A stretch of DNA of 64,000 nt, taken from contig CAYXSN010000004.1 in the NCBI GenBank assembly GCA_964467655.1, forward strand, positions 19,906-83,905, in the 5' to 3' direction. Under the pieces are notes generated by a model, which had not been told where the DNA came from, made no database searches, and saw only the letters and a list, made by a program, of their open reading frames with translations. This DNA comes from an uncultured Candidatus Saccharimonadales bacterium. Its GTDB lineage: Bacteria; Patescibacteriota; Saccharimonadia; UBA4664. A program made the translations under genes and the position numbers. This document shows positions 1-64,000 of the stretch, piece after piece (position 1 is the first letter of the stretch; each line of letters starts with the position of its first letter).

Positions 1-1263
1 CTCTTGGCAATGAGCTTGCTAGTTGCCGGCGGTGCCATATATGGCCTCAACCTGACGCTGGGCGCCGGGACCTGGCCGGCCCTGATGGGTGGCTTATTCT
101 ACCTACTCAACCCCTACTCCATCGACAGGTTGTGGAGCGGCCAATGGCGGGTGTTGGCCGGCTATGCAGCGGCGCCGGTGGTTGTCTGGCTGGCGGTACT
201 GGCACTGCGCCGCGGTGGCCGCTGGTGGTGGGTATTGGCTCTGAGCTATGCTGTGATGCCGGCCATTAGTCAACACTGGTGGCTGATGTTGACGCTCGCC
301 GGCGGTCCGGTGCTGCTGACGGCAGCCTGGCGGCGCGGCCGATTTCCCTGGCGACACCTACTCGTCAGCGGTCTGATTAACCTGGCTTGGATAGTGGCAC
401 TGAGGGATGAGTCAGGTGTCAGCCAACTCCAGCCGGCCGACAGCACCAGCTTTGGAGCGGTGGCGACGTTGCCGGGCGGCCTGCCGCTTACGGTGTTAGG
501 CCTGGGTGGCTTTTGGTACCATCCTTTCGATTTCCTACCGGGGATTGACTACTTGTGGCTGATGCTCGTGGCCGGGTTGCTAGCGGCCAGTGTACTGGGT
601 TGGCGGCTGGTGGTTTGGCGCCGGCGGGCGCTGGCAATTGTGCTAGCCGGCTGCTGGTTCGTTGTGGCTGGAGTCATCATGCTCTCGGGTTGGGCGCCGG
701 CCCAGCCAGTCGTCCAGCGTGTTGTGGCCACAGTGCCGGGCCTGGTGGGCCTCAGAGAACTCACCAAGCTGACAGGTTTGCTGGCACTTGGCTATGCCAC
801 GTTGGCGCCGCTTGGTCTGACACTGTGGCGGTTCGAGCGATGGGCGGCAGTGAGTGGCGTGGCGATCATTGCCTTGGCTATGGCGCCGGCTTACGGGGGT
901 GGACCATACATCAAAACCTATCATTTTCCCAGTGGCTGGACTGAAGCCAAGGTGTATCTCGACCGCCAGCCACAGCGGCGGGTGGTGGCACTACCCTACG
1001 CCGGTTATCTGGTAGCACCCTGGGCCGGTGACAGGCTGGTGGCCAACCAGGCGCCGGGCTACTTCGGCCATGACGTCATTGCCGGTAGTAGCACTGGTAA
1101 CGCCGACTATGATAGCCGCCGGGGCAATAGTGGCAGTGTCACGCTTGCCGATCTGACAACCTTACGGCCGACCCATATTGTGGGTGCTCACTACCAACAA
1201 TCTGACGTTGAGTCCCGCGGAGCTGACAGCGGCCGGCTGGGAGATAGCGGTGAGCAATCCTGA
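1..1263 (+). CDS. polytopic membrane protein, 5'-partial (possible GT-C-type glycosyltransferase)
   Basis: The reading frame is open from base 1, so the gene starts upstream of the window. It has many hydrophobic helices and then a soluble C-terminal domain. High GC with GC-rich third codon positions. Function is inferred only from architecture. Confidence 0.5.
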   Translation, partial: LLAMSLLVAGGAIYGLNLTLGAGTWPALMGGLFYLLNPYSIDRLWSGQWRVLAGYAAAPVVVWLAVLALRRGGRWWWVLALSYAVMPAISQHWWLMLTLAGGPVLLTAAWRRGRFPWRHLLVSGLINLAWIVALRDESGVSQLQPADSTSFGAVATLPGGLPLTVLGLGGFWYHPFDFLPGIDYLWLMLVAGLLAASVLGWRLVVWRRRALAIVLAGCWFVVAGVIMLSGWAPAQPVVQRVVATVPGLVGLRELTKLTGLLALGYATLAPLGLTLWRFERWAAVSGVAIIALAMAPAYGGGPYIKTYHFPSGWTEAKVYLDRQPQRRVVALPYAGYLVAPWAGDRLVANQAPGYFGHDVIAGSSTGNADYDSRRGNSGSVTLADLTTLRPTHIVGAHYQQSDVESRGADSGRLGDSGEQS

Positions 1264-1348
1264 TGCCGTCGTGTGGACAAAATAGCAATATTGTTTTACT
1301 ATGTGGCCACTCGTACCTTCCTATTCCGAATGAGAGTGGTGAATCACC

Positions 1349-2626
1349 ATGGGCGACGACCTGCCCGAATTCGATCTCAACGACACGGATCACAAATTAC
1401 TCAAATTTGACTACTCCCACTATCTGACCATGCAGCAGATCCGGCGCTTCGCGATCTGGCTAGATTTTGTGCCGACTCTCATCCTCGCATTGCTGACTGC
1501 CGGCTTTATTATTACCGCCGCTCAGGGCTTCAGGTATTGGTTTGTGGGCTTCTTTGGCCTGTTGGCGCTCTTGATCTTGTGGCGTGTAATGCGCTACCGC
1601 ATCTACTCAACCACCGCCTTCAATAACCGCGCTCAGATGCAACGCACGCACCAGGCTGAGATTGAGGCTCAGCAGAGAGCCACTGATGCCGAGTTGACCC
1701 AGCTTTTGAAACAGGCTCAAGATCCTGACCATCCCGACTATGAAGCAGCCCGAGCCGCAATCCACAGGTGCTTGTTTGAGCGTGGCCATCCTCTCTTCCA
1801 GGCGGCTTGGCGGCTGGAACTGACGAGTGCCGTCAGGACCATCGCTGAAGCCATTGAGGCCGACAGGCAGTTGGCCGACCTCAGGCCGGCGGTTGATCGG
1901 GCCCTGGAATCGCTGGCTATGGCTCGCGGGCGAGCAGAGAACGCGCAGTTGCCGACACTTGCTCGCATTAAGGCATGCCGGGGCTGGCGGCGATTGTGCA
2001 GCGCCACCAATGAGCTGATACTGACATATTCTTTAGGTGATCGGTCGATCCTGTCGGCAACCATTAAGGCATTGCACGAAGATGACAGGATTTCCGGCCT
2101 ACCGTCATCTATCGAAGCGGCTTGGCGAACCGAGTATGCGCTACGTTGGCAACTCCTGCAAGCCGCGCTTGAGCTCAATGACCAGACATTGCCCCTCGAT
2201 CAGGATGCCTTGCGCGAGCATCGTGATTGGATCTGGCGCTACGTCCAGCCCGATGGCTTCATGCGGGGGCGACCTTACGACCGACACCTCCCCGATGATT
2301 GGGACCAGGTGGTGGTGGCCGTCATCGAGCCGCGCACTATCGATCTCGCTGATTGGTACGACTATCTCAGCTTCGACCGGGCTGCTTCGGTGGAGGTAGC
2401 CACCTGGTTCGTGCGCTCGGTGGTTGAGGCCATCAGGAAGCGAGAGTCGCTCTCAATGGTGATGTCGGCAGAGCTTCTGATTGCCGCCTATTACCTGCAC
2501 CACCGTACCGATGTCAGCGGTTCCATCAACGAGGACGACAGAGAAGTCGTCTTGGGTTGTCATCATAGGTTGGCGCAACCGTACCGGCCCCGGCTGCGCC
2601 TGTTGACACCGGCTCACCATCGATGA
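1349..2626 (+). CDS. hypothetical membrane-anchored alpha-helical protein
   Basis: 425-aa ORF with two N-terminal TM helices followed by a long helical/coiled region. It is followed by a palindromic terminator. No family recognised. Confidence 0.55.
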   Translation: MGDDLPEFDLNDTDHKLLKFDYSHYLTMQQIRRFAIWLDFVPTLILALLTAGFIITAAQGFRYWFVGFFGLLALLILWRVMRYRIYSTTAFNNRAQMQRTHQAEIEAQQRATDAELTQLLKQAQDPDHPDYEAARAAIHRCLFERGHPLFQAAWRLELTSAVRTIAEAIEADRQLADLRPAVDRALESLAMARGRAENAQLPTLARIKACRGWRRLCSATNELILTYSLGDRSILSATIKALHEDDRISGLPSSIEAAWRTEYALRWQLLQAALELNDQTLPLDQDALREHRDWIWRYVQPDGFMRGRPYDRHLPDDWDQVVVAVIEPRTIDLADWYDYLSFDRAASVEVATWFVRSVVEAIRKRESLSMVMSAELLIAAYYLHHRTDVSGSINEDDREVVLGCHHRLAQPYRPRLRLLTPAHHR

Positions 2627-2638
2627 CAGTACAAACAA

Positions 2639-2668
2639 CGCCCGGATCCCCCTCAAGGGATCCGGGCG
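2639..2668 (+). terminator. palindromic hairpin cgcccggatccc-cctcaa-gggatccgggcg followed by a T-run (repeat family R1, copy 1)
   Basis: 12-bp perfect stem seen directly, followed by cttttactg. It lies 13 nt after the stop of the 1349..2626 gene. Confidence 0.7.
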
Positions 2669-2833
2669 CTTTTACTGCCTGGTACTAACCGAGGTACAAG
2701 TTGCCCTCTTTTGTTGAACTTCGCTGACAGAAGAAGTTGCCTATTCTGCAGTTGACAGCAAGGGCGAAACGCAACCGGATCGAATGCGGCGGGCCCTTTC
2801 TGGCAATCTTGGGATCCGCCGAGACTCCAGGCT

Positions 2834-3106
2834 TTAAAATCGGAACATTCTCGGCTCGCGTACCGCTTGGACCGGCCTGACGCAGCGGTTGACCGTAGCG
2901 ATCAAGGTGACCGTGCCGATCGTGCCCTCGGCATCGCCAAGAGACATTGTCGGCCTGACGGTTACCGCGCAGGCCACTGCCGGCGCCTGTTGGTTGACTG
3001 CCAAAGTAGCTTGGGCCGGCGCCATGAGGACACCGATAATTGCCATCAACAGACCCAACATTGCGCTACGCCATCTGGCTTTCGCGGAAGCAACGGTTGT
3101 GGACAT
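2834..3106 (-). CDS. small secreted protein (signal peptide), hypothetical
   Basis: 90 aa with a signal-peptide-like N-terminus (AMLGLLMAIIGVLMAPAQA). It overlaps plus-strand ORFs of similar size, so the strand assignment is uncertain. Confidence 0.3.
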   Translation of the reverse strand: MSTTVASAKARWRSAMLGLLMAIIGVLMAPAQATLAVNQQAPAVACAVTVRPTMSLGDAEGTIGTVTLIATVNRCVRPVQAVREPRMFRF

Positions 3107-3269
3107 CTGACTTATTTCACATCCTTCTGCGATAGGAGGTACATCATTTTGACGGTCTGATTATATAACATTTTGTTTATTCTGGCTAGTCTTTGAGCTT
3201 GACCAGTGTGATTATTTATTGTAATGTATAACGGTTCCGACAGGCTTCCTCTAGGAAGGACTTTTACAG

Positions 3270-4490
3270 GTGAATCGTAACTGGAGAACCGTGATGGTTA
3301 CCCTGGGCTTGGCGATACTCGCCACTCTGGGCATGATGGCGCCGGCATCAGCTGGCACCATCATGAACAATGCCGCAGCAGCCCTCAAGACCCAGGATTT
3401 GTACGTCGATCCCGGGGCGGCTATTCAGCCGTCTGCTGCCGATATGGCAGCCATCGACCAACTCCTGGCCAACACGCTCTACCCCACCAAGGTGGCCATT
3501 CTGCCGGGCAGCGTCAAGAACGAGCTGACCAATGGTAGTGCCGACTGGCTGGCGGCCGATGTGGCCAACCAGACCCATGTGGGCGCCACCTATGCGGTAC
3601 TGGCGGGCACCCCGAGTGGCAAGTGGGCCTTTCGGGCTGTCGACACCAGCAACCATCTGGGTGAACGGGTCAAGAGTTTGGCGAACTCCGCTTATCAGCG
3701 GAATTCATCCAACCCCTTGACTGCTTTGCGGGCATTCTTGGTGTCGCTGCCCCAGAAGGCGGCGCCGGCAGCTACCCAGCCGAATGTTGTGCCACCAGTG
3801 CAACAGCCGGCTCAACCTCAGAACCAGCCTCAGGCCCAGCAGCCGGCCAAGTCCGGCGGTGGCCACGGTTGGCTGTGGCTCGTTCTGATTGTCGTGGTCA
3901 TTGGACTAGTGGGTGGCTACTTACTCTTGAGGCTGTTCGGATCTCACGAGGATGACTCGGGAGATGTGGATTTCCGGCCAGGCTCCAGTCCGACACCCCC
4001 TGGACCGTTGTTCGACACCGCCTTCGAGCCTCCACCGGCTACTGCTTATGGTTCGTATGAACCCGAGCAGACTACGGCGGCCGGCATGATACCGACTCCG
4101 ACTCCGGCTACCCACTACCGCACGCTGCCGCGGAGTACGCGATCGGGCGGCGGCGGCGATGTCCCGTCGCGGGCGCCGCATCGTGATAGCTATCACGGGC
4201 ACCGTCGCGATGGTCGGGGTGGCTACGGCGACCCGGGTACCGGTTCGTACGTACCTCCTGTGGTCGTGACCCCGAACCCACAGGGCGATCAGCCGCATAC
4301 CTATCAGGCACCCGATCCTGAACCTGTTCGCCAGGTGACGGCCAGTGACTCTGGTGGCGGTGGCGACACAGGTAACAGCTCGAGCGGCTTCTTTGACTCG
4401 AGTAGTGGGGGCTGGGGCTCCGATTCGGGCTCCAGTTCTGATCCGTCACCGGCCTCCGACCAGAATTCCGGCGGCGGCGGCGACCTGTAA
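3270..4490 (+). CDS. membrane-anchored protein with signal peptide, extracytoplasmic domain, one TM helix and a long Gly/Ser/Pro/Asp-rich low-complexity tail
   Basis: GTG start preceded by a ggaagga RBS. Signal peptide, then a TM segment (WLWLVLIVVVIGLVGGYLLL), then about 200 aa of low-complexity sequence (SGGGGD repeats). Confidence 0.6.
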   Translation: MNRNWRTVMVTLGLAILATLGMMAPASAGTIMNNAAAALKTQDLYVDPGAAIQPSAADMAAIDQLLANTLYPTKVAILPGSVKNELTNGSADWLAADVANQTHVGATYAVLAGTPSGKWAFRAVDTSNHLGERVKSLANSAYQRNSSNPLTALRAFLVSLPQKAAPAATQPNVVPPVQQPAQPQNQPQAQQPAKSGGGHGWLWLVLIVVVIGLVGGYLLLRLFGSHEDDSGDVDFRPGSSPTPPGPLFDTAFEPPPATAYGSYEPEQTTAAGMIPTPTPATHYRTLPRSTRSGGGGDVPSRAPHRDSYHGHRRDGRGGYGDPGTGSYVPPVVVTPNPQGDQPHTYQAPDPEPVRQVTASDSGGGGDTGNSSSGFFDSSSGGWGSDSGSSSDPSPASDQNSGGGGDL

Positions 4491-4501
4491 CACCCTCCGG
4501 G

Positions 4502-4550
4502 TGGGACCTGGCCTTTTGGCCTGGTCCCACCCGGTTGTTTATTTATACTC
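4502..4550 (+). terminator. intrinsic terminator hairpin ccgggtgggacc...ggtcccacccgg followed by ttgtttatttat
   Basis: 12-bp stem and a T-rich tract, 12 nt after the stop of the 3270..4490 gene. Confidence 0.65.
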
Positions 4551-4578
4551 AATATCCTCAAGTAGCCACCACGTAGAA

Positions 4579-4608
4579 CGCCCAGATCCCCCTCAAGGGA
4601 TCCGGGCG
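4579..4608 (+). repeat. repeat family R1, copy 2 (cgcccagatccccctcaagggatccgggcg)
   Basis: Differs from the 2639..2668 copy at one base. Same palindromic hairpin. Confidence 0.7.
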
Positions 4609-4915
4609 TTGTGTTACACCGTCCGGGGGTTTTGCCCCGACCGTTTCGGCTTTGGAGGAACTTGGGCAGTCGAACCGCCCTTGTTCTCTACCGCCGGCAC
4701 TTCCGGCCGGGCGTCGGGCCGATGTGGACCGGGATCGCCGGTCCAGGGATTTCCACACATCGTGAGCCTCCCAAATGTTGGGTGTGGGGTGGATTTAGCA
4801 TTTTTTATTATATAACTTTATCTAGTTCTTGTCCATATAGACATTTCAGGCCTGTATGGTATCGTCGTATTTGTCCAAGATTGATCGATCCCCCTGCACC
4901 CCAGAAAGGCAGATT

Positions 4916-5557
4916 ATGACTGAGCATCCGCTCATGAGCCCGCCTGAGCCTGGGCCAAAGATCCAGCGCCTCAGTCAACTACCAGATGGGACGGTTCGAC
5001 TATCCCTCGAACGGGCATTGAAGGCCGCACCGGTTTTGTTTGGCCACATGTCGGACACGCCGGATCTGGATACCGTCGCTCTTGGCATCTTTGATCGTCC
5101 GGCTGGCGACCTGCCCCCGGGTTGTGCCCGCGACCGGGCATGCCCGTATGACGACACCGGTATCCATAGCCGGTCGGTCATGCTGCCGTTGCAAGTGGCC
5201 AGCCATGTAGGCGCTCGGGCAACCGACTCGACTGAAGGCAGGCTCAATCCCGAGACTATCAGGTACATCCAGGCTCATTCAGCGACGTATTTTGCGTCAT
5301 CAAACTGGCTGACCCACCAGCGACGCGAGGCCCGGCCCGGTGATACTCGTTCCTATGGTGCAGTTGTCATCAGAGTACGGGTCGGTAATCGGGCATTGAG
5401 CTTCACTGTCGCTGTCAGCAGTGCGGCCCCACCCCACCGGGACCAAGAACTGGCCTATCTGGTGGGCAATGCCGTTGTTGCCGACCTCACAGCTAGCGAA
5501 CTGATCGTGCCCATATTGCCTGAATCCCCTACCTTTGTGCTGCGGCCGCCGTTCTGA
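4916..5557 (+). CDS. hypothetical protein
   Basis: The ORF is 4856..5557. ATG 4916 (MTEHPLMS) is the likelier start. It is followed by a hairpin terminator at about 5600..5635. Confidence 0.45.
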   Translation: MTEHPLMSPPEPGPKIQRLSQLPDGTVRLSLERALKAAPVLFGHMSDTPDLDTVALGIFDRPAGDLPPGCARDRACPYDDTGIHSRSVMLPLQVASHVGARATDSTEGRLNPETIRYIQAHSATYFASSNWLTHQRREARPGDTRSYGAVVIRVRVGNRALSFTVAVSSAAPPHRDQELAYLVGNAVVADLTASELIVPILPESPTFVLRPPF

Positions 5558-5641
5558 CTGGCGCAGCCAATTGACACAACCCCCAGAGCCCCGGACATAT
5601 GATGATGTCCGGGGCTGTACTTTTGTCAGATGAAACGTTTG

Positions 5642-6055
5642 TTAGTCGAGAATGTCGATATTACACCACGAACTAGCACCGCCCGGTGCATTGTTGGCAA
5701 ACCATACCCGTACCCATACGCCGCCACTGGTGTAGCCGCCGTGGTTCGGAGTGAAGGTAGTAGAGCTCGCTGTTCTGGTTTGAGTCCATACGAGCTGACT
5801 TTGATTGGCGTAAATCTCAACGGTGATGTCGGATCTCGAAAATGGTACCGAATTTGACGCACTCACACTCTTGGCGATCGATACACCATTGGCTACGTCC
5901 CAGGTGACCGTGGCGTTATGCTTGCCTGCAATATTCCAACATGAGCCTGATCGACTGTAGACCGAGGCATGAGCGGGCACGAAGGGCACCAATGTTGCAA
6001 CTAACATGCCAGCTACAACGGCGAACATTTTCAGCGAACGAGGAATACTAACCAT
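5642..6055 (-). CDS. small secreted protein (signal peptide, two Cys), hypothetical
   Basis: 137 aa. N-terminal signal peptide (MFAVVAGMLVATLVPFVPAHA). AT-rich promoter region upstream (6060..6280). Confidence 0.6.
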   Translation of the reverse strand: MVSIPRSLKMFAVVAGMLVATLVPFVPAHASVYSRSGSCWNIAGKHNATVTWDVANGVSIAKSVSASNSVPFSRSDITVEIYANQSQLVWTQTRTASSTTFTPNHGGYTSGGVWVRVWFANNAPGGASSWCNIDILD

Positions 6056-6284
6056 CGCAAACTCCTTATATTATTCTTATGTTTTTAACATATATCAGGT
6101 AACGACGCCCTTTTATGAGTAAACGGTCCAATTCTTGAGGTAATGAGATTCACAATTTTTGGTGTTTTGACTGAACTGATCAAGAGCGCAAGTCACGCGG
6201 GCTTAATGCTGTACAATGCTCGTATAATGTGGTATGGTTTGCCCTGTTCATTGTGTTAGTTTCGGCTGAGGAGGTATCCGCCAG

Positions 6285-7049
6285 ATGAGGTGGACTCAGA
6301 GATACCGATTACTCATCGCAATCCTGGCTGCGATCTTGATTGTGGTTGTGATCATGCCGTGGTTGCTGCATGTCGCCACTAGTGCCGATAGCGCACCCAC
6401 TGCAGCGCCAAGACCGACCCCCAGCAAAGCTGGTCTGATGCCTACACCGGTACCGGTCGTGCCAAGCTGCCTGCTGACTACACCGGTTACTCGGTCGCCA
6501 GCCGGTACGCCCGCGGACTTCCGAGCTAACGCTCCGGTTGGCCAAGGCCCGCAGCACAAGGAAAGCAGCATGAGCTTCGGTTGGAGTCTGGCTCCCACTG
6601 GACTCAACCCGACGGCTCTGGACAGCATGAGCGCGAACGAGGCCAAGAGGGCGGCTACCCTTGCGGTTATCAATCTCGCCCAGTATGTCTGCGAGAACCC
6701 ATTGCAGGCCATGAGCGTGCTCGTTGGCCTCGACTGGACCTGGGACCCCGCAACCACGCCATTGACTCATCAAGAGATGGTGGACAAGATCTGGCGGTTG
6801 GCCGATGAATGGCAGCGCCCATCCCTGGTCTACGAAGCACCGTTCGTGGCGGGTGAGGCCGTCACCTATCAGGTGCTTCGCGGTAGCGCGCCAGTAGTGC
6901 AGTCTACCCTGTACCGCTATGAGGGACCCCGGTTGTTCCTGACGACCAAGGGTTCCTATGGCACAAAGCGTTATTTGATTGACCTCCAAAGCGGTGGCCA
7001 GGTGGTTGACCAGCTTGACCACACCAACAGCTTCTTATCGAGGGGCTGA
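6285..7049 (+). CDS. membrane-anchored hypothetical protein (N-terminal TM helix, Pro/Thr-rich linker, globular domain)
   Basis: 254-aa ORF with an aggagg RBS upstream. One TM helix (LLIAILAAILIVVVIM). Confidence 0.55.
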   Translation: MRWTQRYRLLIAILAAILIVVVIMPWLLHVATSADSAPTAAPRPTPSKAGLMPTPVPVVPSCLLTTPVTRSPAGTPADFRANAPVGQGPQHKESSMSFGWSLAPTGLNPTALDSMSANEAKRAATLAVINLAQYVCENPLQAMSVLVGLDWTWDPATTPLTHQEMVDKIWRLADEWQRPSLVYEAPFVAGEAVTYQVLRGSAPVVQSTLYRYEGPRLFLTTKGSYGTKRYLIDLQSGGQVVDQLDHTNSFLSRG

Positions 7050-7097
7050 AGTTCTACTCGGGCCCGGATGACACCAGTCGTCCGGGCCCATACCATT

Positions 7098-7394
7098 CTA
7101 GGCTTCGAGCTTGACTAACCGGTAGCTATGGTTGGTCACGGCATCCTTGATAATACCCAGCTCGCTCTCGATTTGTTCGAAACGTTCGTCGATTTGCTCG
7201 AAGCGCTGGTCGATCTGTTCGAAACGTTCGTCGATTTGGTCGAAGCGCTCATCCATCTGGGCAAACCGGTCATCTATCGCCAAAAACTGCTCGGCGCAAG
7301 CTGTGGCCAGATTATTGATATCGCCTTGAATTGCCTGAAACCGCGGTTCGAGCGCTTCTTTGATGAGATTGATATCGGTAGGAGTGAGAGCCAT
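7098..7394 (-). CDS. small coiled-coil protein with tandem heptad repeats (DERFEQI x5)
   Basis: Internal ATG at 7394 (MALTPTD). The longer listed ORF overlaps the promoter region. The DNA carries 42-bp tandem repeats at 7176..7259. Confidence 0.55.
   Translation of the reverse strand: MALTPTDINLIKEALEPRFQAIQGDINNLATACAEQFLAIDDRFAQMDERFDQIDERFEQIDQRFEQIDERFEQIESELGIIKDAVTNHSYRLVKLEA
7176..7259. repeat. tandem 42-bp repeat x2 (ttcgaaacgttcgtcgatttgNtcgaagcgctNNtcNatctg), with an underlying 21-nt period
   Basis: Seen directly. It encodes the DERFxQI heptads of the 7098..7394 gene. Confidence 0.85.
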
Positions 7395-7486
7395 AGCGTA
7401 ACCTTTCTGAAAGCTTATTGTAGCAATATTGTTACCAACATTATACCGTACAAAAGCCGTATGTGCCAGATACGGGCTGCACCATT

Positions 7487-10400
7487 TTATAACCGCACAA
7501 TCCGCCGAGCTGGTTTGCTTGCACGAGGCGATGCGCCGCCCTGGCTCTTCGGCCGGGTGCCGCCGCTCCCCCGTCGTCGGCGCCAGTGTCGCCAACCTGT
7601 CATGCCCAAGTAGCCCAGACACCCGGCGAGGGTGAGGCCGCTGATGATGAGACCAACATAAAACCAACGCTGCGGTGTAAACTCGGCCACCAGCTCCAGA
7701 TCGTAGGTGCCGTCGGGATTGGCGTGGCAGAGGTTTTGTTGTTTGCAGAGCTTGTCGACGTCGATGTACCAACCGTTGGCAAAGTCGTTGAGCTTGAAGT
7801 GGTCGCTATCGGCGATGGCGTCGGGTTTGGCCCAGGGGACCCAGCTGTTGATGCCCTGAACTTTGCCGTTATTGATTTCGAGGCGCCATTTCGAAAAGTA
7901 GTTTTGGTTCATGGCTAGATAAAATGGCTTTTCTGCCGACTTGACGCTGATACTATGCTTTACCGGACTAGCCGTGTGATGCTCTACCGATTTTGGCATC
8001 GAGGTAATGGTGGGACTATCAGATAACAGAACGTATTTGCCCGTGATGTTTGGCAGCCGGTCTAGCTTCATATCGCTGTATTCAACAACATTTACTTTGC
8101 CTGATTGGGGCTCATAGGCATACAAATATATCGTTGCGCTTGTGGCGCCAGCAGGTGCTTTGAACTTGATTGATGCCTGCGTACTCCCGCCGCTCTGTTC
8201 TGACCCTTTTAACCGATCCGACAGGTATGTTCCGGCCGGGTCATTGAAGCCAATATAGTAGCCAGCCGCAGTGTCACTTGAGGGCTTGTACTCAAAGTCG
8301 AGCATGTAGTCTCCCGAATCGACGACACTTACGTTTGTATTGGCACAGGCAATGTGATTGCGCGACGTGAGCTTAACCAACGAGCCGGGTCCGCGTTTGT
8401 CGACTACCAGACTAATGTCTGAGCGCTCGTCGGACGCACTACAATCGACTACCTTTTGGGGCCAATCATTCAGGTATCGCCTTTCGAAATTATTGGGAGT
8501 TCCGACATATTCAGCATTACTGACTTGTGTGTTGCCTATCGCCTTTTTAACCACCTGGTCGGCAGCGATGAGCTTGACTGCTTGGCTCTCGATAACTTCA
8601 TATACCGAAACATTGGCATAGCGCGCCACATTTGTCTTATCGATATCAGTCCCAGAAAACGCATACAAGAAGAAGTTCGAAGCATCGACATTTGCTGGGG
8701 TGGTCACGATCTTAGAGTAACGGTGCCATGAGTCATCGGCGGTGTTGGTCGACCAGCTACTATTTATCTCGCTGCCTTTACCCGCATAGATGGCATACCC
8801 GATCTTGGAGTGACTTGGACTGGCATAGTCAAAACTGATCAGGTATTGTTTGCCGCTTTGCAACGTAACGCCAGTGCGAGTACATGCAATGTGTCCCTTG
8901 GCGACTAATTCCAGTGCCTTCGTGGCTTGCTTGGCGTCCTTATCGAGGAGCCGCATGCTCAACTCTGCCCGCGAGCTTTCAATGGCACAGTCTTCCACTT
9001 TGGGTTGCCAGAGGCCCCTACTGAAATCGCCGTTTTGTATCATATTTTCATCACGTGCCGAGATTACTTTTGCCGTTGTCGCTCCTTGGCGGTTGGCAAT
9101 CTCGACGGGATTATCTGAGCTGATCGGCGTATAGCTGTTGTTGGCTTCAACGAAGTAGCGTCTCTGTGGGCGCCGCTCGATTGATGTGGTTTCGTATTTC
9201 TGCTGATCTTGCCTAAAAGGTGTGGTGCCATCGAGGGTTAGCAGGCCTTCATCATGGGCAGAGATGGTGATTCTTGTAGCATCGCTCACGGCGCGGATGA
9301 CAGGAGCGCTGGCAGTCTTGTACAGCGTGGCCGGCTGACTGTCGGTGGCAACCACCGGCTGGTCGTGAATTCTACCTGAAATCGGATCGATATTGGCGGT
9401 GGTTACGTTTGCAAATAGTGGCTCAATATGAGCTGTTGGCATCTTTACGTTATCGGTCGTGTAGTAATAATTTGGCTTGGCCAAGGTTGCTGTCACAAAT
9501 TCATTGACTGCTTTAAAATTATTGCGTCCCGTAAAGCTATACAGATTGTCGGTAACTGAAATGAATTCCTTGGGTTGTGGGTCGATCAGTTCATAGACCG
9601 CCAGATTGGGCGTGTCCATCTTTTGCTTGAAATGGCCGGATTTTTGGATGCCGTTTTGGAGATCATGAATGCTCAAGGGCGATTTACCGTAGGCATGCGC
9701 CCAATCGTAGTTACTGTCCTTGCGCACCACAACGTATTTGATATTACGTCTGGCGAGGTTGGCCGTCTGGACGTCTGTAGCAGTAAAATCGGCTTCAACG
9801 TCGTAATTGAACTTATCAATGGTGGCACCGCCGATATCAGTTGAAATGATGGACGTGCCCGATAGTAGCCTCAAGATGTCGTTGCCAATATAACCTTCTT
9901 TTCCATCGCCCCACTTACTCGATATCCAGGCTGTGTGTTGCAGCGGCAAGGACAGGGTTAGGGCATGAGCATCGGCCTTGAGAAAATCCGCTACTTGATA
10001 GTAGTCTTGTGGTATTGCTATCTGGGCGGCTGGTCTAATGCCATTGTTTGAATTAAAGATCTGGCCGGTCCAAACAGGGAATCCCAGCACCATAATGATG
10101 AGCGCTGCAACCGAGCGATACCATAACGCCTTGGCGCTACTTACCCTCAGTGGGATCGAAAAAGCCAAGAATAAGGTTAGTAGGTAGCCGAGGGCAACAA
10201 TAATGCCGAGTTTTTCGTAGGCCGCCCGGAACGCCAAAAATGGTACCGGAAATGTCTGGAATAGGAATACAAAGAAGCCGCCGAAGGGTTCGTGCGAGCC
10301 TTTGGCTAGGAAACTACCAACCAATACCATAGCTACTGCCAGTATGACCAGCCGCCAAGCTTTGCGGAGGATGTTTTGGTTGAGTAGTACAACAATAAGA

Positions 10401-11389
10401 GCAAGCGGAAAAATAAACGTTAATATCTTGAATGGTGATGCAATGAATAAATCCGCCCAGGGAAACCAGCGGCCGCCAATTTTGTCGGATAGACTGTAAT
10501 AGCCGTTGAGCGTTAGGACATTTAAGAACGAGGCGTTACTACTAATGACATTGAGTATTGAGAACGAGCCATCCAGGTTTCCGCCGCCCGTGGATTTGGC
10601 TGTGCTATCGGCAACATTGAAGAATTGCGGCAGCAAATACCACAGATTTGTAGATATCCAGACCACAATACCTGTTGCCATGAGGAGTGCGAATCGCCGC
10701 AGCGGCATATCAACTAACGCCAACAGCGATACGCCACCGAGAATGCCGATCATGATAAAGAGGAATGATAAATTCGTGAGCGCTACAGATACAAACCCGG
10801 CCGTTACAAACGATAGTGCGATTACATACGCAATCCGTCCAGTATCAAGGAATTTCAACTGAAGCCAGATGAGCAATGGCAGAGCCGCATAAAAAATGTA
10901 CAGAAATATGATCATCCGCCAGCCATTGATCGCAATGTACAAATTCGACATGTAAAACAGTGCTGGTACGGTTAGCGCCCATGTATTCCTGGTGAGGCTG
11001 TATTTGGTTTGCAGATATTCCAGCAGTACAATGGCACTCCAACCTGTTACTACGAGGACTCCAAAAAAGAATAGTGCCTGCGACGCCACAGCGTTCAAGC
11101 CAACCAATTGAAATATCCCGATGAGCACAAAGAGCGGCACAATGGCATAACCGGTGGCATCGATAATGCCGCCACTATATTGAGGCTTCCAACCAAACGA
11201 AAAGTTGTGGGCATGCTCTAAAGGATTGCCAATAGACCACGTACTATCGGCATAAAACAGTAGCCGCCCGCTTGAGTACCACATACCGATCGTTATCAGT
11301 GCTGCTAACGCGACAATGGCGTATGGCAGCCATCGCTGATTATTGAGCCACTTATGCATGCGCGCCCCCAAGTTGTTCAATAACTTCAC
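7487..11389 (-). CDS. giant membrane glycosyltransferase-like protein: N-terminal multi-TM GT-C-like domain, large extracytoplasmic carbohydrate-binding-like domain, C-terminal TM anchor. Architecture resembles arabinofuranosyltransferase AftD (DUF3367)
   Basis: 1300 aa with about 12-14 N-terminal TM helices and a C-terminal TM plus Arg-rich tail. It sits in an operon with GT2/GT2/GT4 genes. The family assignment is inferred from architecture. Confidence 0.5.
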   Translation of the reverse strand: MKLLNNLGARMHKWLNNQRWLPYAIVALAALITIGMWYSSGRLLFYADSTWSIGNPLEHAHNFSFGWKPQYSGGIIDATGYAIVPLFVLIGIFQLVGLNAVASQALFFFGVLVVTGWSAIVLLEYLQTKYSLTRNTWALTVPALFYMSNLYIAINGWRMIIFLYIFYAALPLLIWLQLKFLDTGRIAYVIALSFVTAGFVSVALTNLSFLFIMIGILGGVSLLALVDMPLRRFALLMATGIVVWISTNLWYLLPQFFNVADSTAKSTGGGNLDGSFSILNVISSNASFLNVLTLNGYYSLSDKIGGRWFPWADLFIASPFKILTFIFPLALIVVLLNQNILRKAWRLVILAVAMVLVGSFLAKGSHEPFGGFFVFLFQTFPVPFLAFRAAYEKLGIIVALGYLLTLFLAFSIPLRVSSAKALWYRSVAALIIMVLGFPVWTGQIFNSNNGIRPAAQIAIPQDYYQVADFLKADAHALTLSLPLQHTAWISSKWGDGKEGYIGNDILRLLSGTSIISTDIGGATIDKFNYDVEADFTATDVQTANLARRNIKYVVVRKDSNYDWAHAYGKSPLSIHDLQNGIQKSGHFKQKMDTPNLAVYELIDPQPKEFISVTDNLYSFTGRNNFKAVNEFVTATLAKPNYYYTTDNVKMPTAHIEPLFANVTTANIDPISGRIHDQPVVATDSQPATLYKTASAPVIRAVSDATRITISAHDEGLLTLDGTTPFRQDQQKYETTSIERRPQRRYFVEANNSYTPISSDNPVEIANRQGATTAKVISARDENMIQNGDFSRGLWQPKVEDCAIESSRAELSMRLLDKDAKQATKALELVAKGHIACTRTGVTLQSGKQYLISFDYASPSHSKIGYAIYAGKGSEINSSWSTNTADDSWHRYSKIVTTPANVDASNFFLYAFSGTDIDKTNVARYANVSVYEVIESQAVKLIAADQVVKKAIGNTQVSNAEYVGTPNNFERRYLNDWPQKVVDCSASDERSDISLVVDKRGPGSLVKLTSRNHIACANTNVSVVDSGDYMLDFEYKPSSDTAAGYYIGFNDPAGTYLSDRLKGSEQSGGSTQASIKFKAPAGATSATIYLYAYEPQSGKVNVVEYSDMKLDRLPNITGKYVLLSDSPTITSMPKSVEHHTASPVKHSISVKSAEKPFYLAMNQNYFSKWRLEINNGKVQGINSWVPWAKPDAIADSDHFKLNDFANGWYIDVDKLCKQQNLCHANPDGTYDLELVAEFTPQRWFYVGLIISGLTLAGCLGYLGMTGWRHWRRRRGSGGTRPKSQGGASPRASKPARRIVRL

Positions 11390-12464
11390 TCAAGGCACGG
11401 GCTTGTTGCCGTACATCGAAATATTTGTTTGTGCGTTTGGCATTGTTCGCCTGGACCGATGCCAGATGTCGAGGCTCGCTCAGCAAGCTCTCAACGGCGG
11501 CGATGACGGCTTTTGAATCGTTTTGAGCGACCACAATATTGTCTGCGCCCACGATTTCAGGTAAGGCTCCCGCATCGGTGGTGATTACTGCCAAACCGCA
11601 CGCCATAGCCTCGACGAAGCTAAAACCAAACTGTTCTGAGGTGATCTTGAGTTTGTACTTGTACATGTCGCGGCAGGGCATGACGAGGATGCCGTGCTGC
11701 TGGAGTACGCTTGGCAATTGCTCATTTGGTAGCGGCCCAAGATATGAAAATTGTGGGTATTTATCGACATAGCTTTTGATTGTATCTGCATACGGGCCCT
11801 TGCCGATGACGGTCATTTTGATATCTGGATTCTTCGGCAATACGGCATCGGCAACTTCGAGGAAGATATCGATGCCTTTGTGAGGCTTAAGACCGCCAAC
11901 AAAAATGAGATTTCGATTGGTTTGTGAGTGTTTGACACTTTGAAAAAGATGCAGGTCTATGCCCGGATACACTACCTTCGCCTTATCTGGAGGTGCGCCC
12001 AGAGCCAGTACACAATCGCGAGCTTTGTTTGATACGCACACAAATAGATCGGCGTGTTTGATGACATAGAGCCGATTGCCTATGTGTGAGGGTAGATAGT
12101 GTAGTGGATGGCGCGGTATGAGCTCGTATACCAGTACCACGACCTTTTTGCCGTGCTTGTGAGCATACTCGGTGAACTGTTTGGCTATGGATGAAAAAAC
12201 TTCGAGGACAATGATAACATCGACATCTGCGAGGTACCGTTCGAAGCCAGTATAGGTTACCAATTTGGCAGTTGAATGGTACTTACCAGCGAATAGGCGG
12301 CTTTCCTGGCTCTGTACCTGGCAGTATTCGACATTGTCGGGCTTTGTGGTGGGGTAGGATGCAAAGTCGATATCGAGAAACTTGATTTTCTCAACCGGCA
12401 TGCGCGAAAACCAGTGGTACTCGTAGTTGGGACGACTATCGTGTGAGACGTAAGCGATTTTCAT
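11352..12464 (-). CDS. glycosyltransferase family 4 (GT4)
   Basis: 370 aa with GT4 motifs (GGLKPHKGID; EQFGFSFVEAMACGLAVITTDAGALPE = E-x7-E). Translationally coupled with its neighbours. Confidence 0.8.
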   Translation of the reverse strand: MKIAYVSHDSRPNYEYHWFSRMPVEKIKFLDIDFASYPTTKPDNVEYCQVQSQESRLFAGKYHSTAKLVTYTGFERYLADVDVIIVLEVFSSIAKQFTEYAHKHGKKVVVLVYELIPRHPLHYLPSHIGNRLYVIKHADLFVCVSNKARDCVLALGAPPDKAKVVYPGIDLHLFQSVKHSQTNRNLIFVGGLKPHKGIDIFLEVADAVLPKNPDIKMTVIGKGPYADTIKSYVDKYPQFSYLGPLPNEQLPSVLQQHGILVMPCRDMYKYKLKITSEQFGFSFVEAMACGLAVITTDAGALPEIVGADNIVVAQNDSKAVIAAVESLLSEPRHLASVQANNAKRTNKYFDVRQQARALSEVIEQLGGAHA

Positions 12465-13306
12465 TTCCGATGAGCCTTACCTGACCGCTTTAATACTTCC
12501 GGTTCGCCGCGGAGCATGCCGGTGGCTCCGGCCAGATACTTTACAAACATGTAGTACCAAAACGCCGTGAAGAGCTTGGGTTGTTTGATGAGGTCTTTTT
12601 GGAGTTGGATGAATTGGGGTCGGAAGAAGTTGAATTGTTTGACACTGCGAACGCCGGCTTTTTGGTTGTATTTGCCTATGGTTCGGCCGTAATAGTGGAA
12701 CTTACGCCAGACATCGCCGATGGTTTTGGGCTCGCCGATGTGGGTTTCCACAGCGTCAACGTGAGCCCATTTGTAGCCAGCGTCCACCATACGGTTGTGT
12801 AGATCGAAATCCTCACCGGCCACGAGTGTTTCATCGAAGCCACCTAAGGCATCAAAGACCGAGCGCTTGAAGAAGCGGGCCCCCACGATGGAAGTGTCGT
12901 TTTTGTAGGTTTCACGTTCCAGGTAGCGTACATGAGCCCAGATACTGTCGCCCTGGGAACGGTTATGTACCGCAAGTGCATCATAGCCTTCGGCCATTTT
13001 GGCGACACATTTGGCGACCACATCGGGCTCAAGTACAAATTCGAGGCCGATCCGGTACATGTACTCCCCTGTGGCTTTGGTGACGCCATAGTTGAACTGA
13101 GTTGAGCGCTCGGGTCCGAGCTGGTAGAACTGGTCGGCATATTGTTTGACAATATCTGGTGTGCCGTCAGTCGAAAAGTTGTCTACGACGATTAACTCAA
13201 TGTGCGGGTACGTTTGCGCTTTGACGCTCTGGAGGCTGGCGTGCGCGGCTGGAGCGTTGTTTTTGCAGGCTATAACAATTGAGACTAATGGTTGTTTGGC
13301 TGCCAT
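12461..13306 (-). CDS. glycosyltransferase family 2 (GT2)
   Basis: Start chosen at ATG 13306 (MAAKQPLVSIVIACKN). GT2 signature IELIVVDNFSTDGT and GEDFDLHNR. Paralog of the upstream GT2. Confidence 0.75.
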   Translation of the reverse strand: MAAKQPLVSIVIACKNNAPAAHASLQSVKAQTYPHIELIVVDNFSTDGTPDIVKQYADQFYQLGPERSTQFNYGVTKATGEYMYRIGLEFVLEPDVVAKCVAKMAEGYDALAVHNRSQGDSIWAHVRYLERETYKNDTSIVGARFFKRSVFDALGGFDETLVAGEDFDLHNRMVDAGYKWAHVDAVETHIGEPKTIGDVWRKFHYYGRTIGKYNQKAGVRSVKQFNFFRPQFIQLQKDLIKQPKLFTAFWYYMFVKYLAGATGMLRGEPEVLKRSGKAHRK

Positions 13307-14124
13307 TTGTTCCCTCGAAATTTGGCCAGCACAAAGCCGGCTCCCCCGAAGCTGAATTTGAGTAGCAGATACCCAGCTAACTGCAGGCTCTTGACCGGAT
13401 TTTGCATGAGGCGTTTGCCACGACAATGTGCGAATGCCATCAAGTATTTGAGCTGCCCATTGAACTCGCCGGGATTGGCTTTTTGGTATCGCACCGAGTC
13501 TTTGCCGTAGTGATACATTTTTACCAGATGCGGCCAGAGCTTTGTGGGCTCACCCAAGTGCAGGGCCTCGGCGTCGATGAAGGCGGTCTTGTAGCCGGCT
13601 TTGTTGAGCTTGTTTTGAAAGTCGTAATCTTCGCCGGCGGTAATGGCTTCGTTGAAGCCGCCAATGGCCTGATAGACAGATTTCTTGATGAAACGGGCCG
13701 AGGAGTGCTGAAGGTCGTATTTGTACATGTCGACCTCAAACTTTCTGATGCGGGCAATCCAGCTAATGCTGGGATCGGGTGAGTTGTGTACCACCACAGC
13801 GTCGGCGCCCTCAGTGGCCCGCCTGATGCATTGATCGATGACGGCGGGATCGAGCACGAAATCGGCATCCACTTTGTAGACATACTCGCCTGTGGCTTTG
13901 GTGACACCAAAGTTTACTTGGGCCGAGCGCTCCGGCCCGTGGTTGTACACGTGCTGAGTGTAGCGCTGGGCGATGGTTTTGGTGGTGTCGGTGGAATCGC
14001 GGTCGACCACAATGATTTCGATGGGTTTGTACGTTTGATCGGCGATTGATTTGAGGCAGGCCTCAATTGTGGCGGCGCTATTGCGAGTGGGAATGATGAC
14101 TGAGACAAGCTGGTTACTGGGCAT
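13285..14124 (-). CDS. glycosyltransferase family 2 (GT2)
   Basis: 279 aa with VSVIIPTRNS...IEIIVVDRDSTDTT and GEDYDFQNK. First gene of the GT2-GT2-GT4-AftD-like operon. Confidence 0.8.
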   Translation of the reverse strand: MPSNQLVSVIIPTRNSAATIEACLKSIADQTYKPIEIIVVDRDSTDTTKTIAQRYTQHVYNHGPERSAQVNFGVTKATGEYVYKVDADFVLDPAVIDQCIRRATEGADAVVVHNSPDPSISWIARIRKFEVDMYKYDLQHSSARFIKKSVYQAIGGFNEAITAGEDYDFQNKLNKAGYKTAFIDAEALHLGEPTKLWPHLVKMYHYGKDSVRYQKANPGEFNGQLKYLMAFAHCRGKRLMQNPVKSLQLAGYLLLKFSFGGAGFVLAKFRGNKWQPNNH

Positions 14125-14448
14125 ACCGCTTTAGTTTATCAGATCTGGTGGGAGGTGGCAAAACGGGATGGAGGAACTTTCGGAGAAAGAATATGTCTCA
14201 CCGAGACTCTCGCTCGTACCCCTCAAAAATACATCCATGAAGGGTTGTGATCTGTGACAGCAACGCTGACATTGGTTTGAGGGATGTGGCTACGGGTATC
14301 TTCTTCATCAAGCATGGCCCGGGGTTTGGTGACCAGATCTCCTATCAGTGGGTAGCTGGCTAAAAAGTAATAAATGCTCGATTGAGCCCAGCCTCGATAT
14401 TGCGGCCTTTCAGTCCGATCGACTCCGAAACGTAAGGCGTTTTGCATG

Positions 14449-14489
14449 CCCGTCCCGAGTGCACTCACTACGAGTGTGCTCGGGACGGG
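14449..14489. repeat. 41-nt palindromic hairpin repeat R2, copy 1 (cccgtcccgagtgcactcactacgagtgtgctcgggacggg), followed by a T-run
   Basis: 18-bp stem with G-U wobbles. A near-identical copy is at 17768..17808. Confidence 0.8.
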
Positions 14490-14554
14490 CGGTTTTTTTG
14501 ATGATTATAAAAAGGTTGGGGGGGCCGCTCACAGTGTGAGCGGCCCCCGGGAGG

Positions 14555-14824
14555 TCAGTAGTCGTCTTCGGGTTGGGGGTCGGCGGGGTAGGCTGCCCCG
14601 CCGACGAACAGGACGGCTCCCAGGCCAGCAATGACGCCGGCCAGCAGCTCCCGGTATGGGTGGCCGCTACAGATCGGCCAGATCAATATTGCGAGCCCGA
14701 TGAGCGCCGGGCCACCCACAAGCCCTGTGTCGCGCGGGCCCTCTACACTGCCTAGCGCGTTAGCGCAGAAGAACAGGACGACGAATCCGAGGATGCTGAT
14801 GAGTGCGGCCAAGTGAGTACCCAT
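14555..14824 (-). CDS. small membrane protein (2-3 TM), hypothetical
   Basis: 89 aa and hydrophobic. It is followed on the minus strand by hairpin ggggggccgctcacaGTGTGAGCGGCCCCC plus a T-run (14515..14550). Confidence 0.5.
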   Translation of the reverse strand: MGTHLAALISILGFVVLFFCANALGSVEGPRDTGLVGGPALIGLAILIWPICSGHPYRELLAGVIAGLGAVLFVGGAAYPADPQPEDDY

Positions 14825-14988
14825 GGTGGCTCCTTGATACTAGGAAAATGCGGCTGTTGACCTTCTATTATTATATCACGTTTTCTACTTTATGTAAATA
14901 TATTGCTCTGTTGAACTTTTTATTTTATAACTTGGCACGCTTCAGGTGCCAGTTGGTCTCTCCCTAGTGCATTGGCCTGCATGAGGCT

Positions 14989-15036
14989 CTCACGAGTGAT
15001 TGGTCAAACGGTCTCCACTTGTGGGGGCCGTTTGCA
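14989..15036. repeat. 48-nt direct repeat R3, copy 1 (ctcacgagtgattggtcaaacggtctccacttgtgggggccgtttgcat)
   Basis: Second copy at 16832..16880 with 3 mismatches. Contains an imperfect hairpin aaacggtctccac/gtgggggccgttt. Confidence 0.8.
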
Positions 15037-15083
15037 TATCTGGGTATAAGTTGATCCCCCGACCTGGCTGGCCGGGGGATGTG

Positions 15084-15893
15084 TCAAGAGGCTTGCTCTT
15101 GGTAGAAGAGTTGGCGGTCTTTGCGGTAGATACGCGCATAGACCCATGGCGGATAGTGACGGCAGATCTGTCGGCGGGCCGACAGCCTGTTCTGGGCAAC
15201 CGACGTGTAATAGGTGTGCAGTTCACGCCGAACCCAGTTTGGTCGATACCCTAAACGTTCGAAAATCTGATTTTCGGTCAACCAGCCATTTGCGGATGGC
15301 ACCTCGGGTTTGTGCCCCAGAGACTTGAAGTCGGGCACGTAATAGTGATCGGTGATCTTGTTGGTACCCGAAGCCCGAAGCCGTCGAGACTGGAGATTGT
15401 GCTCGTTGATGTGGCGGCGGATCTTGTATTTTGACCAGCCGGTCAATTGGCAGATCTCGCCTTCGGTGAGCCAGTCGATCTCGGCGAATGCTGGTAGATA
15501 CGCCTTGAGAGCTTGGTATGATTCGGGTGAGATAGCGGCCACGGGGCGACCATTGCGGCCGCGACGCTGCTCCACAGGGCCAAATTCAGGGTGGAGCTTG
15601 AGGTGCCGGTAGAACGTGGTCTCGATGATGCCGCAGTCGAGGCAGGCTTGGTACACGCTCACCCATCGCCTCAACCGGGGATACTGGCGCAAATTGGCAG
15701 TGTCGGCCTTGATTTGTTCGTAACATTCTTGCCTGTAGAACCTGGGCCGTTGTCCACCGCCAGTGCCGGCTAAGATGTAGTCTTTGGCATATGGACTGCG
15801 CCTGATTCTGGTCCGCACGAAGTCTCTGGGAAGTCCGAGGGACCGAGCCATACGCGCGGCACTCCAGATATAGGGGGTAGGTGCATTGCTCAT
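15084..15893 (-). CDS. DNA-binding protein with four tandem HTH-like repeats (excisionase/MerR-type HTH motif W-L-T-E-x-E-I-x-x-L-G-x6-RR)
   Basis: 269 aa. The four repeat segments were aligned by eye (YIWSAARMARSLGLPRDFVRTRI / YQACLDCGIIETTFYRHLKL / DWLTEGEICQLTGWSKYKIRRHI / GWLTENQIFERLGYRPNWVRREL). It is flanked by R3 direct repeats. Confidence 0.5.
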   Translation of the reverse strand: MSNAPTPYIWSAARMARSLGLPRDFVRTRIRRSPYAKDYILAGTGGGQRPRFYRQECYEQIKADTANLRQYPRLRRWVSVYQACLDCGIIETTFYRHLKLHPEFGPVEQRRGRNGRPVAAISPESYQALKAYLPAFAEIDWLTEGEICQLTGWSKYKIRRHINEHNLQSRRLRASGTNKITDHYYVPDFKSLGHKPEVPSANGWLTENQIFERLGYRPNWVRRELHTYYTSVAQNRLSARRQICRHYPPWVYARIYRKDRQLFYQEQAS

Positions 15894-16068
15894 GGTTAAC
15901 CTCTGTCGGGTAGAGTTCTGGCAACTGCCCCACTTGTACCTGATTTGAGTTGTTTGTGCAAGATTGGCGTACTGAGATGGCTATTTTTGTTTACAAAATG
16001 TTATTTATGTTGTATAATCTAGCCACTGTACTTTGATTCCGCTCCCTTGCCAACCGAGAGAGGCAATT

Positions 16069-16842
16069 ATGGATCTGCTACTTCGTAGTCTGCTGACGGC
16101 AGCAGTCCTGACAGCTGTGATGGCCACGCTCAGCGTATTAGTGCTGCATGCGTGTATGCACTACCGCACGTCGCCTATTGCCCGGACGACAATCAAGAGC
16201 ATTTTTCAGGACTGGCTGGTTTTTGTGCCATGCTGGGGCGTCGCATTGGGATTGCGCTCCGTCGCCCATTTTAACATCATTGTATGTGCTTGGTGGGGCG
16301 TGTTGGCGTTCATCATCGAGATACACCTGCTGGAGAAGTACATCAACAGCAGGTGGGCGACGACGTCGAGTATTCGTACCCCGACGCCCGACGAGCTCGC
16401 AGGTCTCGCGGAGCAACCGGATGAGGCCTGGCAGCAGATCCTGAACGATGCCCTCCTGTATCTACAGAGCGTTCAGCCAGCTGGGCTCAGGGCGGTTGTG
16501 CAGGCTCGAGCCAGGCTCAAGAAGTCATCAACCCGGGCTGAGCTGAGCGGCCTGCATGATGACAGCCTGCCAGTCAGATTCTTGAACTGGTGTCAGGACC
16601 TGCTCAATGCTGTCTTCGAGGATGAATTCGCAGACCGGTTCGACCCGAATCTGTTGTCGGTGGCGAGTATCTATGCGCCCCAAATACTGAACGACGCATA
16701 TGGCGACAAGTACGACAACGATCGGCGCATTGTTCGATCGTTTGCCCAGGCGCATGGCCTGGAGGCGATCGCTCATGCATTTTACACCATTTGGTATGCC
16801 CACATTGGCAGACCGCGCTACATCTCCGGCCCTCACGAGTGA
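16069..16842 (+). CDS. membrane-anchored hypothetical protein
   Basis: ATG 16069 with a gagagagg RBS. TM helices, then a soluble domain. Its 3' end runs into R3 copy 2. Confidence 0.5.
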   Translation: MDLLLRSLLTAAVLTAVMATLSVLVLHACMHYRTSPIARTTIKSIFQDWLVFVPCWGVALGLRSVAHFNIIVCAWWGVLAFIIEIHLLEKYINSRWATTSSIRTPTPDELAGLAEQPDEAWQQILNDALLYLQSVQPAGLRAVVQARARLKKSSTRAELSGLHDDSLPVRFLNWCQDLLNAVFEDEFADRFDPNLLSVASIYAPQILNDAYGDKYDNDRRIVRSFAQAHGLEAIAHAFYTIWYAHIGRPRYISGPHE

Positions 16843-16880
16843 TTGACCAAGCGGTCTCCACTTGTGGGGGCCGTTTGCAT
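16832..16880. repeat. direct repeat R3, copy 2
   Basis: cctcacgagtgattgaccaagcggtctccacttgtgggggccgtttgcat. Confidence 0.8.
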
Positions 16881-16990
16881 TTTGAGGAGCGGGCGGTTTT
16901 TATAATTGCTTATACATACGAAATGTTGTAGTGCGGCTTGCGTTCCTTGATAGGTTGGCCCGCAAACTCCGTCGAAAGGCAGGTCCAGAT

Positions 16991-17221
16991 ATGATGAACC
17001 ACGCGATTGACAGCACCGGGGCGCTCGTAGCAGCAGCCCGAGCCTTCGAGCAGGCTGCTGCCGACTGTGTGAGGGCGGCATCCCTGGTGGTAGCCGCCCA
17101 TGATGAGACTGGCTTGGTCGCCGATTTTGAGGCTAAGCTTCGGGTGGCCGCTGCGTTGGCAGAGCAAGCGCAAGCCAAATTGACTGCCGGCAACCGTTGC
17201 TTGACCGAATTCGAGGCGTGA
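16991..17221 (+). CDS. small alpha-helical protein, hypothetical
   Basis: 77 aa. ATG 16991 (MMNHAIDS) with an aaagg RBS. Confidence 0.35.
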   Translation: MMNHAIDSTGALVAAARAFEQAAADCVRAASLVVAAHDETGLVADFEAKLRVAAALAEQAQAKLTAGNRCLTEFEA

Positions 17222-17526
17222 ATGCAGCCCGAGCTTGAGGCGACATCATGTGGGCATGTGTATAATGATCAGCTACCGTCGTTTGACTCGTAGTAGGGAT
17301 CATTGTAGACTAACCCCGTCCCGTTTCGGCATGATCTTCAGTCAGCTTCACCGGTTGAAGATGCATCTGGAGGGAGACGAATAGATGGGACAGAACGCCC
17401 AACGAATTCTCGATGGAATGGAGGCCTGGGTACGCAGACTCCGCCCCACCGATACGGCGGAGTCAGAGGCAGCCCAACAATTGCTGGGCTCACTGCAGCA
17501 AACAAGGCAACGATTGGAGTCTGAAG

Positions 17527-17760
17527 ATGTCCAAGCTGATGAGGATCGTTAGTTTGGTATTGGTGGGATTGGGTGTACTGCTCACCTCGGAGTGGTGTAA
17601 CCCGAACCCCATCACCGATCCAAAGCGGTTCGCACCGCAGCCGACCAGCCCGTCCACCCAGTGGATCCTGACCGCCATTGTGGTGCTGTTTGCGATCGGT
17701 ATGGTGGTAGTGGTTCGGACTCTCAGGTCCGAGCCCCGAGCGACGGTCGCCGCCCGCTAG
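17527..17760 (+). CDS. small membrane protein (2 TM), hypothetical
   Basis: ATG 17527 with a ggag RBS. It ends 8 nt before R2 copy 2, which can serve as its terminator. Confidence 0.45.
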   Translation: MSKLMRIVSLVLVGLGVLLTSEWCNPNPITDPKRFAPQPTSPSTQWILTAIVVLFAIGMVVVVRTLRSEPRATVAAR

Positions 17761-17767
17761 TTGAATG

Positions 17768-17808
17768 CCCGTCTCGGGTGCACTCACTACGAGTGTACTC
17801 GGGACGGG
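17768..17808. repeat. hairpin repeat R2, copy 2 (cccgtctcgggtgcactcactacgagtgtactcgggacggg), followed by ccttgcttttt
   Basis: 3 mismatches compared with copy 1. Confidence 0.8.
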
Positions 17809-17869
17809 CCTTGCTTTTTGTAGTGTTCCAATGTTTAATATAGCAGTTCGAAGTACCATTGACAGATAC

Positions 17870-18904
17870 ATGATCTCTCTTCAGGAGGAACCTGTGAATC
17901 CAGCATGGATAGTTCTGGCTAGCGGCCTGGCGCTGATAGTTCTCGTCCTGGGTATTGGCATCACTCTGGCAGTGCGCGCCGACCGACGCAGACAAGCCGT
18001 CGCTGAGCGGGCGATAGATTGGGAAAGTGAGCGTAAGGCCTGGACTGCTCTGCTTGATATAGCTGCGCGGCACCTGAACCTCTCGCTCAGTGAGCCTGAT
18101 GATGAGACGACCGCCGCCCGCCAGGAGATCGCTGATATCTTGCGGGCAGATTCTCCTGAATCGCCTGAGGGTATGCAGCGAGCGTTTCGTCTCAAAGAAG
18201 CCGCGCGAAGTTTGGGTGTAAATGTTGCAGCAATCCGGTCGCGGGCCGAAGACGATGCCACTGTTGCTCGACTCAGGCTTGAGTTGGCAGCCGTAATCCG
18301 GACGTCGCTCGATTCTTCGGCACCGGCTGCTGCACGACTCACAGCCCTCGTAACCATCTTGACCAGGCTTGCGCAGCATAAGCCTGATGTTGTGGCCCGG
18401 GTGCTGCGTGACTTTGGCCTGCCGGCTGGCGATGACGATCTGCTCGGGCAGCTCCGACAGCGCTATCTTGAGATCCGATCGCAGTGCCTCGAAGATCTCT
18501 TGGTCCAAGGCTGGAACGCCGCCAATGACGACGCCTTGAGCAAGTGCCTGGCCCAGATCCTCGATTTGTTGCAACGCGATAGCTGGACAATTAGACGCCT
18601 GCAGCTGGATGACAACCAGTTGACGACGTACTACCAACTCCTGGCTAGGCTGCCAAAACGTACCGACGATCAGCTCATCGACCGAGACCGATTGATGACG
18701 CTGGCGACGGTGCTATTCGCAACCGACACTGAGGCGGGCGCTGAATGGCGCATCGCCTGCGACGTGCTTGCGCTCCAGATTCTGGTGCGTCACACCGCGG
18801 CAGAACTAGGCATGGGAGCTGTTCAGCACGCTCGGCTCCTGCACACACTGCAGTCCCGATTGTCCGAACAGCGGATTGCGTGGCTCGAGTCCGATCAGAA
18901 ATAA
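17870..18904 (+). CDS. membrane-anchored alpha-helical hypothetical protein
   Basis: ATG 17870 (MISLQEEP). A TTGACA-like -35 lies upstream. One TM helix, then an approximately 300-aa helical domain rich in Ala/Leu/Arg/Asp. Confidence 0.5.
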   Translation: MISLQEEPVNPAWIVLASGLALIVLVLGIGITLAVRADRRRQAVAERAIDWESERKAWTALLDIAARHLNLSLSEPDDETTAARQEIADILRADSPESPEGMQRAFRLKEAARSLGVNVAAIRSRAEDDATVARLRLELAAVIRTSLDSSAPAAARLTALVTILTRLAQHKPDVVARVLRDFGLPAGDDDLLGQLRQRYLEIRSQCLEDLLVQGWNAANDDALSKCLAQILDLLQRDSWTIRRLQLDDNQLTTYYQLLARLPKRTDDQLIDRDRLMTLATVLFATDTEAGAEWRIACDVLALQILVRHTAAELGMGAVQHARLLHTLQSRLSEQRIAWLESDQK

Positions 18905-19083
18905 ACTCCCGCCACTGAGTGACTCGCTTGGTCCCGAGGGGAGGCGCCGATTGACGGCCCTCCCCTCAGGGCTGTCAATCTTGATAATTTTGAGCCTAAG
19001 CTGTATAGTGCAATGATTCATAGTTCTATTAACATCTAGAAGCTTTCGACATACCCTTCCCTCCACTGAAACGGAGTCATGTC

Positions 19084-19653
19084 ATGGAGCGACCAGTGGC
19101 AATTCACACAGCGCCAGTAACCGCACCGGATATCGGCCAGATTCTCGATGCTCTATCGAGTCGGTTGTCACTCACGCCGCCTCCCAGATATGCCCGGCAA
19201 CTGCGACCCGCGTTTGCGGCTCTCACCGAGCTCATGACACGACTGCGCGGCGTCGGGCGCACCACCCCAATGAAGCGGGTCCGACTCAGCGATGTGGTCC
19301 GGCAGGACCGCTTGCCGGCTGATGTGCCACCATTATTTGGTCTGCACGCACCAGACTGGTATGCCGTCAATATCGGGCCCGTCATGCTGTCGCAACATCT
19401 TGTGGTCACTGCAGTTGAGCAATTGACAATCGCCCGAACCCCTTACGATCGTGTAGGTGTGGCCGTTGACCCAAGCGGTCAGCACCTGAGCGCATACCAT
19501 CACTTCACACGTGACGGCAGCTCGTCCGCCAACTGTGAGCTTGTGCCGGGCTTCGGTTTTGTCGATTCCGGAGACGACACACCGGACATGCACATAATCA
19601 TCAAGGCTGTTACCGAAGTCTGGCGCGGCCTGAACACCATCCCTCCATCCTGA
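19084..19653 (+). CDS. hypothetical protein (operon gene 1 of 3)
   Basis: 189 aa. RBS aaacggagt. A similar leader sequence precedes gene 2. Confidence 0.55.
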   Translation: MERPVAIHTAPVTAPDIGQILDALSSRLSLTPPPRYARQLRPAFAALTELMTRLRGVGRTTPMKRVRLSDVVRQDRLPADVPPLFGLHAPDWYAVNIGPVMLSQHLVVTAVEQLTIARTPYDRVGVAVDPSGQHLSAYHHFTRDGSSSANCELVPGFGFVDSGDDTPDMHIIIKAVTEVWRGLNTIPPS

Positions 19654-19666
19654 AACGGAGTACGTC

Positions 19667-20143
19667 ATGACCATCACTGAGTGCCCGGCAGACCTCGCAC
19701 GCCTCATCCGCGATGATCCTGCCGTGGTCGGCAGCCTGGGCACACACCTGGTGCCAGCGGCGATGGCCGCAGCCTTGAGCCCGGTCAACCCGGCGGATCC
19801 TCGGGGCCAGGTTTGGCAATTGTCAGTGCCGCTGAGGCCCCAGGGAGCCAGACTGTCGACCGTTTTTGCGGCTGATGGTTGGGTGGGCGCCCAGGTTGTC
19901 GCGGTGGCCGCAGACCGTGGTATGCCTGAGGTGTGCCTGACTGGGTTTCAGCCTCTGAGCGGCGGCCAATGCATTGTGTTCCACAGTGTCAACGGCGTCT
20001 GGACGCAGTTGCTCCCCGCAGCACCGGCGGGCTCCCGCGCACTGTCGTTATGGCCGTTCTACGCAGCTGAGATAGCGGCCTTGGAGCCGTTGGTCGCGGA
20101 GCTGGCGGCTCAGCTAGCACAACCGGCGACGGATCGGCAATGA
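19667..20143 (+). CDS. hypothetical protein (operon gene 2 of 3)
   Basis: 158 aa. Preceded by cctccatcctgaaacggagtacgtc. Confidence 0.55.
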   Translation: MTITECPADLARLIRDDPAVVGSLGTHLVPAAMAAALSPVNPADPRGQVWQLSVPLRPQGARLSTVFAADGWVGAQVVAVAADRGMPEVCLTGFQPLSGGQCIVFHSVNGVWTQLLPAAPAGSRALSLWPFYAAEIAALEPLVAELAAQLAQPATDRQ

Positions 20144-20655
20144 AGCCCGAGGATGCGGCGGCGGCTCGTGAGATCCTGGAAAAACTCCTGGCAAACACTG
20201 GCGACTGGTCTGGTATTGCCGGTACTCACATGCATAGTTTGGCCGCGGTTCCGGCTTGGCTAGAGACTGTCGCCCAGCGACTGCTCACCGACACCAGCCT
20301 GGCGCCAACTGCCATCCAGATGAAGGAAACACATCATCTGGTGCCACTGTGTATCGGCCGCGAGGCTGGTCTGCCAGAAGAAACGGACTCCCTGGTCCTC
20401 CTGCAGCGTGGGCGCTGGCGCTACTGGTTTACCGATTGCCTGATGGCAGTCGAATTACCGGTACTGGATCCAGATTTGGGTGATCCGCAGCGGATGACCA
20501 TCATCTGGAGCACGCGACTGCACTGCCTACTGGTGGTCGCCTGGAATGAGAACCGGGCCCATGTGCGCCTCTCCAGCCATGTGCCACCGGCAGGTATGCA
20601 CCGTGTGGAGCCCAGTATTGCCAGAATGCTCGCACGACTGAGTGACTGTGAATGA
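20140..20655 (+). CDS. hypothetical protein (operon gene 3 of 3)
   Basis: 171 aa. ATGA overlap with gene 2. Confidence 0.55.
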   Translation: MKPEDAAAAREILEKLLANTGDWSGIAGTHMHSLAAVPAWLETVAQRLLTDTSLAPTAIQMKETHHLVPLCIGREAGLPEETDSLVLLQRGRWRYWFTDCLMAVELPVLDPDLGDPQRMTIIWSTRLHCLLVVAWNENRAHVRLSSHVPPAGMHRVEPSIARMLARLSDCE

Positions 20656-20704
20656 ACACGGCCCGGACTGTCCATCGTTATCAGGTGGATGGTCCGGGCC
20701 TGAA

Positions 20705-21829
20705 CTATCTCAGATGTTGGCAGAAATCCTGGTACGCCCTGTCGAATGTTAGCTGGCGAGCGAATTCCCAGGCTGCCCGCTGGGTAGCAACATAGGTGTC
20801 GGCATCACTGAGCGCGGTCACTATGGTTTTGGCCAGGCCGGCCGGAGTATTGGCGGCCGTCACATAGCCCGCTCGGCCTCGGTCAACCGCATCATGTAAG
20901 CCGTCAACGTCGTACACCACAGCCGGTGTGCCCTGGCTGGCGGCTTCTGACACAATGAGGCCCCAACCTTCTTTGACTGACGTGACGGTGATGAGATGAC
21001 AACGTTGCATGAGCTCGATCTTGCGCTGATCAGTTGTACGGCCCAACAGCTGGATATGCCGACGATACGGCGAGGCCGTCACTGCTGATTGCACGCGGCG
21101 ACCATACGCACCGCTGTAGTCGCCCGAGATGATGAGTCGCAGATCCGGTAGGTGGCGCTTGGCCATCTCAAACGCCTGGAGCTGATGCAGGGTACGTTTC
21201 ATGCTCCGGACCGCTCCATGCGACAAGATGGTTGGATGCGGGTATTTTGTGATGACGCTGAGCCGGGCAATAGGTTTGATTTGGATACCTTCACTGATGA
21301 GCTTGATGGCCGAGGGTCGAAAGCCGTGGCGCATGAGATCCTGCCGTGTTGATTCTGAGACGGTGATAACGTCGCCAGACCCGCTCAACAGGCGCAGATA
21401 GAGAGGCTCAACTAGGTAGCCAACCACCGATATGGGCAACGGCATTTCGTAGAACCAGATCTGGCGCGCCAATTGATGGAACAATTGGATCGTGCGGACC
21501 CCGGCATAGAAGCGTGCAAAGTACGGTACCGTGTTGCATTCGTCGATCACCAGCTGAGGCGCCAGCTGCCGGCGATGGCGGTGGTAGTACCAGGCGGTGG
21601 TCAGATACGTACTCAGCCGATTGCCGGTGCGCACGATGTGGTACCCGGCTGGATCGGTGCCGTGCCGGGGCGCCGGCTGGCCGGTAGCGGGATCAGTGTA
21701 ACCGCCTGTGAGCAGGGTGACGGTGTGGCCAGCGGCTACCAGGCGGGTCATCAACTCATGGGCGACCACCTCGGCACCACCAGCCGTGGGGTGGCCACGG
21801 TCTTTCCACGCCAACCAAACAATGTTCAT
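20705..21829 (-). CDS. glycosyltransferase family 4 (GT4)
   Basis: 374 aa. GT4 C-terminal motif EGWGLIVSEAASQGTPAVVYDVDGL. Confidence 0.75.
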   Translation of the reverse strand: MNIVWLAWKDRGHPTAGGAEVVAHELMTRLVAAGHTVTLLTGGYTDPATGQPAPRHGTDPAGYHIVRTGNRLSTYLTTAWYYHRHRRQLAPQLVIDECNTVPYFARFYAGVRTIQLFHQLARQIWFYEMPLPISVVGYLVEPLYLRLLSGSGDVITVSESTRQDLMRHGFRPSAIKLISEGIQIKPIARLSVITKYPHPTILSHGAVRSMKRTLHQLQAFEMAKRHLPDLRLIISGDYSGAYGRRVQSAVTASPYRRHIQLLGRTTDQRKIELMQRCHLITVTSVKEGWGLIVSEAASQGTPAVVYDVDGLHDAVDRGRAGYVTAANTPAGLAKTIVTALSDADTYVATQRAAWEFARQLTFDRAYQDFCQHLR

Positions 21830-22821
21830 GCCGACGGCTCCCGGTGACGAGCGTCATGCCGGCGGGGGCGGCGCAGCACATACAGCGGCCTGTTGGTCAC
21901 TTCGGCATGAATCGCCCCAATGTAGAGCGACATCAGGCCGAGGCTCGCCAACACCATACCTACCATGAATACCAGCAGGACCGCTAATTGCGCCGTACCT
22001 GTGAAATTCATGTTCCACGGATCATCAAGTAGATATTTTTCAACATACATAAATAGGCCCAATGGCAGTGAAATACTCGTAATAATCACTCCCAGGTAGC
22101 CGGCCAGCTTGAGTGGGAATAAGCTCAGCGAGATCACACTGTGCATCGCCAGCGTAAAGAGCTTGCTCCAACCATAACTGGCCCGGCCGGCGTGGCGCTG
22201 TCCAGGCATGAAGGTAATCTCGGCCCGGCGGAAACCGAGCCAATCGATCAGGCCCCGAGTCATGCGGTTGCGCTCGGTAAACCGATTAAACTCATCGATC
22301 ACTAGGCGGTCGAGCAGCCGAAAATCGGTGGCGCCCGGTGTGACCGCCTGCTCGGCGATCAGGTTGATGAAACGATAAAACAGATGTGAGGTGGTGCGCT
22401 TGAGCCAACCGGCATGACGCCTCGACCGGGCACGAACTCCCACCACCACTTCCGCGCCCTCCTCCCAAGCCGCCAGGAATCGGGCGATGAGCTGCGGGGG
22501 GTGTTGCAGATCAGCGTCGATCATGATGGCAGCCTCACCCCGGGCCCGATGCAAGCCGGCAGTAATGGCCACTTCTTTGCCGAAGTTGCGCGCTAGTTCA
22601 ACTACCTGGATCCGCTGATCATGCCGGGCTAGACGGCGCGCGATGGTCACTGTTTCGTCACTGGAGCCATCGTCGACCATGAGGATTTCAAATTGATACG
22701 GCAGGGTGGCGAGAGCGGCTGTGAGCACCTGGTGAAGTTCAGGTAAACCAGCCTCCTCATTGTGGCAGGGCACGATGAGAGTGATAAGCGGTCGGCTGGG
22801 GACTGATGCTGGCTGACTCAT
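21826..22821 (-). CDS. GT2 polyprenol-phosphate sugar transferase (Ppm1/ArnC/GtrB-like), with C-terminal TM helices
   Basis: Start chosen at ATG 22821 (MSQPASV), giving an ATGA overlap with the upstream gene. Motifs LITLIVPCHNEE, MVDDGSSDET and 2-3 C-terminal TM segments. Confidence 0.75.
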   Translation of the reverse strand: MSQPASVPSRPLITLIVPCHNEEAGLPELHQVLTAALATLPYQFEILMVDDGSSDETVTIARRLARHDQRIQVVELARNFGKEVAITAGLHRARGEAAIMIDADLQHPPQLIARFLAAWEEGAEVVVGVRARSRRHAGWLKRTTSHLFYRFINLIAEQAVTPGATDFRLLDRLVIDEFNRFTERNRMTRGLIDWLGFRRAEITFMPGQRHAGRASYGWSKLFTLAMHSVISLSLFPLKLAGYLGVIITSISLPLGLFMYVEKYLLDDPWNMNFTGTAQLAVLLVFMVGMVLASLGLMSLYIGAIHAEVTNRPLYVLRRPRRHDARHREPSA

Positions 22822-24086
22822 AATGTGCGCTTTCCCCGCCAGCCCGTCGCCAGCGTCGTCGCCAATAAGATAGTACTTCCGGCCAGCAAACCGGTGACGA
22901 TGTCGGCTATCTGCTGATGCCACATCAGGAGCCAGGCCATCATAGCTCCAAGCCCCACGATAGCTGCGGGTGCTGCCCAAACCCGCCGCAGGGCGACCTG
23001 GTACAAAAGCAACAGATTTGCCAATGAGAGAATAAAAATGGCTAGGCTCAGGGTGGGCAGCAAATGAGCGACTTCGGCATAGCGCGGCCCGACCAACAGA
23101 CTCGTGACCCAACCGGGCTGCCACACGAATAATCCCAAGGCGCTACCACCCAACAGCACCAATAGCGCAACTGACCGCCGCAGCAACGCCCGGTTGGCGG
23201 CAGCCGGCCCCTGTGGTACAACCGATGCCACCAGTACGCCCGTGAGTGGTCCCGTCAAAAAGAACATGATGCGTGCAACTGTCGCGATGCCGGCATACAG
23301 GCCAGCTTCGGCGGGCGCAAAATAGTGTTTGGCAAACAGGATGTCGAGCGACAAGATGGTATTGACCGCCAACGACGTGAGCAGCACCAATCCGGCGTAC
23401 CTGAGTTCTGGGCGGATTAGGCCGACGTCTGGGCGGCGGAGCACCAGGTAGTGACGGAAACTATTGGGACGACCCAACCGCCGGGCTACCATGGTACTGT
23501 AGCCAAGACTCAATACCTGAGAAGCCACCACTCCCATGACAGCGCCAATGGCCCGGAGCCCGGCCAGCACGAGGCCGGCCGACAGTAGTAGTTTGGAACC
23601 CGCGCCCAGAATGTTGGCGGTTGAGAGCTGGACAAAGCGCTGATGGGCCTGGATATAGGCTCCTGCAAACGCGCCGGGTACACCCAGTAGCACCGACAGC
23701 GCCAGCAAGAGAAATGGCCAGGGTGACGTAAAGTTGAGGAAGCCTTGCAACCATGTGCTGGCGAGTGCCATGGCGACACAGAGCGCTAGTCCGATCCACA
23801 AGGCGATCCTTTCGAGCTCAGCTAGCAAGGGAGCCTGGTCAATGGGCCGAGGATATCGCTTGACGACGTTAATGGTCACAAGACTCAAGACCGATAATAA
23901 GACGCCGGTCTGGAGAAAAAACGAGATAATGGCCTGAACCTCTCCAAAATCGGCTGGCGAGAGCAACCGGCCCAGCACCGGATAATACAAATAGTTCAAG
24001 AACGATACGACAGTCGATCCTATGAAGAAGATGGCGTTTTGGCGCAGAAACGGACTATGGGCAATGGACCGCACGAGTGGTATCAC
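22818..24086 (-). CDS. polysaccharide biosynthesis / oligosaccharide flippase (Wzx-like MOP family) membrane protein
   Basis: 422 aa, polytopic. N-terminus is typical of Wzx-type 'polysaccharide biosynthesis protein'. Confidence 0.65.
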   Translation of the reverse strand: MIPLVRSIAHSPFLRQNAIFFIGSTVVSFLNYLYYPVLGRLLSPADFGEVQAIISFFLQTGVLLSVLSLVTINVVKRYPRPIDQAPLLAELERIALWIGLALCVAMALASTWLQGFLNFTSPWPFLLLALSVLLGVPGAFAGAYIQAHQRFVQLSTANILGAGSKLLLSAGLVLAGLRAIGAVMGVVASQVLSLGYSTMVARRLGRPNSFRHYLVLRRPDVGLIRPELRYAGLVLLTSLAVNTILSLDILFAKHYFAPAEAGLYAGIATVARIMFFLTGPLTGVLVASVVPQGPAAANRALLRRSVALLVLLGGSALGLFVWQPGWVTSLLVGPRYAEVAHLLPTLSLAIFILSLANLLLLYQVALRRVWAAPAAIVGLGAMMAWLLMWHQQIADIVTGLLAGSTILLATTLATGWRGKRTL

Positions 24087-24198
24087 GCGTCTGATTATAT
24101 CAGATATCGCTTGTGGTTATGAATGCCCTCATAGTGGTTGTTATTTTTGTCAGACAATGGTATAGTTTCGCCCAAGCCGCCGGGTTTGTCCGGCCGGT

Positions 24199-25431
24199 TT
24201 GTTCTTTGGCATGGTTTCCTGTGTGATTATCAATCCTCTGGAGGCGGTCGTGCACCAAGCCGGTACCCACCGCCCTCTGTGGGCGATTCGCATCATGCTC
24301 GTGTTCGCTGATCTGCGACTGACAGGCTTCATCGAAGTTACCTATTTGCTGAAGCTTGGCTTCAAACCGAGCCAGATTGGCCTGATTGCGGCTTTACCTT
24401 TCGCTGCGCACTTGCTGGCTAATATTCCGGCAGGCTGGTGGAGCGACCGTTTCCAGCGGCATCGGCGCATCGTTATTACGACTGGGCTCGCTTGCATGAC
24501 GATGGCCCTGGCCGGCTTCGGCTGGCTGCCTGGTGCGGTATTTTGGCCGGCGGCCATTCTGACAGTCCTTCGCGGCGTCGGCTACGCCCTCTACTACAGC
24601 ACAAATGACGCGTTTACCCTGCTGCATTACGGTGCGCGACAGGACTCGGCGGCAGAGGCTCAACGTGAGCGTTCACGCTCGTGGGGGTATACCATGACGA
24701 TCCAGTGCGTAGGCGTGATGGGTATCCTCTTGGTGCTCGCATTGGCGCCCCAGACGGCCTTGCGCATGTTCTATTTCGTCCAGGCGGCCGCCCTGATGAT
24801 TGCCACATTGGCATCGCTGCGATTGCCCAGACCCGTCATGTTGGCACGACGCCGCGACCAGAGTGTGCGGCTCATGCTGCGCAGTCTAGGTGATGGCTGG
24901 TGGTATATTGGGCACTCGATAGCGACCATGGCCTTTACCAATAGCATGGCTACTATTACCCAATTGCATTTGTCGTTGCTGGGCCGGACACCACATGATC
25001 TGCTGCTCTTTTCGGTCGGGTTCTACTCCGTGGCAGCCTTGTGCGCTTTCTTTGTGCACCCGCTTGAGCGCACACTTGGCGCGGCTGGTGCCGTCATGCT
25101 GGCGGCATGGCTGTGCGCGATAACCGTCGCTTGGTTCGGATTGGCTAGTCCGTCGGTCATCCAATACGGTACTTTCCTTTTTGGCCTGCTGTTTGGAGTG
25201 CGCAACGGGATCGATAAAACCCGGATGATGCAGTTGAGTCAATGGCCGGCGCTGTTGATGTCAATTCAAGTAGCTGCCTCAATGGGCCTGACCAGCGTGC
25301 TGATCGCCGTGAGCGGCCGGATTACAGAAGCCTTTGGCATTCAATGGGTCTTGCTACTCGTGACGCTTGTGCTTGTTCTGCCAGCCGTTTTATGCGGCTG
25401 GCACGCCCGGCATACTTCGAGAGGATGGTAA
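24199..25431 (+). CDS. MFS transporter
   Basis: About 12 TM helices. MFS loop motif GWWSDRFQRHRR. The start is uncertain (ATG 24199 or GTG 24250 after a ggagg RBS). Confidence 0.7.
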   Translation: MFFGMVSCVIINPLEAVVHQAGTHRPLWAIRIMLVFADLRLTGFIEVTYLLKLGFKPSQIGLIAALPFAAHLLANIPAGWWSDRFQRHRRIVITTGLACMTMALAGFGWLPGAVFWPAAILTVLRGVGYALYYSTNDAFTLLHYGARQDSAAEAQRERSRSWGYTMTIQCVGVMGILLVLALAPQTALRMFYFVQAAALMIATLASLRLPRPVMLARRRDQSVRLMLRSLGDGWWYIGHSIATMAFTNSMATITQLHLSLLGRTPHDLLLFSVGFYSVAALCAFFVHPLERTLGAAGAVMLAAWLCAITVAWFGLASPSVIQYGTFLFGLLFGVRNGIDKTRMMQLSQWPALLMSIQVAASMGLTSVLIAVSGRITEAFGIQWVLLLVTLVLVLPAVLCGWHARHTSRGW

Positions 25432-25922
25432 CGATGATGTTTCTTCCAACGATCGTTCAAAACCCGCTACACGCAGGCGCCCAGCTAGATGTCACCACAC
25501 TGAACCAGCGCGAGTGGGATCTGGTGGCGGCCCTGACCGGCGCTGCCCAAACGACCCAGCGCCACCCACTACTGGTAGCGCCCTACCTTCGGGTAGAGAT
25601 GTATCAGGCGGCACTCAGGTCTTTGTCACTTGACGACGAGGGCACAATGGAAGTGCTTGGTGAACTGGCCGACCTGATCAGGCTCATGAAGCAGTTGCCT
25701 CAAGCCGATGACGCCCGGGCGTTGACCCATTGGTTGGTGGCCCAAGAACTGTGGCCGGTTACTACTGAGCTGCGGCCAGTGGATTATCCGCTCGTCTTGG
25801 CCATGGCAGCCTATTGGGCGGCCGACCAGTTGAGGATCTCGGTCACTTTGGCGCAGGCGCTGACTACTTGTTCACCGGCAGCACGGCCTGGCAACCATCT
25901 ACTGACCGCAATCGCTGTTTGA
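25425..25922 (+). CDS. hypothetical protein
   Basis: ATG 25425 with a gagagga RBS. It overlaps the MFS stop by 7 nt. 165 aa. Confidence 0.5.
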   Translation: MVTMMFLPTIVQNPLHAGAQLDVTTLNQREWDLVAALTGAAQTTQRHPLLVAPYLRVEMYQAALRSLSLDDEGTMEVLGELADLIRLMKQLPQADDARALTHWLVAQELWPVTTELRPVDYPLVLAMAAYWAADQLRISVTLAQALTTCSPAARPGNHLLTAIAV

Positions 25923-25949
25923 GATTCGCGAAACGAAGGGAACGTTATC

Positions 25950-26309
25950 ATGACAACGACGTCTGGTGGTTTGATGGCAACTGATACGGAACAGTATTTT
26001 CGAGATGGAGAACGGCACCTCGCCGGTTCCAGCAACTTGCTGGGCTTTGGCCACTTCTGCCTAACGGCGCTCATACGGGTCGAGTTTTATGCTCAGCATG
26101 TCGTCCATTCTGAGCTGACAGCCTGCCTGGAGGCCCTGCAGCAGCTTGCTGCAGGCGATCATGCAACAGCAGTAAAGAAACTCGTGAATACTCAGTCGTC
26201 ATTCATCACGATGACTGAGGCTGCCGCCCGGATTGACGCTGGCGAAATCAGTATGGCTGAAGCTATGATCGCGTTTCACGCCGCCCGCATCTTTGCCGGT
26301 GTCGTCTGA
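25950..26309 (+). CDS. hypothetical protein
   Basis: 119 aa. RBS gaagggaacg. Followed by hairpin ccccgtgga...tccacgggg (26330..26370). Confidence 0.5.
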   Translation: MTTTSGGLMATDTEQYFRDGERHLAGSSNLLGFGHFCLTALIRVEFYAQHVVHSELTACLEALQQLAAGDHATAVKKLVNTQSSFITMTEAAARIDAGEISMAEAMIAFHAARIFAGVV

Positions 26310-26505
26310 CACGCTCTGGCTTCCGTCGAAGCTCTCCGCCCCGTGGATTCTACCTCAAATGGGTAGCGTCCACGGGGCTTCTCTATTGCTCAAAGTGACG
26401 CAATATGGTATGTTAGGCGGGTCCGCCTGGTCCCATACTTTGTATGTGATCTCTCGGCTCGGAAGCATCAGAAAACAGGTTTTCGTCTGCTTCACTCACC
26501 TTCAA

Positions 26506-26580
26506 GGTCCCATCGTCTAGCGGTTAGGACAACGGATTTTCATTCCGTCAACCGGGGTTCGACTCCCCGTGGGACTACCA
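26506..26580 (+). tRNA. tRNA-Glu(TTC): tRNA-Glu (anticodon TTC)
   Basis: 75-nt cloverleaf read directly. Acceptor stem GGTCCCA/TGGGACT, anticodon loop TTTTCAT with TTC, T-arm GGGGTTCGACTCCCC, 3' CCA encoded. It begins with GTCCCATCGTCTAGCGGTTAGGAC, typical of tRNA-Glu. Confidence 0.9.
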
Positions 26581-26640
26581 TTGCACTTATGCTTGAGATT
26601 AAGCTCGCATATCTTATAATTAAGTTATCTGAGCTTTGGT

Positions 26641-26678
26641 AGGCGCACAAAAAGACCCCGAAAGGGGGCCTTTTTGTT
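26641..26678. terminator. bidirectional intrinsic terminator aaaaagaccccgaaagggggcctttttgtt
   Basis: A GC hairpin flanked by an A-run and a T-run, downstream of the tRNA. An identical copy is at 29771..29812. Confidence 0.8.
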
Positions 26679-26818
26679 ATTTATCCATCAGCCGCCTACC
26701 CACCTGATGGCCAGAAGCCGGAACTCCGAGCTTGACATATTGGTAGGCGTCTTACCCATCAACACTCCGGCTCCACCCTTAATTATATCTTATTTACCGT
26801 ACAAATACCAAACAAATA

Positions 26819-27157
26819 CTACTCTTTTTGTCTGCGTTCCTCAAACCATTGTTGCGGCCGGTTGAATTGCCAGGGGTCGCGGACGTTACACTTTTGAACT
26901 TCTAACTTTTCCCAAACTTTTCCGACGAGGTAGGGCTCTTTATCTAGCCACGTATGCAGCTCTTTCTCCGACGGGAAGTCCATGAGCAGCATCGACCCGA
27001 TCATTTGATTATTGGTATCCCATAAGGCGGCGCCGTACCACATATTGCCAGATTGACGAAGCTCCTCGCCCATTTCGATGTGAGCAGGCCGGGCGGCTAG
27101 GCGACGAGCCGGAGCTTCGAGATCGGTACCGTCGCGACCGATGATGAGATATTGCAT
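26819..27157 (-). CDS. YciI-like (Dabb-type) small protein
   Basis: 112 aa. MQYLIIGRDGTD...PYLVGKVWEKLEV matches the YciI-like family pattern. Confidence 0.55.
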   Translation of the reverse strand: MQYLIIGRDGTDLEAPARRLAARPAHIEMGEELRQSGNMWYGAALWDTNNQMIGSMLLMDFPSEKELHTWLDKEPYLVGKVWEKLEVQKCNVRDPWQFNRPQQWFEERRQKE

Positions 27158-27180
27158 GCGATTTATCCGATTAGTGGCTC

Positions 27181-27244
27181 GATTATAACTTGAGGCGCCA
27201 CCATCTGACGACCTCAGCGGCCACTTCGTTCCAAATCGAAGGCA
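27181..27244 (-). promoter_or_regulatory. sigma70-like promoter module P1 (minus strand: TCGTCA-N18-TATAAT), 5' of the YciI-like gene
   Basis: The plus strand shows attata at 27182..27187 and tgacga at 27205..27210. A 65-nt near-duplicate lies at 29636..29702. Confidence 0.6.
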
Positions 27245-27358
27245 GTAAGCCTACAAGGAATTATTTGACTTTATCAAGCCCCAATCATATACGCCCCAAA
27301 TCTGTTTTCGAACGAGTAACCCGCCGCAGCATATTGGCAACGGCGGGTTTGGTTTTGG

Positions 27359-28699
27359 CTAGCGGATTTGCTGACTGAGCAGCTCGGGCCATTCCCGGGG
27401 AATGAATGGTTTGTTCGACCCGGAGCTGGCGATTTCTCGCACCGCTTGGTCAAGCTTGACCGATCCACCCAGAGCTTCTTGCTCGCCAATAACAATGGCG
27501 TACGGCACGAGGTCTTCGCGGGCTTGCCTTACCTTTTTACCAACACTGTCGTTACGGTCGTCAATCTCGAGACGCACTGGCTGGCCGGCCAATTTGGCGC
27601 CGAGCTGCCGACACAGATCAACGTACTTGTCACTAACTGGAACGAGCCTGATATGGACGGGATATAGCCAAAGCGGTAGACCATCTGGGAATCGATCGAG
27701 CGCTGCGTACAGGTAACGTTCGATACCACCCGGAATGGCCGAGTGGATGATCACGGGATGACGACTATCGCCCTGCTCATCCACGTACTGGATACCCAAA
27801 CGTGGCGCGTTGCCAACATCAATCTGGATACACGCAATTTCACGCGACTGGCCAAGGGCGTCCATAATCTTGTAATCGACATTGATGATCCAGTAGCGAT
27901 CGGCGCCGTCGTTGATGATACCAGCCAGCACGTCGCGGCCAAGGCTAGCGGCCACCTTTGCGATTTCATCCCGGTATTGTTCCCAGTATTCGGGTGACGA
28001 TACCTCGATACAAACTTCGTAGTCACGGTTCAGTTCTCGACCGCTGGCCAGGATTTGTTCCTGTAGTTTAGGAAACCACTTAAAAGCCTGGGCAACGTCG
28101 CGGAAATACGGGTGAATGTCTGGCATATAAAATCGGCGCTGGCGATACAGCAACATGCATTCGCCGCTTTGCTCAGCGCGGTAGCAGTCGGACAGTGAAA
28201 AGTGCGCAAACGGCAGGTTCTTATAGTTTAGACCATGCTGCTTCGCCAGATTGAACTGCGGGTAGCTCGCGTCGTAGCTCATAACCAGCTGGTTGTTGCC
28301 CGATTTGAACTGATACAGCCGGTCGCCATACAAATGGGCGTAGGCCGCCACGACTGGATGGTCAAGGTTGAATAGGTTTGAACCATTTACTTCATACATG
28401 GGCAAGCCAACAGCGCTCACCAGCTGTCGAGCATAATCTTGAACGAGCCGGCGCATGAGGTTGGCTTTATAGTCGTACTGGACAATACCAATGTCGGCGT
28501 TGGGTTCCCACCCAAAGCCAAGCTTCTTAGCAATCGCTAGATAGGCGGGTTTGCCCTCGGAACCGCGATTGACACCAGCCCGCTGGGCTTCGCGCAGGAC
28601 GAATAATCTAAAACTATCTGAACCTGCGCCTGATTCCAAATAGGCCTCGGCCGAGTTGACCCGGCCATCAGGTCTAATTACGTAATATTGATCTTTCAT
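27359..28699 (-). CDS. class II aminoacyl-tRNA synthetase paralog. It is ThrRS-like (catalytic core plus anticodon-binding domain) and lacks the N-terminal TGS/editing domains
   Basis: 446 aa. Motif-2-like FSLSDCYRAEQSGECMLLYRQRRFYMPDIH. Motif-3-like PVIIHSAIPGGIERYLYAAL (compare ThrRS PVMIHRAILGSMERFIGIL). C-terminal class-IIa anticodon-binding pattern PYAIVIGEQE. Confidence 0.6.
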   Translation of the reverse strand: MKDQYYVIRPDGRVNSAEAYLESGAGSDSFRLFVLREAQRAGVNRGSEGKPAYLAIAKKLGFGWEPNADIGIVQYDYKANLMRRLVQDYARQLVSAVGLPMYEVNGSNLFNLDHPVVAAYAHLYGDRLYQFKSGNNQLVMSYDASYPQFNLAKQHGLNYKNLPFAHFSLSDCYRAEQSGECMLLYRQRRFYMPDIHPYFRDVAQAFKWFPKLQEQILASGRELNRDYEVCIEVSSPEYWEQYRDEIAKVAASLGRDVLAGIINDGADRYWIINVDYKIMDALGQSREIACIQIDVGNAPRLGIQYVDEQGDSRHPVIIHSAIPGGIERYLYAALDRFPDGLPLWLYPVHIRLVPVSDKYVDLCRQLGAKLAGQPVRLEIDDRNDSVGKKVRQAREDLVPYAIVIGEQEALGGSVKLDQAVREIASSGSNKPFIPREWPELLSQQIR

Positions 28700-28769
28700 T
28701 GCAATACTCCATTTAGAATTGGTTGACTCTAGGTGCCGCTCTAAATGAAGTTTTGGGCCGAGATACCAA

Positions 28770-28800
28770 AAACTCCCGCTGCCGGGAGATTTTTAAGCAA
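28770..28800 (-). promoter_or_regulatory. intrinsic terminator hairpin (ctcccggcagcgggag plus T-run) inside the 5' leader of the ThrRS-like gene. Candidate attenuator
   Basis: A predicted promoter TTGACC-N17-TATAAT (plus-strand ggtcaa 28902..28907, attata 28879..28884) lies upstream of this hairpin. The hairpin is therefore about 75 nt 5' of the ATG inside a roughly 170-nt leader. Confidence 0.45.
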
Positions 28801-29021
28801 TCGCAAACTACCGACAGGCTAGAACGTAGCTGTCGCTGTCTCGTTGATAACGATGTAGTTTGATTGAATCATGTTCTAATTATAACACGCTTGTGGTTGA
28901 TGGTCAATTTTTACCAGTTTCGGTTACTAGCTGGTAATACCCTCAGGCGGCTTTACCTGGAACGAGCGATACCAAACCGCCAGCCCATCTCTGATACGGT
29001 TCCAATTCGCGATATGGTAGT

Positions 29022-29041
29022 CTACCAATGCACTTATGCTT
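29022..29041. repeat. direct repeat of the tRNA-Glu 3' end and flank (ctaccaatgcacttatgctt), copy c
   Basis: Matches 26575..26594 (ctaccattgcacttatgctt) and 29708..29727 (ctaccaatacacttatgctt). Confidence 0.75.
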
Positions 29042-29053
29042 AAATGAGAAGCT

Positions 29054-29632
29054 TTAACCGGCTTCTTTTTTAGTGCCCAAATATTTAGCCACTACGACAA
29101 CGGCATTCATCAAGAAAACATAGGCCGGATAGACGAGTAGGATAAACGAGTAGGCCGGAACTGCCACCATGCTGAATAATCCTGCTATCCCCGCCAGCAC
29201 CCACTGTAGGTACACTTCAGTGTCGGGCTGCCGGTAGGCCTTGATTACGGTCGGCAAGGCACCAACTCCGTCAATCGCAACAGCAATGAGTGTAGAATAA
29301 TACGTATCTTGAGAGAATATCCAGTAAGTAAAGAGTAACGCTGCTACCCCGAGAATGATCTGATCAAACCTGGAGCTGCCACCTACTCCTTTGCGCATCG
29401 ATATAATAAAAACGAGCAGAACTAGAGCCGTAGTGCTGCCGAAGAAAAGTGACGACCACCCGCCCCCATTCATAACTTGGTTAACGAACGCGACTAACGT
29501 CAGGATTGACCAAATACCCCACGTAATGCGTTGGGGTTTTACTTTACCCTCGAATATGCCGCGGATGTAGGGGACGTAGCCAATAAAGTTAAGGATTAGG
29601 GCAGTGAAGCCGAAGAATAGTGCTTTGTCCAT
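29054..29632 (-). CDS. integral membrane protein (about 6 TM), hypothetical
   Basis: 192 aa and strongly hydrophobic. It has its own promoter module P2. Confidence 0.55.
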   Translation of the reverse strand: MDKALFFGFTALILNFIGYVPYIRGIFEGKVKPQRITWGIWSILTLVAFVNQVMNGGGWSSLFFGSTTALVLLVFIISMRKGVGGSSRFDQIILGVAALLFTYWIFSQDTYYSTLIAVAIDGVGALPTVIKAYRQPDTEVYLQWVLAGIAGLFSMVAVPAYSFILLVYPAYVFLMNAVVVVAKYLGTKKEAG

Positions 29633-29635
29633 GGG

Positions 29636-29702
29636 GTGATTATAGCCTTAGTCGCCACCATCTGACAACCTCAGTGGCCACTTCGTTCCCAAATGCAGGC
29701 TG
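29636..29702 (-). promoter_or_regulatory. promoter module P2 (minus strand: TTGTCA-N18-TATAAT), near-duplicate of P1
   Basis: Plus-strand attata at 29638..29643 and tgacaa at 29663..29668. The -10 lies 8 nt upstream of the ATG, so the transcript is nearly leaderless. Confidence 0.6.
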
Positions 29703-29707
29703 CAGTG

Positions 29708-29812
29708 CTACCAATACACTTATGCTTATTATAGGACATCGTAAATTCTAGAATAGAATTATCCGAGCTTTGGTAGGCGCACAAAAAGACCCCGAAAGGG
29801 GCCTTTTTGTTT
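29708..29812. repeat. duplicate of the tRNA-Glu 3' end plus downstream flank and terminator (copy b)
   Basis: ctaccaatacacttatgctt ... atccgagctttggtaggcgcacaaaaagaccccgaaaggggcctttttgtt, compared with 26575..26678. Confidence 0.8.
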
Positions 29813-29853
29813 GCTTTCCATTTTGAGACATTGCGATCTGTCTTTTGCCCTAT

Positions 29854-31330
29854 CTATGGATTGGGGTTGGGTATGGATGCATTTTTTGTGCTATCCCAGC
29901 ATTCCGGAAGGATTTCTTTTGTGAAGGCATACTTATTCACATCCGCGCAATTTGGTTCCTGCTGAAGCACCATCGCGAGCTGCCATTGTCCGTTTACTTT
30001 CGCGTAATGAGCGGCGGCCCCGGTTTGGCAGCCCTGGCCGACCGCAGCGAATTGGTCGCGAATAACTTTTGAGATGATGAACGTAGCGTCGGCCCCGGTA
30101 GCCGCGCATCCGGCATACACTTTGTCGTATTCGCCCTTGATATAGGTCTGGAAGTCGGCGGGCGCAGATGAAAGGCCCAAGATATGCTCGTACTTGTCTT
30201 CAGCCTGTGCGGCCGAAAGCGCGAAACCGCCCCGCATTGTAAGGGTACCCACGGGCGTCCCGATTTGACCATATTTTGCCTTTATGGCGCCCGTCTTTGA
30301 GTCTACGAAATCAATCTCGAATTCGTGCTGGTATATAAGTGTCCGGTCGTCAAACTGAGTAACATATTCATCTGAGCTGAATCTTGGTACCGGAATTGTA
30401 CTAGGCCTGGCGTTCTGGCCAATCTTGTCCCCAGGATATGAGAGTATATTCGCCTGGTTTGATGCCTGGTTGATGAAATAGAATGTGTTGCTCGACTGGC
30501 TGAAAGAGACGTAATCGGATGATTGTACCAAGCCGGGTGCGGAAAACTCGGATAGTGTTTTGACGTTACTACCGTCGGCGTTCATTATCATCGGGTGTTC
30601 CGAGACGCCATTGTTTTGGCCGGGTGTGTTTTGCGTGTACGCCCAATAAACAACACGCCCATCCGCAAGCTCGGCCGGGCGTTGATTTTCGTTTGTTTTG
30701 GTGAGCTGAGTGAGTGTATCTGTTGCTAGTGTATAGCGAAAGATTTGCCGGTCAGGTGATTGGTACACCGGCTGCGGCATTATGGTAAGCAGCACGCTTT
30801 TCCCGTCATGCGACCAGGCGTTGCCCCCGTCAGGCCATGAGGGTCCGTTCGCTGTAGCCCCGGTAGGCAGCTTAATCTCTTTTGTGACCTTAAGGTATTT
30901 ATTCAATATCCACAGCGAATTTTGCGTGTTGTCCTTACTCGCTACGGCAAGGAACTGACTGCCGTCTGGGCTTGGAATCATTGTTTTGATTACTTTGCCA
31001 TTGGTTGTTGGCAAGTCATACCGAACTCGGCTGCCTGCTTGATTGATACAGACGAGCTTTGAGAGCCGCACAAAGCAGTAATTTGGCGGGAATTGCTTGC
31101 TAGCCTTTGACGCCAGCTGGGAACTCACATCGGTCTGCTGTGGGCGCTGCTGAAGGTAGATAGCGTAGCCGGCAACCGCGACCATAACAAGCGCGAGAAT
31201 CGATGTTAGTACTAGAGTACCCCGCCTCGATCTATTTGGCTTAGGGCTTTCTTCTGGTGCAATATCGATAGCATCGTTGGCGGTGTTATCGACTTCTGGA
31301 ACCTGTGATGATTTGAGTTCTTGTTTCATT
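29854..31330 (-). CDS. membrane-anchored periplasmic/extracellular protein with a TolB-like beta-propeller domain, hypothetical
   Basis: ATG 31330 (MKQELKSS). One TM helix. WD40-like beta-propeller motifs (SPDGSQFLAVASKDN; WSHDGKSVLL). Visibly lower GC than the flanks. Confidence 0.5.
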
Positions 31331-31532
31331 TTATGGATTTGGGTTGATTTAATCTTAGGCCATTTTGTAGTCTTTGCAAAACCAGAAATCCGTCGGGCTT
31401 TCCGGCTGCTATCATACACCTCGTAGACCGTAACGCCGATGCCTCAACGTATGGCTTCCGGATGAACATCGGTTCCGTTGATAATTTTATAAAATTACCT
31501 TATACTAGGGAGTCGCTAAGGGAGAAACTAAA

Positions 31533-31718
31533 GTGATTTCTCGAATATTTCGCAAACTCATGCCTGCCGCTACTTCGGCAAATTCAAACGAACATTTCTA
31601 CCAACTGAAAGCCAAAGATCAGAAGCGTCTTATTGAAGATGCTGTTCGCAAGTCGAACACTGAGCAGAAGGAACTACTAGACGAGTACACCGCCCAGGGG
31701 CACCCCCGGACGACGTAG
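31533..31718 (+). CDS. small protein, hypothetical
   Basis: 61 aa. GTG start after a gggag RBS. Terminator hairpin at 31743..31766. Confidence 0.35.
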   Translation: MISRIFRKLMPAATSANSNEHFYQLKAKDQKRLIEDAVRKSNTEQKELLDEYTAQGHPRTT

Positions 31719-31785
31719 CTTACTTTGTGCGAGCAAGTATACCCCGATTTCTCGGGAGTCTTTTGTCCACTTACCCGCCAGCTGC

Positions 31786-32340
31786 CTACCCAACTGATGG
31801 CCAATCTTTGGTTGGGGTCAGATTGAAATACGGCCCCCTGAGTTCAGGGTAGGCGTCCAGTAAGTTCATGATGTTACCCTGCATGGCGAGGGCTTGGTCG
31901 GCTATTGCCTGGGGGTTGTGGTGCCGGCCTTCATGCAAGATGGTGTCGCCGATCATTCTGCCGTGGGCGCAGATGTTGCGGCAGCGCACCCAGTCCTCAA
32001 ACTGCTTCCGGCTGCCCTTGGCCACCCGGGCTGGATCGACCCGCGACAGCACCTTAAAGAGGATGTCGATTTTGGTATTGAGCGAGACGAAACGGTTATC
32101 GAGTATGTCGAACATGAAGGCCAAATAGGAGTTTTGGTAGCCGCCGTCCGGACACCGGGTGTAGTACTCGGCGATATAGGCGTTGATGATGCCTTCGACC
32201 AGGGTGGCCTGGGTAATTACCCGGGCGATGGCGATGTGCGCTGCGACGAGTTGAGTGGTAAAGGGATCAGGTTCCAAGATGGGGCCGCTTCTTGAATACA
32301 GCGAACCAGAACCGTTTTGCGGGGGTTTTGGGATGCTCAT
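31786..32340 (-). CDS. HEPN-like protein (Rx4HG motif: RCRNICAHG)
   Basis: ATG 32340 (MSIPKPP) would overlap the 3' end of the upstream methyltransferase gene by 73 nt. A later start is possible. Low GC. Confidence 0.45.
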   Translation of the reverse strand: MSIPKPPQNGSGSLYSRSGPILEPDPFTTQLVAAHIAIARVITQATLVEGIINAYIAEYYTRCPDGGYQNSYLAFMFDILDNRFVSLNTKIDILFKVLSRVDPARVAKGSRKQFEDWVRCRNICAHGRMIGDTILHEGRHHNPQAIADQALAMQGNIMNLLDAYPELRGPYFNLTPTKDWPSVG

Positions 32341-32923
32341 TTTCAAAAATGTCCACCAGGTTAAAACCTTCACCCAACAGCTCGGTGAGCTGGTTGCGCG
32401 TAAAGAAGTGCGTGAAGACCGTGCTATCTTCGCCCCGGTATGAGCTGGCCGCACTGAAGGCTTTGATGCGCATGAGCCCGCCCGGTTTGAGGACGCGCGT
32501 CACGTTCTTCTGATAGCGCGTCCAATCGTGGGGTTCAATGTGGTGCAGGCAACCGTCATCGTTGACAACGTCAAACGATGCATCTGGATATGGCAACTCC
32601 AAGACGTTCCCGACCCGGAAGTCAATCGTCTTTCCTGGGAGCGAGGCTTGTGCATTATGAATGGCTTGATGGATGGCTGATTCGGCGAAATCGATGCCCG
32701 ATGTTTGGAAGCCACACTGCGCTAGGGCGATGGTGTATCGGCCGCCGCCGCAGCCCAGGTCAAGGGCCGTGCCGGTGACGTGATTTTGGCGCAGGTAAGC
32801 GGTGAACTTGGCGAAATCCGGCGCTGGGACGGTTGTCTTCCAGCCGGTGTCGCCAAGCTCGGTGGCCAGCTGCACGCCCGACCACTCGTTTTCGTACAGG
32901 TCGCGCTGGTGGTTGCTGCTCAT
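32267..32923 (-). CDS. class I SAM-dependent methyltransferase (TehB/TPMT-like)
   Basis: 218 aa. Motif I LDLGCGGGR, followed by an acidic motif II and motif III. Confidence 0.7.
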   Translation of the reverse strand: MSSNHQRDLYENEWSGVQLATELGDTGWKTTVPAPDFAKFTAYLRQNHVTGTALDLGCGGGRYTIALAQCGFQTSGIDFAESAIHQAIHNAQASLPGKTIDFRVGNVLELPYPDASFDVVNDDGCLHHIEPHDWTRYQKNVTRVLKPGGLMRIKAFSAASSYRGEDSTVFTHFFTRNQLTELLGEGFNLVDIFENEHPKTPAKRFWFAVFKKRPHLGT

Positions 32924-32953
32924 GGCAAGATTATACCCCAGATTGGCTGGGTG

Positions 32954-33232
32954 CTAGCGATCGAACTCTGTCAGCTCGGTAATCTCGTTGCTGGCCACCA
33001 TGATGGTGGGGCCGGGCTGGCCGGTGGAGGCTTGCGTCACCACGATGTGGGTCTGCGATTCGAAAATTGCCAAAATAGTGTAGCGCGGGTGGGCTGGATG
33101 GGCCGCTCCCACCTCGATCGCTACGATCCGCTTATCGTGAACATACTTCAAACTGCGGATGCGCTTGGGCGTGATGGCAGTCCGCAATTGTTCACGAGCA
33201 GTTTTGCTGAGCAGCTCAGGCCAATGATGCAC
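32954..33232 (-). CDS. small hypothetical protein
   Basis: 92 aa. GTG start that overlaps the stop of the response-regulator gene by 1 nt. Confidence 0.3.
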   Translation of the reverse strand: MHHWPELLSKTAREQLRTAITPKRIRSLKYVHDKRIVAIEVGAAHPAHPRYTILAIFESQTHIVVTQASTGQPGPTIMVASNEITELTEFDR

Positions 33233-33669
33233 TAGGCGGCGGTTTTGTCCGCGGGAGCGATGCCGAGCTTTTGCTGGATCATATCGAGTACTTCGCGCGG
33301 CGTGTAATCAGCCTTCACCAAGTAGTCGGCGCCGTAGCTTTGGGCTGTTTTCTTGTCATCGGGGTTTGATGAGTTGGTCAGCACCATGACAGGCATGGTC
33401 GAAAAATCGAAGTTGTCGCCAGCAAGCGCGCCGAGTAACTCAAGGCCTGTGAGCTCAGGCATGTTGATATCTAGCAATAGTAGATTGGGCGCACTCGTCT
33501 TGATAGCCTCGTAGGCGTCGCGGCCATTGGCTTTGACGACCACCCGTAAGCCGGCACTTTCGAGTTTGATTTGGTACATGCGCGAGATAAACGGATCATC
33601 CTCGGCGACGAGTACTGCTTTGCGGTTATCGCTGGGAGCGCTGGGATTGAGATTTGGTTGGACGGCCAT
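33232..33669 (-). CDS. single-domain response regulator (CheY-like receiver)
   Basis: ATG 33669 with a strong RBS AGGAGGAAATC. Receiver motifs VLVAEDD, LLLLDINMP, MVLT, K. Confidence 0.8.
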   Translation of the reverse strand: MAVQPNLNPSAPSDNRKAVLVAEDDPFISRMYQIKLESAGLRVVVKANGRDAYEAIKTSAPNLLLLDINMPELTGLELLGALAGDNFDFSTMPVMVLTNSSNPDDKKTAQSYGADYLVKADYTPREVLDMIQQKLGIAPADKTAA

Positions 33670-35809
33670 GATTTCCTCCTTGCTTGATGGGCTTGGCTGC
33701 GGTAGCGGGTAAATCAAACCCAAAGATTGACCCTTTGCCTTCAGTGCTGCTAAAGATGAGGGTTCCTCCTTGATCTTCTACCACTCGCTTCGCTAAGTAA
33801 AGTCCCAATCCTGTACCATCTGGTCGGACACCTTGGGCGTTCTCGGCCCGAAAGAACTTGCTAAACAGCTTGGCCTGAGCGGTCCGAGGAACCCCAATGC
33901 CAGTGTCGTGCACTTCAAAGTGAACCGACTTGGGCGTACGGCTCAGCAGCACTCGCACTTCACCGCTGGGAGTGTAGAAGATGGCGTTATCAATAAAGTT
34001 CATGATCACTTGGCGGGTTTTGTTGTCATCGACATTGATGAGTGGCCATGGCTCGGCCGGCGGCTCGAAGATGAGTGAGAGTTTTTTGGTCTCGGCATGC
34101 GAGCGCAACTGGCGCACTTCATCGCCCACCATCTTGACGAAGTCGGTGGGAGTGGGCTGGATGATAAATCGTCCCGCCGATAGCCGCGAGACGTTGAGTA
34201 AGTCAGAAATGAGATTAACCATGCGCTGGCTGGCATCAAAACCGTAGCCAACGAATTGGCTCTGCATGGGCGAGAGCTTGCCGGCATCACCCTCCTGGAG
34301 CATCGACAAATACCCCTTGATGGTCGTCAACGGCGTGCGTAACTGGTGGGAGGCCATGGAGATGAATTCATCCTTTGCCTGGTCAAGTTCTTTGAGGTGA
34401 CGATTGGCCACCCGCAGGCGCTTGGTAGCGTGCTCTACCCGACCCTGCAGGGTGACGTTGAATTCCTTGATTTCAGCGAAAGCTTTGGCGTTTTGCAAGG
34501 CAACCGCTAGTTGACGACTCATGATTTCGAGAACTTTGATATCTTGGTCAGAATAGACGTCACCTGACAGCTTGTCGCCAATGAGTAAGTAACCGATAAA
34601 ATCTTCGCTGGTCCGCAACATCGTACTGACACGCAGGTCGTGATGCTCGAGGATTTCCTTGCGCTTGCCACCTTCCAATTCGTCGGCAATGATCATCGAC
34701 TGATTGAGCTGGATGAGTTCGGGTGCCACCATGAGCCGTTTGGGGAGCACGCCATAGTGTTCTACGCGGTAGACCCGGTCGTGATTGAACACGACGATCT
34801 GGGCATAAGCGATGTGCATTGACTCACACAACGTGGTGAGCGAGCGCTTGAGCAGCCGATCCAGGTCAATCTCGCTGACGAGAATCTTCGAGAACGCGTT
34901 GAGAACTTCTTGGGAGTCGTAATGCTGGCGATAAAAAACGCTGTTTGTTAGTCGTTCGAACACCCGACGGAGTGGCTGAAATGCAAATAATGAGATGACG
35001 GCCATTAGGCTGTATGGCCAGCTAGCATCGGCGGCTGATGTGCCCTCCTGAAACACATACCTTGAGCTGGCAATAAAAAGTACCCCAAAACTCAAAGCCA
35101 AAGTGCCCAACAGCATTACATACATCACCGTCCGGGCAATCACTGCCCGAATGTCAAAGAGCCGGGTTTTGATGACGGCATAGGCAATCGACACTAGATA
35201 AACGAGTGTAAATATCGGGCCAAGATAGACGTATTTATAGTTGCCAAATATGACCGGCAGTATCAGATTAAACAGTAGTCCCATTACAACCGCCACCGAC
35301 ATACCAAGCAGGATGAGTTGTATCTGGAGTTTCTGTATGCCCCTGAGCTTAAAAAGTGATCGGAAGAGCGACATCAAGCCGATACTGAACAGCACTGCTA
35401 ATACAATGCCAAATATGCGCACTCCTGATACGGTAATAATTTCACGGTTGTTTGTCACACCCGTTGCACACATGCCAGGAATAGCAGCGATGATAGAGAA
35501 TGCTATCCCGGCTACTACGATTATCTTGTCGGGCACGACTCGAATTCGGGAAAATGAAGCGTTAAACAGCGCAAAGAAAGTGGCTGTCAGCATGGCGCCC
35601 GTATAGCTGATTAATGCCGTGGCAAATGTGTACTCAATTGGTACAATCCGAAATAAGCCATTTGTAAATGTCCATGTAGCTACTCCAACGGTCAGGCCAA
35701 GGTAATAACGAAATGTGGTGCTTTTCGTATTTCTCAGAAAGATCGATAGGCCCAAAATAAGGTTGGAGGCCGCGGCGATGAATAATAATACACTCGGCAG
35801 GTCTACCAT
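33626..35809 (-). CDS. sensor histidine kinase (multi-TM N-terminal sensor, HisKA H-box, HATPase_c)
   Basis: 727 aa. About 8 N-terminal TM helices. H-box SHQLRTPLT. N/G boxes (NAIFYT, HDTGIGVP, GTGLGLYLAK). Confidence 0.85.
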   Translation of the reverse strand: MVDLPSVLLFIAAASNLILGLSIFLRNTKSTTFRYYLGLTVGVATWTFTNGLFRIVPIEYTFATALISYTGAMLTATFFALFNASFSRIRVVPDKIIVVAGIAFSIIAAIPGMCATGVTNNREIITVSGVRIFGIVLAVLFSIGLMSLFRSLFKLRGIQKLQIQLILLGMSVAVVMGLLFNLILPVIFGNYKYVYLGPIFTLVYLVSIAYAVIKTRLFDIRAVIARTVMYVMLLGTLALSFGVLFIASSRYVFQEGTSAADASWPYSLMAVISLFAFQPLRRVFERLTNSVFYRQHYDSQEVLNAFSKILVSEIDLDRLLKRSLTTLCESMHIAYAQIVVFNHDRVYRVEHYGVLPKRLMVAPELIQLNQSMIIADELEGGKRKEILEHHDLRVSTMLRTSEDFIGYLLIGDKLSGDVYSDQDIKVLEIMSRQLAVALQNAKAFAEIKEFNVTLQGRVEHATKRLRVANRHLKELDQAKDEFISMASHQLRTPLTTIKGYLSMLQEGDAGKLSPMQSQFVGYGFDASQRMVNLISDLLNVSRLSAGRFIIQPTPTDFVKMVGDEVRQLRSHAETKKLSLIFEPPAEPWPLINVDDNKTRQVIMNFIDNAIFYTPSGEVRVLLSRTPKSVHFEVHDTGIGVPRTAQAKLFSKFFRAENAQGVRPDGTGLGLYLAKRVVEDQGGTLIFSSTEGKGSIFGFDLPATAAKPIKQGGNHGRPTKSQSQRSQR

Positions 35810-35828
35810 ATGGTATATTGTATTATTC

Positions 35829-36521
35829 TTATGGTTTGATTAATAGCCGTTTTGTGCGGTTGAACTTGATATAACGCATTGGGGCCAAAAGACGAAGCCG
35901 GGCCCGAGCAGTTGGCAGATGGATCATTGCCAGATGTGTCGTTTTACCATCGGGCGTAGTGCCACGACCAATTTCCTTAACAGGCAATAATAGCTGGAAC
36001 CGAAGGCCTTTCAAGAGAATGGGTGTGGTCACGAAATACCATGTGGTAAGCATTGGCTGAGCCAGTTCGGAACGGCCATAGACGAGCCGATATAGATTCA
36101 CCAGGACGGTTTTGAGTCTGCGTTTGTCTTTGCCGATCCACTCCATATCAATAATTAACCTAGAGATATCGGCAGCATTGTGGCGCGGATAATCATGTCC
36201 GTCATGTAGTAGATTGCTAAAGTATTTGCGGCTCATGGTGCTCGACGGAGCATTATCTGGTGTAAGCCGACAGTAACCAACAAGGACCGATTCACTGAAC
36301 ACGCCAAAATGATATGAGTATGTATCAAACTCATCTGATTCTGTGCGAGTGATCGGATCACCACTAACCCAGTGCATTTTTTGCACACAAATCTTATAAC
36401 GAAAGTTATAAGCCGCAACCAGGTCCTGATATGAGCTTAATTCCCGATATACGAGCTGACCCTTGGTGAAACCAATAGTGTCTGCGGTGGCGTCTAGGGC
36501 GCCTAAGGGTACGCTTGGCAT
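35829..36521 (-). CDS. GNAT-like N-acyltransferase of the acyl-homoserine-lactone-synthase/OlsB superfamily (putative aminolipid N-acyltransferase)
   Basis: Start chosen at ATG 36521. Motif FRYKICVQKMHWV (compare R..VF....GW in LuxI/OlsB-type). Divergent to a PlsC-like gene. Confidence 0.5.
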   Translation of the reverse strand: MPSVPLGALDATADTIGFTKGQLVYRELSSYQDLVAAYNFRYKICVQKMHWVSGDPITRTESDEFDTYSYHFGVFSESVLVGYCRLTPDNAPSSTMSRKYFSNLLHDGHDYPRHNAADISRLIIDMEWIGKDKRRLKTVLVNLYRLVYGRSELAQPMLTTWYFVTTPILLKGLRFQLLLPVKEIGRGTTPDGKTTHLAMIHLPTARARLRLLAPMRYIKFNRTKRLLIKP

Positions 36522-36583
36522 TGACTGTATATTGACACCTGGACAATTATGTGTCAACATGTTCTTGGATTATTTTACCCTAT

Positions 36584-37249
36584 ATGCAAGCGCTCGACAC
36601 AGTCATTACGGAATCGCGCAGGAGCTGGCTAGACAACAAAAACTCGCAGCGCATCATTTTTGCGTGGCAACGAGTTATCTTTTGGACATTTTATACGCTT
36701 GGCCCCATTTGGCGGCGCAGCTTGGTGAATGAGCTGACCGAGGCTGATGTCGTGCATGGCACCCGTTATGTGGTGGCCGGTAATCATCAACGGGCCATTG
36801 ATCCGTTTTATATCTGTACTCAAATTCCCTACCGTATTTGGCGGCATATGGGTACGCTCAACTACTTTACGGCTAATAAATTTATGGACACACCGGTAGT
36901 CGGTAAAGCCTTGCTGCGTTTTGGCTGCTTTCCGGCCAAGGTTCATCACAAATACCCATTTGGACTCGACTATGCCCACCGGATGCTAGCTCGTGGTAAT
37001 ACCATCCTGATCTTTCCCGAGGGTCGGCGGACGCGTCCTGGCGAAACTCCTGCCCGTAAGGGCGTTCAAGTGCTGGCGCACGAGCCGAATGTCATGGTGA
37101 TCCCAGCACACATAGAATGGACGAAGCGCTGGTTTGGCTATACGTTTAAACTGGGTATTGGCAAGCCATTTGATGCGAGTAGTCTGTCGGCACAAGAAAT
37201 CCTGGATCGGGTATATGCGCAACCTGTTGAAGTTGTTGATCAGAACTGA
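36584..37249 (+). CDS. PlsC-family lysolipid acyltransferase (OlsA-like)
   Basis: HX4D motif NHQRAID and FPEGRRTRPGE (FPEGTR-like). Start ATG 36584; the listed ORF begins at 36551. Confidence 0.7.
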   Translation: MQALDTVITESRRSWLDNKNSQRIIFAWQRVIFWTFYTLGPIWRRSLVNELTEADVVHGTRYVVAGNHQRAIDPFYICTQIPYRIWRHMGTLNYFTANKFMDTPVVGKALLRFGCFPAKVHHKYPFGLDYAHRMLARGNTILIFPEGRRTRPGETPARKGVQVLAHEPNVMVIPAHIEWTKRWFGYTFKLGIGKPFDASSLSAQEILDRVYAQPVEVVDQN

Positions 37250-37307
37250 CGCTTTTTCTTGCCTTTTTCGGCAGCATCGGGTACACTTTCTTGACGGGTT
37301 ATCCTAA

Positions 37308-38534
37308 ATGTTGTACTTCAAGAATTCTGAACTCACCAAAACCTATAAAGTAGCACTCAATACCGTCCTTGGCTGGATTAAGGCGGCTCAAAACGGCAAG
37401 CTCGACCTCGGACTCGTTAAGGTCAACGAGCGCTATTATATTGCCAACACTGCCAAGAACGTCGCCGTCTTGGGCCAGCTCGTGGAAGAGCGCAAGAAAT
37501 ACCGCAACAGCCGGAATGCCCGCGTCACCACGCCGCTGCCTAAGTTTTATGAGCTTTTTACTCAAACTCAGCTGCTCGATATTATCTCGAGCCTCGATAT
37601 CCATCATGAGATCCCCTTCCAGTACAGCTATTTTGACGGCGGAGCTGATGTCTGGAACGATTACGCCAACCGTATGGTGAGTGATCCAGCGCCCAATCTG
37701 TTGACGCGTACTATCAAGCTATTAGAGCTGAATGGTACTTATCTTGATGAACTATTTGCCCCATACGAGAAAGTTAATCTCGTTGATCTGGGTCCTGGTA
37801 ATGGTTTGCCGGTGAAGGAACTGCTCGGCAAACTGCTCGAGCAGGGTATTTTGCATAAGTATATTGCCCTCGATATCAGTCCGACGATCCTTGAAAACAC
37901 TCGGGCCAACATTAAAACCTGGTTTGGTGATGACAGTTTCGTCGAGGGCCACGTCGTAGACTTAACCCAAGACAGGTTTGGTCATTTATTGGTAGACCCC
38001 CGTGTCGAAGAGGGCAAATTGATTAATTTGGTCGTATTTCTCGGTGGCACCATTTCGAACTTCCGTAATCCAGATGATGTATTGAATATTGTTCATCATA
38101 GCCTTGGCCGGAACGATATCTTTGCCTATTCGCGCAAGCTCGACACAGCCCAGAGTCGTCGCTTTTTTGACTTCAGTAGTAAGCCCGGCCATGCCGCACT
38201 GTCCGAGATTCACAGGATGATGCCGGAGCTCCTCAATATTGATCCTAATTGTTACGAAGTGGAAATGGGTTATGACGGCGTTAAGAATCAGCGGTACATC
38301 CAGATTCGCTTGAAGCAGGCGACGAGATTGGATTTCCACCTCGGTGGAAGTACTCGCTCAGTGAGTTTAGAGAAGGGTGACGCCCTCTTGATCTGGCGGG
38401 CACGGCAGATCAATTCGGTTCAGGTGTTGCAACAATTGATTTCGAACGGCTTTTATCCGCTGCACATTAGTCAGACCAGCGATAAAGAATATATCGTGAC
38501 AATCTCCCGCATCCAGACTGAAACCGACTCATAG
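37308..38534 (+). CDS. EgtD-like SAM-dependent N-methyltransferase (Methyltransf_33 family) with an approximately 100-aa N-terminal extension
   Basis: LVDLGPGNGLPVKELLGKLL...YIALDISPTILENT resembles EgtD (ELGSG..K...LL ... Y.P.D.S). Low GC. Confidence 0.5.
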   Translation: MLYFKNSELTKTYKVALNTVLGWIKAAQNGKLDLGLVKVNERYYIANTAKNVAVLGQLVEERKKYRNSRNARVTTPLPKFYELFTQTQLLDIISSLDIHHEIPFQYSYFDGGADVWNDYANRMVSDPAPNLLTRTIKLLELNGTYLDELFAPYEKVNLVDLGPGNGLPVKELLGKLLEQGILHKYIALDISPTILENTRANIKTWFGDDSFVEGHVVDLTQDRFGHLLVDPRVEEGKLINLVVFLGGTISNFRNPDDVLNIVHHSLGRNDIFAYSRKLDTAQSRRFFDFSSKPGHAALSEIHRMMPELLNIDPNCYEVEMGYDGVKNQRYIQIRLKQATRLDFHLGGSTRSVSLEKGDALLIWRARQINSVQVLQQLISNGFYPLHISQTSDKEYIVTISRIQTETDS

Positions 38535-38759
38535 CTACTTGCGCACCTTTACATATTGGCTTATGATGAATAAAGAAAGTTCAACATCTGACAGAAGTGT
38601 CACACCAATATAACATAGGAATTTTACCCATGGCGCTGTAATACTCACGATTTTCGGTAATTTGGAATCATTTTTTGTCGACGCGGCTGACACCAGTTTG
38701 GGCACCGCGTTTTTTGATGCCTCTTGCATCTGATGGGGACCCGGACGTACACTCATGCT

Positions 38760-39146
38760 ATGAGTAACGCTAAGATTAAGATTGCGATTATTGAAGACGA
38801 TGCTGCTATCGTTCAGATGTATCAGACTAAGTTTGAGAATGAAGGCTATGAAGTACAGACTGCCGGCGATGGCGTAGCCGGACTGCAGCTGCTGGCCGAT
38901 TTTTTGCCCGATGTCGTTTTGCTCGACCTGATGATGCCCAATATGAACGGCCTCGATATGTTGAGTAAGTTGCGCAATGCTCCGGGTGGCCGTGAAGTGC
39001 GAGTCATTGTGCTTACCAACATGGGCGACACTGAGACGGCAACGAAGGTGTATAAAATGGCGGCCGATGATTATATCGTCAAAGCCGAAATGACGCCGTC
39101 TGAAGTGCTGGGCCGTGTGAAGGAACTGTTGTCAAAGTCCCGGTAG
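38760..39146 (+). CDS. single-domain response regulator (CheY-like), paralog of the 33232..33669 gene
   Basis: ATG 38760 (MSNAKIKIAIIEDD). AT-rich promoter region upstream. Followed by hairpins at 39160..39218. Confidence 0.8.
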   Translation: MSNAKIKIAIIEDDAAIVQMYQTKFENEGYEVQTAGDGVAGLQLLADFLPDVVLLDLMMPNMNGLDMLSKLRNAPGGREVRVIVLTNMGDTETATKVYKMAADDYIVKAEMTPSEVLGRVKELLSKSR

Positions 39147-39204
39147 GAAGGTAGCCCGGGGTAGTCTCCAGATCTGGAAACGACCCCGGGCCGTTGATGC
39201 TCCG

Positions 39205-39879
39205 CTAGCGGAGCATGTCTTTGCGTTCGGCGCCTATACCGAACTGGCGCGAACTGAGTCGTGGCCGGGCGGGCACGCGGCACGTATCGCCGTCGACAGT
39301 GCCGCCCAATATGACTTGGCACTCCTCGGTCGTGACGTCCGAAGCCTTCACCAGCTTAGTGGTGTGATTGCTCACGGGCTCGCCGCGGACCGGGTCGACC
39401 AGCAGCTTGCTGACGCTGGGCGTCTCTCCCTCCAGACCCCTGAGATGGCAGAGCCTGGTGGCGTCAACGTTGGTCTGCTGCCGCTGGCTGAACGAGTAGC
39501 TCACCTGACCCAGGGGAGGTTCGATGATGCCGCGGGCCTGTGCCAGTTTCTGGCATTCGGCGGTAGTTACACCCGACGGCTTATCGTCGAAGTAACTACT
39601 CAACCAGAAGAGGTTACCCAGTAGCAAGACCACGATGGCAATGGCCGCAATGGCCGCAAAGGCAGCCCTCAGGAAGAGCAGCTCAATGAGCCAGGCCAAG
39701 CCCTTCAGTACCAGCCGCAGCAGTTTGAAGGGCGCCTTGATGAGCGCCAGGGGCAGCCGCCAGATGGCAAACCGAGCCAGACGGCCGAGCTGCTTGGCGA
39801 GGCTGAGCCACGCCAAGAACAGGAGGGCGAGGGCATAGTCCCGCGCGATCCTGAGATTACGCATGAACTTGCGCCACAT
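39205..39879 (-). CDS. membrane protein with a Cys-containing extracytoplasmic domain, hypothetical
   Basis: 224 aa. Two TM segments, then a soluble domain. Confidence 0.45.
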   Translation of the reverse strand: MWRKFMRNLRIARDYALALLFLAWLSLAKQLGRLARFAIWRLPLALIKAPFKLLRLVLKGLAWLIELLFLRAAFAAIAAIAIVVLLLGNLFWLSSYFDDKPSGVTTAECQKLAQARGIIEPPLGQVSYSFSQRQQTNVDATRLCHLRGLEGETPSVSKLLVDPVRGEPVSNHTTKLVKASDVTTEECQVILGGTVDGDTCRVPARPRLSSRQFGIGAERKDMLR

Positions 39880-39958
39880 CTTGATGCCTCCTTGGACGAG
39901 GGTTGCGTGAAGGTGCCCAAATGAACTGATATATTATATCATAATTTATAAACTATGT

Positions 39959-40732
39959 CTACTTTTGTTGAGTTTGGGCGGCTATCAGGAGGTTATCGAA
40001 CAGGCAGGCTACCGTCATAGGGCCAACACCACCAGGGTTGGGGGTAAGTATCAGGTCCGGGCGGCTATACACCTCGGGCGCAAATTCGGGGGCTGGTGAG
40101 CCGGCATCAACGCCGACAGCACCGCTTTTGAGCATAGCGCTCTTGATGAGGTGCGCTTGGCCGGTAGCGCTCAGTACCATGTCGGCGTCATTGATGGCCG
40201 CAGCCAGGTCAGGCGTGTTGATGTCGCAACGGATAACGTGGTGGCCGGTGACTTCAAGCCTGTCAGCCAACGGTTTGCCGATGAGGCGGCCCTGGCCGAC
40301 CACGGCGATCTGCCCGCCGATCGTAACGTCATAGGCGGCCAGCAACCAGAGGACGGCCTTGGGCGTTGTGGCCTCAAACGGTGAATGAGGCCCGAGGCCA
40401 TCGACGTCTTTGGTCGGCGGGACAGCGGCTAGGGCCTGATCGGTGAGAGCGGCGTCAGGTAAGGGCAGCTGGACGATTATGCCTGTGACATCGGGATCGG
40501 CTCCCAGTTGTTTGATGCGCTCAAGCAGGTGCTCTGGTTTTTCACTATATATTGATACGGTCACCCCAATGGCCTGGCCGTAGGCGGCTTTGGCCTTCAA
40601 GTATTTCTCGGCGGCCACATTGTCGTCTGACTTAATAATGGCCAGGTGGGGCGGCCGGTCGAAAGAGGCAGCGAGAGCCTGATGGCGGGCTTGCAAAAAA
40701 AGGGCGATTTCACTGCCTTTGAGAATCTTCAT
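39959..40732 (-). CDS. folD: bifunctional methylenetetrahydrofolate dehydrogenase/cyclohydrolase
   Basis: ATG 40732 (MKILKGSEIA). The FolD fold is consistent throughout, including VVGQGRLIGKPLA. Confidence 0.8.
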   Translation of the reverse strand: MKILKGSEIALFLQARHQALAASFDRPPHLAIIKSDDNVAAEKYLKAKAAYGQAIGVTVSIYSEKPEHLLERIKQLGADPDVTGIIVQLPLPDAALTDQALAAVPPTKDVDGLGPHSPFEATTPKAVLWLLAAYDVTIGGQIAVVGQGRLIGKPLADRLEVTGHHVIRCDINTPDLAAAINDADMVLSATGQAHLIKSAMLKSGAVGVDAGSPAPEFAPEVYSRPDLILTPNPGGVGPMTVACLFDNLLIAAQTQQK

Positions 40733-40805
40733 AGCTGCAAGTAAGTATACCTCATAATAAAAGAAAGACCCGCCACAGGCGATGCCAGCAGCGGGTGCAA
40801 GTTTG

Positions 40806-40884
40806 GGGCTGACCCCCGGGTGTCGCATGAGAACTCCGAAGGGGAGCCCGTCTCATACGATCGACCCGGGGGTCAGCTTTTTCC
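40806..40884 (+). other. long imperfect hairpin plus T-run (orphan intrinsic terminator or candidate small RNA 3' end)
   Basis: gctgacccccgggt ... acccgggggtcagc, followed by tttttcc. No plus-strand CDS lies upstream. Confidence 0.35.
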
Positions 40885-41378
40885 TCCTGATACAGCGGAG
40901 ATTGATCACGCTGGATCAGAAGTGGAGTACCCTGCGGCGATAGTGACTCATCAAAATCGACGCAGGGTAGCAATAGGTGGCCACCCGACCGTATCAGTCG
41001 CGCGCGTCCCAAGATCGGCACAAGGGAGCGCAGCGGTACTGACAGGGAATCGGCCGGGTGGCCAGGAGGTTCAGACGAACTCGAGATCTGCGCGAACGGG
41101 TTACCGTTCCACGAGTTGGAGGTTATACTCCTCCCGGCCCGCTACAGCAGCATACCTTGAGGTTGTCTGAACAGAACTCTGAACAGAACTTGTTGTTAAC
41201 TATGCCCCGTGGAGCGACCGTTGGTGCCATTTGGCACACACTTTCTACACGGTCTTGGGGCATTAGCAGCAGCCGACTTAATGCCCTTACGGGGATCTGT
41301 CAGTTACCTGACAAATCTTGTCGACTGCCACGACCTAGCGGAGCTTTCCGCATCGGTTGTCATGCATTATTGCACTGT

Positions 41379-41394
41379 TTGACAAAATTGTCAA
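41379..41394. promoter_or_regulatory. perfect 16-bp palindrome TTGACAAAATTGTCAA (candidate transcription-factor site upstream of cydAB)
   Basis: Seen directly. Centred about 65 bp upstream of the predicted TSS. Confidence 0.5.
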
Positions 41395-41421
41395 TAGCTA
41401 TGTGTAGATTGTAGTCACTCA

Positions 41422-41451
41422 TTGCACCGAACAGGCAGCCCGGCGTATAAT
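41422..41451 (+). promoter_or_regulatory. predicted sigma70 promoter TTGCAC-N18-TATAAT for cydAB
   Basis: Hexamers at 41422..41427 and 41446..41451. Confidence 0.5.
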
Positions 41452-41499
41452 CATAAGCGTAATAAGGTGAGCCTGGAAAGGCCGATAACAACAATCATT

Positions 41500-42807
41500 A
41501 TGGATACTCTTACTCAAACGGCGTTCGGTCGGGCCCTGATCGGCGACTCTTTGATGTTCCATCTCTTATTTATTACTTTCGGTGTGGGTATGCCACTGCT
41601 GATTGGCCTGCTTGAATATATGGCAATCAGGACCGGTGACAATAAATGGCGGCAGACAGCCAGGGCTTGGTCGAAGGTGTTTGTGCTGTTGTTTATAACT
41701 GGAGCTATTTCGGGCACCATGATTGCGGTGCAATTGGGTATGGTATGGTCGAGATTTATGGCCATCGCCGGTCCAGTGATGGGTTTTGCGTTCTTTAGCG
41801 AAGGCTTGGCCTTCTACGTGGAGGCGGCTTTCTTGGGCTTGTACATGCTCACATGGGACCGACTGAAAGGCTGGGCCCATTTGGGGCTCCTGATACCCGT
41901 GGGCATTGCGGCTTCGCTCTCGGCGTTCCTCATTACTAGCGTGAACGCCTGGATGAACGCACCACAGGGTTTCAGACTCCAAAACGGCCTACCGGTGGAT
42001 GTGGAGCCTCTGCGGGCCATGTTTAACCCGGCTCTGTTTACCACCTACACTCATTCATTGGTGGGCTACTTTTTGACAGCTGCGGCGGCTGGGGCGGCCT
42101 ACTATGCCTGGCGCTGGTTGAAACGCCCGGCCGCCCGGACGCCTCATGACGCCCAAGTGATAGGCCTCATGCTGGGCGTGATGTTGGTGATGGCTGGCCT
42201 GATGGGCCTCACTGGCGATGCCTCAGCTAAGTACCTGGCCGAGTACGAGCCAGCCAAACTGGCGGCAGCCGAAGCCTTGTTTACCACCACCGCTGGAGCA
42301 CCCCTGACTGTCGGCGGCGTGCTGGTGGACGGTGTGTGGCATGGAACGATTGCTATCCCCAATTTGCTGAGCTGGCTGGCCACCGGCAATACTAACGCCA
42401 CCATTACCGGCCTCGACCAAATTCCCCGATCAGATTGGCCGCCGCTACAAATCCACTATTTCTTTGATGGCATGGTCGCCATTGGCTTTGCGCTCCTGGG
42501 TCTGGTGGCCTTGTATTGGTTACTCTACTGGAAGCGCCGCAAACTGACGACCAGTCGGCCGTTGTTGTGGGCCCTGGTGGCAGCGGCACCGTTGTCCATG
42601 GTGGCTCTGCAACTTGGCTGGCTAGTGACCGAAATCGGTCGGCAGCCCTACACAATCGCCGGCCTCCTATTGACCCGTGACTCGATTACCGCCTCCCAGG
42701 ATGTAGTACGGGCTGCTGTAATTTTCCCCGTGTTGTACATTCTCATGCTCATAGTTACTATTTGGGTCCTGGTGCGCTGGCACCAGGGGAAGGAGCACAT
42801 ATCATGA
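41500..42807 (+). CDS. cydA: cytochrome bd ubiquinol oxidase subunit I
   Basis: ATG 41500 (MDTLTQTAFGRALIGDSLMFHLLF). Typical CydA N-terminus and a polytopic body. Confidence 0.85.
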   Translation: MDTLTQTAFGRALIGDSLMFHLLFITFGVGMPLLIGLLEYMAIRTGDNKWRQTARAWSKVFVLLFITGAISGTMIAVQLGMVWSRFMAIAGPVMGFAFFSEGLAFYVEAAFLGLYMLTWDRLKGWAHLGLLIPVGIAASLSAFLITSVNAWMNAPQGFRLQNGLPVDVEPLRAMFNPALFTTYTHSLVGYFLTAAAAGAAYYAWRWLKRPAARTPHDAQVIGLMLGVMLVMAGLMGLTGDASAKYLAEYEPAKLAAAEALFTTTAGAPLTVGGVLVDGVWHGTIAIPNLLSWLATGNTNATITGLDQIPRSDWPPLQIHYFFDGMVAIGFALLGLVALYWLLYWKRRKLTTSRPLLWALVAAAPLSMVALQLGWLVTEIGRQPYTIAGLLLTRDSITASQDVVRAAVIFPVLYILMLIVTIWVLVRWHQGKEHIS

Positions 42808-43739
42808 CTGGCGATTACCAAACAGCGGCTATAGCCATGGCGGCAATTCCTTTGGCCTTTGCCATCTTGTACGGCATCTTTGGCGGTATTGAATTTGGGT
42901 TGCCACTCGCGGCGTTACTTCACGACAAAGAGGGCTCAGATAAAGCGTGGCGGTACTTCTCTCCTATCTGGGAGAGTACCAATGTTTTCCTGGTAGGCGT
43001 GGTGGCGGCCGTGATGACCATTTTTGGCTCCGGGCTGCCTCTCTTGAGTGCTTTGTTGCAACCTTTGTGGCTAGTGGCCGCCGGTGCTCTGGCGGTGCGC
43101 GGAGTGTTAATCGTCGGTATCTATTATGGTGGCTGGCGCAACTGGGCAGTCCAGGTACTGTTGGCTGTCGTCAGCTTGGCGATACCGGCGGTGCTGGTAC
43201 AAAACTGTACCATATTGCTGACTGGTGATGCCGACCTGCTCAACCACCTAGGCCTTGTGGTGGCCTTAGGCACACTGGCTGTCAGTTTGGCCGTGGCGCT
43301 ATGGGCCGGCTACTTTTATGAGCCCGGTAAGCCCAGCCGCGATCTGGCCCGCTTAGGTTTCTGGTTGGCCCTCATGTTGTCCTGGTTTACCCTGCCCCTG
43401 GCGTTGGCGCTTGACGGGAGCGTGTTGTCTGATGGCCGCAACGTGCTGTCGGTAATGTGGCCGGTATACGGCCTGAGCCTGGTCGCTATATTAGCACTGG
43501 CCAGCGAGTGGCGGCGACGATACTGGGTAGCCAGTGCCTTGTTGACGGCCAGCGTGAGCATCACGTTATTTGTCGCCCAAATGCCCTATCTCATTCGACC
43601 GACAGTCTTGCTGGCCGACATGATGACGAATGGTTTCTCGCAAGTGTGGATTGCGGCTGCCTTTGGGGTGGCCGTGTTCGTGGTGGTGCCGGTGCTTTGG
43701 GTGACCCACCGGCTGGTGGGATCGAGCCTGAAGCGCTAG
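42804..43739 (+). CDS. cydB: cytochrome bd ubiquinol oxidase subunit II
   Basis: ATGA overlap with cydA. 311 aa, polytopic. Confidence 0.8.
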   Translation: MTGDYQTAAIAMAAIPLAFAILYGIFGGIEFGLPLAALLHDKEGSDKAWRYFSPIWESTNVFLVGVVAAVMTIFGSGLPLLSALLQPLWLVAAGALAVRGVLIVGIYYGGWRNWAVQVLLAVVSLAIPAVLVQNCTILLTGDADLLNHLGLVVALGTLAVSLAVALWAGYFYEPGKPSRDLARLGFWLALMLSWFTLPLALALDGSVLSDGRNVLSVMWPVYGLSLVAILALASEWRRRYWVASALLTASVSITLFVAQMPYLIRPTVLLADMMTNGFSQVWIAAAFGVAVFVVVPVLWVTHRLVGSSLKR

Positions 43740-43759
43740 AGCGAGAGCTGGCGTATGGG

Positions 43760-44620
43760 TTAAAGCGCCTGGAGCAATTTGATGGCGGTTTGAGCCTGCA
43801 GCGTTTGTTCGTCGACATCACCATGGACTTTGTTGATGTGCCAGGCGAGCTGAGCCAGTATCTTGTGGACAGCGTAAATATAAATGGCTGGTTTGGTGGA
43901 CACGGCCAGCAACTGCTGCATAACGATGTCGGCGATTTCAGGCGTGCCCACGACAGAGTACCACAGACCTACCAGATCAATCGCCCTGTCGCCGTAGCCG
44001 GCTTGGTCCCAGTCGAGTACACCTGAAACCTGGTCATTTGTGAAGAAGATCTGGCTGATGTTGAAATTGCCATGGACCAGATCGGTTTTGGGTAACACGG
44101 TGCCCTGCAAGCCGGCAACCAGGCCTTCGGCGGCAGTTACTATCGCTGACGTAGCGGGCGAGAACTGCATGAGAGCCCTTACGTTCCCCGATTCACCCCT
44201 GAAGACCACGTCTGAGATATACCAGACCCAATCCTGACCCTGGACTTCAGATATCACCTGGCCGCCTTGGATTTCAACGAGTTGGAGGATATTTTTGATT
44301 TGGTCGGCGGTGGGCGCACCAATGACGGGGCCGCCGACGAGCTCAGTTTCCAGCCAGAATGAACCTGAGTCTGAGGCACCAATGTACGTGTAGGTGGGCA
44401 CCGGATACCCGAGCGGCCGCAAATGGTCTGTGGCTGCCCGCCCCCTTTTGACCTGGTCGGCCCAGCGTGGGTTATTACTGAGCTTGAGGATGGCGTTTTG
44501 ACCTGTGGCATCAACTACCCGATAGGCGCCCTGGTCTTCGCCGCCGGCCAAGCGACCCACCAGCGAGTATTTCACCGGCTGGTCGGCGTTGATGAGATCA
44601 ATGGCTGCTTCGGGACCCAT
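43760..44620 (-). CDS. phosphotransferase enzyme family (APH/choline-kinase-like) protein
   Basis: Brenner-like LVHGNFNISQI and DWDQAGYGDRAIDL motifs. Confidence 0.65.
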   Translation of the reverse strand: MGPEAAIDLINADQPVKYSLVGRLAGGEDQGAYRVVDATGQNAILKLSNNPRWADQVKRGRAATDHLRPLGYPVPTYTYIGASDSGSFWLETELVGGPVIGAPTADQIKNILQLVEIQGGQVISEVQGQDWVWYISDVVFRGESGNVRALMQFSPATSAIVTAAEGLVAGLQGTVLPKTDLVHGNFNISQIFFTNDQVSGVLDWDQAGYGDRAIDLVGLWYSVVGTPEIADIVMQQLLAVSTKPAIYIYAVHKILAQLAWHINKVHGDVDEQTLQAQTAIKLLQAL

Positions 44621-44656
44621 ATGAGATTAGTGTAGCATAAGCTTATTGTGGGAGCC

Positions 44657-45775
44657 CTAGAGCTCACTGCCAACGGCTTCACCGATGGTGCCGTAGCCAT
44701 CTTGGTCGAGCAACTTGACCAGACCGTTATTGATCTGGCCGACTACTTGGGGTCCTTGATAGATCAACCCCGTGATCATTTCAACCAGGTTGGCACCCAG
44801 CTTGATCTTCTGGTAGGCATCGGCGGCCGAGAACACCCCACCGACACCAATGATGACAAACCGGTCTTCAAAATGGCGGCGCGTTTGGGCAATGAGCCGG
44901 TTGGAGCGCTCAAAAGTAGGCCGGCCACTGAGTTTGCCCTTGACGTGTTCAGGCAGGTGGGATTTGAGTTTGACCTGGTTGCGGTACGCAAGGTTGGCAA
45001 TGGTCAGGGCCGCCACTTCATGCTTGGCCGCCACTTCGGCCAATGCCCTAAACTTGGGCCAATCGAGGTGGTTGGGCATTTTGATACACAGCGGCAGTTG
45101 CAACTTGAGCTCGTCGGTGGCCGCCAGCAGGGCCTCGAGCAATTCCGGCGTGGTAAAAGGCTGGCCGCCATAGGTGTTGGGGCAGGAGATATTGAGGGTG
45201 ACGAGCTGGCCAACCCCTGACTCCTGAATCAGCTTGAGGCTACCAATGTAGTCGGCCACGGCGGTTTCGGTAGTGCAGGCCTCAGGTGAGTTGGTTTTGG
45301 CAACCGAAATGTTGAGCGGGAAATCGGCTGGCAGGTGCTGGGACTGCAGGCGGGCGATTACGCGACGAGCACCATGATTGGCCAGACCGGCGTTGACTAC
45401 CAAGCTGTGGTCAGCAGGCAAACGGTAGAACCACGGCTTGGGGTTGCCGCGGCAGACTTCGTAGGTAATGGAGCCGCCTTCCATGAAGCCGAAACCGACC
45501 GCGTGCATCAACCTGACCAGTTCAAAGTTTTTGTCGAGACCGGCGGATAGTCCGAGGGGATTGGCGAAATGGAGGCCGAGGACATTTTGACTGAGCCGTG
45601 GGTCATGATAAGCCCACGAAGCTGTCATCAGCGCCCTTAAGGGAGCGATTTTTTGGACCTGGCGGCCACTCGCCACCATGTGGTGGTGGGCCCTGTCGGG
45701 TGTCAGTCGAAAGAGCAGTGGTTTGGCGAGGTACCGGTAACCTTTGGTGGTCAGAGTGGCGAGAACGGCCTTCAT
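44657..45775 (-). CDS. pyrD: dihydroorotate dehydrogenase (quinone), class 2
   Basis: 372 aa. N-terminal membrane-association extension. Conserved DHODH-2 pattern (GLDKNFE, NISCPNT, GGV). Confidence 0.85.
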   Translation of the reverse strand: MKAVLATLTTKGYRYLAKPLLFRLTPDRAHHHMVASGRQVQKIAPLRALMTASWAYHDPRLSQNVLGLHFANPLGLSAGLDKNFELVRLMHAVGFGFMEGGSITYEVCRGNPKPWFYRLPADHSLVVNAGLANHGARRVIARLQSQHLPADFPLNISVAKTNSPEACTTETAVADYIGSLKLIQESGVGQLVTLNISCPNTYGGQPFTTPELLEALLAATDELKLQLPLCIKMPNHLDWPKFRALAEVAAKHEVAALTIANLAYRNQVKLKSHLPEHVKGKLSGRPTFERSNRLIAQTRRHFEDRFVIIGVGGVFSAADAYQKIKLGANLVEMITGLIYQGPQVVGQINNGLVKLLDQDGYGTIGEAVGSEL

Positions 45776-46515
45776 TCTTTCATTATACGCTCGGCAGCCA
45801 CAATCACTCTTTGGGTGAATGTGCCTTTGCTTTCGTCGAAGGTGCCGGCGCAGGTAATCAGGTTGAGTTGGGAGGTAACATTGGGTAGCTTGTCGTATAA
45901 ATGTTTGGTGGCTTCGGCGAGTACGTAGGTGGTCGTAGTTTTGACCTTAAATTGCCGCCGGCTGCCGTCGCCATATTCAATCGCAAACTCTTGGCCCGGC
46001 ACAGCGTCAGCTAAATGGGCGAAAATTCCTGGGCCATAGGCGCCTTGCAGGTGGCCGTCAAGCACTGCCACACCTTCTTCGCCGGGCCGCGGACCATCAA
46101 CGTACCAACCGGCCAAGTAAATATTGGTGGGCACTGCCATGGAGCCATCGGGCAGTCGACCGACTTTCTGGATGAAACCTTTGGCGTGAATGTTGGGCAT
46201 GTCTAATAGTCTTGGTTGGTCGGCTGGCACTGTGTACGCGACATCAGGCTTGATCGGGGTCTCATCGGGGCGGCCTATGGGTTGGGTAACGGTTTGGGCG
46301 GTGGCAGGTAAGACGTGAGCAATAGGAGTGTGAGTGACCCGGTAGCGCGTCCACCAACCCCACGTCGCGTACAAGCCAAGCAGCGCACCGACGGCTAATA
46401 TTGCCAAGCTGACGCGCTGACGACTGCCCACGGCTACACCGCGCTGGCGCTGATATCTAAAGTTGGGCGACTTAAAGCTTTTCACTCGGACGGCGGAACC
46501 GGTTGGCCAGAACAA
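45772..46515 (-). CDS. sortase (cysteine transpeptidase)
   Basis: TM anchor and catalytic LITC(AGTF) near the C-terminus. The start codon is uncertain (TTG 46515 or GTG 46488). Confidence 0.75.
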   Translation of the reverse strand: MFWPTGSAVRVKSFKSPNFRYQRQRGVAVGSRQRVSLAILAVGALLGLYATWGWWTRYRVTHTPIAHVLPATAQTVTQPIGRPDETPIKPDVAYTVPADQPRLLDMPNIHAKGFIQKVGRLPDGSMAVPTNIYLAGWYVDGPRPGEEGVAVLDGHLQGAYGPGIFAHLADAVPGQEFAIEYGDGSRRQFKVKTTTTYVLAEATKHLYDKLPNVTSQLNLITCAGTFDESKGTFTQRVIVAAERIMKE

Positions 46516-47860
46516 AGAGCAAGCCGCTCACCACAGCCGCCAGGGTGAAGCCAAGCATTGGTTGACCAGGAAGGCCGGTGCCGGGCGCGCTGGCGCCGAG
46601 GACGCCAGAGAGGTCGATGGCAACCGTGTCTGAGTCCGTGGGGTCAGCATTGGCATTATCGGCGACCGAGACACTGGCGGTGGTGGTGAGGCTTGAAGCC
46701 GCCGCTTTAGACACTTTGGCGAGCACCGTGACGACCGGCGAGCTGGTGCCGGCGGCTAAGACGTCGCCGCGCTGGCAGGACACGGTCTGGGCGTTGACCG
46801 TGCAGGTCCAGCCGTCGCCGGCTGCCGACTGTGGGACGAGGCCTTCGGGCAGTGCCTGAGTCAGACTGTAGCCGGCTTGAGTGTTCTCGGCGTCAGCAGC
46901 ATTGGTGGCGCGAAGTGTAAACTGGCCATTGCCGCCGGCGTTCAACGTACCGTTGTGGGCAATGTCAACCGAGACGTTTGGTTGGTTGGTGTTGATAACG
47001 AGACCCTTGATCTCGTGAGTGTTGGTCTGGTCGCCGGTGGAGGCCGCAAAGCCAAATTTGAAGCTGGCAGGCAGTGTGCCGGCACCGTTGATGGTTGTCA
47101 GGTTGATGTTCGACAATTCAGTGACGTAACCGCTGCCATAGTTGACGGCCACTGTCATGATGTTGCCGGTGCTGATGCTGATGCGCACCTGGCGTTTGGC
47201 GCTGCTGCGGTCGGCAGCCATGAGCGGGCCGGTGGCCACTTTGCCCGTGACATACTGGTAACCTGTGGCTTCTGAGCCTCGGATGACGACACTGTTGGGT
47301 GTGCGGCCGATGCCACCGGTGCCATGGTCATTGCCCGAGAAGTTACCAAAGCTATCAAAACCGACCCCCACGTAGCCACCTTCGATGCCCGGGTCAGCCG
47401 AATCGCTGGAGTAACCAAGCGAGCCACCAAAAGCACCTGGGGCGCTTGGGTTGGCTGATCCGTCAATGAGGAAGAACGCCACGCCATCGGCACCGTTACC
47501 ACCATACTGATACATGTCGAAGTTAATGCTTAAGCCCTGTCCTGAAGGAATGGCTGTGTTGTAAATGGCGTAGCCCGAGCGGAACTGGGCGGTAGGCGTG
47601 AGGCGCAAGTACCCTTGACCATCGGCGTCGAGAGGTCCGCCAGCGCAGGCTGGTACTGATCCGGCCGCGGCGGACGGTGCAGCCGTCAAACAGGCCTCGG
47701 ATCCGCCTCCGCCACCGCTGAGCCAGGCGCCCGCCGGTGTACTCGTTCCGGTAAACGTTTCTCCGGCCAATGGCGCGGCTAGAGCTGAACTACTTAGCAC
47801 CGGCAAAGCTGCCACGAGTGTGGCTGCCACGGCCTTGCGGATTGGTTTTGCAAACAGCAT
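46472..47860 (-). CDS. cell-surface protein: signal peptide, L-type (legume-like) lectin domain, DUF11-like Ig repeat, C-terminal sorting signal (hydrophobic helix plus RFRRP tail)
   Basis: ATG 47860 with a gggagg RBS. ADGVAFFLIDG...GGSLGYSS and VGVGFDSFGN resemble the legume lectin signature. C-terminus ...APGTGLPGQPMLGFTLAAVVSGLLFVLANRFRRP. Confidence 0.6.
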   Translation of the reverse strand: MLFAKPIRKAVAATLVAALPVLSSSALAAPLAGETFTGTSTPAGAWLSGGGGGSEACLTAAPSAAAGSVPACAGGPLDADGQGYLRLTPTAQFRSGYAIYNTAIPSGQGLSINFDMYQYGGNGADGVAFFLIDGSANPSAPGAFGGSLGYSSDSADPGIEGGYVGVGFDSFGNFSGNDHGTGGIGRTPNSVVIRGSEATGYQYVTGKVATGPLMAADRSSAKRQVRISISTGNIMTVAVNYGSGYVTELSNINLTTINGAGTLPASFKFGFAASTGDQTNTHEIKGLVINTNQPNVSVDIAHNGTLNAGGNGQFTLRATNAADAENTQAGYSLTQALPEGLVPQSAAGDGWTCTVNAQTVSCQRGDVLAAGTSSPVVTVLAKVSKAAASSLTTTASVSVADNANADPTDSDTVAIDLSGVLGASAPGTGLPGQPMLGFTLAAVVSGLLFVLANRFRRPSEKL

Positions 47861-47934
47861 ACTTCGAACCTCCCTCACGTTGTCTCTCCCATTACAGCAT
47901 AAAGGCTTTCTCCGGGCAAGGCGGGCGGACCCTG

Positions 47935-48987
47935 TTACTGGGCGATACCGCTGCCGTTTTCCCAAGTATTGCCGATCCAGGCGGTCACCGAGGCGTTGTC
48001 CCTGATGAGTGCCGGACCATACGTAGCCCGGCCAGCGGGTGATGTTCCGTACCACGTATTATTGGTGAAGGTCGCGTTGGTGACGTTGTAACCCTGTTCG
48101 TCAACGTACACCGTATAACTACCGCCGCCTAGCCAGTTACCTTTGACATCTATGGCGTTCATGTTGCTCCAGGTGGCGGTAATGTTGATGGCGCCGGTTT
48201 CGTTGCGCCAATTGCCGCTCGCGTCGGTGAGCATAATGTTGTTGCCCCAGATCTTGGTATTACTGCCGGAATACACTTCGATGCCGTCGTAATGCGCTGT
48301 CGGGCTGTCGGAGAGGAGCTTTTCGATAAAATTGGCCTGAATGATGGTATTGCCGCCGGCGGTAATGGTGTTTTCAAATTTGGTCAGATAATTGCCACAG
48401 ATGAAGGCGTCAGTAGCTAAAATGCCGGTATAGGCGCCGTTGGGGGAGGTGATTTCGTTGTGAATGACCCTTGTGCCAGTGACGCCATCCATCACTCTGA
48501 TGGCCCAGTAGCCCGATTGCGTAATACGAGAATTCTCTATGGTGACGTTGTTGGCCGACACCGTGATGCCGCCGGTGATGTTTTTGGCGCTAACGACCTG
48601 GCCGGCGGTAGTGACGTTGATGTTACCGCTGGCCGACAGGACGGTACCTGCTGGTATGCCGGTGTTGGCGGCTATAGGCTTGGCCGCTGGCAAAGCCGGT
48701 GAGGTGGTGCAGGCATCGGCCGTAGGCGTGCTTGAGGGCACCGGCATCGGTGTGGGAGTGGCGGCGGCAGCAAATGTAACCACGCTGCCGCCCGAAGATC
48801 CGGTGATTGACGCAACGACAACGCCAGCCGAAGGTGTACCAGACTCGGCCTCAAAGGCTACCAGCGGCCCGGCTGCCCAAGTGCGGACGGCCACGTAACC
48901 CAGCAAGGTGACGGCCGCTATCACGACAGCTGCCCTGAGTTTCAACCAGGACAGCCGCGACAGTTTGATAAGTTTTGCCGCTGCCAT
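47935..48987 (-). CDS. secreted/anchored right-handed parallel beta-helix protein (possible polysaccharide lyase/hydrolase)
   Basis: Signal anchor, then repetitive N-I-T-x-G/N-x-I beta-helix rungs. Confidence 0.5.
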   Translation of the reverse strand: MAAAKLIKLSRLSWLKLRAAVVIAAVTLLGYVAVRTWAAGPLVAFEAESGTPSAGVVVASITGSSGGSVVTFAAAATPTPMPVPSSTPTADACTTSPALPAAKPIAANTGIPAGTVLSASGNINVTTAGQVVSAKNITGGITVSANNVTIENSRITQSGYWAIRVMDGVTGTRVIHNEITSPNGAYTGILATDAFICGNYLTKFENTITAGGNTIIQANFIEKLLSDSPTAHYDGIEVYSGSNTKIWGNNIMLTDASGNWRNETGAINITATWSNMNAIDVKGNWLGGGSYTVYVDEQGYNVTNATFTNNTWYGTSPAGRATYGPALIRDNASVTAWIGNTWENGSGIAQ

Positions 48988-49095
48988 TACGGTAATGGTA
49001 GCACAAACCGGACCTAGCTAACGATCTGGAGGGCGCTGTGCCAGTTGGTGCCGAGAGCGCTTTCCCGGTTTTATGCTATAATTAGTATAGTAAGT

Positions 49096-49389
49096 ATGAC
49101 CTGCCTCACCACCCTCAAATTACTCGGCGACTACTGGACACTGCGGTTGCTTGATGCTCTGCGCGATCAGACGCTGCGCTATTGCCAACTCCAGCGCGCG
49201 GTCGATAATCTCAACCCCGTAACCTTGACGAACCGGCTGAAGCGGCTCGAAGAGGCCGGGCTCGTGGAGCGCCATGATGATACCACCGACAAAACGGCTG
49301 TTATCTATCAGCTGACCGAACGAGGCCGACAAGCCCTACCGGTAATTGATGCTCTGGACCAGTTTGCAGCAGCAGGCCCTAAGGGTTAA
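49096..49389 (+). CDS. HxlR-family winged-HTH transcriptional regulator
   Basis: ATG 49096. CLTTLKLLGDYWTLRLLDAL...YCQLQRAV...TLTNRLKRLEEAGLV. Confidence 0.75.
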   Translation: MTCLTTLKLLGDYWTLRLLDALRDQTLRYCQLQRAVDNLNPVTLTNRLKRLEEAGLVERHDDTTDKTAVIYQLTERGRQALPVIDALDQFAAAGPKG

Positions 49390-49595
49390 GTCGTCGTTGC
49401 TGCTGCGTTTGCCACACTTTTTAGCCGTTTGGCGGTTGTATACCAAGTTGGCTCACTTTATGGCAGTTGTAGGGAATAATCGGCACTTTTTCCCGATTAT
49501 TCCCTACGAACCCAATACAAGACTGGGAAAAAGTTAGTCGTCAGAACGGTCAGGAACGCATATACTCATAAAACTTATGAGCGAGAGTAGTACAT

Positions 49596-49763
49596 ATGCG
49601 TAAACTAGTGATCCTGACTTTTGTATCTTTAGACGGCGTCATGCAGGCACCGGGTGGCGAGGGTGAAGATCCCTCAGGCGGGTTTGGCCTGGAAGGTTGG
49701 TCGATGAGCTACAACGATGAGGCATCCGGTACCATGAAATGTGGCGCTATCGAGCCTTTTTGA
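49596..49763 (+). pseudogene. truncated N-terminal fragment of a RibD_C / dihydrofolate-reductase-family gene
   Basis: MRKLVILTFVSLDGVMQAPGGEGEDPSGGFGLEGW is the hallmark N-terminus of about 185-aa RibD_C proteins. The ORF stops after 55 codons, where the convergent 49747..50685 gene begins. Confidence 0.5.
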
Positions 49764-50685
49764 GGACATGCGCCAAACGAAACAGCTCGACACCTGTGAC
49801 TTCGCCCAGATATGATTGTTCGACATGGGCTAGCCCGGCCGAGAGACAGATCTGAATATTCATGGGTCGGCCAATTGCCCGCTGGGCAGCGCGAATGTCG
49901 GCCATTAGAGGCCGAGCCACTGTGACCACAAACCGCTGGATGCTGGTGTTGTCGGCCCTGTCGACCCAATCGGGAAACATGACTACGATATTTTGGCCAT
50001 CACCACGCAGGCTGGTGATACTGCCACCGGCGGCGGCGGCAAGCGTTGCCACCTGCGGGCCAAAGGTGTTGAGAAAATGGCGCAAATGACCGTAGCGTTG
50101 TCGAGCTAACTGACTGGAGCCAGTGATGTCCCACATGATGACGAAGGCATTGGGAGTCGTGGGGGTATTCAACATGAGGGCATCAGCTAGTGATGGTAGC
50201 TTGGCGCTGGCGCGTAAGAGATCCTTGGTGGCCTGGTTGATGCTCGCTGCTTGATCGGCACTTAGATCGCGCAGTTGTGTTACTGAAGGTAATGGCAGTG
50301 TTTGGGTTGTATCAAATGCTAGCTGGATGATAGCCGATGGCAGCGCCGGTTGACCGACTGCCAAGCCATAGACCACATGGCCGCCAGGGTTGAGTCGGCT
50401 GGGTTGATAATCGGTTGTTGGATGCCTGAACATATCACCCAACGTCGTGGCCCGCAGATCAACCCGGCGACCCAGTATACGGCGCCGGGTAAAAGCTAAT
50501 TGCCGGGTAGGGCGACCTGTGGCATTCACCGCCGCCACAGCCCCGGCGGAGTCGGCGTGATACTGGTCTGGCACGAATAAGACCGCTCCATTGAAAGCCG
50601 GAAACTCAGCCAACGCATCCACAAGCGGCGCTATGGCATGAGTTGCAGTCTGAGTTGCTGAGTGAAGTTCTGCCGGTGGATTCAT
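49747..50685 (-). CDS. protein with a C-terminal class-III nucleotidyl-cyclase-homology-like domain. The N-terminal domain is unknown
   Basis: AFVIMWDITGSS...LRGDGQNIVVMF resembles the paired Asp metal-binding segments of class III cyclases. Tentative. Confidence 0.4.
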   Translation of the reverse strand: MNPPAELHSATQTATHAIAPLVDALAEFPAFNGAVLFVPDQYHADSAGAVAAVNATGRPTRQLAFTRRRILGRRVDLRATTLGDMFRHPTTDYQPSRLNPGGHVVYGLAVGQPALPSAIIQLAFDTTQTLPLPSVTQLRDLSADQAASINQATKDLLRASAKLPSLADALMLNTPTTPNAFVIMWDITGSSQLARQRYGHLRHFLNTFGPQVATLAAAAGGSITSLRGDGQNIVVMFPDWVDRADNTSIQRFVVTVARPLMADIRAAQRAIGRPMNIQICLSAGLAHVEQSYLGEVTGVELFRLAHVLKKAR

Positions 50686-51071
50686 GGCTTCTTGATTTGA
50701 GGAATCGCGCTCTGGGGTACCTGGCGCACCTTGATGGTACTGGCACCTTGGATGTAGAGCTTCACGAGCCGATGGAGCCCGTCGAGAATCACCCAGCGCC
50801 CGCGCCAGAACATGATATCAATGGGGTGTGATGTGTCGGCAGCCATGGTACGGTCGTATTCGGCGCTGAAGTCATGCGGATGATCGATGACGTCCCGGGC
50901 TTTGAGGTCGTAGAATCCTCCAGGTTTTGACCAAAATGGAATTTCAAAATGCCAGGTGAGTTCGGTTATGGGGATTACTACCACCGGCACATCAAGCTGC
51001 CAGACTTTTTGGACGTCCCAGCTGAAGTCGAAGCCAACTTCTTGGATAATGGGAGGGAATGCGCGCTTCAT
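50682..51071 (-). CDS. ParB/sulfiredoxin-superfamily (ParBc-like) domain protein
   Basis: PIDIMFWRGRWVILDGLHRLVKLYIQGASTIKVRQV matches the ParB-like nuclease/Srx core (viDGhHRl.A....G...i.v). Confidence 0.5.
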   Translation of the reverse strand: MKRAFPPIIQEVGFDFSWDVQKVWQLDVPVVVIPITELTWHFEIPFWSKPGGFYDLKARDVIDHPHDFSAEYDRTMAADTSHPIDIMFWRGRWVILDGLHRLVKLYIQGASTIKVRQVPQSAIPQIKKP

Positions 51072-51500
51072 ACTTATAGAGACTACCTAAAATATGATGG
51101 TGGTACTAGTTATCATTTGTCCCCCTGTACTTGCACATCGTCTCCCTTACCGCGCAAATAGTGCTCATATTCGATATCTCGGTCAATTGCAGTTTGTAAT
51201 GCACCGCGAATAACCTGGGTGCGGCTACGGCCTTTGATGAACTGCGCCCAGTCAAGGTAGTTGCGCTCGGCACCGTTGAGTACTAAGTGGAAGCGGCTTT
51301 TATCGGTGCTGTTTTTGATAGCGCAAAGCCAGTGTAATATAAGTAATTATCACGATATGTATGTAACTCGGCGGTCGACGAGGTAAAGTAGACTTTCATG
51401 TGGCGTAGAGTACGTGATGAGCAAATAATGTGCAAGGTGTGCATACCAACTTCTACCAAGCATCAGTACCATGGCCTTAGTACTCATAAGGAGCCCGTTC

Positions 51501-51917
51501 ATGAAGACTATCAATTTAGCCGGTTGCATTATGTTAGATGATCAGCAGCGCATTCTCATGCTGCACCGCAACACGCCAAAGCGGACACAGTGGGAAATTC
51601 CGGGCGGGAAGATTGAAGCCGGCGAATCCGCCGAGGCGGCGGCCCAGCGTGAAGTGAGAGAAGAGCTTGGCCTGGAGGTAATCATTAGCCGCGAAATTGG
51701 TTCGCGGTCATTTGTGGAAGATGACCATACCATGGGCTACACCTGGTTTCTGGCTGATGTGTCGGCGGGTGTTCCCCAAGTAATGGAGCCGGATCTGTAT
51801 GACGAGCTACGCTACTTGAGTATGGCTGATTTGCGCGAGTTGCGGCCAGAATTATCTGCCAATACGGTGAATTTTGTAACCGAGCTTGAGGCGGGGCGAG
51901 TCAAGCTGACAGCGTAA
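51501..51917 (+). CDS. Nudix hydrolase
   Basis: ATG 51501 with a taaggag RBS. Nudix box GGKIEAGESAEAAAQREVREELGL. Confidence 0.8.
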   Translation: MKTINLAGCIMLDDQQRILMLHRNTPKRTQWEIPGGKIEAGESAEAAAQREVREELGLEVIISREIGSRSFVEDDHTMGYTWFLADVSAGVPQVMEPDLYDELRYLSMADLRELRPELSANTVNFVTELEAGRVKLTA

Positions 51918-52038
51918 TTGGACGAGTACGGAGTGAGCGTGGGGGGCTCATGGGCCACGTCATCGTTCAGTCTGGCATTAGCTTGATGCAGACAGCTATC
52001 CTGGCTGTTTTCTGGAGCAGCAATGCTAAAATGTCTTC

Positions 52039-52593
52039 ATGGCACCACAAGTCCCCCAACTACCCGGCCTGGACATCCCGGTTGTATTTGCAAACGGCAC
52101 TGATGTCTACGACCGGTTGGCCCAATCGTACCGGCGGCATGCCAAGGGCTACTTTTTGTTGGCGCCGTCGGGGGCGGGCAAAACCTATTTTGTTGACCAT
52201 CAGGTTTTGCCCGACTGGATTGACGGCGATGTGTTGTGGCAGGCCGTGGGCGCTCTACCCGACGGCGAGTGGTGGAACTTGCCCCTGGAGCGGATTATGG
52301 AGCTTGAAGCCCGCTGCGATCTGATTACGCAAGAAGCCAGGCGGTTGGGGTTTTGGGTACTGGGTGGATCAAATACCTGGCTCCAGCCTGACGCTGTGGT
52401 ACTGCCGCACTGGCAGACCCAAAAGTACCGGATGGGTTTACGACTCAAGCACAATTATGACGGCGGGTTGGCCCCCGACCAAACCGGCAAAGCTCTCACG
52501 CAGCGCCGATGGTTCAGCCGCTGGACCAAGCAAGGCGTACCCAAATTTACCAGCATCGAGGCAGCGGCGGCTAGCTTAGCCGCGCGGATGTAA
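52039..52593 (+). CDS. P-loop NTPase (kinase-like), hypothetical
   Basis: Walker A APSGAGKT. Confidence 0.45.
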   Translation: MAPQVPQLPGLDIPVVFANGTDVYDRLAQSYRRHAKGYFLLAPSGAGKTYFVDHQVLPDWIDGDVLWQAVGALPDGEWWNLPLERIMELEARCDLITQEARRLGFWVLGGSNTWLQPDAVVLPHWQTQKYRMGLRLKHNYDGGLAPDQTGKALTQRRWFSRWTKQGVPKFTSIEAAAASLAARM

Positions 52594-53520
52594 CGGCACA
52601 TCGTAGGTTGTATCGGCGATCGTGCTGGTGGCGTGACCATCGGGCGCGAGGTCTATGGCGATGCCACCACCGTAATCAACGGGTAGCCCGTCTTGCTTGG
52701 TGCCGCCGGCCAGTTTCAGTTTTACAAACGGACTGATGGTGTCGTAGTGCGTGGCCGCCCAGATAAGCAGGCGGCGGCCAGGGTTGGCGTCATGGTAACC
52801 TTTGGCAAACTCAGCTAAGGCACTGACGGCCTCTTGAGTGCGGTCGGCAATGCCATCGGGGCCCTCGGCATTCATGGTGGCGCGGTCTTCGGCGTGCCAG
52901 TCTTCCTCGAAAGCTATCCAGAAGTCTCGGGTCTGTGCGCCGTAGCGCTCGGTCAGAAACTGACTGAATGCCTCGTGACTGAGCATCTGCGGCTCCCGCA
53001 ACCGGGGTTCAACTTGGGGGACACCGGTGATCGACTGGCCGTCGATGCCTTGGACCGGCTGCACTACGTTGATGATGCGTCCGCTATCCAGGTCGGCATC
53101 AGCCAGCGCGCCGGCCATACCGTCCCAAACGGCCTCGGCGGTTTCCATACTGCGCCGGCCACCACCTTGGTACTGGGTGTCACTGGCTACGACGAGGATA
53201 TCAAAGTTCTCACGCTCGGCTTCAGGAATGCCGCCGATGAGCTGGGCCACAACATCATATCCAAGCTGGTTTTGGTCCCGCTCCGCCCGGCCGGTGAGGC
53301 TGCCCACGAACGGGTCGTCTTCATCACGAATATACTCACCATGACGTTGCAGAATAATTTCGGTGCCGCCAAGTTTGGGAACGTGGGCCTGGATGTCTCG
53401 TTGGGTGATGCGCTCCGGAAGCGTGCGAGTCTCGGACACGGCGGCTTCGTTTAGGCTAGCCGCCAGCTCGGCGCCACTAAAGACTGTACCGCTTTCGGGC
53501 TGTGGGGTTTCATGGCTCAT
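52576..53520 (-). CDS. histidine phosphatase superfamily (phosphoglycerate-mutase-like) protein
   Basis: RHG motif (ILQRHGE) near the N-terminus. 314 aa. Confidence 0.6.
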   Translation of the reverse strand: MSHETPQPESGTVFSGAELAASLNEAAVSETRTLPERITQRDIQAHVPKLGGTEIILQRHGEYIRDEDDPFVGSLTGRAERDQNQLGYDVVAQLIGGIPEAERENFDILVVASDTQYQGGGRRSMETAEAVWDGMAGALADADLDSGRIINVVQPVQGIDGQSITGVPQVEPRLREPQMLSHEAFSQFLTERYGAQTRDFWIAFEEDWHAEDRATMNAEGPDGIADRTQEAVSALAEFAKGYHDANPGRRLLIWAATHYDTISPFVKLKLAGGTKQDGLPVDYGGGIAIDLAPDGHATSTIADTTYDVPLHPRG

Positions 53521-53538
53521 ATGGTGAGTATAATGCGG

Positions 53539-53940
53539 CTACTCCAGATACCCAAGCTTCCGAAACAGCTTCTCGCTCGGCGGCACATGCTCGTAATCGG
53601 GCAGATCCTTGATGTCCACCCACTTGAGCTCCTCGTTGGGGTTGACCGGATGGGGCTCGCCGCCGGCCAGCTCGCACATGGCATCTAGATAGATGAAGCG
53701 CTTTTGCTCGCCGTCGTGATCGTTTTTGACGTCTTCATCCCAGCCAAGGCCTTGCGTGATGCGGACGGTCATGTTCCAGCGGGCCTGGAGCTCGCGGTTG
53801 AGCATGTCGACGACGGTGCCCTCGCCTTCGAGCCGGCCGCCAAACAGCCCCCACGGTTTGTCGTAGGGGTTGCGGGCCGGGTCAAACTTGCGGCGGGGCG
53901 GGGCATATGAATACCCCGCCTCTTTGCGCCGACCTACGCT
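53539..53940 (-). pseudogene. Nudix-like ORF lacking a canonical start for its motif-bearing N-terminus
   Basis: The reading frame is open from the in-frame TGA at 53941..53943. The degenerate Nudix box GGRLEGEGTVVDMLNREL lies upstream of the only ATG (53805). No ATG/GTG/TTG occurs between the upstream stop and that ATG. Confidence 0.35.
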
Positions 53941-53949
53941 TCAGCCGCT

Positions 53950-54786
53950 CTAATTGTAAACGTAGTTGATCGTTACTTTTGGATCGTAGTGCCAGCACCA
54001 GCCAAATGACTTTTGGAGCCCGATCAAGCCATTTGTATACGCATCTGCACCCGGCAGTGACTGCCCCGGCAAAGCCTCTACTACCGGTTCTGCGATGGCT
54101 GCCGTTTGCTCAAACCCAAGCGGGAACACCACCGTGGCGGCGAGCTTAGCGGCGCCACTCGGTACAAAGCTCAGCAACGGGGCGTACATTACGAGCTGGT
54201 ACGCCTTAGGGTTACCGGCCTGCGGCAAGAGCTTTTGACTCAGGTGAATCCGCACAACGTGCTGGCCTGCCGGAATGGCTAGATCGGCAATCTTAAAGTG
54301 TTTGGCTAGCTCATGCAGGGCGGCATCGGGATGCTGCCCGTCAAGCGCGATGCCGGCCTTTGCGAGTACGGGCTGCAGCAGCGGTTCGTCGTGTTTTGTG
54401 ATACGGCGAAAGTTGGCAACTACATCAAATTTATCGTCGGTTGCCGAAACGACCCGCGCAAAGGCCCGAGTGCCCGCCTCAACATCCGCATGTACTACGA
54501 GCCGGTAAACTTGCTCTGTTGGCGCGTTCACAAGTGCAGTGATAGTTGCGTTCGCAACATCATAGCACTCGCTTGGGTTGAAGTTGCGCAACGGCGCAAC
54601 GCTTTCGACATCGATATTGATGCCCTGCGAAAGAATTGGTAAATCGAGCGTGATTGGTTGATTACCCACGGTAACCTCCTGTGTTAAGCTGGAGGTACGG
54701 TGCACAGACGCACCTCCAATCGCCAGGCTTGCATCGGGATCCAAACGACAACAAGCCTGGCGAATTTGTAAATATGAGCATGCCAA
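53950..54786 (-). CDS. hypothetical protein
   Basis: 278-aa ORF. TAG at 53950 and an in-frame TGA 9 nt later. Confidence 0.45.
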   Translation of the reverse strand: MACSYLQIRQACCRLDPDASLAIGGASVHRTSSLTQEVTVGNQPITLDLPILSQGINIDVESVAPLRNFNPSECYDVANATITALVNAPTEQVYRLVVHADVEAGTRAFARVVSATDDKFDVVANFRRITKHDEPLLQPVLAKAGIALDGQHPDAALHELAKHFKIADLAIPAGQHVVRIHLSQKLLPQAGNPKAYQLVMYAPLLSFVPSGAAKLAATVVFPLGFEQTAAIAEPVVEALPGQSLPGADAYTNGLIGLQKSFGWCWHYDPKVTINYVYN

Positions 54787-54874
54787 AGGTCGACGCTTCC
54801 TATCGTAGCCGTTTTCAAATCTTGGTGCAACTGTTTTATGGCTTAAACAGAAATAGGGTTTTTCTTATTTCTAT

Positions 54875-54904
54875 TTGACATGCTAAACAGAAATAAGTTA
54901 AAAT
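54875..54904 (+). promoter_or_regulatory. predicted promoter TTGACA-N18-TAAAAT for fic, with a 'taaacagaaata' direct repeat (x2 at about 54845 and 54886)
   Basis: Seen directly in the AT-rich divergent intergenic region. Confidence 0.45.
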
Positions 54905-54910
54905 CAACAC

Positions 54911-56059
54911 ATGATTAACTCAAAAGAATATGTCCGAGGCTCAATCCGGAAGTACTTTGCTCATCAAGATGCAGAGTATTTCTGTTTTGTGCCCCCAACC
55001 GTTAATAAGGAATTTATATTAACGAATCGCCTCGCAGAGCACACCGAGGAGGCAATGCGCCGCTTAGGAGAGTTAAATGCGTATTCGTCTTTTGTGCCTG
55101 ACGTTGATTACTTCATTCGCATGCATATTCGTAAAGAGGCGGTTCAATCATCTCGGATTGAGGGAACATATACAGGCATTGATGATGCTGTATTGTCCGA
55201 GGAGGATGTTTCTCCAGAAAAACGTAATGATTGGCGAGAAGTTCAAAATTATATTCGTGCTCTCGATCATTCTACGCATCGGCTCGACCAGCTTCCTCTT
55301 GCGATGCGCTTGTTAAATGAAACTCACAAAATTTTATTGGAAGGTGCACGCGGAGACGGTAAAACGCCGGGTGAAATCCGTACAAAACAGAACTGGATTG
55401 GTGGCGCAACAATCCAATCGGCAATATTTGTTCCGCCTCATGCCAATTTACTTTCGGAGGCGCTCAGTGATCTGGAAGCATTTTGGCATAATAGAACTAT
55501 AGCTATGCCCAAATTAATTCGCATTGCAGTTACACATTACCAGTTTGAGACAATTCACCCCTACGCGGATGGAAACGGTCGCATCGGTAGATTATTGATC
55601 ATGCTGCAAATGATGAATTACGGATTGCTCGACAAGCCCACCTTATATATGTCGGATTTTTTTGAAAAACATCGGCAAAACTATTACGGCGCCTTAATGG
55701 AAGTTCGCGCTAACCAGGACTTAGACCATTGGCTGGCCTTCTTTCTAGATGGGGTTATTGAGTCGTCAACGTCGGCTAAGCAAAAATTCGAAAAAATTAT
55801 GGAGCTAAGAAATAATTACACTGAACGGATGATGAAATTGGGGCGGCGCGCAGGAAAGGCGAATAAACTTATAAATTCGCTTTATAGCAAGCCTGTGACT
55901 AGTGCCTCGGAAGCGGCGAGTTTGCTCGAAATATCATTTTCTAACACGAATGTTCTGCTACGTGATTTAGTAAAAGAAAATATACTTAAAGAAATTACAG
56001 GATTCTCGCGAAATCGGATTTTTGTGCTCGATGAGTATATGCAGATCTTTAGGGGCTAA
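54911..56059 (+). CDS. fic: Fic (Fido) family protein, class II (N-terminal inhibitory SxxxEG helix)
   Basis: HPYADGNGRIGR Fic motif. SSRIEG inhibitory motif. Strongly AT-rich compared with its neighbours. Confidence 0.85.
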   Translation: MINSKEYVRGSIRKYFAHQDAEYFCFVPPTVNKEFILTNRLAEHTEEAMRRLGELNAYSSFVPDVDYFIRMHIRKEAVQSSRIEGTYTGIDDAVLSEEDVSPEKRNDWREVQNYIRALDHSTHRLDQLPLAMRLLNETHKILLEGARGDGKTPGEIRTKQNWIGGATIQSAIFVPPHANLLSEALSDLEAFWHNRTIAMPKLIRIAVTHYQFETIHPYADGNGRIGRLLIMLQMMNYGLLDKPTLYMSDFFEKHRQNYYGALMEVRANQDLDHWLAFFLDGVIESSTSAKQKFEKIMELRNNYTERMMKLGRRAGKANKLINSLYSKPVTSASEAASLLEISFSNTNVLLRDLVKENILKEITGFSRNRIFVLDEYMQIFRG

Positions 56060-56131
56060 TGTCTTTGCGATGTTTCCTCACGGATGCATCAGCAATTACT
56101 ATGCGCTCTAGCTACTCAGCCGTTTTCCTAC

Positions 56132-58360
56132 TCACAAATACTCCGCGATCAGCGCCTTTTTGCTCTGTACGAGCTCGGCCGGGGTGCCTTCGAACATGAT
56201 CTGGCCGCCGGCGTTGCCGCCTTCGGGGCCGAGGTCGATGATCCAGTCCGCCTGGCGGATCACTTCTTGGTTGTGCTCGATGGTAATCACCGAGTTGCCG
56301 GCGTCTACCAGCCGGTTGATGATGGTGTGCAGGTGGGTGATGTCCGACATGTGCAGGCCGGTGGTGGGCTCGTCGAGCACGTAGATACTCCCCTGTTTGT
56401 GGAGCTCGCTGGCCAGCTTGATGCGCTGGCATTCGCCGCCGGAGAGTGAGCTTAAGGGCTGGCCGAGGCTGAGGTAATCGAGGCCGACGTCCGAGAGAGC
56501 TTGGAGCTTGTGGGCGATGTCTTTGATGTTGAAGAATTCGATGGCCTGGGCGACGGTGAGGTCGAGCACTTCGGTGATGGATTTGCCCTGATATTTGTAT
56601 TCCAGGACTTCGGGCTTGAAGCGCTTGCCCTCGCAGATATCGCAGGGCAGTTTGGCGTCGTCGAGGAAGGCCAGGTCGGTGGTCACAAAGCCCGCGCCTT
56701 TGCAGTTGTCGCAGGCGCCTTTAGAATTAAAGCTAAACAGTGCCACGTCGGCTTTGTTGGCCGTAGCGAAGGCTTTTCGAATAACATCCATAATCCCCGT
56801 GTACGTCGCGGGGTTGGAACGGGAGGATACACCAATGGGAGACTGATCGACCACGATGGCCTCGGGATGCTGCTTGAGGAAGACGTGGTTGATGAGGCTG
56901 GACTTGCCCGAGCCGGCCACGCCAGTGATGACGGTGAAGACGCCGGCGGGAATATTGACGTTGACGTGCTTGAGGTTATTGATGTGGGCGTCGGTGATGG
57001 GTAGTTGGCCGGTGGCGGGGCGGGGGTTTTCTTTGATGGGCAGGTGCGATTTGAGGTGGGTGCCGGTGAGGGTGTCGGCTCCCAGGAGTTCGGCGTAGGT
57101 GCCTTCAAAGACGATCTGTCCGCCGTTTGAGCCGGCTTTGGGGCCAACGTCGATGATGTGGTCGGCAGCCTGGATGACGTCGGGGTCGTGCTCTACCACA
57201 ATGACCGTGTTGCCGCGGTCGCGGAGGCGCTGGAGCAGTTCGTTGAGGCGGTGGACGTCTCTGGGGTGCAGGCCGACGCTGGGCTCATCAAAGATGTACA
57301 TGACGTCTACCAGTGAACCGTTGAGGTGCTTCACCATCTTGACACGCTGACTTTCGCCGCCGGACAGCGTGTCGGTGGGGCGGTCGAGGCTGAGGTAGCC
57401 CAGGCCGATATCGACGAGGTTGGTGAGGCGGTCGTGGAGGGTTCCCGTGATGGCCTTGGCTTCGGGCGACTTGATAGACTTGACCACTTCTAACAGTTGG
57501 TCGACCTGCATACTCGAAAGCTCGGCGATGTTGTGGCCTTCGACTTTTACGCCGAGCGCCTGTTGGCTGAGGCGGGCGCCGTGGCAGGTGGGGCACTTGC
57601 CCATGGTGATGAACGGTTCGATTTGCTTCTGGGTGCGTTCGCTCATGGTTTTGAGGTCGCGCAGGATGTACTTTTTGACGAAGGTATTTTCGAAGCCTTC
57701 GTAGGACAGATTGATGCCGTTGAACTTTACTTTGGTAGGCTCGGCGTGCAAGAACTCGTCCATCTCGGTGGCGGTAAAATCTTTGAGCGGCTTGGCGACG
57801 TTGACGCCGGCGGCCTTCATGACACCAAAGCCCCAGAAGTTGTCGCCGGAGTAGCCGGGCAGCTTGATGGCACCGTCTTCGATGGACAACGCGCGATCAA
57901 GCGCGGCATCGAGGTCGAGGGTCATTTGGCGGCCCATGCCGTTGCAGGCTGGACACATGCCGGCCGGGTCGTTGAATGAGAACATATTGGCGTAGCCGAT
58001 TTTGGGTGTGCCGACGCGGGAGAACATCAGGCGCATGGCGGTGGCAATGTCTGTCACGGTGCCGACGGTGGAGTGTGATCCCCCACCCAGCGGTTTTTGG
58101 TCGACGATGACGGCCATGGACAGGTTGGCGATGGAGTCGGCAGCCGGCTGCGTAAGGTGCGGCAGGAAGTTGCGCACAAACATGCTGAAGTTCTCGTTGA
58201 GCAAGCGCTGAGCTTCGGCGGCCACGGTATCAAATACCAGGCTGGATTTGCCCGAGCCGGACACGCCGGTGAAGACGGTGATTTGGCGCTTAGGGATGCG
58301 CACCGAGACGTTTTTGAGATTATTCTCGCGCGCACCTTTGATTTCGATATATTCCGGCAT
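56132..58360 (-). CDS. class II UvrA paralog (UvrA2-like ABC ATPase lacking the UvrB-binding domain)
   Basis: 742 aa. Collinear with UvrA (MPEYIEIKGARENNLKN...GVSGSGKSSL; two ABC modules; Zn-finger CxxC pairs). The roughly 150-aa segment between LMFSRVG and FSFNDPAGMCPACNG that forms the UvrB-binding domain in UvrA is absent. Strong RBS gggagg. Confidence 0.8.
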   Translation of the reverse strand: MPEYIEIKGARENNLKNVSVRIPKRQITVFTGVSGSGKSSLVFDTVAAEAQRLLNENFSMFVRNFLPHLTQPAADSIANLSMAVIVDQKPLGGGSHSTVGTVTDIATAMRLMFSRVGTPKIGYANMFSFNDPAGMCPACNGMGRQMTLDLDAALDRALSIEDGAIKLPGYSGDNFWGFGVMKAAGVNVAKPLKDFTATEMDEFLHAEPTKVKFNGINLSYEGFENTFVKKYILRDLKTMSERTQKQIEPFITMGKCPTCHGARLSQQALGVKVEGHNIAELSSMQVDQLLEVVKSIKSPEAKAITGTLHDRLTNLVDIGLGYLSLDRPTDTLSGGESQRVKMVKHLNGSLVDVMYIFDEPSVGLHPRDVHRLNELLQRLRDRGNTVIVVEHDPDVIQAADHIIDVGPKAGSNGGQIVFEGTYAELLGADTLTGTHLKSHLPIKENPRPATGQLPITDAHINNLKHVNVNIPAGVFTVITGVAGSGKSSLINHVFLKQHPEAIVVDQSPIGVSSRSNPATYTGIMDVIRKAFATANKADVALFSFNSKGACDNCKGAGFVTTDLAFLDDAKLPCDICEGKRFKPEVLEYKYQGKSITEVLDLTVAQAIEFFNIKDIAHKLQALSDVGLDYLSLGQPLSSLSGGECQRIKLASELHKQGSIYVLDEPTTGLHMSDITHLHTIINRLVDAGNSVITIEHNQEVIRQADWIIDLGPEGGNAGGQIMFEGTPAELVQSKKALIAEYL

Positions 58361-58476
58361 GGTACCTCCCGTTGCCTGGTGACTGACGTGTGAAGTAAGT
58401 GTAGCAAATACGGGTCCAGATGGCGCGGTGCGGGTGGTCGTTGTACGCCCATAGTTGCTCAGGTTAAGCTGTCATT

Positions 58477-59469
58477 ATGACTTCCCCGGAATCAAAATCG
58501 TCGATGCGGCCGGCAGCTGAGCTGGAGTTTACGGCTGATCATCAACAGGAGCTGATGGAAATCTTGCGGGCCGAGAAAGGCCCTGAGCCGGAGCGGATCG
58601 AATTGCGCGAGCGGGTCGGCATCGTGAGGTATAAGCCCGAATTTCCACGGGCTGATGAATCAACCAACAATTCCACTGAGCCGGCCATCCCTTTGGTGTT
58701 TATTCGTGGTATGGGTGATTCGGCGGCCGATGAATGGTACTTGGAAACGCTGGCCCGCATGGAGCAACGGGAAGTGATTGGCGTGGTCTATGACGGGCGG
58801 CTTCAAGGTAAAGCCCGCCGGGCCGAGGTCGAGGATTTGGCAGGGACGATTTCGGAGCTAGATGTTACTGAAGCAGTGGATGTGGCGGCCGTTCTGGCAA
58901 AACTAGGTATCACGCGGGTGGATTTGGCAGCAGAGTCACGCGGCGCGCAAGCAGCAATTATGCTCATGCGCGACCATCCCGAGCTGGTACGCAACGCGAC
59001 ATTGGAACATCCGGGTGGTTTGAACCGCCGGACTCCGCGGCAGCGGTACGTTGACGCGGCCCGCGAAGGCATTGCGCGGGCTTACCGAACTATGCGTTCC
59101 GGCCAAAAACGTCGTCCGTCTGAAGCTGCCGGAGCGGACCATGACGAAGGTATGCTGCTACGGTTGCGCAATAGCCACACCGAGCAACTCACGGTGGCCA
59201 GGGCACGCCTTGAGGAAGAGTTTGCCCAGTTGAGCCCTGACATCCATGTGGTCGTGACGGGCGACCGAGACGACAAGGCCTTCCGGTCGGAGGATTTGGC
59301 CGAAACGGTGCGCATAGCCCAAGCTGCCGGGGCGCAGGTGGAGTATGAAGAGACGAACTGGGGCGGCCACGGGCTGCACTATGATGAGCAGTCGATACAC
59401 GAGATGGTAGGCAGGCTGCGGCGGCTGGAACGCGGCCGAGCCGGATTGGCGGACGGTGATATCGAATGA
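58477..59469 (+). CDS. alpha/beta-hydrolase-fold protein, hypothetical
   Basis: 330 aa. Nucleophile-elbow-like AESRG. Low specificity. Confidence 0.4.
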   Translation: MTSPESKSSMRPAAELEFTADHQQELMEILRAEKGPEPERIELRERVGIVRYKPEFPRADESTNNSTEPAIPLVFIRGMGDSAADEWYLETLARMEQREVIGVVYDGRLQGKARRAEVEDLAGTISELDVTEAVDVAAVLAKLGITRVDLAAESRGAQAAIMLMRDHPELVRNATLEHPGGLNRRTPRQRYVDAAREGIARAYRTMRSGQKRRPSEAAGADHDEGMLLRLRNSHTEQLTVARARLEEEFAQLSPDIHVVVTGDRDDKAFRSEDLAETVRIAQAAGAQVEYEETNWGGHGLHYDEQSIHEMVGRLRRLERGRAGLADGDIE

Positions 59470-59539
59470 TCGAGACACCATGGCAGCGCAAACCCCGCCG
59501 TCAAACGTGGTACAACTAACGTACAACTACTATGAGGCA

Positions 59540-59929
59540 ATGATGAAACGAGTAACCGGTATCGGCGGCATTATGTTTAAGGCCAAGGACCCCAAGGCGT
59601 TGGGGGCCTGGTACAAAGAGCATTTGGGTATTGACGTGCAATCGTGGGGCGGGGCGGCGTTTGAGTGGGTTGATGACGCCGGCAAGCCGGTGGGCGGTAC
59701 CACGGCGTGGTCGGTAGTGGCTCATGATGCTGAGGCGTTTGCGCCCAGCCAGGCTCCATTTATGGTGAATTACCGCGTGGCCGACCTCGATGGCTTGATT
59801 GCAGCGCTACAGGAAGAGGGCTGCGATGTTCTCGACAAACCTGAGGTCTCTGAATATGGCAAATTTGGCTGGGTGATTGACCCTGAAGGTAACAAGGTGG
59901 AGCTGTGGGAGCCGCCAGCGGGGAAATAG
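59540..59929 (+). CDS. VOC (glyoxalase/bleomycin-resistance) family protein
   Basis: ATG 59540 with a gagg RBS. 129 aa. Pattern IGGIMFKAKDP...GWVIDPEGNKVELWE. Confidence 0.65.
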   Translation: MMKRVTGIGGIMFKAKDPKALGAWYKEHLGIDVQSWGGAAFEWVDDAGKPVGGTTAWSVVAHDAEAFAPSQAPFMVNYRVADLDGLIAALQEEGCDVLDKPEVSEYGKFGWVIDPEGNKVELWEPPAGK

Positions 59930-60034
59930 CTAGACTGAATGTAGCTGCGAGACTTTGCTTGCTATTTAGCTACTTTTGTGCTATAAAAGTATATGTTGGA
60001 TATCGATCCACCCGCCGCACCTGAAGGGATCACC

Positions 60035-60325
60035 ATGAAGCTCGAACAAGTCTGGCTGTTCCTCATGAGTGCCGTGTACTTTATGGGGTACACGATCTGC
60101 ATGTTCATCGGCATTGGCTTTGCGCCATCCGAGACCATAAGGCAGCGTGGCTTCCCGACGGCCAGCCTGATTGCCGTCGGTGCAGCTCTGACTTACCTGG
60201 TGATGATCATTCTCATCACTCTCAGGCCGGAGCGCTATCCCAAGAAAGCAATCCTCATCTGCCTCATGCAGGTGACCGGTTGGAGCGCCTTGGCATTGGC
60301 CGCTCTCGGCTGCAGTGCCATCTGA
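60035..60325 (+). CDS. small membrane protein (3 TM), hypothetical
   Basis: ATG 60035 (MKLEQVWLF). Confidence 0.45.
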   Translation: MKLEQVWLFLMSAVYFMGYTICMFIGIGFAPSETIRQRGFPTASLIAVGAALTYLVMIILITLRPERYPKKAILICLMQVTGWSALALAALGCSAI

Positions 60326-60414
60326 CATTTCACTACTGTGGGAGGCTTTGCGCCACCGACGACTCGCCAACTGGCCTGTGGTCGGTGGCGTTTCGTCGTT
60401 TTATGGCATCAGCC

Positions 60415-61974
60415 TTACGGCTGAGCGGCCTTAAGCTCTTCCAGCTCCTTGAGCGCCTGCCTCAGGGTGGCTTCGAGTTTGTCTACTTTGGCTTTGGTGT
60501 CGGCGGCGGGAGTAGTGGGGGCGCCGGGCGCGGCTGGAGCTGGCTTGGCCGAGGCGGGTTTGAGGGTGGCGGTGGCAATGAATGAGTTAATTTCGTCGTC
60601 GCCGGTGGCGCAGGTAACTTGGTTGTCTTTGGCCTGCACGAAGCAGGTTTCGTTGATGCCCTTGGCTTCGGTGGTGGTCACCGACACCATCCAGTAGAGC
60701 TGGCCCTGGACAAAGACGGGCCGGGGTTCGATGGCGATGATATTACCTGAGCCTGATGACTGTTCGCTGCTGTCAACCCGCCAGTTGTATTGGGGGCGGG
60801 CCGATTTGACGTAGCCGATGGCCTGGGCGGCGCCGGTGAGGGCGGCGTCTTGGGGCACGCTGTAGAGCTGGTGGCGGCCAGTAATGGCATTGGTAATGAA
60901 GACTTTATAGATACCAAACGACTTGCCCCAGGGATCGGCGGCCGTCACCCAGGCTAGGCCGTTGGCTGTGGCCAGCATGTAGGGCTGGGAGTTGGTTTCG
61001 CCGGGCGGGTCGGAGATTTCGGTCTGATCAACGTGCCGGAACCATTTGTTGATAATGCCGTTCTTGTAAGCATACGACTCGTGCACAAACCGCACATAGC
61101 TTTCGGGATAGAGCCGGCCGGCAGCTACCACGGCCGGGTGGGTTTTGGCCCGCTCGAGATTTAACTCTTCGATGCTACCATCGGCGGCCACCACAAAGGC
61201 ACCGTCGACTATGGGATACCGTATAAACCAACCGCGATAGGAAATGATGGGCGCTACGGCAAAGACTTTGTCGTTTACCTTGGCGTAGTAGACTTCGGGC
61301 AGGTCAACCAGATAGCGTTGTTTGTAGAGCTGCCAGCGGATGTTGTCGGCGAGCTGGACGCCTTCTGAAAGCTTGAAGGCTTGCTCGGTGGTTTGAGAGC
61401 GGCGCTGGGTGGTGGTGGCATCCACAACTTGAACGCCGCGGGCCTGGTCGAACCACTGCCGCACTGGGCTATTGGGCACTAGAGCGGTCACCCAGCTAAA
61501 CTTACCGTCCCACAACTGAGGGTGCCAGGAGTAGGCCCGCTCGGTGGAGCGTTGGAGCGAGTCGGCACCAAACCGCTCGGCCACCGGTAGTGGCACCAGG
61601 CGGCTCTGCTGGTCGGCCGGCAGGGTGGCAGTATCTTCGAAGGTATAGGCCTTGTAGGCCTGGCGGTAGCGCAGATCTGAAGCTGCCGCTTTGTAAAAAG
61701 CCGAGCCGGTCAACAGCAGTGCCCCGATCACCAGGAGGACGGCGTAGCTTAAGACGTTGACGCGCTTGGGGCGGCCAAGTTTGGTGCGCATATAGGCCTT
61801 GGCATAGAGGACGGCGGCAGTAATAAAGGCGATGGCGGCGGCCGTCATGAGGACGGTGCCGAGCGGCTCGATCCAGATCGACATAACGTAGCCATGGAAC
61901 AGCGGCCGGACGTACCAGGCGATAGCGATCAGTGCAATGAGGGGCAGGAGGATGATGATTTTGGTACGGTTCAT
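60415..61974 (-). CDS. membrane protein with a large extracytoplasmic domain and a C-terminal coiled coil, hypothetical
   Basis: 519 aa with 3 N-terminal TM helices. C-terminal KVDKLEATLRQALKELEELKAAQ. Confidence 0.55.
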   Translation of the reverse strand: MNRTKIIILLPLIALIAIAWYVRPLFHGYVMSIWIEPLGTVLMTAAAIAFITAAVLYAKAYMRTKLGRPKRVNVLSYAVLLVIGALLLTGSAFYKAAASDLRYRQAYKAYTFEDTATLPADQQSRLVPLPVAERFGADSLQRSTERAYSWHPQLWDGKFSWVTALVPNSPVRQWFDQARGVQVVDATTTQRRSQTTEQAFKLSEGVQLADNIRWQLYKQRYLVDLPEVYYAKVNDKVFAVAPIISYRGWFIRYPIVDGAFVVAADGSIEELNLERAKTHPAVVAAGRLYPESYVRFVHESYAYKNGIINKWFRHVDQTEISDPPGETNSQPYMLATANGLAWVTAADPWGKSFGIYKVFITNAITGRHQLYSVPQDAALTGAAQAIGYVKSARPQYNWRVDSSEQSSGSGNIIAIEPRPVFVQGQLYWMVSVTTTEAKGINETCFVQAKDNQVTCATGDDEINSFIATATLKPASAKPAPAAPGAPTTPAADTKAKVDKLEATLRQALKELEELKAAQP

Positions 61975-62508
61975 AGTGGGTTTATTCTATCACGAGCAGT
62001 GTTATAAGGTTTGGGCGCCCGCCAGGACATGAGTCCTGGCGGGCGCTGGCATGATCATCCACGGTGCCCTATCGGGTGCTCCATTTCTGGTATCAGCTGT
62101 TTGAACACATTGTGGTGGTGCCGGGTAGATGATGCGAATAGAACTGCATGCTCCCTAAGTTGAACTTCACGCTGCGGCCACACTCAGCACAAATCCTTTT
62201 CTCGGTGCGCGGTAGCTGCCCGACCTCAATGGGAGGTAGTGGTCTGTCCGGAAACGCTGGACCCCGAAAGGTCACTGGATCACTTGGGCCACTCTGTGCG
62301 GGGCGGGTATCGGGCAACACGATTGCGCGACTGTGTATGGAGAACCGGCGCACACCACGGCGAGGTTTCGGCATAGATCCCACCTAACGTTGTCTGGAGA
62401 TATACAAGGACGAGCTGGCAAATTCACGACTCTTGTGTATTTATATACTAAAAATGGTTATTTTGCAAGTATGATCGGCTGTTGCCTCTAGGGCTCATCA
62501 GGACTTAC

Positions 62509-63009
62509 CTACCTGACCTCAAATATCTGGACCGGGCCGCGCCAACGAGCAGTGTTCAACACCGTCTCGCGATACTGGCCGTTGGTGACGCCATGAATGA
62601 CACTGCGCCAAAACTGGATGGCGGATTGGTTTGTTGCCATTTGCGCTACCTCCCACTTGCCGGGGAATTGGGCAAACGTTTGGGCGGCGACTTGCGCCCC
62701 TACCCCACCACGGCGGAACGCTGGAGCAATATAGAATTCTGCAATGGCATGAGCGTGAGGTTCAACAAGTGTGTGGGTATTGACGAGTACGAACCCGGCG
62801 ACTTCATGGCCGACCAGAATGAAGTACGCCGTCCGCTCGGGGTCGGTGAAGTAATGCGGTAAATATTTGTAGGTGGCAATATCGGCTTCGCTGTGGCCAC
62901 TGTATGGTAACAATTCGCTTTGGTAATCAGATAAAAGCTGGGATAAACGAGGCTCATCTGCTTTGGTAGCGGGTTTTAAACTTATGGCCGGGTTTTGCAT
63001 GTGTTTCAT
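62509..63009 (-). CDS. GNAT family N-acetyltransferase
   Basis: Start at ATG 63009 or 63000. Pattern YFILVGHEVAGFVLV...FYIAPAFRRGGVGAQ. Confidence 0.65.
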   Translation of the reverse strand: MKHMQNPAISLKPATKADEPRLSQLLSDYQSELLPYSGHSEADIATYKYLPHYFTDPERTAYFILVGHEVAGFVLVNTHTLVEPHAHAIAEFYIAPAFRRGGVGAQVAAQTFAQFPGKWEVAQMATNQSAIQFWRSVIHGVTNGQYRETVLNTARWRGPVQIFEVR

Positions 63010-63063
63010 TGTAGCGCGGATTTGGCCGGAACGAGCCTGGGAGGCTGTTGCTATACTTGGTGC

Positions 63064-63558
63064 ATGAAGAAACTTTTTACCGATGATGACGCGGCGGCCT
63101 TGGTTGATTGCGCGGTACAATTGTGCCGTACTACCACAACTGATGACAACAAGCCTAAACCGGTGGCCATTTGCTGCATCGCCTACCAGCCTGACGTGAT
63201 GGCAGTACCAACCGTTTCACGGAGGATGGACGGCGCCAAGGCACTAAGCGTGACCACTGCACTCCACAAAGCCTTTACCGTGTTGGCCTACAGAGCCGAT
63301 TCCATTAAGCACGCCAATAAGATAACGGATGGTTCGTGGTCTGAGGTAGATATGCTGTTTCGTCAGACGACGGCGCCGATGTTTTGCCCATGGGACGGCG
63401 GCATCATGGTAATGAACGACGAGGGGCAGCTGCTATGCGCCCTGGCCTGTGCCGGCCGCAGCTCCGAAGGCGACCGCCGTCTCATGGTGCTGGCCGCGCA
63501 TAAGATGGGTTATAAAACCAATTTTAATGAGCATGGGGAGCCAATTAAGGCAGGTTGA
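63064..63558 (+). CDS. GlcG/HbpS-like (DUF336) protein
   Basis: ATG 63064. RMDGA, WDGGIMV and ACAGRSSEGD match the DUF336 pattern. Confidence 0.55.
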   Translation: MKKLFTDDDAAALVDCAVQLCRTTTTDDNKPKPVAICCIAYQPDVMAVPTVSRRMDGAKALSVTTALHKAFTVLAYRADSIKHANKITDGSWSEVDMLFRQTTAPMFCPWDGGIMVMNDEGQLLCALACAGRSSEGDRRLMVLAAHKMGYKTNFNEHGEPIKAG

Positions 63559-63560
63559 CC

Positions 63561-64000
63561 TTAAGCATCAATCACGACGTTTTTGGCCAGCGTTTTGAAA
63601 CGTCCACCATCGGCTTGCACGACAGTAATGGTGACGGCGCCGGTTTTACTAGTTTTGATATCGGTGACGGTGCCGGATTTGCCGACGTGCGTCCCGTTCA
63701 CGACCCGGCACTGTGCGGCGGCGCGTACTGGATTGATCTGGTCAACAAATTCACCCAACGCCTGATTTATCTCGGCAATAACTTCTGGCCGGCGGCGGTA
63801 GATGTGGTCGGCATCGACTACGACGAGCTTTTTTGGCTCCGCCGCGGCATGGTAGGCCGCCTCGACGATCTCGGGCTTAACCGTTGTGTCTTGCCGGCCG
63901 GCAATGAATAACTTGGGCTTAGATAACTTGCATAGATCACCGAGCAGATTGTACTGCTGGGTATCTTCGACTACTGAATACGGGACGACAAAGTGCTGCT
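63561..64000 (-). CDS. alpha/beta hydrolase (dienelactone-hydrolase-like) with a C-terminal KOW/Tudor-like tail, 5'-partial
   Basis: The frame is open to the window end (…KLFIAGRQDTTV…VVVDADHIY…). The listed 65-aa ORF is only the C-terminal piece, starting at an internal TTG. Confidence 0.5.
   Translation of the reverse strand, partial: QHFVVPYSVVEDTQQYNLLGDLCKLSKPKLFIAGRQDTTVKPEIVEAAYHAAAEPKKLVVVDADHIYRRRPEVIAEINQALGEFVDQINPVRAAAQCRVVNGTHVGKSGTVTDIKTSKTGAVTITVVQADGGRFKTLAKNVVIDA

Follow-up and report, generated by a model that had tools for sequence, protein, structure and literature searches.

The window, a 64-kb stretch of DNA from an uncultured Candidatus Saccharimonadales (TM7/Patescibacteria), carries four co-directional, overlapping glycosyltransferase genes on the minus strand alongside housekeeping genes. 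The genes and the parts of the large membrane protein, the last of the four products, are as follows.

13285..14124, minus strand: GT2a, a family-2 glycosyltransferase of 279 aa and the first gene of the operon (PF00535, E 6.9e-26)
12461..13306, minus strand: GT2b, a family-2 glycosyltransferase of 281 aa from the ATG at 13306 (PF00535, E 2.3e-19)
11352..12464, minus strand: GT4, a family-4 (GT-B) glycosyltransferase of 370 aa (PF00534, E 1.3e-29)
7487..11389, minus strand: large membrane glycosyltransferase (putative), a 1300-aa ORF from the GTG at 11389, called as 1290 aa from the ATG at 11359
9575..11389, minus strand: predicted GT-C catalytic super-domain, residues 1-605, with ~11-12 TM helices and an extracytoplasmic alpha/beta domain
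8555..9052, minus strand: CBM_4_9-like beta-sandwich module 1, residues 780-945 (PF02018, AF2, Foldseek)
8030..8512, minus strand: CBM-like module 2, residues 960-1120, a paralogue of module 1
7487..8032, minus strand: C-terminal beta-sandwich (residues ~1134-1237), TM helix (1243-1263) and Arg/Gly-rich cytoplasmic tail (hydrophobicity, AF2)

Together these four genes (7487-14124) form one translationally coupled operon. The GT2a stop at 13285 and the GT2b start at 13306 overlap by 22 nt, an ATGA at 12461-12464 is common to the GT2b stop and the GT4 start, and the GT4 stop at 11352 overlaps the large gene by 8 nt if the latter starts at the ATG, or by more if it starts at the GTG. For GT2b the mechanical ORF reaches a TTG at 13426, and identical public contigs annotate the 281-aa form. 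The preliminary description of the locus had recognized the minus-strand GT2-GT2-GT4 series, the protein of ~1300 aa and the overlapping stops and starts, and Pfam matches and coordinates bear this out. Its observation that the region is AT-richer than its flanks also holds: GC is 50.6%, versus 55.6% for the remainder of the window, and every one of the lowest-GC 6.6-kb intervals in the 64 kb overlaps the operon. The GC3 of the operon genes (0.54-0.69) overlaps the range of housekeeping genes in the same window.

GT2b is a paralogue of GT2a. The top PDB sequence matches of GT2a come from heparosan and chondroitin synthases (their GT2 domains), and hydrophobicity analysis found no hydrophobic or TM-like segment in it. 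The top PDB matches of GT4 are PimB'/PimA/MshA-type enzymes. The two soluble GT2s and the PimA/PimB-like GT4 would act at the cytoplasmic face with nucleotide sugars. The set of one or two GT2s, a GT4 and a GT-C is conserved in all three other relatives examined: one (L004) keeps the order GT2-GT2-GT4-GT-C, another (L015) encodes a single 567-aa fusion of GT2a and GT2b followed by GT4 and GT-C, and in the third (L005/L006) the order is GT4-GT2-GT4-GT-C. A probable companion cluster lies elsewhere in the window.

20705..24086, minus strand: companion cluster (probable) of a Wzx-like flippase, a GT2 and a GT4, all assigned by Pfam
22818-24086, minus strand: Wzx-like flippase
21826-23124, minus strand: companion-cluster GT2
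20705-21829, minus strand: companion-cluster GT4

In L004 the same Wzx/GT2/GT4 trio directly precedes the GT-C operon, and in L005/L006 the GT-C gene shares one contiguous cluster with Wzx, GT2 and GT4 genes. Among the ~50 ORFs scanned there was no polyprenyl-phosphate sugar synthase, GtrA-type flippase, DPPR synthase or DprE.

From its N terminus, the large protein consists of a bundle of ~11-12 helices, an alpha/beta domain, two CBM_4_9-like modules, a last beta-sandwich, a re-entrant TM helix and an Arg-rich tail. At least 11 hydrophobic segments occur at residues 20-445 of the 1300-aa ORF and another at 1243-1263. Scanned alone, module 1 matches PF02018 at 26.6 bits (cut-off 25.9; E 8.3e-6); it is all-beta in the AF2 model, and its Foldseek matches are tandem-CBM proteins. 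Module 2 is 28% identical to module 1 (E 6e-13) and has no Pfam match of its own. The C-terminal module aligns with AftD residues 1218-1307 in the family profile (domain E 0.064), and the AF2 model of the C-terminal part (low confidence, pLDDT 56, from an alignment of four sequences) has a helix at positions 636-667 of that model. The multi-TM GT-C part, the carbohydrate-binding ectodomain and the C-terminal anchor of the preliminary description are therefore all recovered; the F5/8 type C domain that it suggested looking for is not supported, the modules being CBM_4_9-like and no F5_F8_type_C match occurring in the protein at E ≤ 0.1.

The protein had also been described as AftD-like. AftD is the mycobacterial alpha-(1->3)-arabinofuranosyltransferase (PF11847, GT-C_AftD/DUF3367; PDB 6W98, 6WBX, 6WBY). 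An hmmscan for DUF3367 was negative for the large protein itself, with no direct Pfam or NCBIfam match to DUF3367/GT-C_AftD at E ≤ 0.1; the likeness nevertheless emerged from iterated profiles and predicted structure. Since the narrow-family profile meets AftD only at E ~5 and there is no direct match, the link is transitive. It passes through homologues such as P0003, which is 38% identical to the large protein and matches PF11847 at E 2.3e-6; 18 of the 39 relatives sampled match this family (best E 6.1e-32). An N-terminal profile (A2) found 4545 cluster representatives, 796 of them with E ≤ 1e-30, and a family profile (A5) matched the M. abscessus AftD (6wbx/6w98) at E 1.6e-19 over residues 62-594. 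For the AF2 model of the N-terminal part, which is of moderate confidence (pLDDT 66, pTM 0.65, alignment of six sequences), the PDB matches are led by AftD 6w98 (probability 1.00, E 1.5e-8), with STT3/OST catalytic subunits in second place (E between 1e-5 and 3e-4). The iterated profile, the PDB profile and the AlphaFold model thus assign the first ~600 aa to the AftD branch of the GT-C enzymes, and the whole is predicted to belong, as a very divergent member, to the GT-C_AftD (DUF3367) superfamily.

Residue conservation was examined against the AftD active site. R388 and K393, both invariant, are the aligned counterparts of R357 and the essential K361 in AftD, and D48, also invariant, lies in the first external loop in the same motif as AftD D37/K39/D41. 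K361 is the one of five essential AftD residues that is clearly kept in position: E251 aligns with Gly, D474 with Asn (with an adjoining Asp), and the alignment of K39/D41 is ambiguous. D48, R388, Y391, K393 and many Pro, Gly and Trp residues are invariant in relatives down to 20-24% identity, and the same positions are near-invariant in a 40-sequence sample.

The role of CBMs and of lipid-linked donors in GT-C enzymes has been described (bioRxiv 10.1101/2019.12.22.885152; PMC11127046), as has, for AftD, an ACP-binding TM13-16 bundle (bioRxiv 10.1101/2019.12.22.885152). Both proteins have an N-terminal GT-C membrane domain with a soluble alpha/beta domain, and a large extracytoplasmic region of several beta-sandwich CBMs that is closed by a final beta-sandwich and a re-entrant TM helix; AftD is the top match in both sequence profile and PDB fold, and its R357/K361 motif is kept as FRxxYxK. 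On the other hand, identity is ~15%, there are two CBM_4_9-like modules rather than three CBMs, there is only one C-terminal TM helix and no four-helix bundle, the E251 and D474 positions are not kept, and the protein belongs to a Patescibacterium. As the window shows no genes of a decaprenyl-phospho-arabinose pathway, arabinofuranosyl activity should not be assumed for the large protein.

Another comparison is with the three-component extracytoplasmic glycosylation systems, namely GtrA/GtrB/Gtr* and the GT136 pentofuranose systems. In these, as would be the case here, a GT-C enzyme, which in GT136 carries a fused CBM, decorates a polysaccharide outside the membrane via a lipid-linked donor (PMC11127046). 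They differ from the present operon, in which a GtrB-like membrane GT2, a GtrA/MATE/SMR flippase and a polyprenyl phosphoribose synthase are all missing and the GT-C is partnered by two soluble GT2s and a GT4. The CBM-bearing GT-C enzymes characterized so far (AftD, Emb and GT136) transfer single sugars from polyprenyl-monophosphate donors (bioRxiv 10.1101/2019.12.22.885152; PMC11127046). By analogy with these enzymes, the large protein may work on the outside of the membrane, where it would transfer a sugar from a polyprenyl-phosphate carrier, a purely inferred donor, to a cell-envelope polysaccharide or lipoglycan that its CBMs hold. This step would probably follow export through the Wzx-type flippase cluster nearby. 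The sequence, structure and context evidence supports the earlier reading of the locus as a cell-envelope glycosylation operon.

Alternatively, the large GT-C could be an en bloc glycan transferase or polymerase, OST/PglB-like or Wzy/ligase-like, moving a Wzx-flipped polyprenyl-diphosphate oligosaccharide made by GT2/GT2/GT4 onto a growing chain, the cell wall or protein. STT3/PglB/AglB enzymes (GT-C_A fold) are the second-best fold matches across the whole N-terminal domain, in three genomes the GT-C operon has a Wzx-type flippase cluster linked to it, no Wzy, ligase or polyprenyl-monophosphate sugar synthase was found near the operon, and its GT2s are soluble rather than GtrB-like. However, the AftD matches are stronger than the OST ones in both sequence and structure, the tandem CBMs suggest that the acceptor is a glycan and not a peptide, and the single-sugar chemistry of the characterized CBM-bearing enzymes argues against en bloc transfer, which we consider unlikely.

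Downstream of the large gene lies a small gene for an acidic coiled-coil protein.

7395..7486, minus strand: intergenic spacer of 92 nt with a hairpin, a promoter-like sequence and a ribosome-binding site (GAAAGG)
7457-7475, minus strand: small hairpin in the spacer
7440-7469, minus strand: promoter-like CTGGCA-18-TATAAT, a consensus match only (10 of 12 positions)
7098..7394, minus strand: gene for the 98-aa coiled-coil protein (acidic), predicted to be transcribed separately
7170..7274, minus strand: five in-frame 21-bp heptad units (DDRFAQM, DERFDQI, DERFEQI, DQRFEQI, DERFEQI)
7060..7089, no strand: hairpin GGGCCCGGA...TCCGGGCCC between the coiled-coil gene and a convergent 254-aa ORF, read from the sequence

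The last hairpin has no T-run after it and is kept in two public contigs (L009 and L010) that are 98.7% and 97.6% identical to the window in adjoining DNA. The promoter-like region is kept in L009, L010, L012 and L011 (70% identical), next to three different upstream neighbours. No coiled-coil gene lies downstream of any homologous operon examined, and a 168-aa Saccharibacteria homologue stands alone amid housekeeping genes. By these sequence features the 98-aa gene is independently promoted and outside the operon, not its last gene as had been proposed. It belongs to a DxRFxQ(I/V) family and shares the heptad motif (here DxRFxQI) and the 21/42-bp DNA periodicity with members such as the 168-aa Saccharibacteria proteins (P0019, P0020 and P0067), which are likewise stand-alone small genes whose products have no TM segment; the 98-aa protein is shorter, with five heptads, and lacks their C-terminal extension. 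Such heptad-repeat proteins are widespread and uncharacterized, with sub-threshold coiled-coil Pfam matches only.

The array itself (TRF, 7163-7259) has periods of 21 (3.7 copies, 80%) and 42 (2.0 copies, 95%), and its last four 21-bp units make two 42-bp units identical at 38 of 42 positions. The 42-bp repeat of the preliminary description is thus real, with 21 bp as its base unit. Length variants, also foreseen there, do occur: L009 and L010 lack one 21-bp unit (aligned as window 7227-7247), giving five versus four heptads between strains at ~98.7% DNA identity, and the L009 array is mosaic, with a 21-bp indel and 4 substitutions in 105 bp, compared with 12 in the other 2683 bp. Relatives have 5, 5, 4 and 2 heptads, and the family 2-10. 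The 21-bp units would recombine or slip to give in-frame length variants over evolutionary time. By the textbook figure, one heptad corresponds to ~1 nm of coiled-coil rod, and each gain or loss would alter rod length accordingly.

The proposal that this gene ends a five-gene surface-polysaccharide operon, in which 42-bp slippage causes phase or antigenic variation, could draw on its adjacency on the same strand, the near-identical 42-bp units and the close strain with one unit fewer and a mosaic array. The context data largely refute it, given the 92-nt spacer whose promoter-like sequence is kept in three upstream contexts and the gene's absence from the homologous operons, and it is very improbable. 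With a repeat unit of 21 bp, slippage leaves the reading frame intact and gives no on/off switching; no hydrophobic signal or membrane segment was found in the 98-aa protein (pI 4.3), which makes a surface-antigen role unlikely, and on hydrophobicity alone the protein is probably cytoplasmic. Heptad number is usually stable, as 63 of 120 homologues in the 168-aa Saccharibacteria branch have exactly 7, and three independent assemblies of the window strain are identical. Phase or antigenic variation by this gene is not supported.

The least probable reading is that the large protein has lost catalysis and, anchored in the membrane, serves as a glycan-binding scaffold or takes part in exporting what the three cytoplasmic glycosyltransferases make. 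This would fit the unkept E251, D474 and K39/D41 counterparts and the missing direct HMM match, but not the invariance of D48, R388, Y391, K393 and many Pro, Gly and Trp residues, typical of a working active site, or the preserved tight coupling to glycosyltransferase genes.

We therefore favour, as the probable reading, a divergent AftD-superfamily GT-C in a coupled operon of four glycosyltransferases, with the coiled-coil gene a separate unit that has in-frame length variants. The operon module appears to differ between strains, in keeping with its low GC. Homology of L009 and L010 with the window ends at 7472, 15 nt past the stop codon of the large gene, and an unrelated gene occupies the large-gene site; the contigs extend just 542 nt and 332 nt upstream of this break, so that rearrangement instead of operon absence is possible. 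Gtr/GT136 glycosylation loci are strain-variable and alter surface glycan type (PMC11127046). The large protein would be a rare and possibly strain-variable form of an already known kind of enzyme.

The overlaps between the first four minus-strand genes (22, 4, and 8 nt for GT2a/GT2b, GT2b/GT4, and GT4/large gene) indicate a single translationally coupled operon. The relevant genes, together with a second glycan cluster in the window, are as follows.

13285-14124, minus strand: GT2a, 279 aa, glycosyltransferase (Pfam GT2)
12461-13426, minus strand: GT2b ORF (Pfam GT2); 281 aa from the ATG at 13306 according to gene callers on identical public contigs
11352-12464, minus strand: GT4, 370 aa (Pfam GT4)
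7487-11389, minus strand: large protein ORF, 1300 aa from a GTG or 1290 aa from the ATG at 11359
7098-7394, minus strand: coiled-coil protein ORF, 98 aa
20705-24086, minus strand: second glycan cluster (Wzx-like flippase, GT2, and GT4 by Pfam), 6.6 kb upstream of the operon
22818-24086, minus strand: the Wzx-like gene of that cluster (PF13440/PF01943)

The gene order of the operon is conserved among relatives. One related locus (L004) has GT2-GT2-GT4-GT-C, another (L015) has a fused GT2-GT2 followed by GT4 and GT-C, and a third (L005/L006) has the longer series Wzx-GT2-ManC-PMM-GT4-GT2-GT4-GT-C. A distant acidobacterial homologue is also encoded within a polysaccharide locus. Over stretches of 14-21 kb the window matches three public contigs, obtained from different samples, at 100% identity. 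The operon had been described as AT-richer than its flanks, and its GC content is indeed lower than that of the remainder of the window (50.6% vs 55.6%), and every one of the 6.6-kb segments of lowest GC across the 64 kb overlaps it. The shift is modest, however, and the GC3 range of the operon (0.54-0.69) overlaps with values of housekeeping genes such as that for the class II aminoacyl-tRNA synthetase (0.60). Further low-GC patches are present elsewhere in the window.

Besides this synthetase, the window carries housekeeping genes for cytochrome bd, dihydroorotate dehydrogenase, FolD, sortase, and tRNA-Glu. Subunits I and II of the cytochrome bd oxidase are both encoded in this Saccharimonadales genome (41422-43739, plus strand). 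The sortase gene lies directly downstream of a gene for a legume-lectin-domain protein of 527 aa (45772-48055, minus strand). This protein is a candidate sortase-anchored lectin of the cell surface, possibly relevant to how an epibiont attaches to its host. A Fic/DOC-domain gene (54911-56059, plus strand; 42.7% GC) has a GC3 of 0.42, far below all others in the window, and is a candidate recent acquisition. Both flanks of the operon (1-7049 and 14200-20700) contain some twenty ORFs of 55-425 aa without any Pfam match, and the flanking ORF at 15084-15893 has a weak HTH match. An 89-aa protein with three transmembrane (TM) segments is encoded at 14555-14824 (minus strand), preceded by a near-consensus promoter-like TTTACA-17-TGnTATAAT (14870-14898) and followed by two strong hairpins (~14520-14552 and 14447-14491, the latter with a 20-bp stem) that probably shield the glycosyltransferase operon from transcription arriving from upstream.

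The large protein has no family match or name in the sources searched. Taken literally, the suggestion that it would match DUF3367 (PF11847, GT-C_AftD) fails for the protein itself: neither the full sequence nor its N-terminal 605 aa matches PF11847 in Pfam at E <= 0.1, an NCBIfam scan gave no match, and the direct scans of both databases returned only a sub-threshold CBM_4_9 match. A word-indexed search of 5.8 billion proteins found only six relatives, and the same kind of search with the N-terminal alignment found only 3 proteins. When the PDB was searched with a narrow 7-sequence family profile, AftD (the mycobacterial arabinofuranosyltransferase) came up no better than E about 5, and the HMM of the N-terminal family profile gave no match to an AftD fragment.

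The GT-C and AftD similarity proposed in the preliminary description is nevertheless borne out by profile searches that pass through relatives. A homologue 38% identical to the large protein (P0003) matches PF11847 at E 2.3e-6. An exhaustive HMM search with a profile of the N-terminal 600 aa recovered 4545 cluster representatives (796 at E <= 1e-30), and among 39 sampled relatives found by the N-terminal profile at E <= 4e-49, 18 match PF11847 (best E 6.1e-32). The profile of these sampled relatives aligns with AftD of Mycobacterium abscessus (6WBX/6W98) over the full GT-C domain (E 1.6e-19) and, weakly, with its C-terminal beta-sandwich and TM module (domain E 0.064). The best PDB match of an AlphaFold2 model of residues 1-605 (pLDDT 66, pTM 0.65) is AftD (E 1.5e-8), followed by STT3-type oligosaccharyltransferases. 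Hydrophobic segments fall between residues 20 and 445, and the N-terminal region is predicted to adopt a GT-C fold, with a multi-TM bundle, an extracytoplasmic loop after TM1, and then a soluble alpha/beta domain. Based on the relatives, profiles, and model together, the relationship of the large protein to GT-C_AftD is real.

The similarity appears to extend only partially to the catalytic site. Five residues are essential in M. abscessus AftD: K39, D41, E251, K361, and D474 (bioRxiv 10.1101/2019.12.22.885152). We rebuilt the AftD numbering from the printed alignment and checked it against seven residues named in the same paper. R357 and the essential K361 of AftD align with invariant R388 and K393 (motif FRAAYEK), D474 aligns with N503, next to D504, and E251 aligns with a glycine (G268). 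The alignment of the K39/D41 loop is ambiguous within about 4 residues, and a family-invariant D48 lies in the same first external loop.

The carbohydrate-binding ectodomain and C-terminal anchor described for this protein can be recognized. F5/8 type C domains were rejected for the ectodomain, as none was matched. Scanned alone, residues 780-945 (module 1) match CBM_4_9 with 26.6 bits (cut-off 25.9), and residues 960-1120 (module 2) are a paralogue of module 1 (28% identical, E 6e-13). A low-confidence model of the C-terminal part is all-beta and resembles tandem-CBM proteins, with only generic tandem beta-sandwich/CBM matches in Foldseek (TM about 0.16). The two tandem CBM_4_9-like modules are predicted to bind the acceptor glycan, as the CBMs of AftD do, although AftD has three CBMs. 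The C-terminus of AftD comprises TM12 plus a TM13-16 bundle that binds acyl carrier protein (ACP) (bioRxiv 10.1101/2019.12.22.885152). In contrast, the large protein ends in a single hydrophobic helix (1243-1263) and an Arg-rich tail of ~35 aa, and the four-helix ACP-binding bundle is missing. Over the final 270 nt of the gene (7487-7760, minus strand), the GC content climbs to 62%; the Arg/Gly/Pro-rich tail encoded there is missing or much shorter in the homologues.

Because the direct HMM test failed and the protein lacks the ACP module and apparently several essential residues, we place it in the GT-C_AftD superfamily as a new, divergent member rather than an AftD orthologue, and make no claim about the sugar transferred. 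It is a remote homologue of AftD and, by analogy, would work alike. Recent transfer of a true aftD gene from an actinobacterial host can be dismissed, given an identity of ~15% and closest relatives in Saccharimonadales, then in other phyla such as Acidobacteriota. Our literature searches on DUF3367 and on Saccharibacteria arabinofuranosyltransferase found no report of such enzymes in Patescibacteria.

With AftD, Emb, and GT136 enzymes as models (bioRxiv 10.1101/2019.12.22.885152; PMC11127046), the cytoplasmic GT2, GT2, and GT4 enzymes would assemble a lipid-linked glycan for later export, and the GT-C enzyme would add a sugar from a polyprenyl-phosphate donor to a glycan held by its own CBMs. 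The operon GT4 resembles PimA/PimB/MshA. GT2a and GT2b are without a membrane segment and resemble generic GT2s, their best PDB relatives being polymerising or soluble GT2s. A serious rival is that the large protein performs en-bloc transfer in the manner of OST or Wzy. This is favored by the linkage of the GT-C operon to Wzx, and by the finding of no recognizable monophosphate-sugar synthase. The Wzx-like/GT2/GT4 trio of the window (20705-24086) is mirrored in L004, there just upstream of the GT-C operon, and in L005/L006 the Wzx, GT2, and GT4 genes are contiguous with the GT-C gene in one cluster; the Wzx-like gene itself recurs in L004 and L005. No Wzy polymerase was recognized near the operon, where several neighboring ORFs have no Pfam match. 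A GtrB-like role for GT2a or GT2b was rejected: both are devoid of TM segments, and they share no more than generic GT2 similarity with DPMS. In Gtr-type and GT136 three-component systems, the GT-C gene is adjoined by a membrane GT2 polyprenyl-phosphate sugar synthase (or PPPR synthase) and a small flippase, whereas this operon is without both and is not such a system. We saw no GtrB/GtrA-type genes in the window, no GtrA/MATE/SMR gene within the operon, and, with regard to arabinofuranosyl transfer from decaprenyl-phospho-arabinose, no arabinose-donor genes (UbiA/DPPR synthase, DprE) among the window ORFs scanned.

The preliminary description had the operon end with the coiled-coil gene. This does not hold, as a 92-nt spacer containing a small hairpin, a promoter-like CTGGCA-18-TATAAT, and a GAAAGG ribosome-binding site separates that gene from the large gene, and no coiled-coil gene follows the homologous operons in L004, L005/L006, or L015. 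In a 70%-identical relative (L011), a second copy of the coiled-coil gene lies upstream and the promoter block is unchanged. A 168-aa Saccharibacteria homologue is a stand-alone gene amid housekeeping genes. Since the promoter block is kept in different upstream contexts, the gene is missing after homologous operons, and its homologue stands alone, the sequence comparisons show that the coiled-coil gene is a unit independent of the operon. The tandem copies in L011 occupy 1-62 and 389-655, and the one that was read has two DxRFxQ heptads only.

Most telling for this independence are contigs of two related strains, L009 and L010, which share 98.7% and 97.6% identity with the window leftwards of 7472. 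Their similarity ends exactly at 7472, 15 nt beyond the stop of the large gene, and upstream of the break is a gene for an unrelated 156-aa membrane protein that has no tblastn match in the window. Another strain (L012, 98.6% identical) retains the large gene. Longer contigs of the apparently operon-lacking strain were not recovered by two exact-pattern scans of metagenome contigs. The operon appears to be variable between strains, with a rearrangement as the alternative. For the gene that converges on the coiled-coil gene, the predicted product has 159 aa in L009 (945-1424) and 254 aa in the window (6285-7049) despite ~99% identical DNA, which may reflect a start-site or frameshift difference.

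The 42-bp tandem repeats reported to encode DERFEQI heptads were confirmed by TRF (7163-7259: period 21, 3.7 copies; period 42, 2.0 copies, 95%). In frame, five 21-bp units (7170-7274) encode DDRFAQM, DERFDQI, DERFEQI, DQRFEQI, and DERFEQI, the last four forming two 42-bp copies identical at 38/42 positions. The a and d positions of the heptad are taken by phenylalanine and isoleucine, which is the canonical coiled-coil pattern. Copy number does vary between strains, with five heptads vs four at 98.7% identity and two in the 70%-identical relative, but the repeat is identical in three assemblies of the window's own strain. The shorter array of L009/L010 lacks one 21-bp unit through an in-frame deletion and is a mosaic of the window's units, with 4 substitutions and the indel in 105 bp, compared with 12 substitutions over the 2683 bp outside it. 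Two heptads are present in a 64%-identical protein, and among 120 homologues the run length ranges from 2 to 10 and is exactly seven in 63. These counts indicate that unequal recombination or slippage alters the copy number, though in most lineages the pace is not rapid.

It had been proposed that slippage in this repeat generates phase or antigenic variation. The units of 21 or 42 bp lie inside the coding sequence, in frame, and cause no reading-frame shift. Phase variation is excluded because the unit length keeps all changes in frame. Antigenic variation is unlikely: the coiled-coil protein is acidic (pI 4.3), has no hydrophobic segment (maximum KD19 0.61), and is predicted to be neither surface-exposed nor surface-modifying, and the loci compared show no conserved link between its gene and glycosylation genes. 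A tandem repeat adjoining a surface-glycan locus is insufficient to infer phase variation.

The locus is soundly annotated as a rare Saccharimonadales envelope-glycan module, for which the phase-variation angle fails. A far more speculative reading, which we regard as improbable, is that the GT2-GT2-GT4-GT-C module serves epibiotic Saccharimonadales as a "serotype" cassette that varies between strains. Its AftD-like enzyme, with outward-facing tandem CBMs, would build or remodel a surface glycan governing host-bacterium attachment or phage escape. Less probably still, the CBMs and enzyme could act directly on arabinan- or mannan-type envelope glycans of an actinobacterial host. If the cassette reading were true, host range would be determined in part by whether the cassette is present or absent in strains that share ~98% identity across the adjoining DNA.

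These findings do not overturn current understanding. They place the AftD architecture (GT-C, CBMs, and re-entrant helix) far outside Actinobacteria, without the ACP-binding module, and the GT-C_AftD placement provides a testable function for a membrane protein of 1300 aa from a Patescibacterium. Hardly anything is known about the envelope glycans of that group. The apparent presence/absence polymorphism of the operon hints at strain-to-strain differences in the surface glycans of these epibionts.

Follow-up and report, generated by a model that had tools for sequence, protein, structure and literature searches.

Small winged-helix proteins, alone and in tandem

The small winged helix-turn-helix (wHTH) fold of MerR-like and excisionase (Xis) type is found in BldC of Streptomyces, in RdfS, in the Xis proteins of lambda and Tn916, and in P2 Cox, which are single-domain chains of 55–90 aa that form non-covalent oligomers. 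In particular, copies of BldC oligomerise head-to-tail on DNA (PMC5859096) and copies of RdfS line up in the same way to form filaments (PMC11963761). Tandem excisionase/MerR-like wHTH units in one chain are described in TraN of the Enterococcus plasmid pIP501 (4p0z, 4pm3), a plasmid type IV secretion accessory protein that its PDB title presents as a dsDNA binder. Intrinsic terminators, the other known system to be considered here, are GC-rich hairpins with T-rich tracts at gene 3' ends; some of them work in both directions between convergent genes. In eukaryotes, tandem HTH units in one chain are known from the Myb repeats (R1R2R3), which read adjacent DNA; these serve as an analogy only, their fold being unrelated (three-helix Myb versus winged MerR/Xis type) and their kingdom a different one.

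The locus considered here lies in a 64-kb stretch of DNA (the window) and encodes a 269-aa protein with four wHTH units, placed between two nested pairs of direct repeats called R2 and R3. The reading that is judged reasonably probable joins the observed repeats, their hairpins and strand bias, the gene contexts in relatives, and the fold, family and purifying selection of the protein: terminator hairpins would lie in an island of gene turnover in which a single-chain wHTH regulator is resident.

Genomic setting

The host is a small-genome member of the Saccharimonadia (Patescibacteria) related to CP064960.1. The locus is the core of an ORFan island (genes without known relatives, at about 14.1–20.7 kb of the window) that is embedded in a hypervariable flippase-GT2-GT4 gene cluster for surface polysaccharide. 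Three lineages were compared, among them those named here the 92% and the 53% lineage, and in all of them the wHTH gene keeps the same position between flippase-GT2-GT4 and the variable GT genes. In relative L010, a large serine recombinase is encoded about 10 kb from the locus. The genes and promoters of the locus are the following.

14411..14447, plus strand: 3'-end stub (37 nt) of a lost gene that L010 (178 aa) and L022 (219 aa) retain intact
14555..14824, minus strand: gene of an 89-aa small membrane protein with three hydrophobic segments; the cassette is absent from L010
14898-14870, minus strand: promoter of the 89-aa gene, TTTACA-17-TATAAT
15084..15893, minus strand: wHTH gene (269 aa, pI 10.1; four tandem excisionase/MerR-type winged-HTH units)
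15894..16068: divergent promoter region, with a plus-strand promoter TTTACA-17-TATAAT at 15990-16018
16069..16842, plus strand: gene of a membrane protein, 257 aa counted from ATG
16991..17760, plus strand: three small genes (76, 55 and 77 aa), of which the first is missing from L010 and the last encodes a product with two hydrophobic segments

Between the window and the 92% lineage the divergent promoter region hardly differs, whereas the 53% lineage shows no conservation of it. The product of the divergent 257-aa gene had been proposed to be a membrane protein, and the two hydrophobic segments detected by a Kyte-Doolittle scan (about residues 3-31 and 64-89) fit this assignment.

The four-unit protein

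The 269-aa ORF is annotated as a gene in public assemblies; its product contains 45 Arg+Lys versus 23 Asp+Glu (pI 10.06) and evolves under purifying selection (dN/dS 0.18). Its units are arranged as follows.

15702..15872, minus strand: unit 1 (residues 8-64), the most divergent, with weak PurR-type HTH similarity
15498..15665, minus strand: unit 2 (residues 77-132), with modelled secondary structure and a sub-threshold HTH_29 match
15318..15476, minus strand: unit 3 (residues 140-192), the nearest to a canonical excisionase HTH (HTH_17, phrog_66, mad1)
15090..15287, minus strand: unit 4 (residues 203-268), with the family motif W-x-T...HYPPW and a single-unit HMM i-E of 1.4e-7

By sequence the units are only faintly visible. 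Self-BLAST of the protein finds no internal repeat, Pfam scores remain below their cut-offs (HTH_17, PF12728, 17.1 bits versus 27; HTH_29, 22.5 versus 28.1), a scan unit by unit gives sub-threshold matches for units 2 and 3 only, and NCBIfam, TIGR01764 included, gives no match; no excisionase/MerR assignment thus rises above a curated threshold. A single-unit HMM derived from an unrelated family member gives significant hits to units 3 and 4 and weak ones to units 1 and 2. The AlphaFold2 model, obtained from a 16-sequence alignment (pLDDT 91.2, pTM 0.60), predicts four beta-alpha-alpha-beta-beta-alpha units, in each of which the strand, the two-helix HTH, the two-stranded wing and the C-terminal helix of the excisionase/MerR fold can be recognised. 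Foldseek searches against the PDB place TraN first (prob 0.97), followed by RacA (0.94), BldC (0.82-0.84), MtaN and P2 Cox, with pSK1 Par at 0.84 and all E-values of at least 8e-3, while the matches in BFVD are phage MerR-like and excisionase HTH proteins. The four tandem HTH motifs claimed in the earlier note, weak by sequence, are therefore confirmed by the model, by Foldseek and by the single-unit HMM; its remark that the architecture is unusual also holds in the structure prediction that it had suggested (four wHTH units, pLDDT 91).

TraN, the best match among solved structures (E 8e-3), is likewise one chain of tandem excisionase/MerR-like wHTH units, and the alignment covers about 125 columns, corresponding to two units. 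It differs in having two units rather than four, its identity to the 269-aa protein is only 14-16%, and no sequence-level relationship between the two was found; moreover, TraN belongs to a plasmid secretion system, whereas the protein described here is encoded on the chromosome and has no conjugation genes in its neighbourhood. BldC, RdfS, Xis and Cox share the fold of each single unit, and a four-unit chain would mimic their head-to-tail arrangement; in contrast to these non-covalent oligomers, however, the four units are fused, and relatives carry up to nine or more. The protein is a predicted DNA binder, to which its basic composition lends indirect support. By analogy, its most likely mode of action is that of a single-chain version of the Xis/BldC-type DNA filament: the units would sit next to each other over some 40-60 bp of DNA, in the manner of a pre-assembled filament of Xis, BldC or RdfS. 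Its putative role is regulatory, and it may control nearby genes of the island or of the polysaccharide cluster through transcription or through DNA architecture. No DNA target was found for it: no fourfold direct DNA repeat was seen, and the divergent promoter region is not kept in the 53% lineage. Unlike directionality factors of the excisionase type, the protein is accompanied by neither a partner integrase nor an att site.

The R2 and R3 repeats

The direct repeat pairs R2 and R3, and the hairpins of R2, which the earlier note had reported, are real, and each repeat occurs twice in 64 kb, only at this locus. These and the minor hairpins are the following, where the terminator roles are those suggested by sequence and gene context.

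14448..14499, plus strand: R2a, 19-20 bp stem and 5-nt loop, then GGTTTTTTT; orphan putative intrinsic terminator (terminator scan)
14520..14548, minus strand: perfect hairpin of 13-14 bp directly past the stop of the 89-aa gene (-30.2 kcal/mol, z -6.5)
14985..15037, plus strand: R3a, extended-hairpin copy that differs by three substitutions, located in its 5' arm and its inner stem; orphan in this genome
15054..15080, minus strand: the wHTH gene's own 3' hairpin, 11-bp stem without a T run (-22.3 kcal/mol, z -4.4)
16828..16880, plus strand: R3b, 47-nt extended hairpin, then UUUGCAUUUU; putative terminator of the 257-aa gene
16890..16906, plus strand: fragment resembling the R2 3' end, CGGGCGGTTTTTATAAT, just past R3b (repeat family D8)
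17767..17821, plus strand: R2b, 19-bp stem, then CTTGCTTTTTG; putative terminator of the 55/77-aa genes (terminator scan)

The R2 copies (14442-14499 and 17761-17818) are 58 nt long, 86% identical and in direct orientation, and each contains a hairpin with a 19-bp stem (14448-14490 and 17767-17809). The R3 copies, also direct, are 53 nt long and 92% identical; their 29-nt core is exact in both, giving two matches in the window versus none expected from shuffles. In R3b a 15-bp outer stem with G-U pairs encloses an inner GACC/GGUC stem. In the terminator assessment the folding energies lie between -26.5 and -42 kcal/mol (z -3.9 to -9), and all four R2 and R3 copies are more stable as plus-strand RNA, owing to the G-U pairs: R2a folds at -42.0 kcal/mol on the plus strand versus -35.6 on the minus strand, R2b at -37.7 versus -25.8, and R3b at -35.2 versus -29.3 (z -5.95). 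The differences between R2a and R2b preserve plus-strand pairing through wobble.

The gene contexts agree with this strand bias. In the window, R2b comes after the stop of the 77-aa gene, while the 257-aa gene runs into R3b, which contains its last four codons (GPHE) and its stop. The other two copies have a same-strand gene upstream in relatives: R3a comes immediately after the stop of an intact convergent gene in L018 (at least 204 aa), which L010 and L022 retain as a pseudogene remnant, and R2a ends the 178-aa gene of L010 and the 219-aa gene of L022. R2a and R3a are therefore orphan copies whose plus-strand genes are deleted in the window, a loss that gives the nested-repeat picture without any mobile element. 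Taken together, R2 and R3 appear to be two kinds of Rho-independent-type terminator hairpin acting on plus-strand transcripts. Both consist of a stable GC-rich hairpin with a U tract; the terminator scan picks out R2a and R2b, while the T tract of R3 (UUUGCAUUUU or UUUUGGUGU) is interrupted and R3 is left unflagged by a simple scan of the window. On the opposite strand, R3a may still contribute to a bidirectional stop 3' of the wHTH gene, as its outer half. The hairpin at 15054..15080 maintains its structure in the 53% lineage by compensatory changes, as seen from the window and L018 sequences, and that at 14520..14548, a module with two occurrences in L022, is probably the terminator of the 89-aa gene.

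R2 and R3 resemble intrinsic terminators in their GC-rich hairpins, their T-rich tracts, their position at gene 3' ends and their strand-specific G-U pairing. They differ from the usual ones in their unusually long stems (19 bp; 47-nt extended hairpin), in being near-identical copies common to unrelated neighbouring genes, in that one gene family takes its final four codons from R3, and in the invariance of R3 across diverged lineages. In fact, R3 is 96-100% identical across lineages in which the neighbouring sequence is 66-77% identical and the flanking genes have dS > 1. This near-invariance exceeds the need of termination alone and counts against a purely terminator reading. It could be accounted for if R3 were, besides or instead of a terminator, the cognate operator or architectural site of the wHTH protein, which is considered unlikely. 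Such a site would agree with the presence of an R3 copy 50-80 nt past the wHTH stop in every lineage, even in the 53% lineage that carries only one R3, and with the two similar 10-bp dyads of R3, TCACGAGTGA and CCACTTGTGG, 25 bp apart. The G-U asymmetry, however, suggests that selection acts on RNA of the opposite strand to the wHTH gene, and R3a is mutated exactly where the upstream plus-strand gene is lost (the window) or a pseudogene (L010, L013, L022) and perfect where it is intact (L018). Furthermore, head-to-tail units would be expected to favour direct repeats over a long palindrome, and a recent exchange of cassettes may also explain the identity of R3; compared by eye, L018 and L010 seem about 90% identical in the 3' part of gene X.

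A third view of the repeats, as dispersed elements of REP or MITE type with no relation to the genes around them, takes into account that they are palindromic, GC-rich and intergenic and that the window holds several further hairpin pairs. It is very improbable: within the 64 kb both repeats are confined to two copies at this locus, and each hairpin family of the window is local and distinct. The copy-number search proposed in the earlier note returned one exact match of the R3 core in the 1.32-Mb CP064960.1, inside this same locus, which is also the sole exact match in the GTDB species-representative collection, and the only true R3 match in a metagenome scan is another copy of the locus.

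Probable gene turnover without a mobile element

The terminator reading of the repeats is accompanied by changes in gene content at the same sites. Homology of the window to L010 and L022 starts at 14411, the relatives' gene ending just before R2a, and R2a, R3a and R3b mark the points where homology to L010 or L022 breaks off. The earlier note had suggested a repeat-mediated duplication as one possibility, and a shaping of the locus by repeat-mediated rearrangement is supported. L022 retains an intermediate arrangement with both an R3-arm-like copy and R3a, and from the sequence the R3a of the window looks like the product of a deletion between these two. The 257-aa gene is itself variable: it encodes 248 aa in L010, is broken into two ORFs in each of L011, L014 and L022, and gives way to an unrelated 131-aa gene in L016. 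Small gene cassettes would thus be gained and lost at the R2 and R3 hairpins through duplication and deletion between short repeats, with R3b terminating the 257-aa gene and R2b the small 55/77-aa genes.

The earlier note had also considered a compact mobile or invertible element. Both R2 and both R3 copies are direct and therefore cannot invert the segment, the sole inverted match being the palindrome of R2 itself, and the invertible form is rejected. As for mobility, the R3-R3 segment could be an excisable or transferable cassette, with the wHTH protein as an excisionase-like directionality factor and the recombinase encoded elsewhere. Exactly two genes lie between the 53-nt direct repeats, the alignable block shared with L010 extends from R3b to R3a, the units are of excisionase fold, and the wHTH gene has a dS of 0.20 versus 1.3-1.8 in the flanking GT genes; the large serine recombinase of L010, about 10 kb off, also speaks for it. 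Nevertheless, this reading is highly unlikely and already largely refuted. The genes called in the flanking 10 kb or so to each side encode no recombinase domain, nor do the ten island ORFs and ten other large ORFs of the window that were scanned; no empty site or excised junction occurs among at least 15 independent metagenome contigs, and all contigs that carry R3b or the adjacent 89-aa gene are collinear with the window. The wHTH gene is syntenic in all three lineages, one of which (the 53% lineage) has a single R3, no matches are found in viral contigs, phage genomes or plasmids, R3 belongs to the coding sequence and 3' hairpin of unrelated genes, and the family forms chromosomal paralog arrays. 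A role as recombination directionality factor of a mobile element was rejected, with no partner integrase nearby and no single-repeat empty site. Integron cassettes (attC) were likewise rejected: there is no integrase, and the R3 ends, GGCCCTC...GCCGTTTGCA, do not fit, by eye, the RYYYAAC ... GTTRRRY core. Two outcomes had been named in advance as contrary to a mobile element, synteny of the segment in relatives and a high-copy REP nature of the repeats; the first was found and the second was not, for both repeats within the 64 kb and for R3 also in CP064960.1.

A family of tandem-wHTH proteins

The 269-aa protein is a resident, conserved gene product of an unnamed family for which no Pfam or NCBIfam model exists. 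A profile search collects 153 family representatives (about 150 clusters), whose unit number ranges from 4 to 9 or more; collinear four-unit members are 20-27% identical, and one member (P0006) reaches 33.6 bits against TIGR01764, above the cut-off of 28.8, as a summed score. The distant relative L032 has at least six family paralogs beside the orthologous flippase-GT2-GT4 triad, whereas in L034 members are placed away from any polysaccharide cluster, so that the link to such clusters is not universal. The low dS of the wHTH gene, far below that of its flanks, hints at a recent exchange of the segment between lineages and speaks against the reading preferred here. A broader proposal holds that the tandem-wHTH proteins are single-chain, pre-assembled-filament binders centred on the Saccharimonadia/Patescibacteria that would read extended tracts of DNA and control or physically organise the variable surface-glycan and ORFan region, with the invariant 50-nt R3 module as both cognate site and joint of cassette exchange; taken as a whole, it is quite unlikely.

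Biological meaning

Elsewhere in the window, unrelated adjacent genes share near-identical terminator or promoter modules (families D11, D2 and D4); in view of this sharing, direct repeats that bracket a gene are not to be taken as the ends of a mobile element. The tandem-wHTH family occurs in episymbiotic bacteria with small genomes, whose regulators are mostly unknown, and adjoins cell-surface genes, the interface with host and phage. If the proposed mode of action holds, these proteins would represent a different route to a known solution, in which the array is hard-wired in one chain rather than assembled cooperatively, and how much DNA is read would be determined by the number of units, from 4 to 9 or more.

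Nested direct repeats around the tandem HTH gene

The gene for a protein with four tandem helix-turn-helix units (4xHTH) lies in a run of ORFan genes at about 14.1-20.7 kb (the island) inside a flippase-GT2-GT4 polysaccharide cluster, and is bracketed by two nested repeat pairs, whose left and right copies are denoted a and b:

14442-14499 and 17761-17818, direct: R2, 58 nt, 86% identical
14985-15037 and 16828-16880, direct: R3, 53 nt, 92% identical
15084-15893, minus strand: 269-aa ORF (4xHTH), between the R3 copies, divergent from the 257-aa ORF
16069-16842, plus strand: 257-aa ORF, between the R3 copies

Both pairs described in the earlier note are real: all copies are direct and the cores of R2 and R3 occur exactly twice each in the 64-kb window, against an expectation of 0 from shuffles. 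The divergent partner, regarded there as a membrane protein, does carry hydrophobic N-terminal segments.

R2 forms a hairpin (19-bp stem) with a T run after it, and a terminator scan flagged both copies, on the plus strand only. R3 as RNA is one extended hairpin of 47 nt in which GGCCCUCACGAGUG is paired with CACUUGUGGGGGCC around a small GACC/GGUC inner stem, with UUUGCAUUUU as its tail; this pairing accounts for the conservation of the R3 5' box together with the obvious hairpin. Since several pairs are G-U, the plus strand folds more stably in all four copies:

Fold energies of the repeat copies (kcal/mol)
R2a: -42.0 on the plus strand, -35.6 on the minus strand
R2b: -37.7 on the plus strand, -25.8 on the minus strand
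R3a: -26.5 on the plus strand, -15.7 on the minus strand
R3b: -35.2 on the plus strand, -29.3 on the minus strand

R2a and R2b differ at three positions, and plus-strand pairing is retained via wobble. The strand asymmetry points to selection at the RNA level on plus-strand transcripts. R3b covers the stop codon of the 257-aa gene and the four codons before it, and R2b lies 7 nt past the stop of a 77-aa gene; R3a and R2a have no upstream plus-strand gene in the window. Rfam, at gathering and E-value thresholds, returned only tRNA-Glu and a chance miRNA match on R2b, and an attC/integron reading of the hairpins was rejected by eye.

The suggestion that the repeats delimit a compact mobile or invertible element was not borne out. 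Direct repeats cannot invert; moreover, no recombinase domain was found within about 10 kb of the locus and no contig shows an empty site, the short contigs reaching R3a or R3b being all collinear with the window. The R3 core was not found in viral contigs, and tblastn with the family member P0003 detected no family proteins in phage and plasmid collections. For R3, a dispersed repeat is also rejected, since its 22-nt core has a single exact match in 185,579 species-representative genomes, at this same locus of CP064960.1, a circular genome of 1,322,297 bp assigned to Patescibacteria, Saccharimonadia, o__UBA4664, g__UBA5169 (PMC8012365, supplementary file 5). A metagenome scan with the 5' half of R3 gave one true match, again the same locus (L025); two exact 24-nt matches in unrelated soil metagenome contigs (L023 918-941 and L024 6360-6383) lie inside an 835-aa ORF and, with no hairpin after the match, were judged to be due to chance.

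Related loci and the origin of the orphan repeat copies

The exact 269-aa protein is present on 11 contigs, all collinear with the window, and among 5.8 billion proteins only two homologous clusters were found, P0001 (92% identity) and P0002 (53%). The three lineages share a layout of MFS, flippase, GT2 and GT4 genes, variable ORFans, the 4xHTH gene, variable ORFans and more GT genes.

The relatives account for the repeat copies that have no gene in the window. L018, of the 53% lineage, has an intact convergent plus-strand gene of at least 204 aa, gene X, that ends ...DWRNPGHLTTMTSW* directly before a perfect R3; in two loci of the 92% lineage (L010 and L022) a frameshifted remnant of it is found at R3a, and in the window it is wholly lost. 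Likewise, R2a is the end point of a 178-aa gene in L010 and of a 219-aa gene in L022, and the last 37 nt of a gene like these remain in the window (14411-14447). In comparisons of the window with L010 or L022, homology breaks at R2a, R3a and R3b; a 76-aa gene just past R3b is missing from L010, as is an 89-aa gene that is present in L022. L022 also contains a second copy of the R2 3' arm together with the 14520-14548 hairpin, plus a 20-mer resembling the R3 5' arm, an arrangement that appears to be a preserved intermediate state: a deletion between such a 20-mer and R3a would generate the arrangement seen in the window and account for the three substitutions of its R3a copy. R3a and R2a are thus putative leftover terminators. 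Genes ending at these copies in relatives, breakpoints at the repeats and the L022 intermediate together point to cassette gain and loss at terminator modules, and the nested repeats are best explained as shared putative terminators of a cassette-shuffling locus, not as the ends of one element.

The genes around the repeats are themselves variable. The counterpart of the 257-aa gene is split, in part of the 92% lineage (L022 3533-4356 and its equivalents in L011 and L014), into two ORFs of 112-124 and 150-167 aa, in which a 'TTPSI(H/R)IATP' stretch is duplicated and the central segment replaced; this gene is thus either decaying or highly variable. The island genes of 158, 189, 257 and 336 aa evolve fast (dN/dS about 0.3-0.37), and hydrophobic segments occur in the products of 89, 77, 257 and 336 aa. 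Of the ten island ORFs, including those at 17894-20655, none except the 4xHTH gene has a credible Pfam, PHROG or PADLOC match, and two searched against NCBIfam gave none. The left-side GT genes (window 7487-14124, L010 14211-20259) are about 28% identical at the same position and have a lower GC (0.48-0.50), whereas the right-side flippase, GT2 and GT4 share 80-91% protein identity with the 92% lineage; such a contrast is usual for the serotype-like variable half of a polysaccharide locus.

Invariance of R3 and possible exchange of the island core

Across all copies and lineages the identity of R3 is 96-100%, at a locus whose flanking GT genes show a dS of 1.3-1.8 between the window and L010 and about 31% nucleotide difference from the 53% lineage; unlike R3, the 3' hairpin of the HTH gene itself (15054-15080) shows compensatory changes. 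Recent exchange of R3-bearing cassettes is a possible cause, and the 3' part of gene X is about 90% identical, by eye, between L018 and L010; gene conversion between copies and a sequence-specific ligand are likewise possible. R3a is mutated where the plus-strand gene is lost or broken and perfect where the gene is intact, a pattern that, in a small sample, would favour an RNA/terminator role over that of an operator for the HTH protein. The HTH gene has a dS of 0.20 against L010, far below that of the flanks, which suggests that exchange of the island core between lineages postdates the split of the species.

The 4xHTH protein and its family

The four excisionase/MerR-type HTH units read from the sequence were confirmed by structure prediction, the evidence at sequence level being thin: Pfam gave only sub-threshold HTH_29 and HTH_17 matches, NCBIfam gave no match, and self-BLAST did not detect the internal repeat. 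AlphaFold2 on three sequences was mediocre (pLDDT 72); on a 16-sequence alignment it gave four consecutive beta-alpha-alpha-beta-beta-alpha units (pLDDT 91.2, pTM 0.60). The protein is basic (pI 10.1), and its gene has a dN/dS of 0.18-0.19, which denotes purifying selection.

Searched with a profile, 1.84 billion cluster representatives yielded 153 proteins at E <= 1e-3, of which 70 reach E <= 1e-10. Many members have 260-285 aa and align collinearly over the full length at 20-27% identity, and therefore the four-unit layout is old and fixed; four is also the commonest unit number by single-unit HMM count (41/142 proteins). Other members, of 350-880 aa, consist of highly regular units, each about 60 aa long (PPAGDWLT...LGRS..WV..R...L.E.RL..NG...HYPPSELERL), at least nine in P0003. 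The single-unit HMM used for the count was built from P0003 alone; in the window protein its matches are significant for units 3 and 4 (i-E 3e-4 and 1.4e-7) but weak for units 1 and 2. Among further members, P0010 has a ResIII/DEAD helicase at its N terminus and P0037 has 4,717 aa. Pfam offers no dedicated model for any family member, P0006 exceeds the TIGR01764 'excisionase family DNA-binding' cut-off by summed score, and a literature search for tandem HTH_17 repeat proteins found nothing relevant. The architecture, considered unusual in the earlier note, is indeed unusual: a known DNA-binding fold in a fixed tandem array, within a family that lacks a Pfam or NCBIfam model.

The family has one member in the window. 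In L032 (JGI 3300066484), from a distant relative, an orthologous flippase-GT2-GT4 triad is followed by 6-7 paralogous genes of 351-730 aa (4535-18193), and in L034 (GCA_041743505.1, 5338-9716) four paralogs of 282, 265, 283 and 571 aa lie in a row with no polysaccharide genes adjoining, the last resembling a fusion of two four-unit proteins; the link with the polysaccharide cluster recurs without being universal.

Among PDB structures, TraN of pIP501, a two-unit tandem of the same fold, matches best (prob 0.97, E 8e-3), followed by RacA, BldC, MtaN and other MerR proteins, pSK1 Par and P2 Cox; on the viral side, the top structural matches are phage proteins containing two or three units of this kind, along with single MerR-like/excisionase HTH proteins. 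PADLOC and PHROGs gave weak single-unit matches only (mad1 7e-5, phrog_66 7e-4), which do not indicate defence or phage membership. BldC binds head-to-tail on direct repeats and strongly distorts the DNA (PMC5859096), and RdfS forms helical filaments that read long regions of low sequence information (PMC11963761). By analogy with such single-domain relatives, we infer that four units fused in one chain would make cooperative assembly unneeded, fix the stoichiometry and cover about 40-60 bp of DNA, and that the protein may be a transcriptional or architectural regulator of island or polysaccharide genes. The motif CCCCACTTGTAC upstream of the HTH gene was rejected as operator, being unconserved in the 53% lineage, and no tandem DNA repeats that could be a fourfold binding site occur near the locus.

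Shared modules elsewhere in the window

Two copies of a 32-nt hairpin, AACGCCCGGATCCCCCTCAAGGGATCCGGGCG, 97% identical, follow adjacent, non-paralogous genes: 2637-2668 is just downstream of a 425-aa gene (1349-2626, plus strand) and 4577-4608 about 90 nt downstream of a 406-aa gene (3270-4490, plus strand); the two products have no similarity by BLASTP. A second nested set of direct repeats adjoins tRNA-Glu (26506-26580):

26605-26674 and 29739-29808, direct: bidirectional-terminator module, 70 nt, 84%
27181-27254 and 29638-29711, direct: promoter-like module with a TATAAT end on the minus strand, 74 nt, 80%

The ThrRS gene and a gene of 192 aa are bracketed by these pairs taken together, and the left-hand copies flank a small ORF (about 26850-27165, minus strand), YciI-like by eye. 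The ThrRS (27359-28699, minus strand) has only 446 aa and its best match, the archaeal-type PRK03991, starts from profile position 153; the N-terminal editing region is therefore absent. In L010 (1-38, corresponding to about 26.6 kb of the window) a gene for a 549-aa large serine recombinase (Resolvase and Zn_ribbon_recom), lacking in the window, abuts tRNA-Glu, which suggests an integrated element. The overlap of ORFs 7098-7772 (minus strand) and 7128-7613 (plus strand) contains, at 7168-7272, about five tandem copies of a 21-nt unit, TCGATTTGYTCGAARCGYTSG.

Since the same style of repeat is found at other genes of the window, the sharing of regulatory modules between neighbouring genes is habitual in this genome rather than peculiar to the HTH gene; as regards the terminator modules, the finding is ordinary, though instructive.

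Follow-up and report, generated by a model that had tools for sequence, protein, structure and literature searches.

What builds a tandem array of gene units at the 3' end of a tRNA gene when no recombinase can be recognised beside it? The locus that raises this question belongs to a Saccharimonadia (CPR) bacterium and lies in a 64,000-nt stretch of DNA, analysed at its full length and here called the window. An original prediction had described two cassettes at tRNA-Glu, set off by three direct repeats of the tRNA end and resembling serial site-specific integration. Our analysis supports an integrase-less, repeat-delimited, variable array at this site, and the same architecture recurs in a clade of Saccharimonadia. 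We favor, at a probability of roughly 0.55, a mosaic array whose gene units meet at the hexamer CTACCA and are moved by recombination. The features are as follows.

26506..26580, plus strand: tRNA-Glu(UUC) with encoded CCA, the sole tRNA that ARAGORN reports in the window (Rfam tRNA, 62 bits)
26581..26594, plus strand: A-type trailer TTGCACTTATGCTT, which with CTACCA forms 20-mer copy 1
26595..26818, no strand assigned: T-module 1, with a bidirectional terminator (~26650-26676) and a candidate structured sRNA gene (minus strand), from alignment with relatives
26646..26811, minus strand: candidate sRNA of ~135 nt with promoter TTGGTA-18-TATAAT (26811->26782), from covariation; ends at the shared terminator
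26819..27157, minus strand: YciI-family gene, 112 aa (Pfam PF03795, E=5.6e-10), cargo of the tRNA-proximal unit
27160..27250, minus strand: D1a head, comprising a promoter (27211->27182) and a degenerate small-ORF-head remnant with GTTCCA at 27229-27234, from a 12-head alignment
27251..27256, plus strand: degenerate joint core CTACAA, in register with the CTACCA of 12 head junctions
27257..27358, no strand assigned: G-type trailer GGAATTATTTGACTTTATCAAGCC..., then the ThrRS terminator (~27320-27350), from homology to the tRNA-Glu 3' flank of L065
27359..28699, minus strand: class II aminoacyl-tRNA synthetase (aaRS), 446 aa, with an archaeal-type ThrRS catalytic core and anticodon-binding domain (Pfam tRNA-synt_2b, HGTP_anticodon)
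28700..28907, minus strand: ThrRS promoter (28907->28879) and conserved leader of ~180 nt, with invariant blocks across 5-6 genomes
28975..29021, plus strand: diverged head GGTTCCAATT-N14, immediately left of copy 2; this head type is also found in L008 (distal joint), L043 and L049
29022..29067, plus strand: copy 2, with CTACCA, A trailer and a simple bidirectional terminator (29046-29067), from the 20-mer match
29054..29632, minus strand: membrane protein, 192 aa, no family assignment
29633..29707, minus strand: D1b head with promoter (29668->29639), from repeat search, consensus scan and head alignment
29708..29825, plus strand: copy 3, with CTACCA, A trailer and a truncated T-module (D2b), by comparison with L053
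31725..31860, plus strand: further partial T-module with a terminator, an H1-like hairpin containing GCCTACCC, and GGTAGGCG (BLAST match 31779-31803; sequence reading)

Repeats at the tRNA-Glu locus

The last 6 nt of tRNA-Glu (26575-26580) are the joint core CTACCA; the tRNA itself stays intact, and the variable DNA starts at 26581. When up to three mismatches are allowed, the 20-mer CTACCAATGCACTTATGCTT occurs in the 64-kb window only at 26575-26594, 29022-29041 and 29708-29727, always on the plus strand, against a chance expectation of 0 (100 dinucleotide-preserving shuffles), which bears out the three predicted copies. In a scan of 596 Gb of genomes, four Saccharimonadia/Patescibacteria contigs had the 20-mer, once each, and apart from chance matches in unrelated taxa it was seen nowhere else; the repeat belongs with tRNA-Glu rather than among dispersed motifs. 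The YciI, aaRS and membrane-protein genes all lie on the minus strand, also as predicted.

Two longer repeats accompany the 20-mer. The terminator module D2 pairs 26605-26674 with 29739-29808 at 84% identity in a repeat search, and BLAST aligns its 54-nt core (26625-26678 vs 29759-29811) at 96%. The terminator is thus duplicated at the third copy, as had been claimed, but it is not a free-standing downstream bidirectional terminator: it forms part of a larger conserved module resembling an sRNA gene. The module D1 pairs 27181-27254 with 29638-29711 at 80% identity (repeat search), and a consensus scan places a sigma-70-like site in each copy (TCGTCA-18-TATAAT, 27211->27182; TTGTCA-18-TATAAT, 29668->29639). 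The idea of one shared promoter module per cassette therefore stands as regards the duplication of D1 but not as regards its use, because the first copy drives YciI and ThrRS has its own promoter, TTGACC-17-TATAAT (28907->28879, consensus scan). Only 6 nt separate the end of the D1b promoter from the membrane-gene ATG, and the terminator of copy 2 overlaps the stop codon of the same gene.

The arrangement is not an assembly artefact. A single 85.9-kb ENA contig contains all of it, the Logan contig L002 covers the membrane-protein, ThrRS and YciI genes, and L003-L005, from other sequencing runs, are consistent, partial overlapping pieces. Same-species contigs from several samples carry a single fixed arrangement, without polymorphism.

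Anatomy of the joints and a fourth boundary

We inspected ~20 related loci, many on short contigs, and compared the joints at 11 tRNA-Glu loci, which include both isoacceptors (UUC and CUC), with 12 non-tRNA joints from 11 contigs and the window. The true recurrent core of these joints is CTACCA, tRNA positions 71-76. Its left neighbour is the tRNA in some joints and a conserved head (GTTCCA-N17-CTACCA) in others. The head is a small ORF or its remnant: some genomes have it as the 5' end of an ORF of ~29 codons (MWNTLWPS...), and the window has a degenerate version with a sigma-70 promoter fused to it. To the right of CTACCA stands either trailer A, WTGCACTTATGCTT, or trailer G, GGAATTATTT, followed by a terminator. 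All four pairings of tRNA or head with A or G are found. Twelve head junctions from nine sources (eight contigs and the window) can be aligned in a single register, in which GTTCC(A) and CTACCA vary hardly or not at all; similarity ends at CTACCA, beyond which six have an A trailer, four a G trailer and two another sequence. Directly after the tRNA-Glu CTACCA, the A trailer occurs in the window, L040, L046, L050, L053 and L068, and a G or G-like trailer in L065, L066, L011, L006 and L008. The 20-nt repeat proposed as a recombination site is thus linked to tRNA-Glu, but the sequence shared among joints is the 6-nt CTACCA, and the 14-nt flank is trailer A, in whose place trailer G may stand.

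This anatomy exposes a fourth joint that the original prediction missed, the CTACAA at 27251-27256. The array remains delimited by repeats, yet what had been taken as its first cassette is two units, one with YciI and one with ThrRS. From the tRNA outward the order is the YciI unit (26581-27256), the ThrRS unit (27257-29027) and the membrane-protein unit (29028-29713), beyond which come a truncated T-module, a 491-aa gene and the remnant at 31725-31860, positioned at the 3' end of a 163-aa gene. D2b keeps the terminator and the first bases of hairpin H1 and lacks the sRNA body.

The G trailer after the fourth joint is homologous to tRNA-Glu-adjacent sequence in L065, and in L011 and L066 the homology covers the trailer itself; from these matches, we read it as a former tRNA-adjacent flank. 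In L065 the tRNA is followed by AGATATTATTTGGCTTTTTTAAGCCTCAAT, and in the window the homologous GGAATTATTTGACTTTATCAAGCCCCAAT follows the D1a head and CTACAA, so that the 670-nt YciI unit sits exactly between the tRNA and the older trailer in the filled window and is missing from the empty L065. This is a clean empty-site comparison of the kind the original prediction called for; the comparison with L067 and L068 for the ThrRS unit is not clean. YciI homologs with 78-85% identity lie in ordinary operons, without modules or tRNA, in three other genomes (L062-L064), and the position of YciI at tRNA-Glu is therefore derived.

Cargo, ThrRS and a candidate sRNA

Cargo varies across genomes and includes RidA, CutA, PLD, Fic, toxin-antitoxin and restriction-modification genes. 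The contents of one slot differ: the window has YciI there, L053 has RidA, and L054 has a PLD gene followed in the list by a truncated YciI and CutA. Elsewhere RidA and YciI are adjacent in ordinary operons, so the apparent swap could be differential loss from a two-gene unit. L040 holds a regular three-unit array of an AAA ATPase and two Fic genes, each unit preceded by a small ORF, 14 nt and CTACCA. In L008 a restriction-modification gene lies between the tRNA and a head-CTACCA-G joint, and in L006 a true 19-nt tRNA-Glu 3' fragment with an A trailer is found distal to ThrRS and a HigBA-like pair. A DprA gene also lies near the L006 array. L046 preserves synteny on both sides of the locus and lacks YciI, ThrRS and the membrane gene. 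Relatives of the membrane gene, which has no match in Pfam or NCBIfam, lie 0.7-5.6 kb downstream of tRNA-Glu(UUC) in L065, L066, L067 and L068.

The class II aaRS had been called a ThrRS-like paralog, a label that its profile match and its conserved promoter and leader speak against. It matches NF003068 (archaeal-type ThrRS) with E=1.4e-113 over profile positions 153-568 of 613, and its 380 bits fall below the cut-off of 484 because the N-terminal editing part (positions 1-152) is missing, the protein having no N-terminal editing domain. It has more than 2,000 homologs, and those among the matches listed are from Saccharimonadia at ~55-78% identity. The leader, which has no Rfam match, contains an attenuator-like hairpin at 28773-28788 (a terminator-like site) and a putative RBS-sequestering helix. 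Judged by these features, the enzyme is probably the organism's housekeeping archaeal-type ThrRS residing in arrays.

The conserved tRNA flank is a candidate pseudoknotted sRNA. T-module 1 has a promoter-like site on the plus strand (26593-26620) and the motif GAGCTT..GGTAGGCG, and its mean column identity is ~76% with L046, L053 and L054 (two copies); L068 joined in a second alignment. The predicted fold comprises helix H2 (26764-26774 with 26714-26724), hairpin H1 (26685-26691 with 26704-26710) and a pseudoknot between CGCCTACC (26693-26700) and GGTAGGCG (26742-26749). Across the alignment 91% of cells are paired and eight pairs have changed on both sides, among them pseudoknot pairs in L068 (GACAGG/CCTGTC) and the second L054 copy (GATAGG/CCTATC). 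The covariation score was reached in none of 500 shuffles, and in slid controls the paired share drops to 33-56%. Rfam has no match for this candidate.

How the array may have arisen

We found no recombinase or transposase with Pfam or NCBIfam in window ORFs of at least 150 aa or in ORFs around the locus, no Phage_integrase match in the window and no recognised recombinase in the sampled parts of ~12 related arrays. The array looks like a cassette system without a nearby integrase. Our preferred reading builds on the joint anatomy, the recombined left and right halves, the differing cargo and the filled and empty YciI pair described above. On this reading a unit consists of a trailer (A or G) with its terminator, one to a few genes and a head; its genes mostly run opposite to the tRNA strand, and some A-trailer units include the sRNA-like T-module. 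Units may be added and removed by conservative recombination at or beside CTACCA, through a recombinase encoded elsewhere or lost, whose recognition sequences would be the trailer to the right of the core and, to its left, the head and tRNA T-arm-like sequence. The newest units would enter beside the tRNA and displace older trailers outward. Serial integration with a recombinase acting in trans, as originally suggested, fits the differences between related genomes at joints but gains nothing from the same-species contigs, and we keep it as an inference. A 6-bp shared core is also short for a classical integrase att site, and some differences between genomes do not fall at CTACCA: in L067 and L068 the membrane gene is joined to YciI via a shortened head, and the truncated YciI of L054 is joined at a CACTT microhomology.

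Such rearrangements away from CTACCA would be expected if the locus were instead a hotspot of homologous recombination, where conserved intergenic elements act as arms for RecA-dependent replacement with no site-specific enzyme; competent Saccharibacteria would import DNA, and unequal crossing-over between modules would duplicate or delete units. The arms are long enough (heads of ~75 nt, a T-module of 250 nt, repeats of ~130 nt between L040 units), no recombinase was found, and the DprA gene near the L006 array is compatible with competence. The T-module and promoters also look functional in themselves, and if the T-module is what it resembles, a working sRNA gene whose native place is beside tRNA-Glu(UUC), its conservation would require no mobility. 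However, a hotspot does not explain why a head without homology to the tRNA body meets one trailer or another precisely at CTACCA across 12 independent joints, nor how the YciI unit, flanked by a 6-nt direct repeat, first came to lie between tRNA and G trailer. A hotspot accounts for the spread of the arrangement and not for its origin, and we regard it as a possible but rather unlikely explanation. We think it improbable that the array is the residue of integrase-bearing elements that entered at tRNA-Glu and lost their integrases and most genes, leaving att scars. Islands of this kind are classically recognised by partial tRNA 3' repeats beside a tRNA, L006 retains its 19-nt fragment, and relatives carry cargo of a defence or addiction type (restriction-modification, Fic, HigBA, PIN, PLD). 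Yet none of the ~12 sampled arrays has a Pfam-recognised integrase, integrase fragment or phage gene, the 20-mer has no meaningful match among IMG/VR viral contigs, units measure 0.7-3 kb with mostly one to three genes, and the same head stands in tandem before every L040 unit, unlike independently decayed elements. Copying of the tRNA downstream segment and promoter in place, unrelated to mobility, would suit the 80-84% identity of the D1 and D2 copies, as expected of old duplicates, but is contradicted by the comparative data and seems highly improbable. Joints recur with different cargo at both tRNA-Glu isoacceptors in many genomes, L046 and L065 differ in presence and absence, and the first 23 nt of copy 2 are identical to what natively follows tRNA-Glu in L040 and L050, whereas copy 2 matches window copy 1 over only the 20-mer, with one mismatch.

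Among known systems, Prochlorococcus islands fed by tycheposons contain scattered partial tRNA-end repeats, and most of their material carries no mobility genes (bioRxiv 10.1101/2020.12.28.424599). CTACCA-joined arrays share with these and other tRNA-linked islands the anchor at a tRNA 3' end, the partial tRNA-end repeats and the outward displacement of older material. The distal tRNA 3' repeats of an integrase-mediated island are present (CTACCA with trailer at 29022 and 29708; CTACAA at 27251), but the tyrosine or serine recombinase gene expected inside is found neither at the window locus nor in related arrays, and the window and sampled arrays have no integrase, excisionase or replication gene. 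Most joints here have only 6 nt in common with the tRNA, and every unit has the same head and one of two trailers, in a regular array rather than as unrelated scars. We rejected membership among tycheposons, whose defining genes are absent from the window.

Likenesses to integrons and CALINs include tandem units of mostly one to three genes in mostly one orientation, a conserved composite site of ~100-130 nt that lies between units and is split by the joint, a single fixed entry point (attI in integrons, the tRNA end in this array) and accessory or defence-like cargo. In contrast to integrons, the window has no IntI, the entry point is a tRNA gene, and the boundaries, read directly and without a covariance model, show no RYYYAAC...GTTRRRY pair of the attC type. 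The units also have their own promoters or a small leader ORF, with a sigma-70-like promoter in each of D1a, D1b and the ThrRS region. We found no literature report of integrons in CPR bacteria. IMEX elements and the pdif modules of Acinetobacter plasmids are integrase-less gene modules that use a housekeeping recombinase in trans; in a dif-like site of 28 bp, a 6-bp spacer separates the XerC arm from the XerD arm, and the E. coli XerD arm is TTATGTTAAAT. The A trailer contains TTATGCTTAAA, which matches this arm, compared by eye and possibly unlike the host's own, at 8 of 11 positions. Unlike Xer modules, the joints have no recognisable XerC arm, no palindromic 11-6-11 site and direct repeats rather than alternating inverted pdif sites, and neither a dif site nor a Xer gene was identified in the window.

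Overall, we tentatively raise the possibility, doubtful at present, of an undescribed integron-like cassette system in a clade of Saccharimonadia, with the CCA end of tRNA-Glu as the entry point, composite sites and a recombinase encoded elsewhere. If this is correct, the composite site would consist of a small-ORF head, CTACCA, a trailer and a terminator, and the recombinase might be a housekeeping enzyme encoded elsewhere in the genome. ThrRS itself would then reside within the arrays, and some cassettes would travel with a pseudoknotted sRNA.

Units of the array beside tRNA-Glu

The tRNA-Glu(UUC) gene (26506-26580, CCA encoded) is the sole tRNA in the 64-kb window, and the 20-mer made up of its final 6 nt and the next 14 nt (CTACCAWTRCACTTATGCTT) is repeated at 29022-29041 and 29708-29727, where 100 shuffles gave an expectation of 0. 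The original prediction took these repeats to bound two integrase-less cassettes; the repeats are real and are not a common dispersed motif, because all three copies in the window lie at the tRNA-Glu locus and outside matches are mostly chance. A genome-collection scan (596 Gb) returned 35 matches, 31 of them single chance ones in unrelated taxa, with ~70 expected by our chance estimate for 17 specified bases; a metagenome scan returned nine, four of them relevant. A phage or plasmid source was rejected, all five IMG/VR matches falling within unrelated coding sequence, and the idea that copies 2 and 3 are what remains of complete tRNA genes is not supported, since local alignment against five tRNA-Glu sequences was significant only where the 20-mer contributes. 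The first 23 nt at copy 2 are identical to the sequence following tRNA-Glu in two related contigs, L040 and L050.

The whole arrangement is present on one 85.9-kb ENA contig, one Logan contig covers the membrane protein, ThrRS and YciI genes, and three more Logan contigs from other runs hold partial overlapping pieces, so it is no assembly artefact. The three genes all lie on the minus strand, as predicted. A 74-nt promoter module, D1, occurs at 27181-27254 (D1a) and 29638-29711 (D1b) with 80% identity, and a consensus scan placed sigma-70-like sites in both copies, upstream of ThrRS and at two spots in the tRNA-proximal flank. The proposal that every cassette carries this module holds in part, since ThrRS has its own TTGACC-17-TATAAT promoter. 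The 70-nt terminator module D2 is likewise duplicated (26605-26674 and 29739-29808, 84% identity, 96% over a 54-nt core), but the terminator proves to be the end of a larger T-module, the conserved flank after tRNA-Glu. Each joint centers on CTACCA, the last 6 nt of the tRNA, with either the tRNA or a head (GTTCCA-N17-CTACCA) on its left and a trailer of class A or G on its right.

Features of the locus (window positions)
26581-27256: unit 1; A trailer, T-module, YciI, D1a, terminal CTACAA (27251-27256)
26646-26811, minus: candidate ~135-nt structured sRNA between YciI and tRNA-Glu, from a six-sequence alignment
27257-29027: unit 2; G trailer, terminator, ThrRS, leader, promoter, diverged head (GGTTCCAATT...), terminal CTACCA
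28700-28907, minus: ThrRS promoter and leader, conserved in six genomes
29028-29713: unit 3; A trailer with simple terminator, membrane protein gene, D1b, terminal CTACCA
29714-29825: A trailer and T-module cut off after the terminator, then a 491-aa gene
31725-31860: further partial T-module

What had been described as one cassette holding YciI and ThrRS is thus two units, split at CTACAA, and the array does not end at 29812 but continues to the partial T-module at 31725-31860. Directly after CTACAA, GGAATTATTTGACTTTATCAAGCCCCAAT is homologous to the sequence adjoining the tRNA in L065, which identifies the YciI unit as having been inserted where the end of the tRNA meets an older trailer; the direct repeat on its two sides is 6 nt long and differs at one position. 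Heads in the window are degenerate, with a promoter in place of the small ORF.

The sequence around the array has features of its own. The first 8 bases of tRNA-Glu are repeated ~77 nt before the gene (GGTCCCATACTTTGTATG; window 26428-26505, L006 3885-4040, L046 5060-5134), in two tandem copies in L006. Loci of both isoacceptors, UUC and CUC, conserve this region, perhaps as a leader or an element for processing, or as what is left of tRNA 5' fragments. Between a polysaccharide-synthesis gene and the tRNA stand three genes (24199-26309), one for an MFS transporter and two ORFs of 162/226 aa and 119 aa; they are missing in L046, where that gene and the tRNA lie ~200 nt apart, so the 5' side of the tRNA is variable too. 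Two divergent 269-aa ORFs (15084-15893, minus; 16033-16842, plus) have no family assignment, one of them weakly matching the winged-helix HTH_29 domain (E=1.2e-4), which is present in some transposases. A Fic-family gene (54911-56059) sits in a marked GC dip (0.43 versus about 0.57) with no head/trailer joint seen there; such genes serve as cassette cargo in L040 and stand beside ThrRS in L009. Other low-GC stretches (~9000-12000 and ~35000-39000) may be further acquired DNA.

Joints and cargo in related genomes

From ~20 related loci, many on short contigs and with genome and metagenome scans that demanded an exact A-trailer match and so biased which joints turned up, 12 non-tRNA joints in nine sources (eight contigs and the window) align in a single register, in which GTTCC(A) and, 17 nt on, CTACCA are invariant or nearly so. 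Their right-hand sides form two similarity classes, A (WTGCACTTATGCTT) and G ((A)GGAATTATTT), both leading into a terminator hairpin, and both also follow real tRNA-Glu genes of the two isoacceptors (UUC and CUC). All four combinations of left and right halves therefore exist, which is what recombination at or adjoining CTACCA would be expected to produce.

In four contigs the head is the start of a ~29-codon ORF, MWNTLWPS(L/I)V..S..LEELG, which precedes unrelated cargo genes; 14 nt separate its start from CTACCA in all but L065, which lacks the hexamer here. Differences among its copies fall 46/42/93 at codon positions 1/2/3, a third-position excess that is modest evidence for translation. 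The stop codon of the L054 copy overlaps the beginning of a PLD gene.

Copies of the small ORF
L006: 1115-1198
L040: 4578-4655 / 5924-6007 / 7585-7650 (minus strand)
L054: 1527-1616
L065: 13676-13765

Cargo around these shared elements differs between genomes. Behind tRNA-Glu(CUC), L040 carries a regular array of an AAA ATPase and two Fic genes, each of the three with the ~29-codon ORF, 14 nt and CTACCA ahead of it. L065, the closest ThrRS relative (82.7% nucleotide identity), reads tRNA-Glu(UUC), 357-aa gene, 121-aa gene, small ORF, ThrRS, PspC, PadR, membrane protein; L066 has six other genes between tRNA-Glu(UUC) and the membrane protein. ThrRS is absent from L067/L068, which read tRNA-Glu(UUC), A trailer, T-module, YciI, shortened head, membrane protein, head, degenerate 20-mer. 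In L046 both flanks are syntenic with those of the window, with polysaccharide-synthesis genes to one side and a response regulator plus histidine kinase to the other; the tRNA and T-module are retained, and a glycoside hydrolase and a polysaccharide deacetylase replace the three genes. L053 has RidA at the exact position of YciI, bordered as in the window by the T-module and D1, a difference for which differential loss from a two-gene unit is a possibility. L054 reads PLD, head, CTACCA, A trailer, T-module, a 77-nt YciI 3' fragment, second T-module, CutA. In L006, ThrRS and tRNA-Glu(CUC) converge at a distance of 110 nt, and a true 19-nt tRNA-Glu 3' fragment with an A trailer stands beyond ThrRS and a HigBA-like pair; a restriction-modification gene separates ThrRS from tRNA-Glu in L008, and two other genes do so in L011.

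In the more distant L009 (9335-9500), ThrRS is instead convergent with tRNA-His, 84 nt apart. The sequence after its CCA, AGTAATTATCT, is faintly like the G trailer, a likeness too weak to make ThrRS a mobile unit that also targets tRNA-His.

Genes and candidate RNAs of the locus

Homologs of all three proteins are mostly from Candidatus Saccharimonadia or Patescibacteria. The 112-aa protein belongs to the YciI family; it is not a cassette gene wherever present, since three homologs at 78-85% identity belong to ordinary operons (RidA-YciI or ADH-YciI) that lack both a tRNA and the modules. No family could be assigned to the 192-aa membrane protein. The 446-aa protein combines a class II aaRS core with an HGTP anticodon-binding domain; its match to archaeal-type ThrRS NF003068 (E=1.4e-113) spans profile positions 153-568 of 613, so the editing domain is missing. 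Originally called a ThrRS-like paralog, it is more probably the lineage's own ThrRS, given that match, its >2000 homologs (~55-78% identity among those listed) and a promoter and ~180-nt leader whose sequences are almost identical in six Saccharimonadia genomes. The leader contains an intrinsic-terminator-like hairpin (28773-28788) and a helix sequestering the GGAG ribosome-binding site; it has no T-box or other Rfam match and looks like an uncatalogued attenuator.

L046, L053, L054 (two copies) and L068 all conserve the T-module, which takes up the ~250 nt that follow the tRNA. Its minus strand carries a conserved TTGGTA-18-TATAAT promoter immediately past the cargo stop codon, followed by an 11-bp helix, a 7-bp hairpin, an 8-bp pairing between hairpin loop and internal loop, and the shared terminator. 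In the six-sequence fold, 91% of cells are paired (33-56% in slid controls) and eight pairs change on both sides; none of 500 shuffles reached the observed covariation score. Covariation of the loop pairing arose on two independent occasions, in L068 (GACAGG/CCTGTC) and in the second L054 copy (GATAGG/CCTATC). Coming from four or five lineages, the conserved fold is suggestive, short of proof, of a ~135-nt pseudoknotted sRNA convergent with tRNA-Glu; Rfam over 25000-31000 (E<=1) gave no match except the tRNA. Just past the terminator is a third copy of this motif, which covaries as well. We rejected the GGTAG/CTACC motifs as recombinase arm sites akin to the tRNA end: in L068 and the second L054 copy all three motif copies co-vary, whereas CTACCA is retained at the tRNA end of L068 and at the joint that lies upstream of the modules in L054, so the motifs pair with one another.

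Origin of the array and its significance

We favor, at roughly 55%, the view that the array was built through repeated recombination at CTACCA by a recombinase not encoded locally. Such an enzyme would recognize the trailer on one flank of the core and, on the opposite flank, the head and tRNA T-arm-like sequence, with newer units entering beside tRNA-Glu; the resemblance of head to T-arm (GTTCCA versus GTTCGA) is only suggestive. The serial site-specific integration originally proposed is partly supported: the data show the joints, the combinations of halves, the cargo differences between genomes and one filled/empty site pair, the YciI unit against L065; the enzyme, the direction of events and any current activity we infer. 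Against it stand the very short core, rearrangements in L067/L068 and a CACTT junction in L054 that end elsewhere than CTACCA, the absence of polymorphism within the species across sampled ENA and Logan contigs, and the chance that YciI and RidA differ through loss from a two-gene unit. It also counts against this view that, as predicted, no recombinase or transposase family matched ORFs of the locus or window ORFs of at least 150 aa (Pfam, NCBIfam), and none was found in sampled related arrays. By eye, the A trailer matches the E. coli XerD arm at 8 of 11 positions, which makes Xer-type recombination in trans a lead only.

Homologous recombination between functional intergenic modules could account for the spread of units but fails to account for their origin, and we consider it unlikely. 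The locus works, like the Prochlorococcus islands fed by successive insertions (bioRxiv 10.1101/2020.12.28.424599), as a tRNA-anchored island built from successive insertions, but no integrase or hallmark genes were found here; that we are looking at decayed classical islands is distinctly improbable. Local duplication, set beside cargo that differs from genome to genome, has very little probability. The regularity of its head/trailer joints and the orientation that most of its genes share recall integron arrays, but no integrase, attC architecture or promoterless cassettes were found. It thus belongs neither to the tRNA-island family described for Prochlorococcus nor to integrons, and a search of the literature on Saccharibacteria genomic islands, integrons and hypervariable, defence or tRNA loci found no description of such arrays. 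The boldest reading, an integron-like cassette system of CPR bacteria using the CCA end of tRNA-Glu, is unlikely on present evidence.

The locus adds two uncatalogued RNA candidates, the pseudoknotted sRNA by tRNA-Glu and the conserved ThrRS leader with its attenuator, and the head/CTACCA/trailer joint offers a searchable signature for such arrays and their recombinase. CPR bacteria have tiny genomes, and their gene exchange is little understood. If our favored reading is true, this would be a second cassette array fed via one fixed site, after integrons, and integrase-free, tRNA-anchored shuffling of defence, toxin-antitoxin and small metabolic genes would provide a testable route of gene flux in these epibionts.
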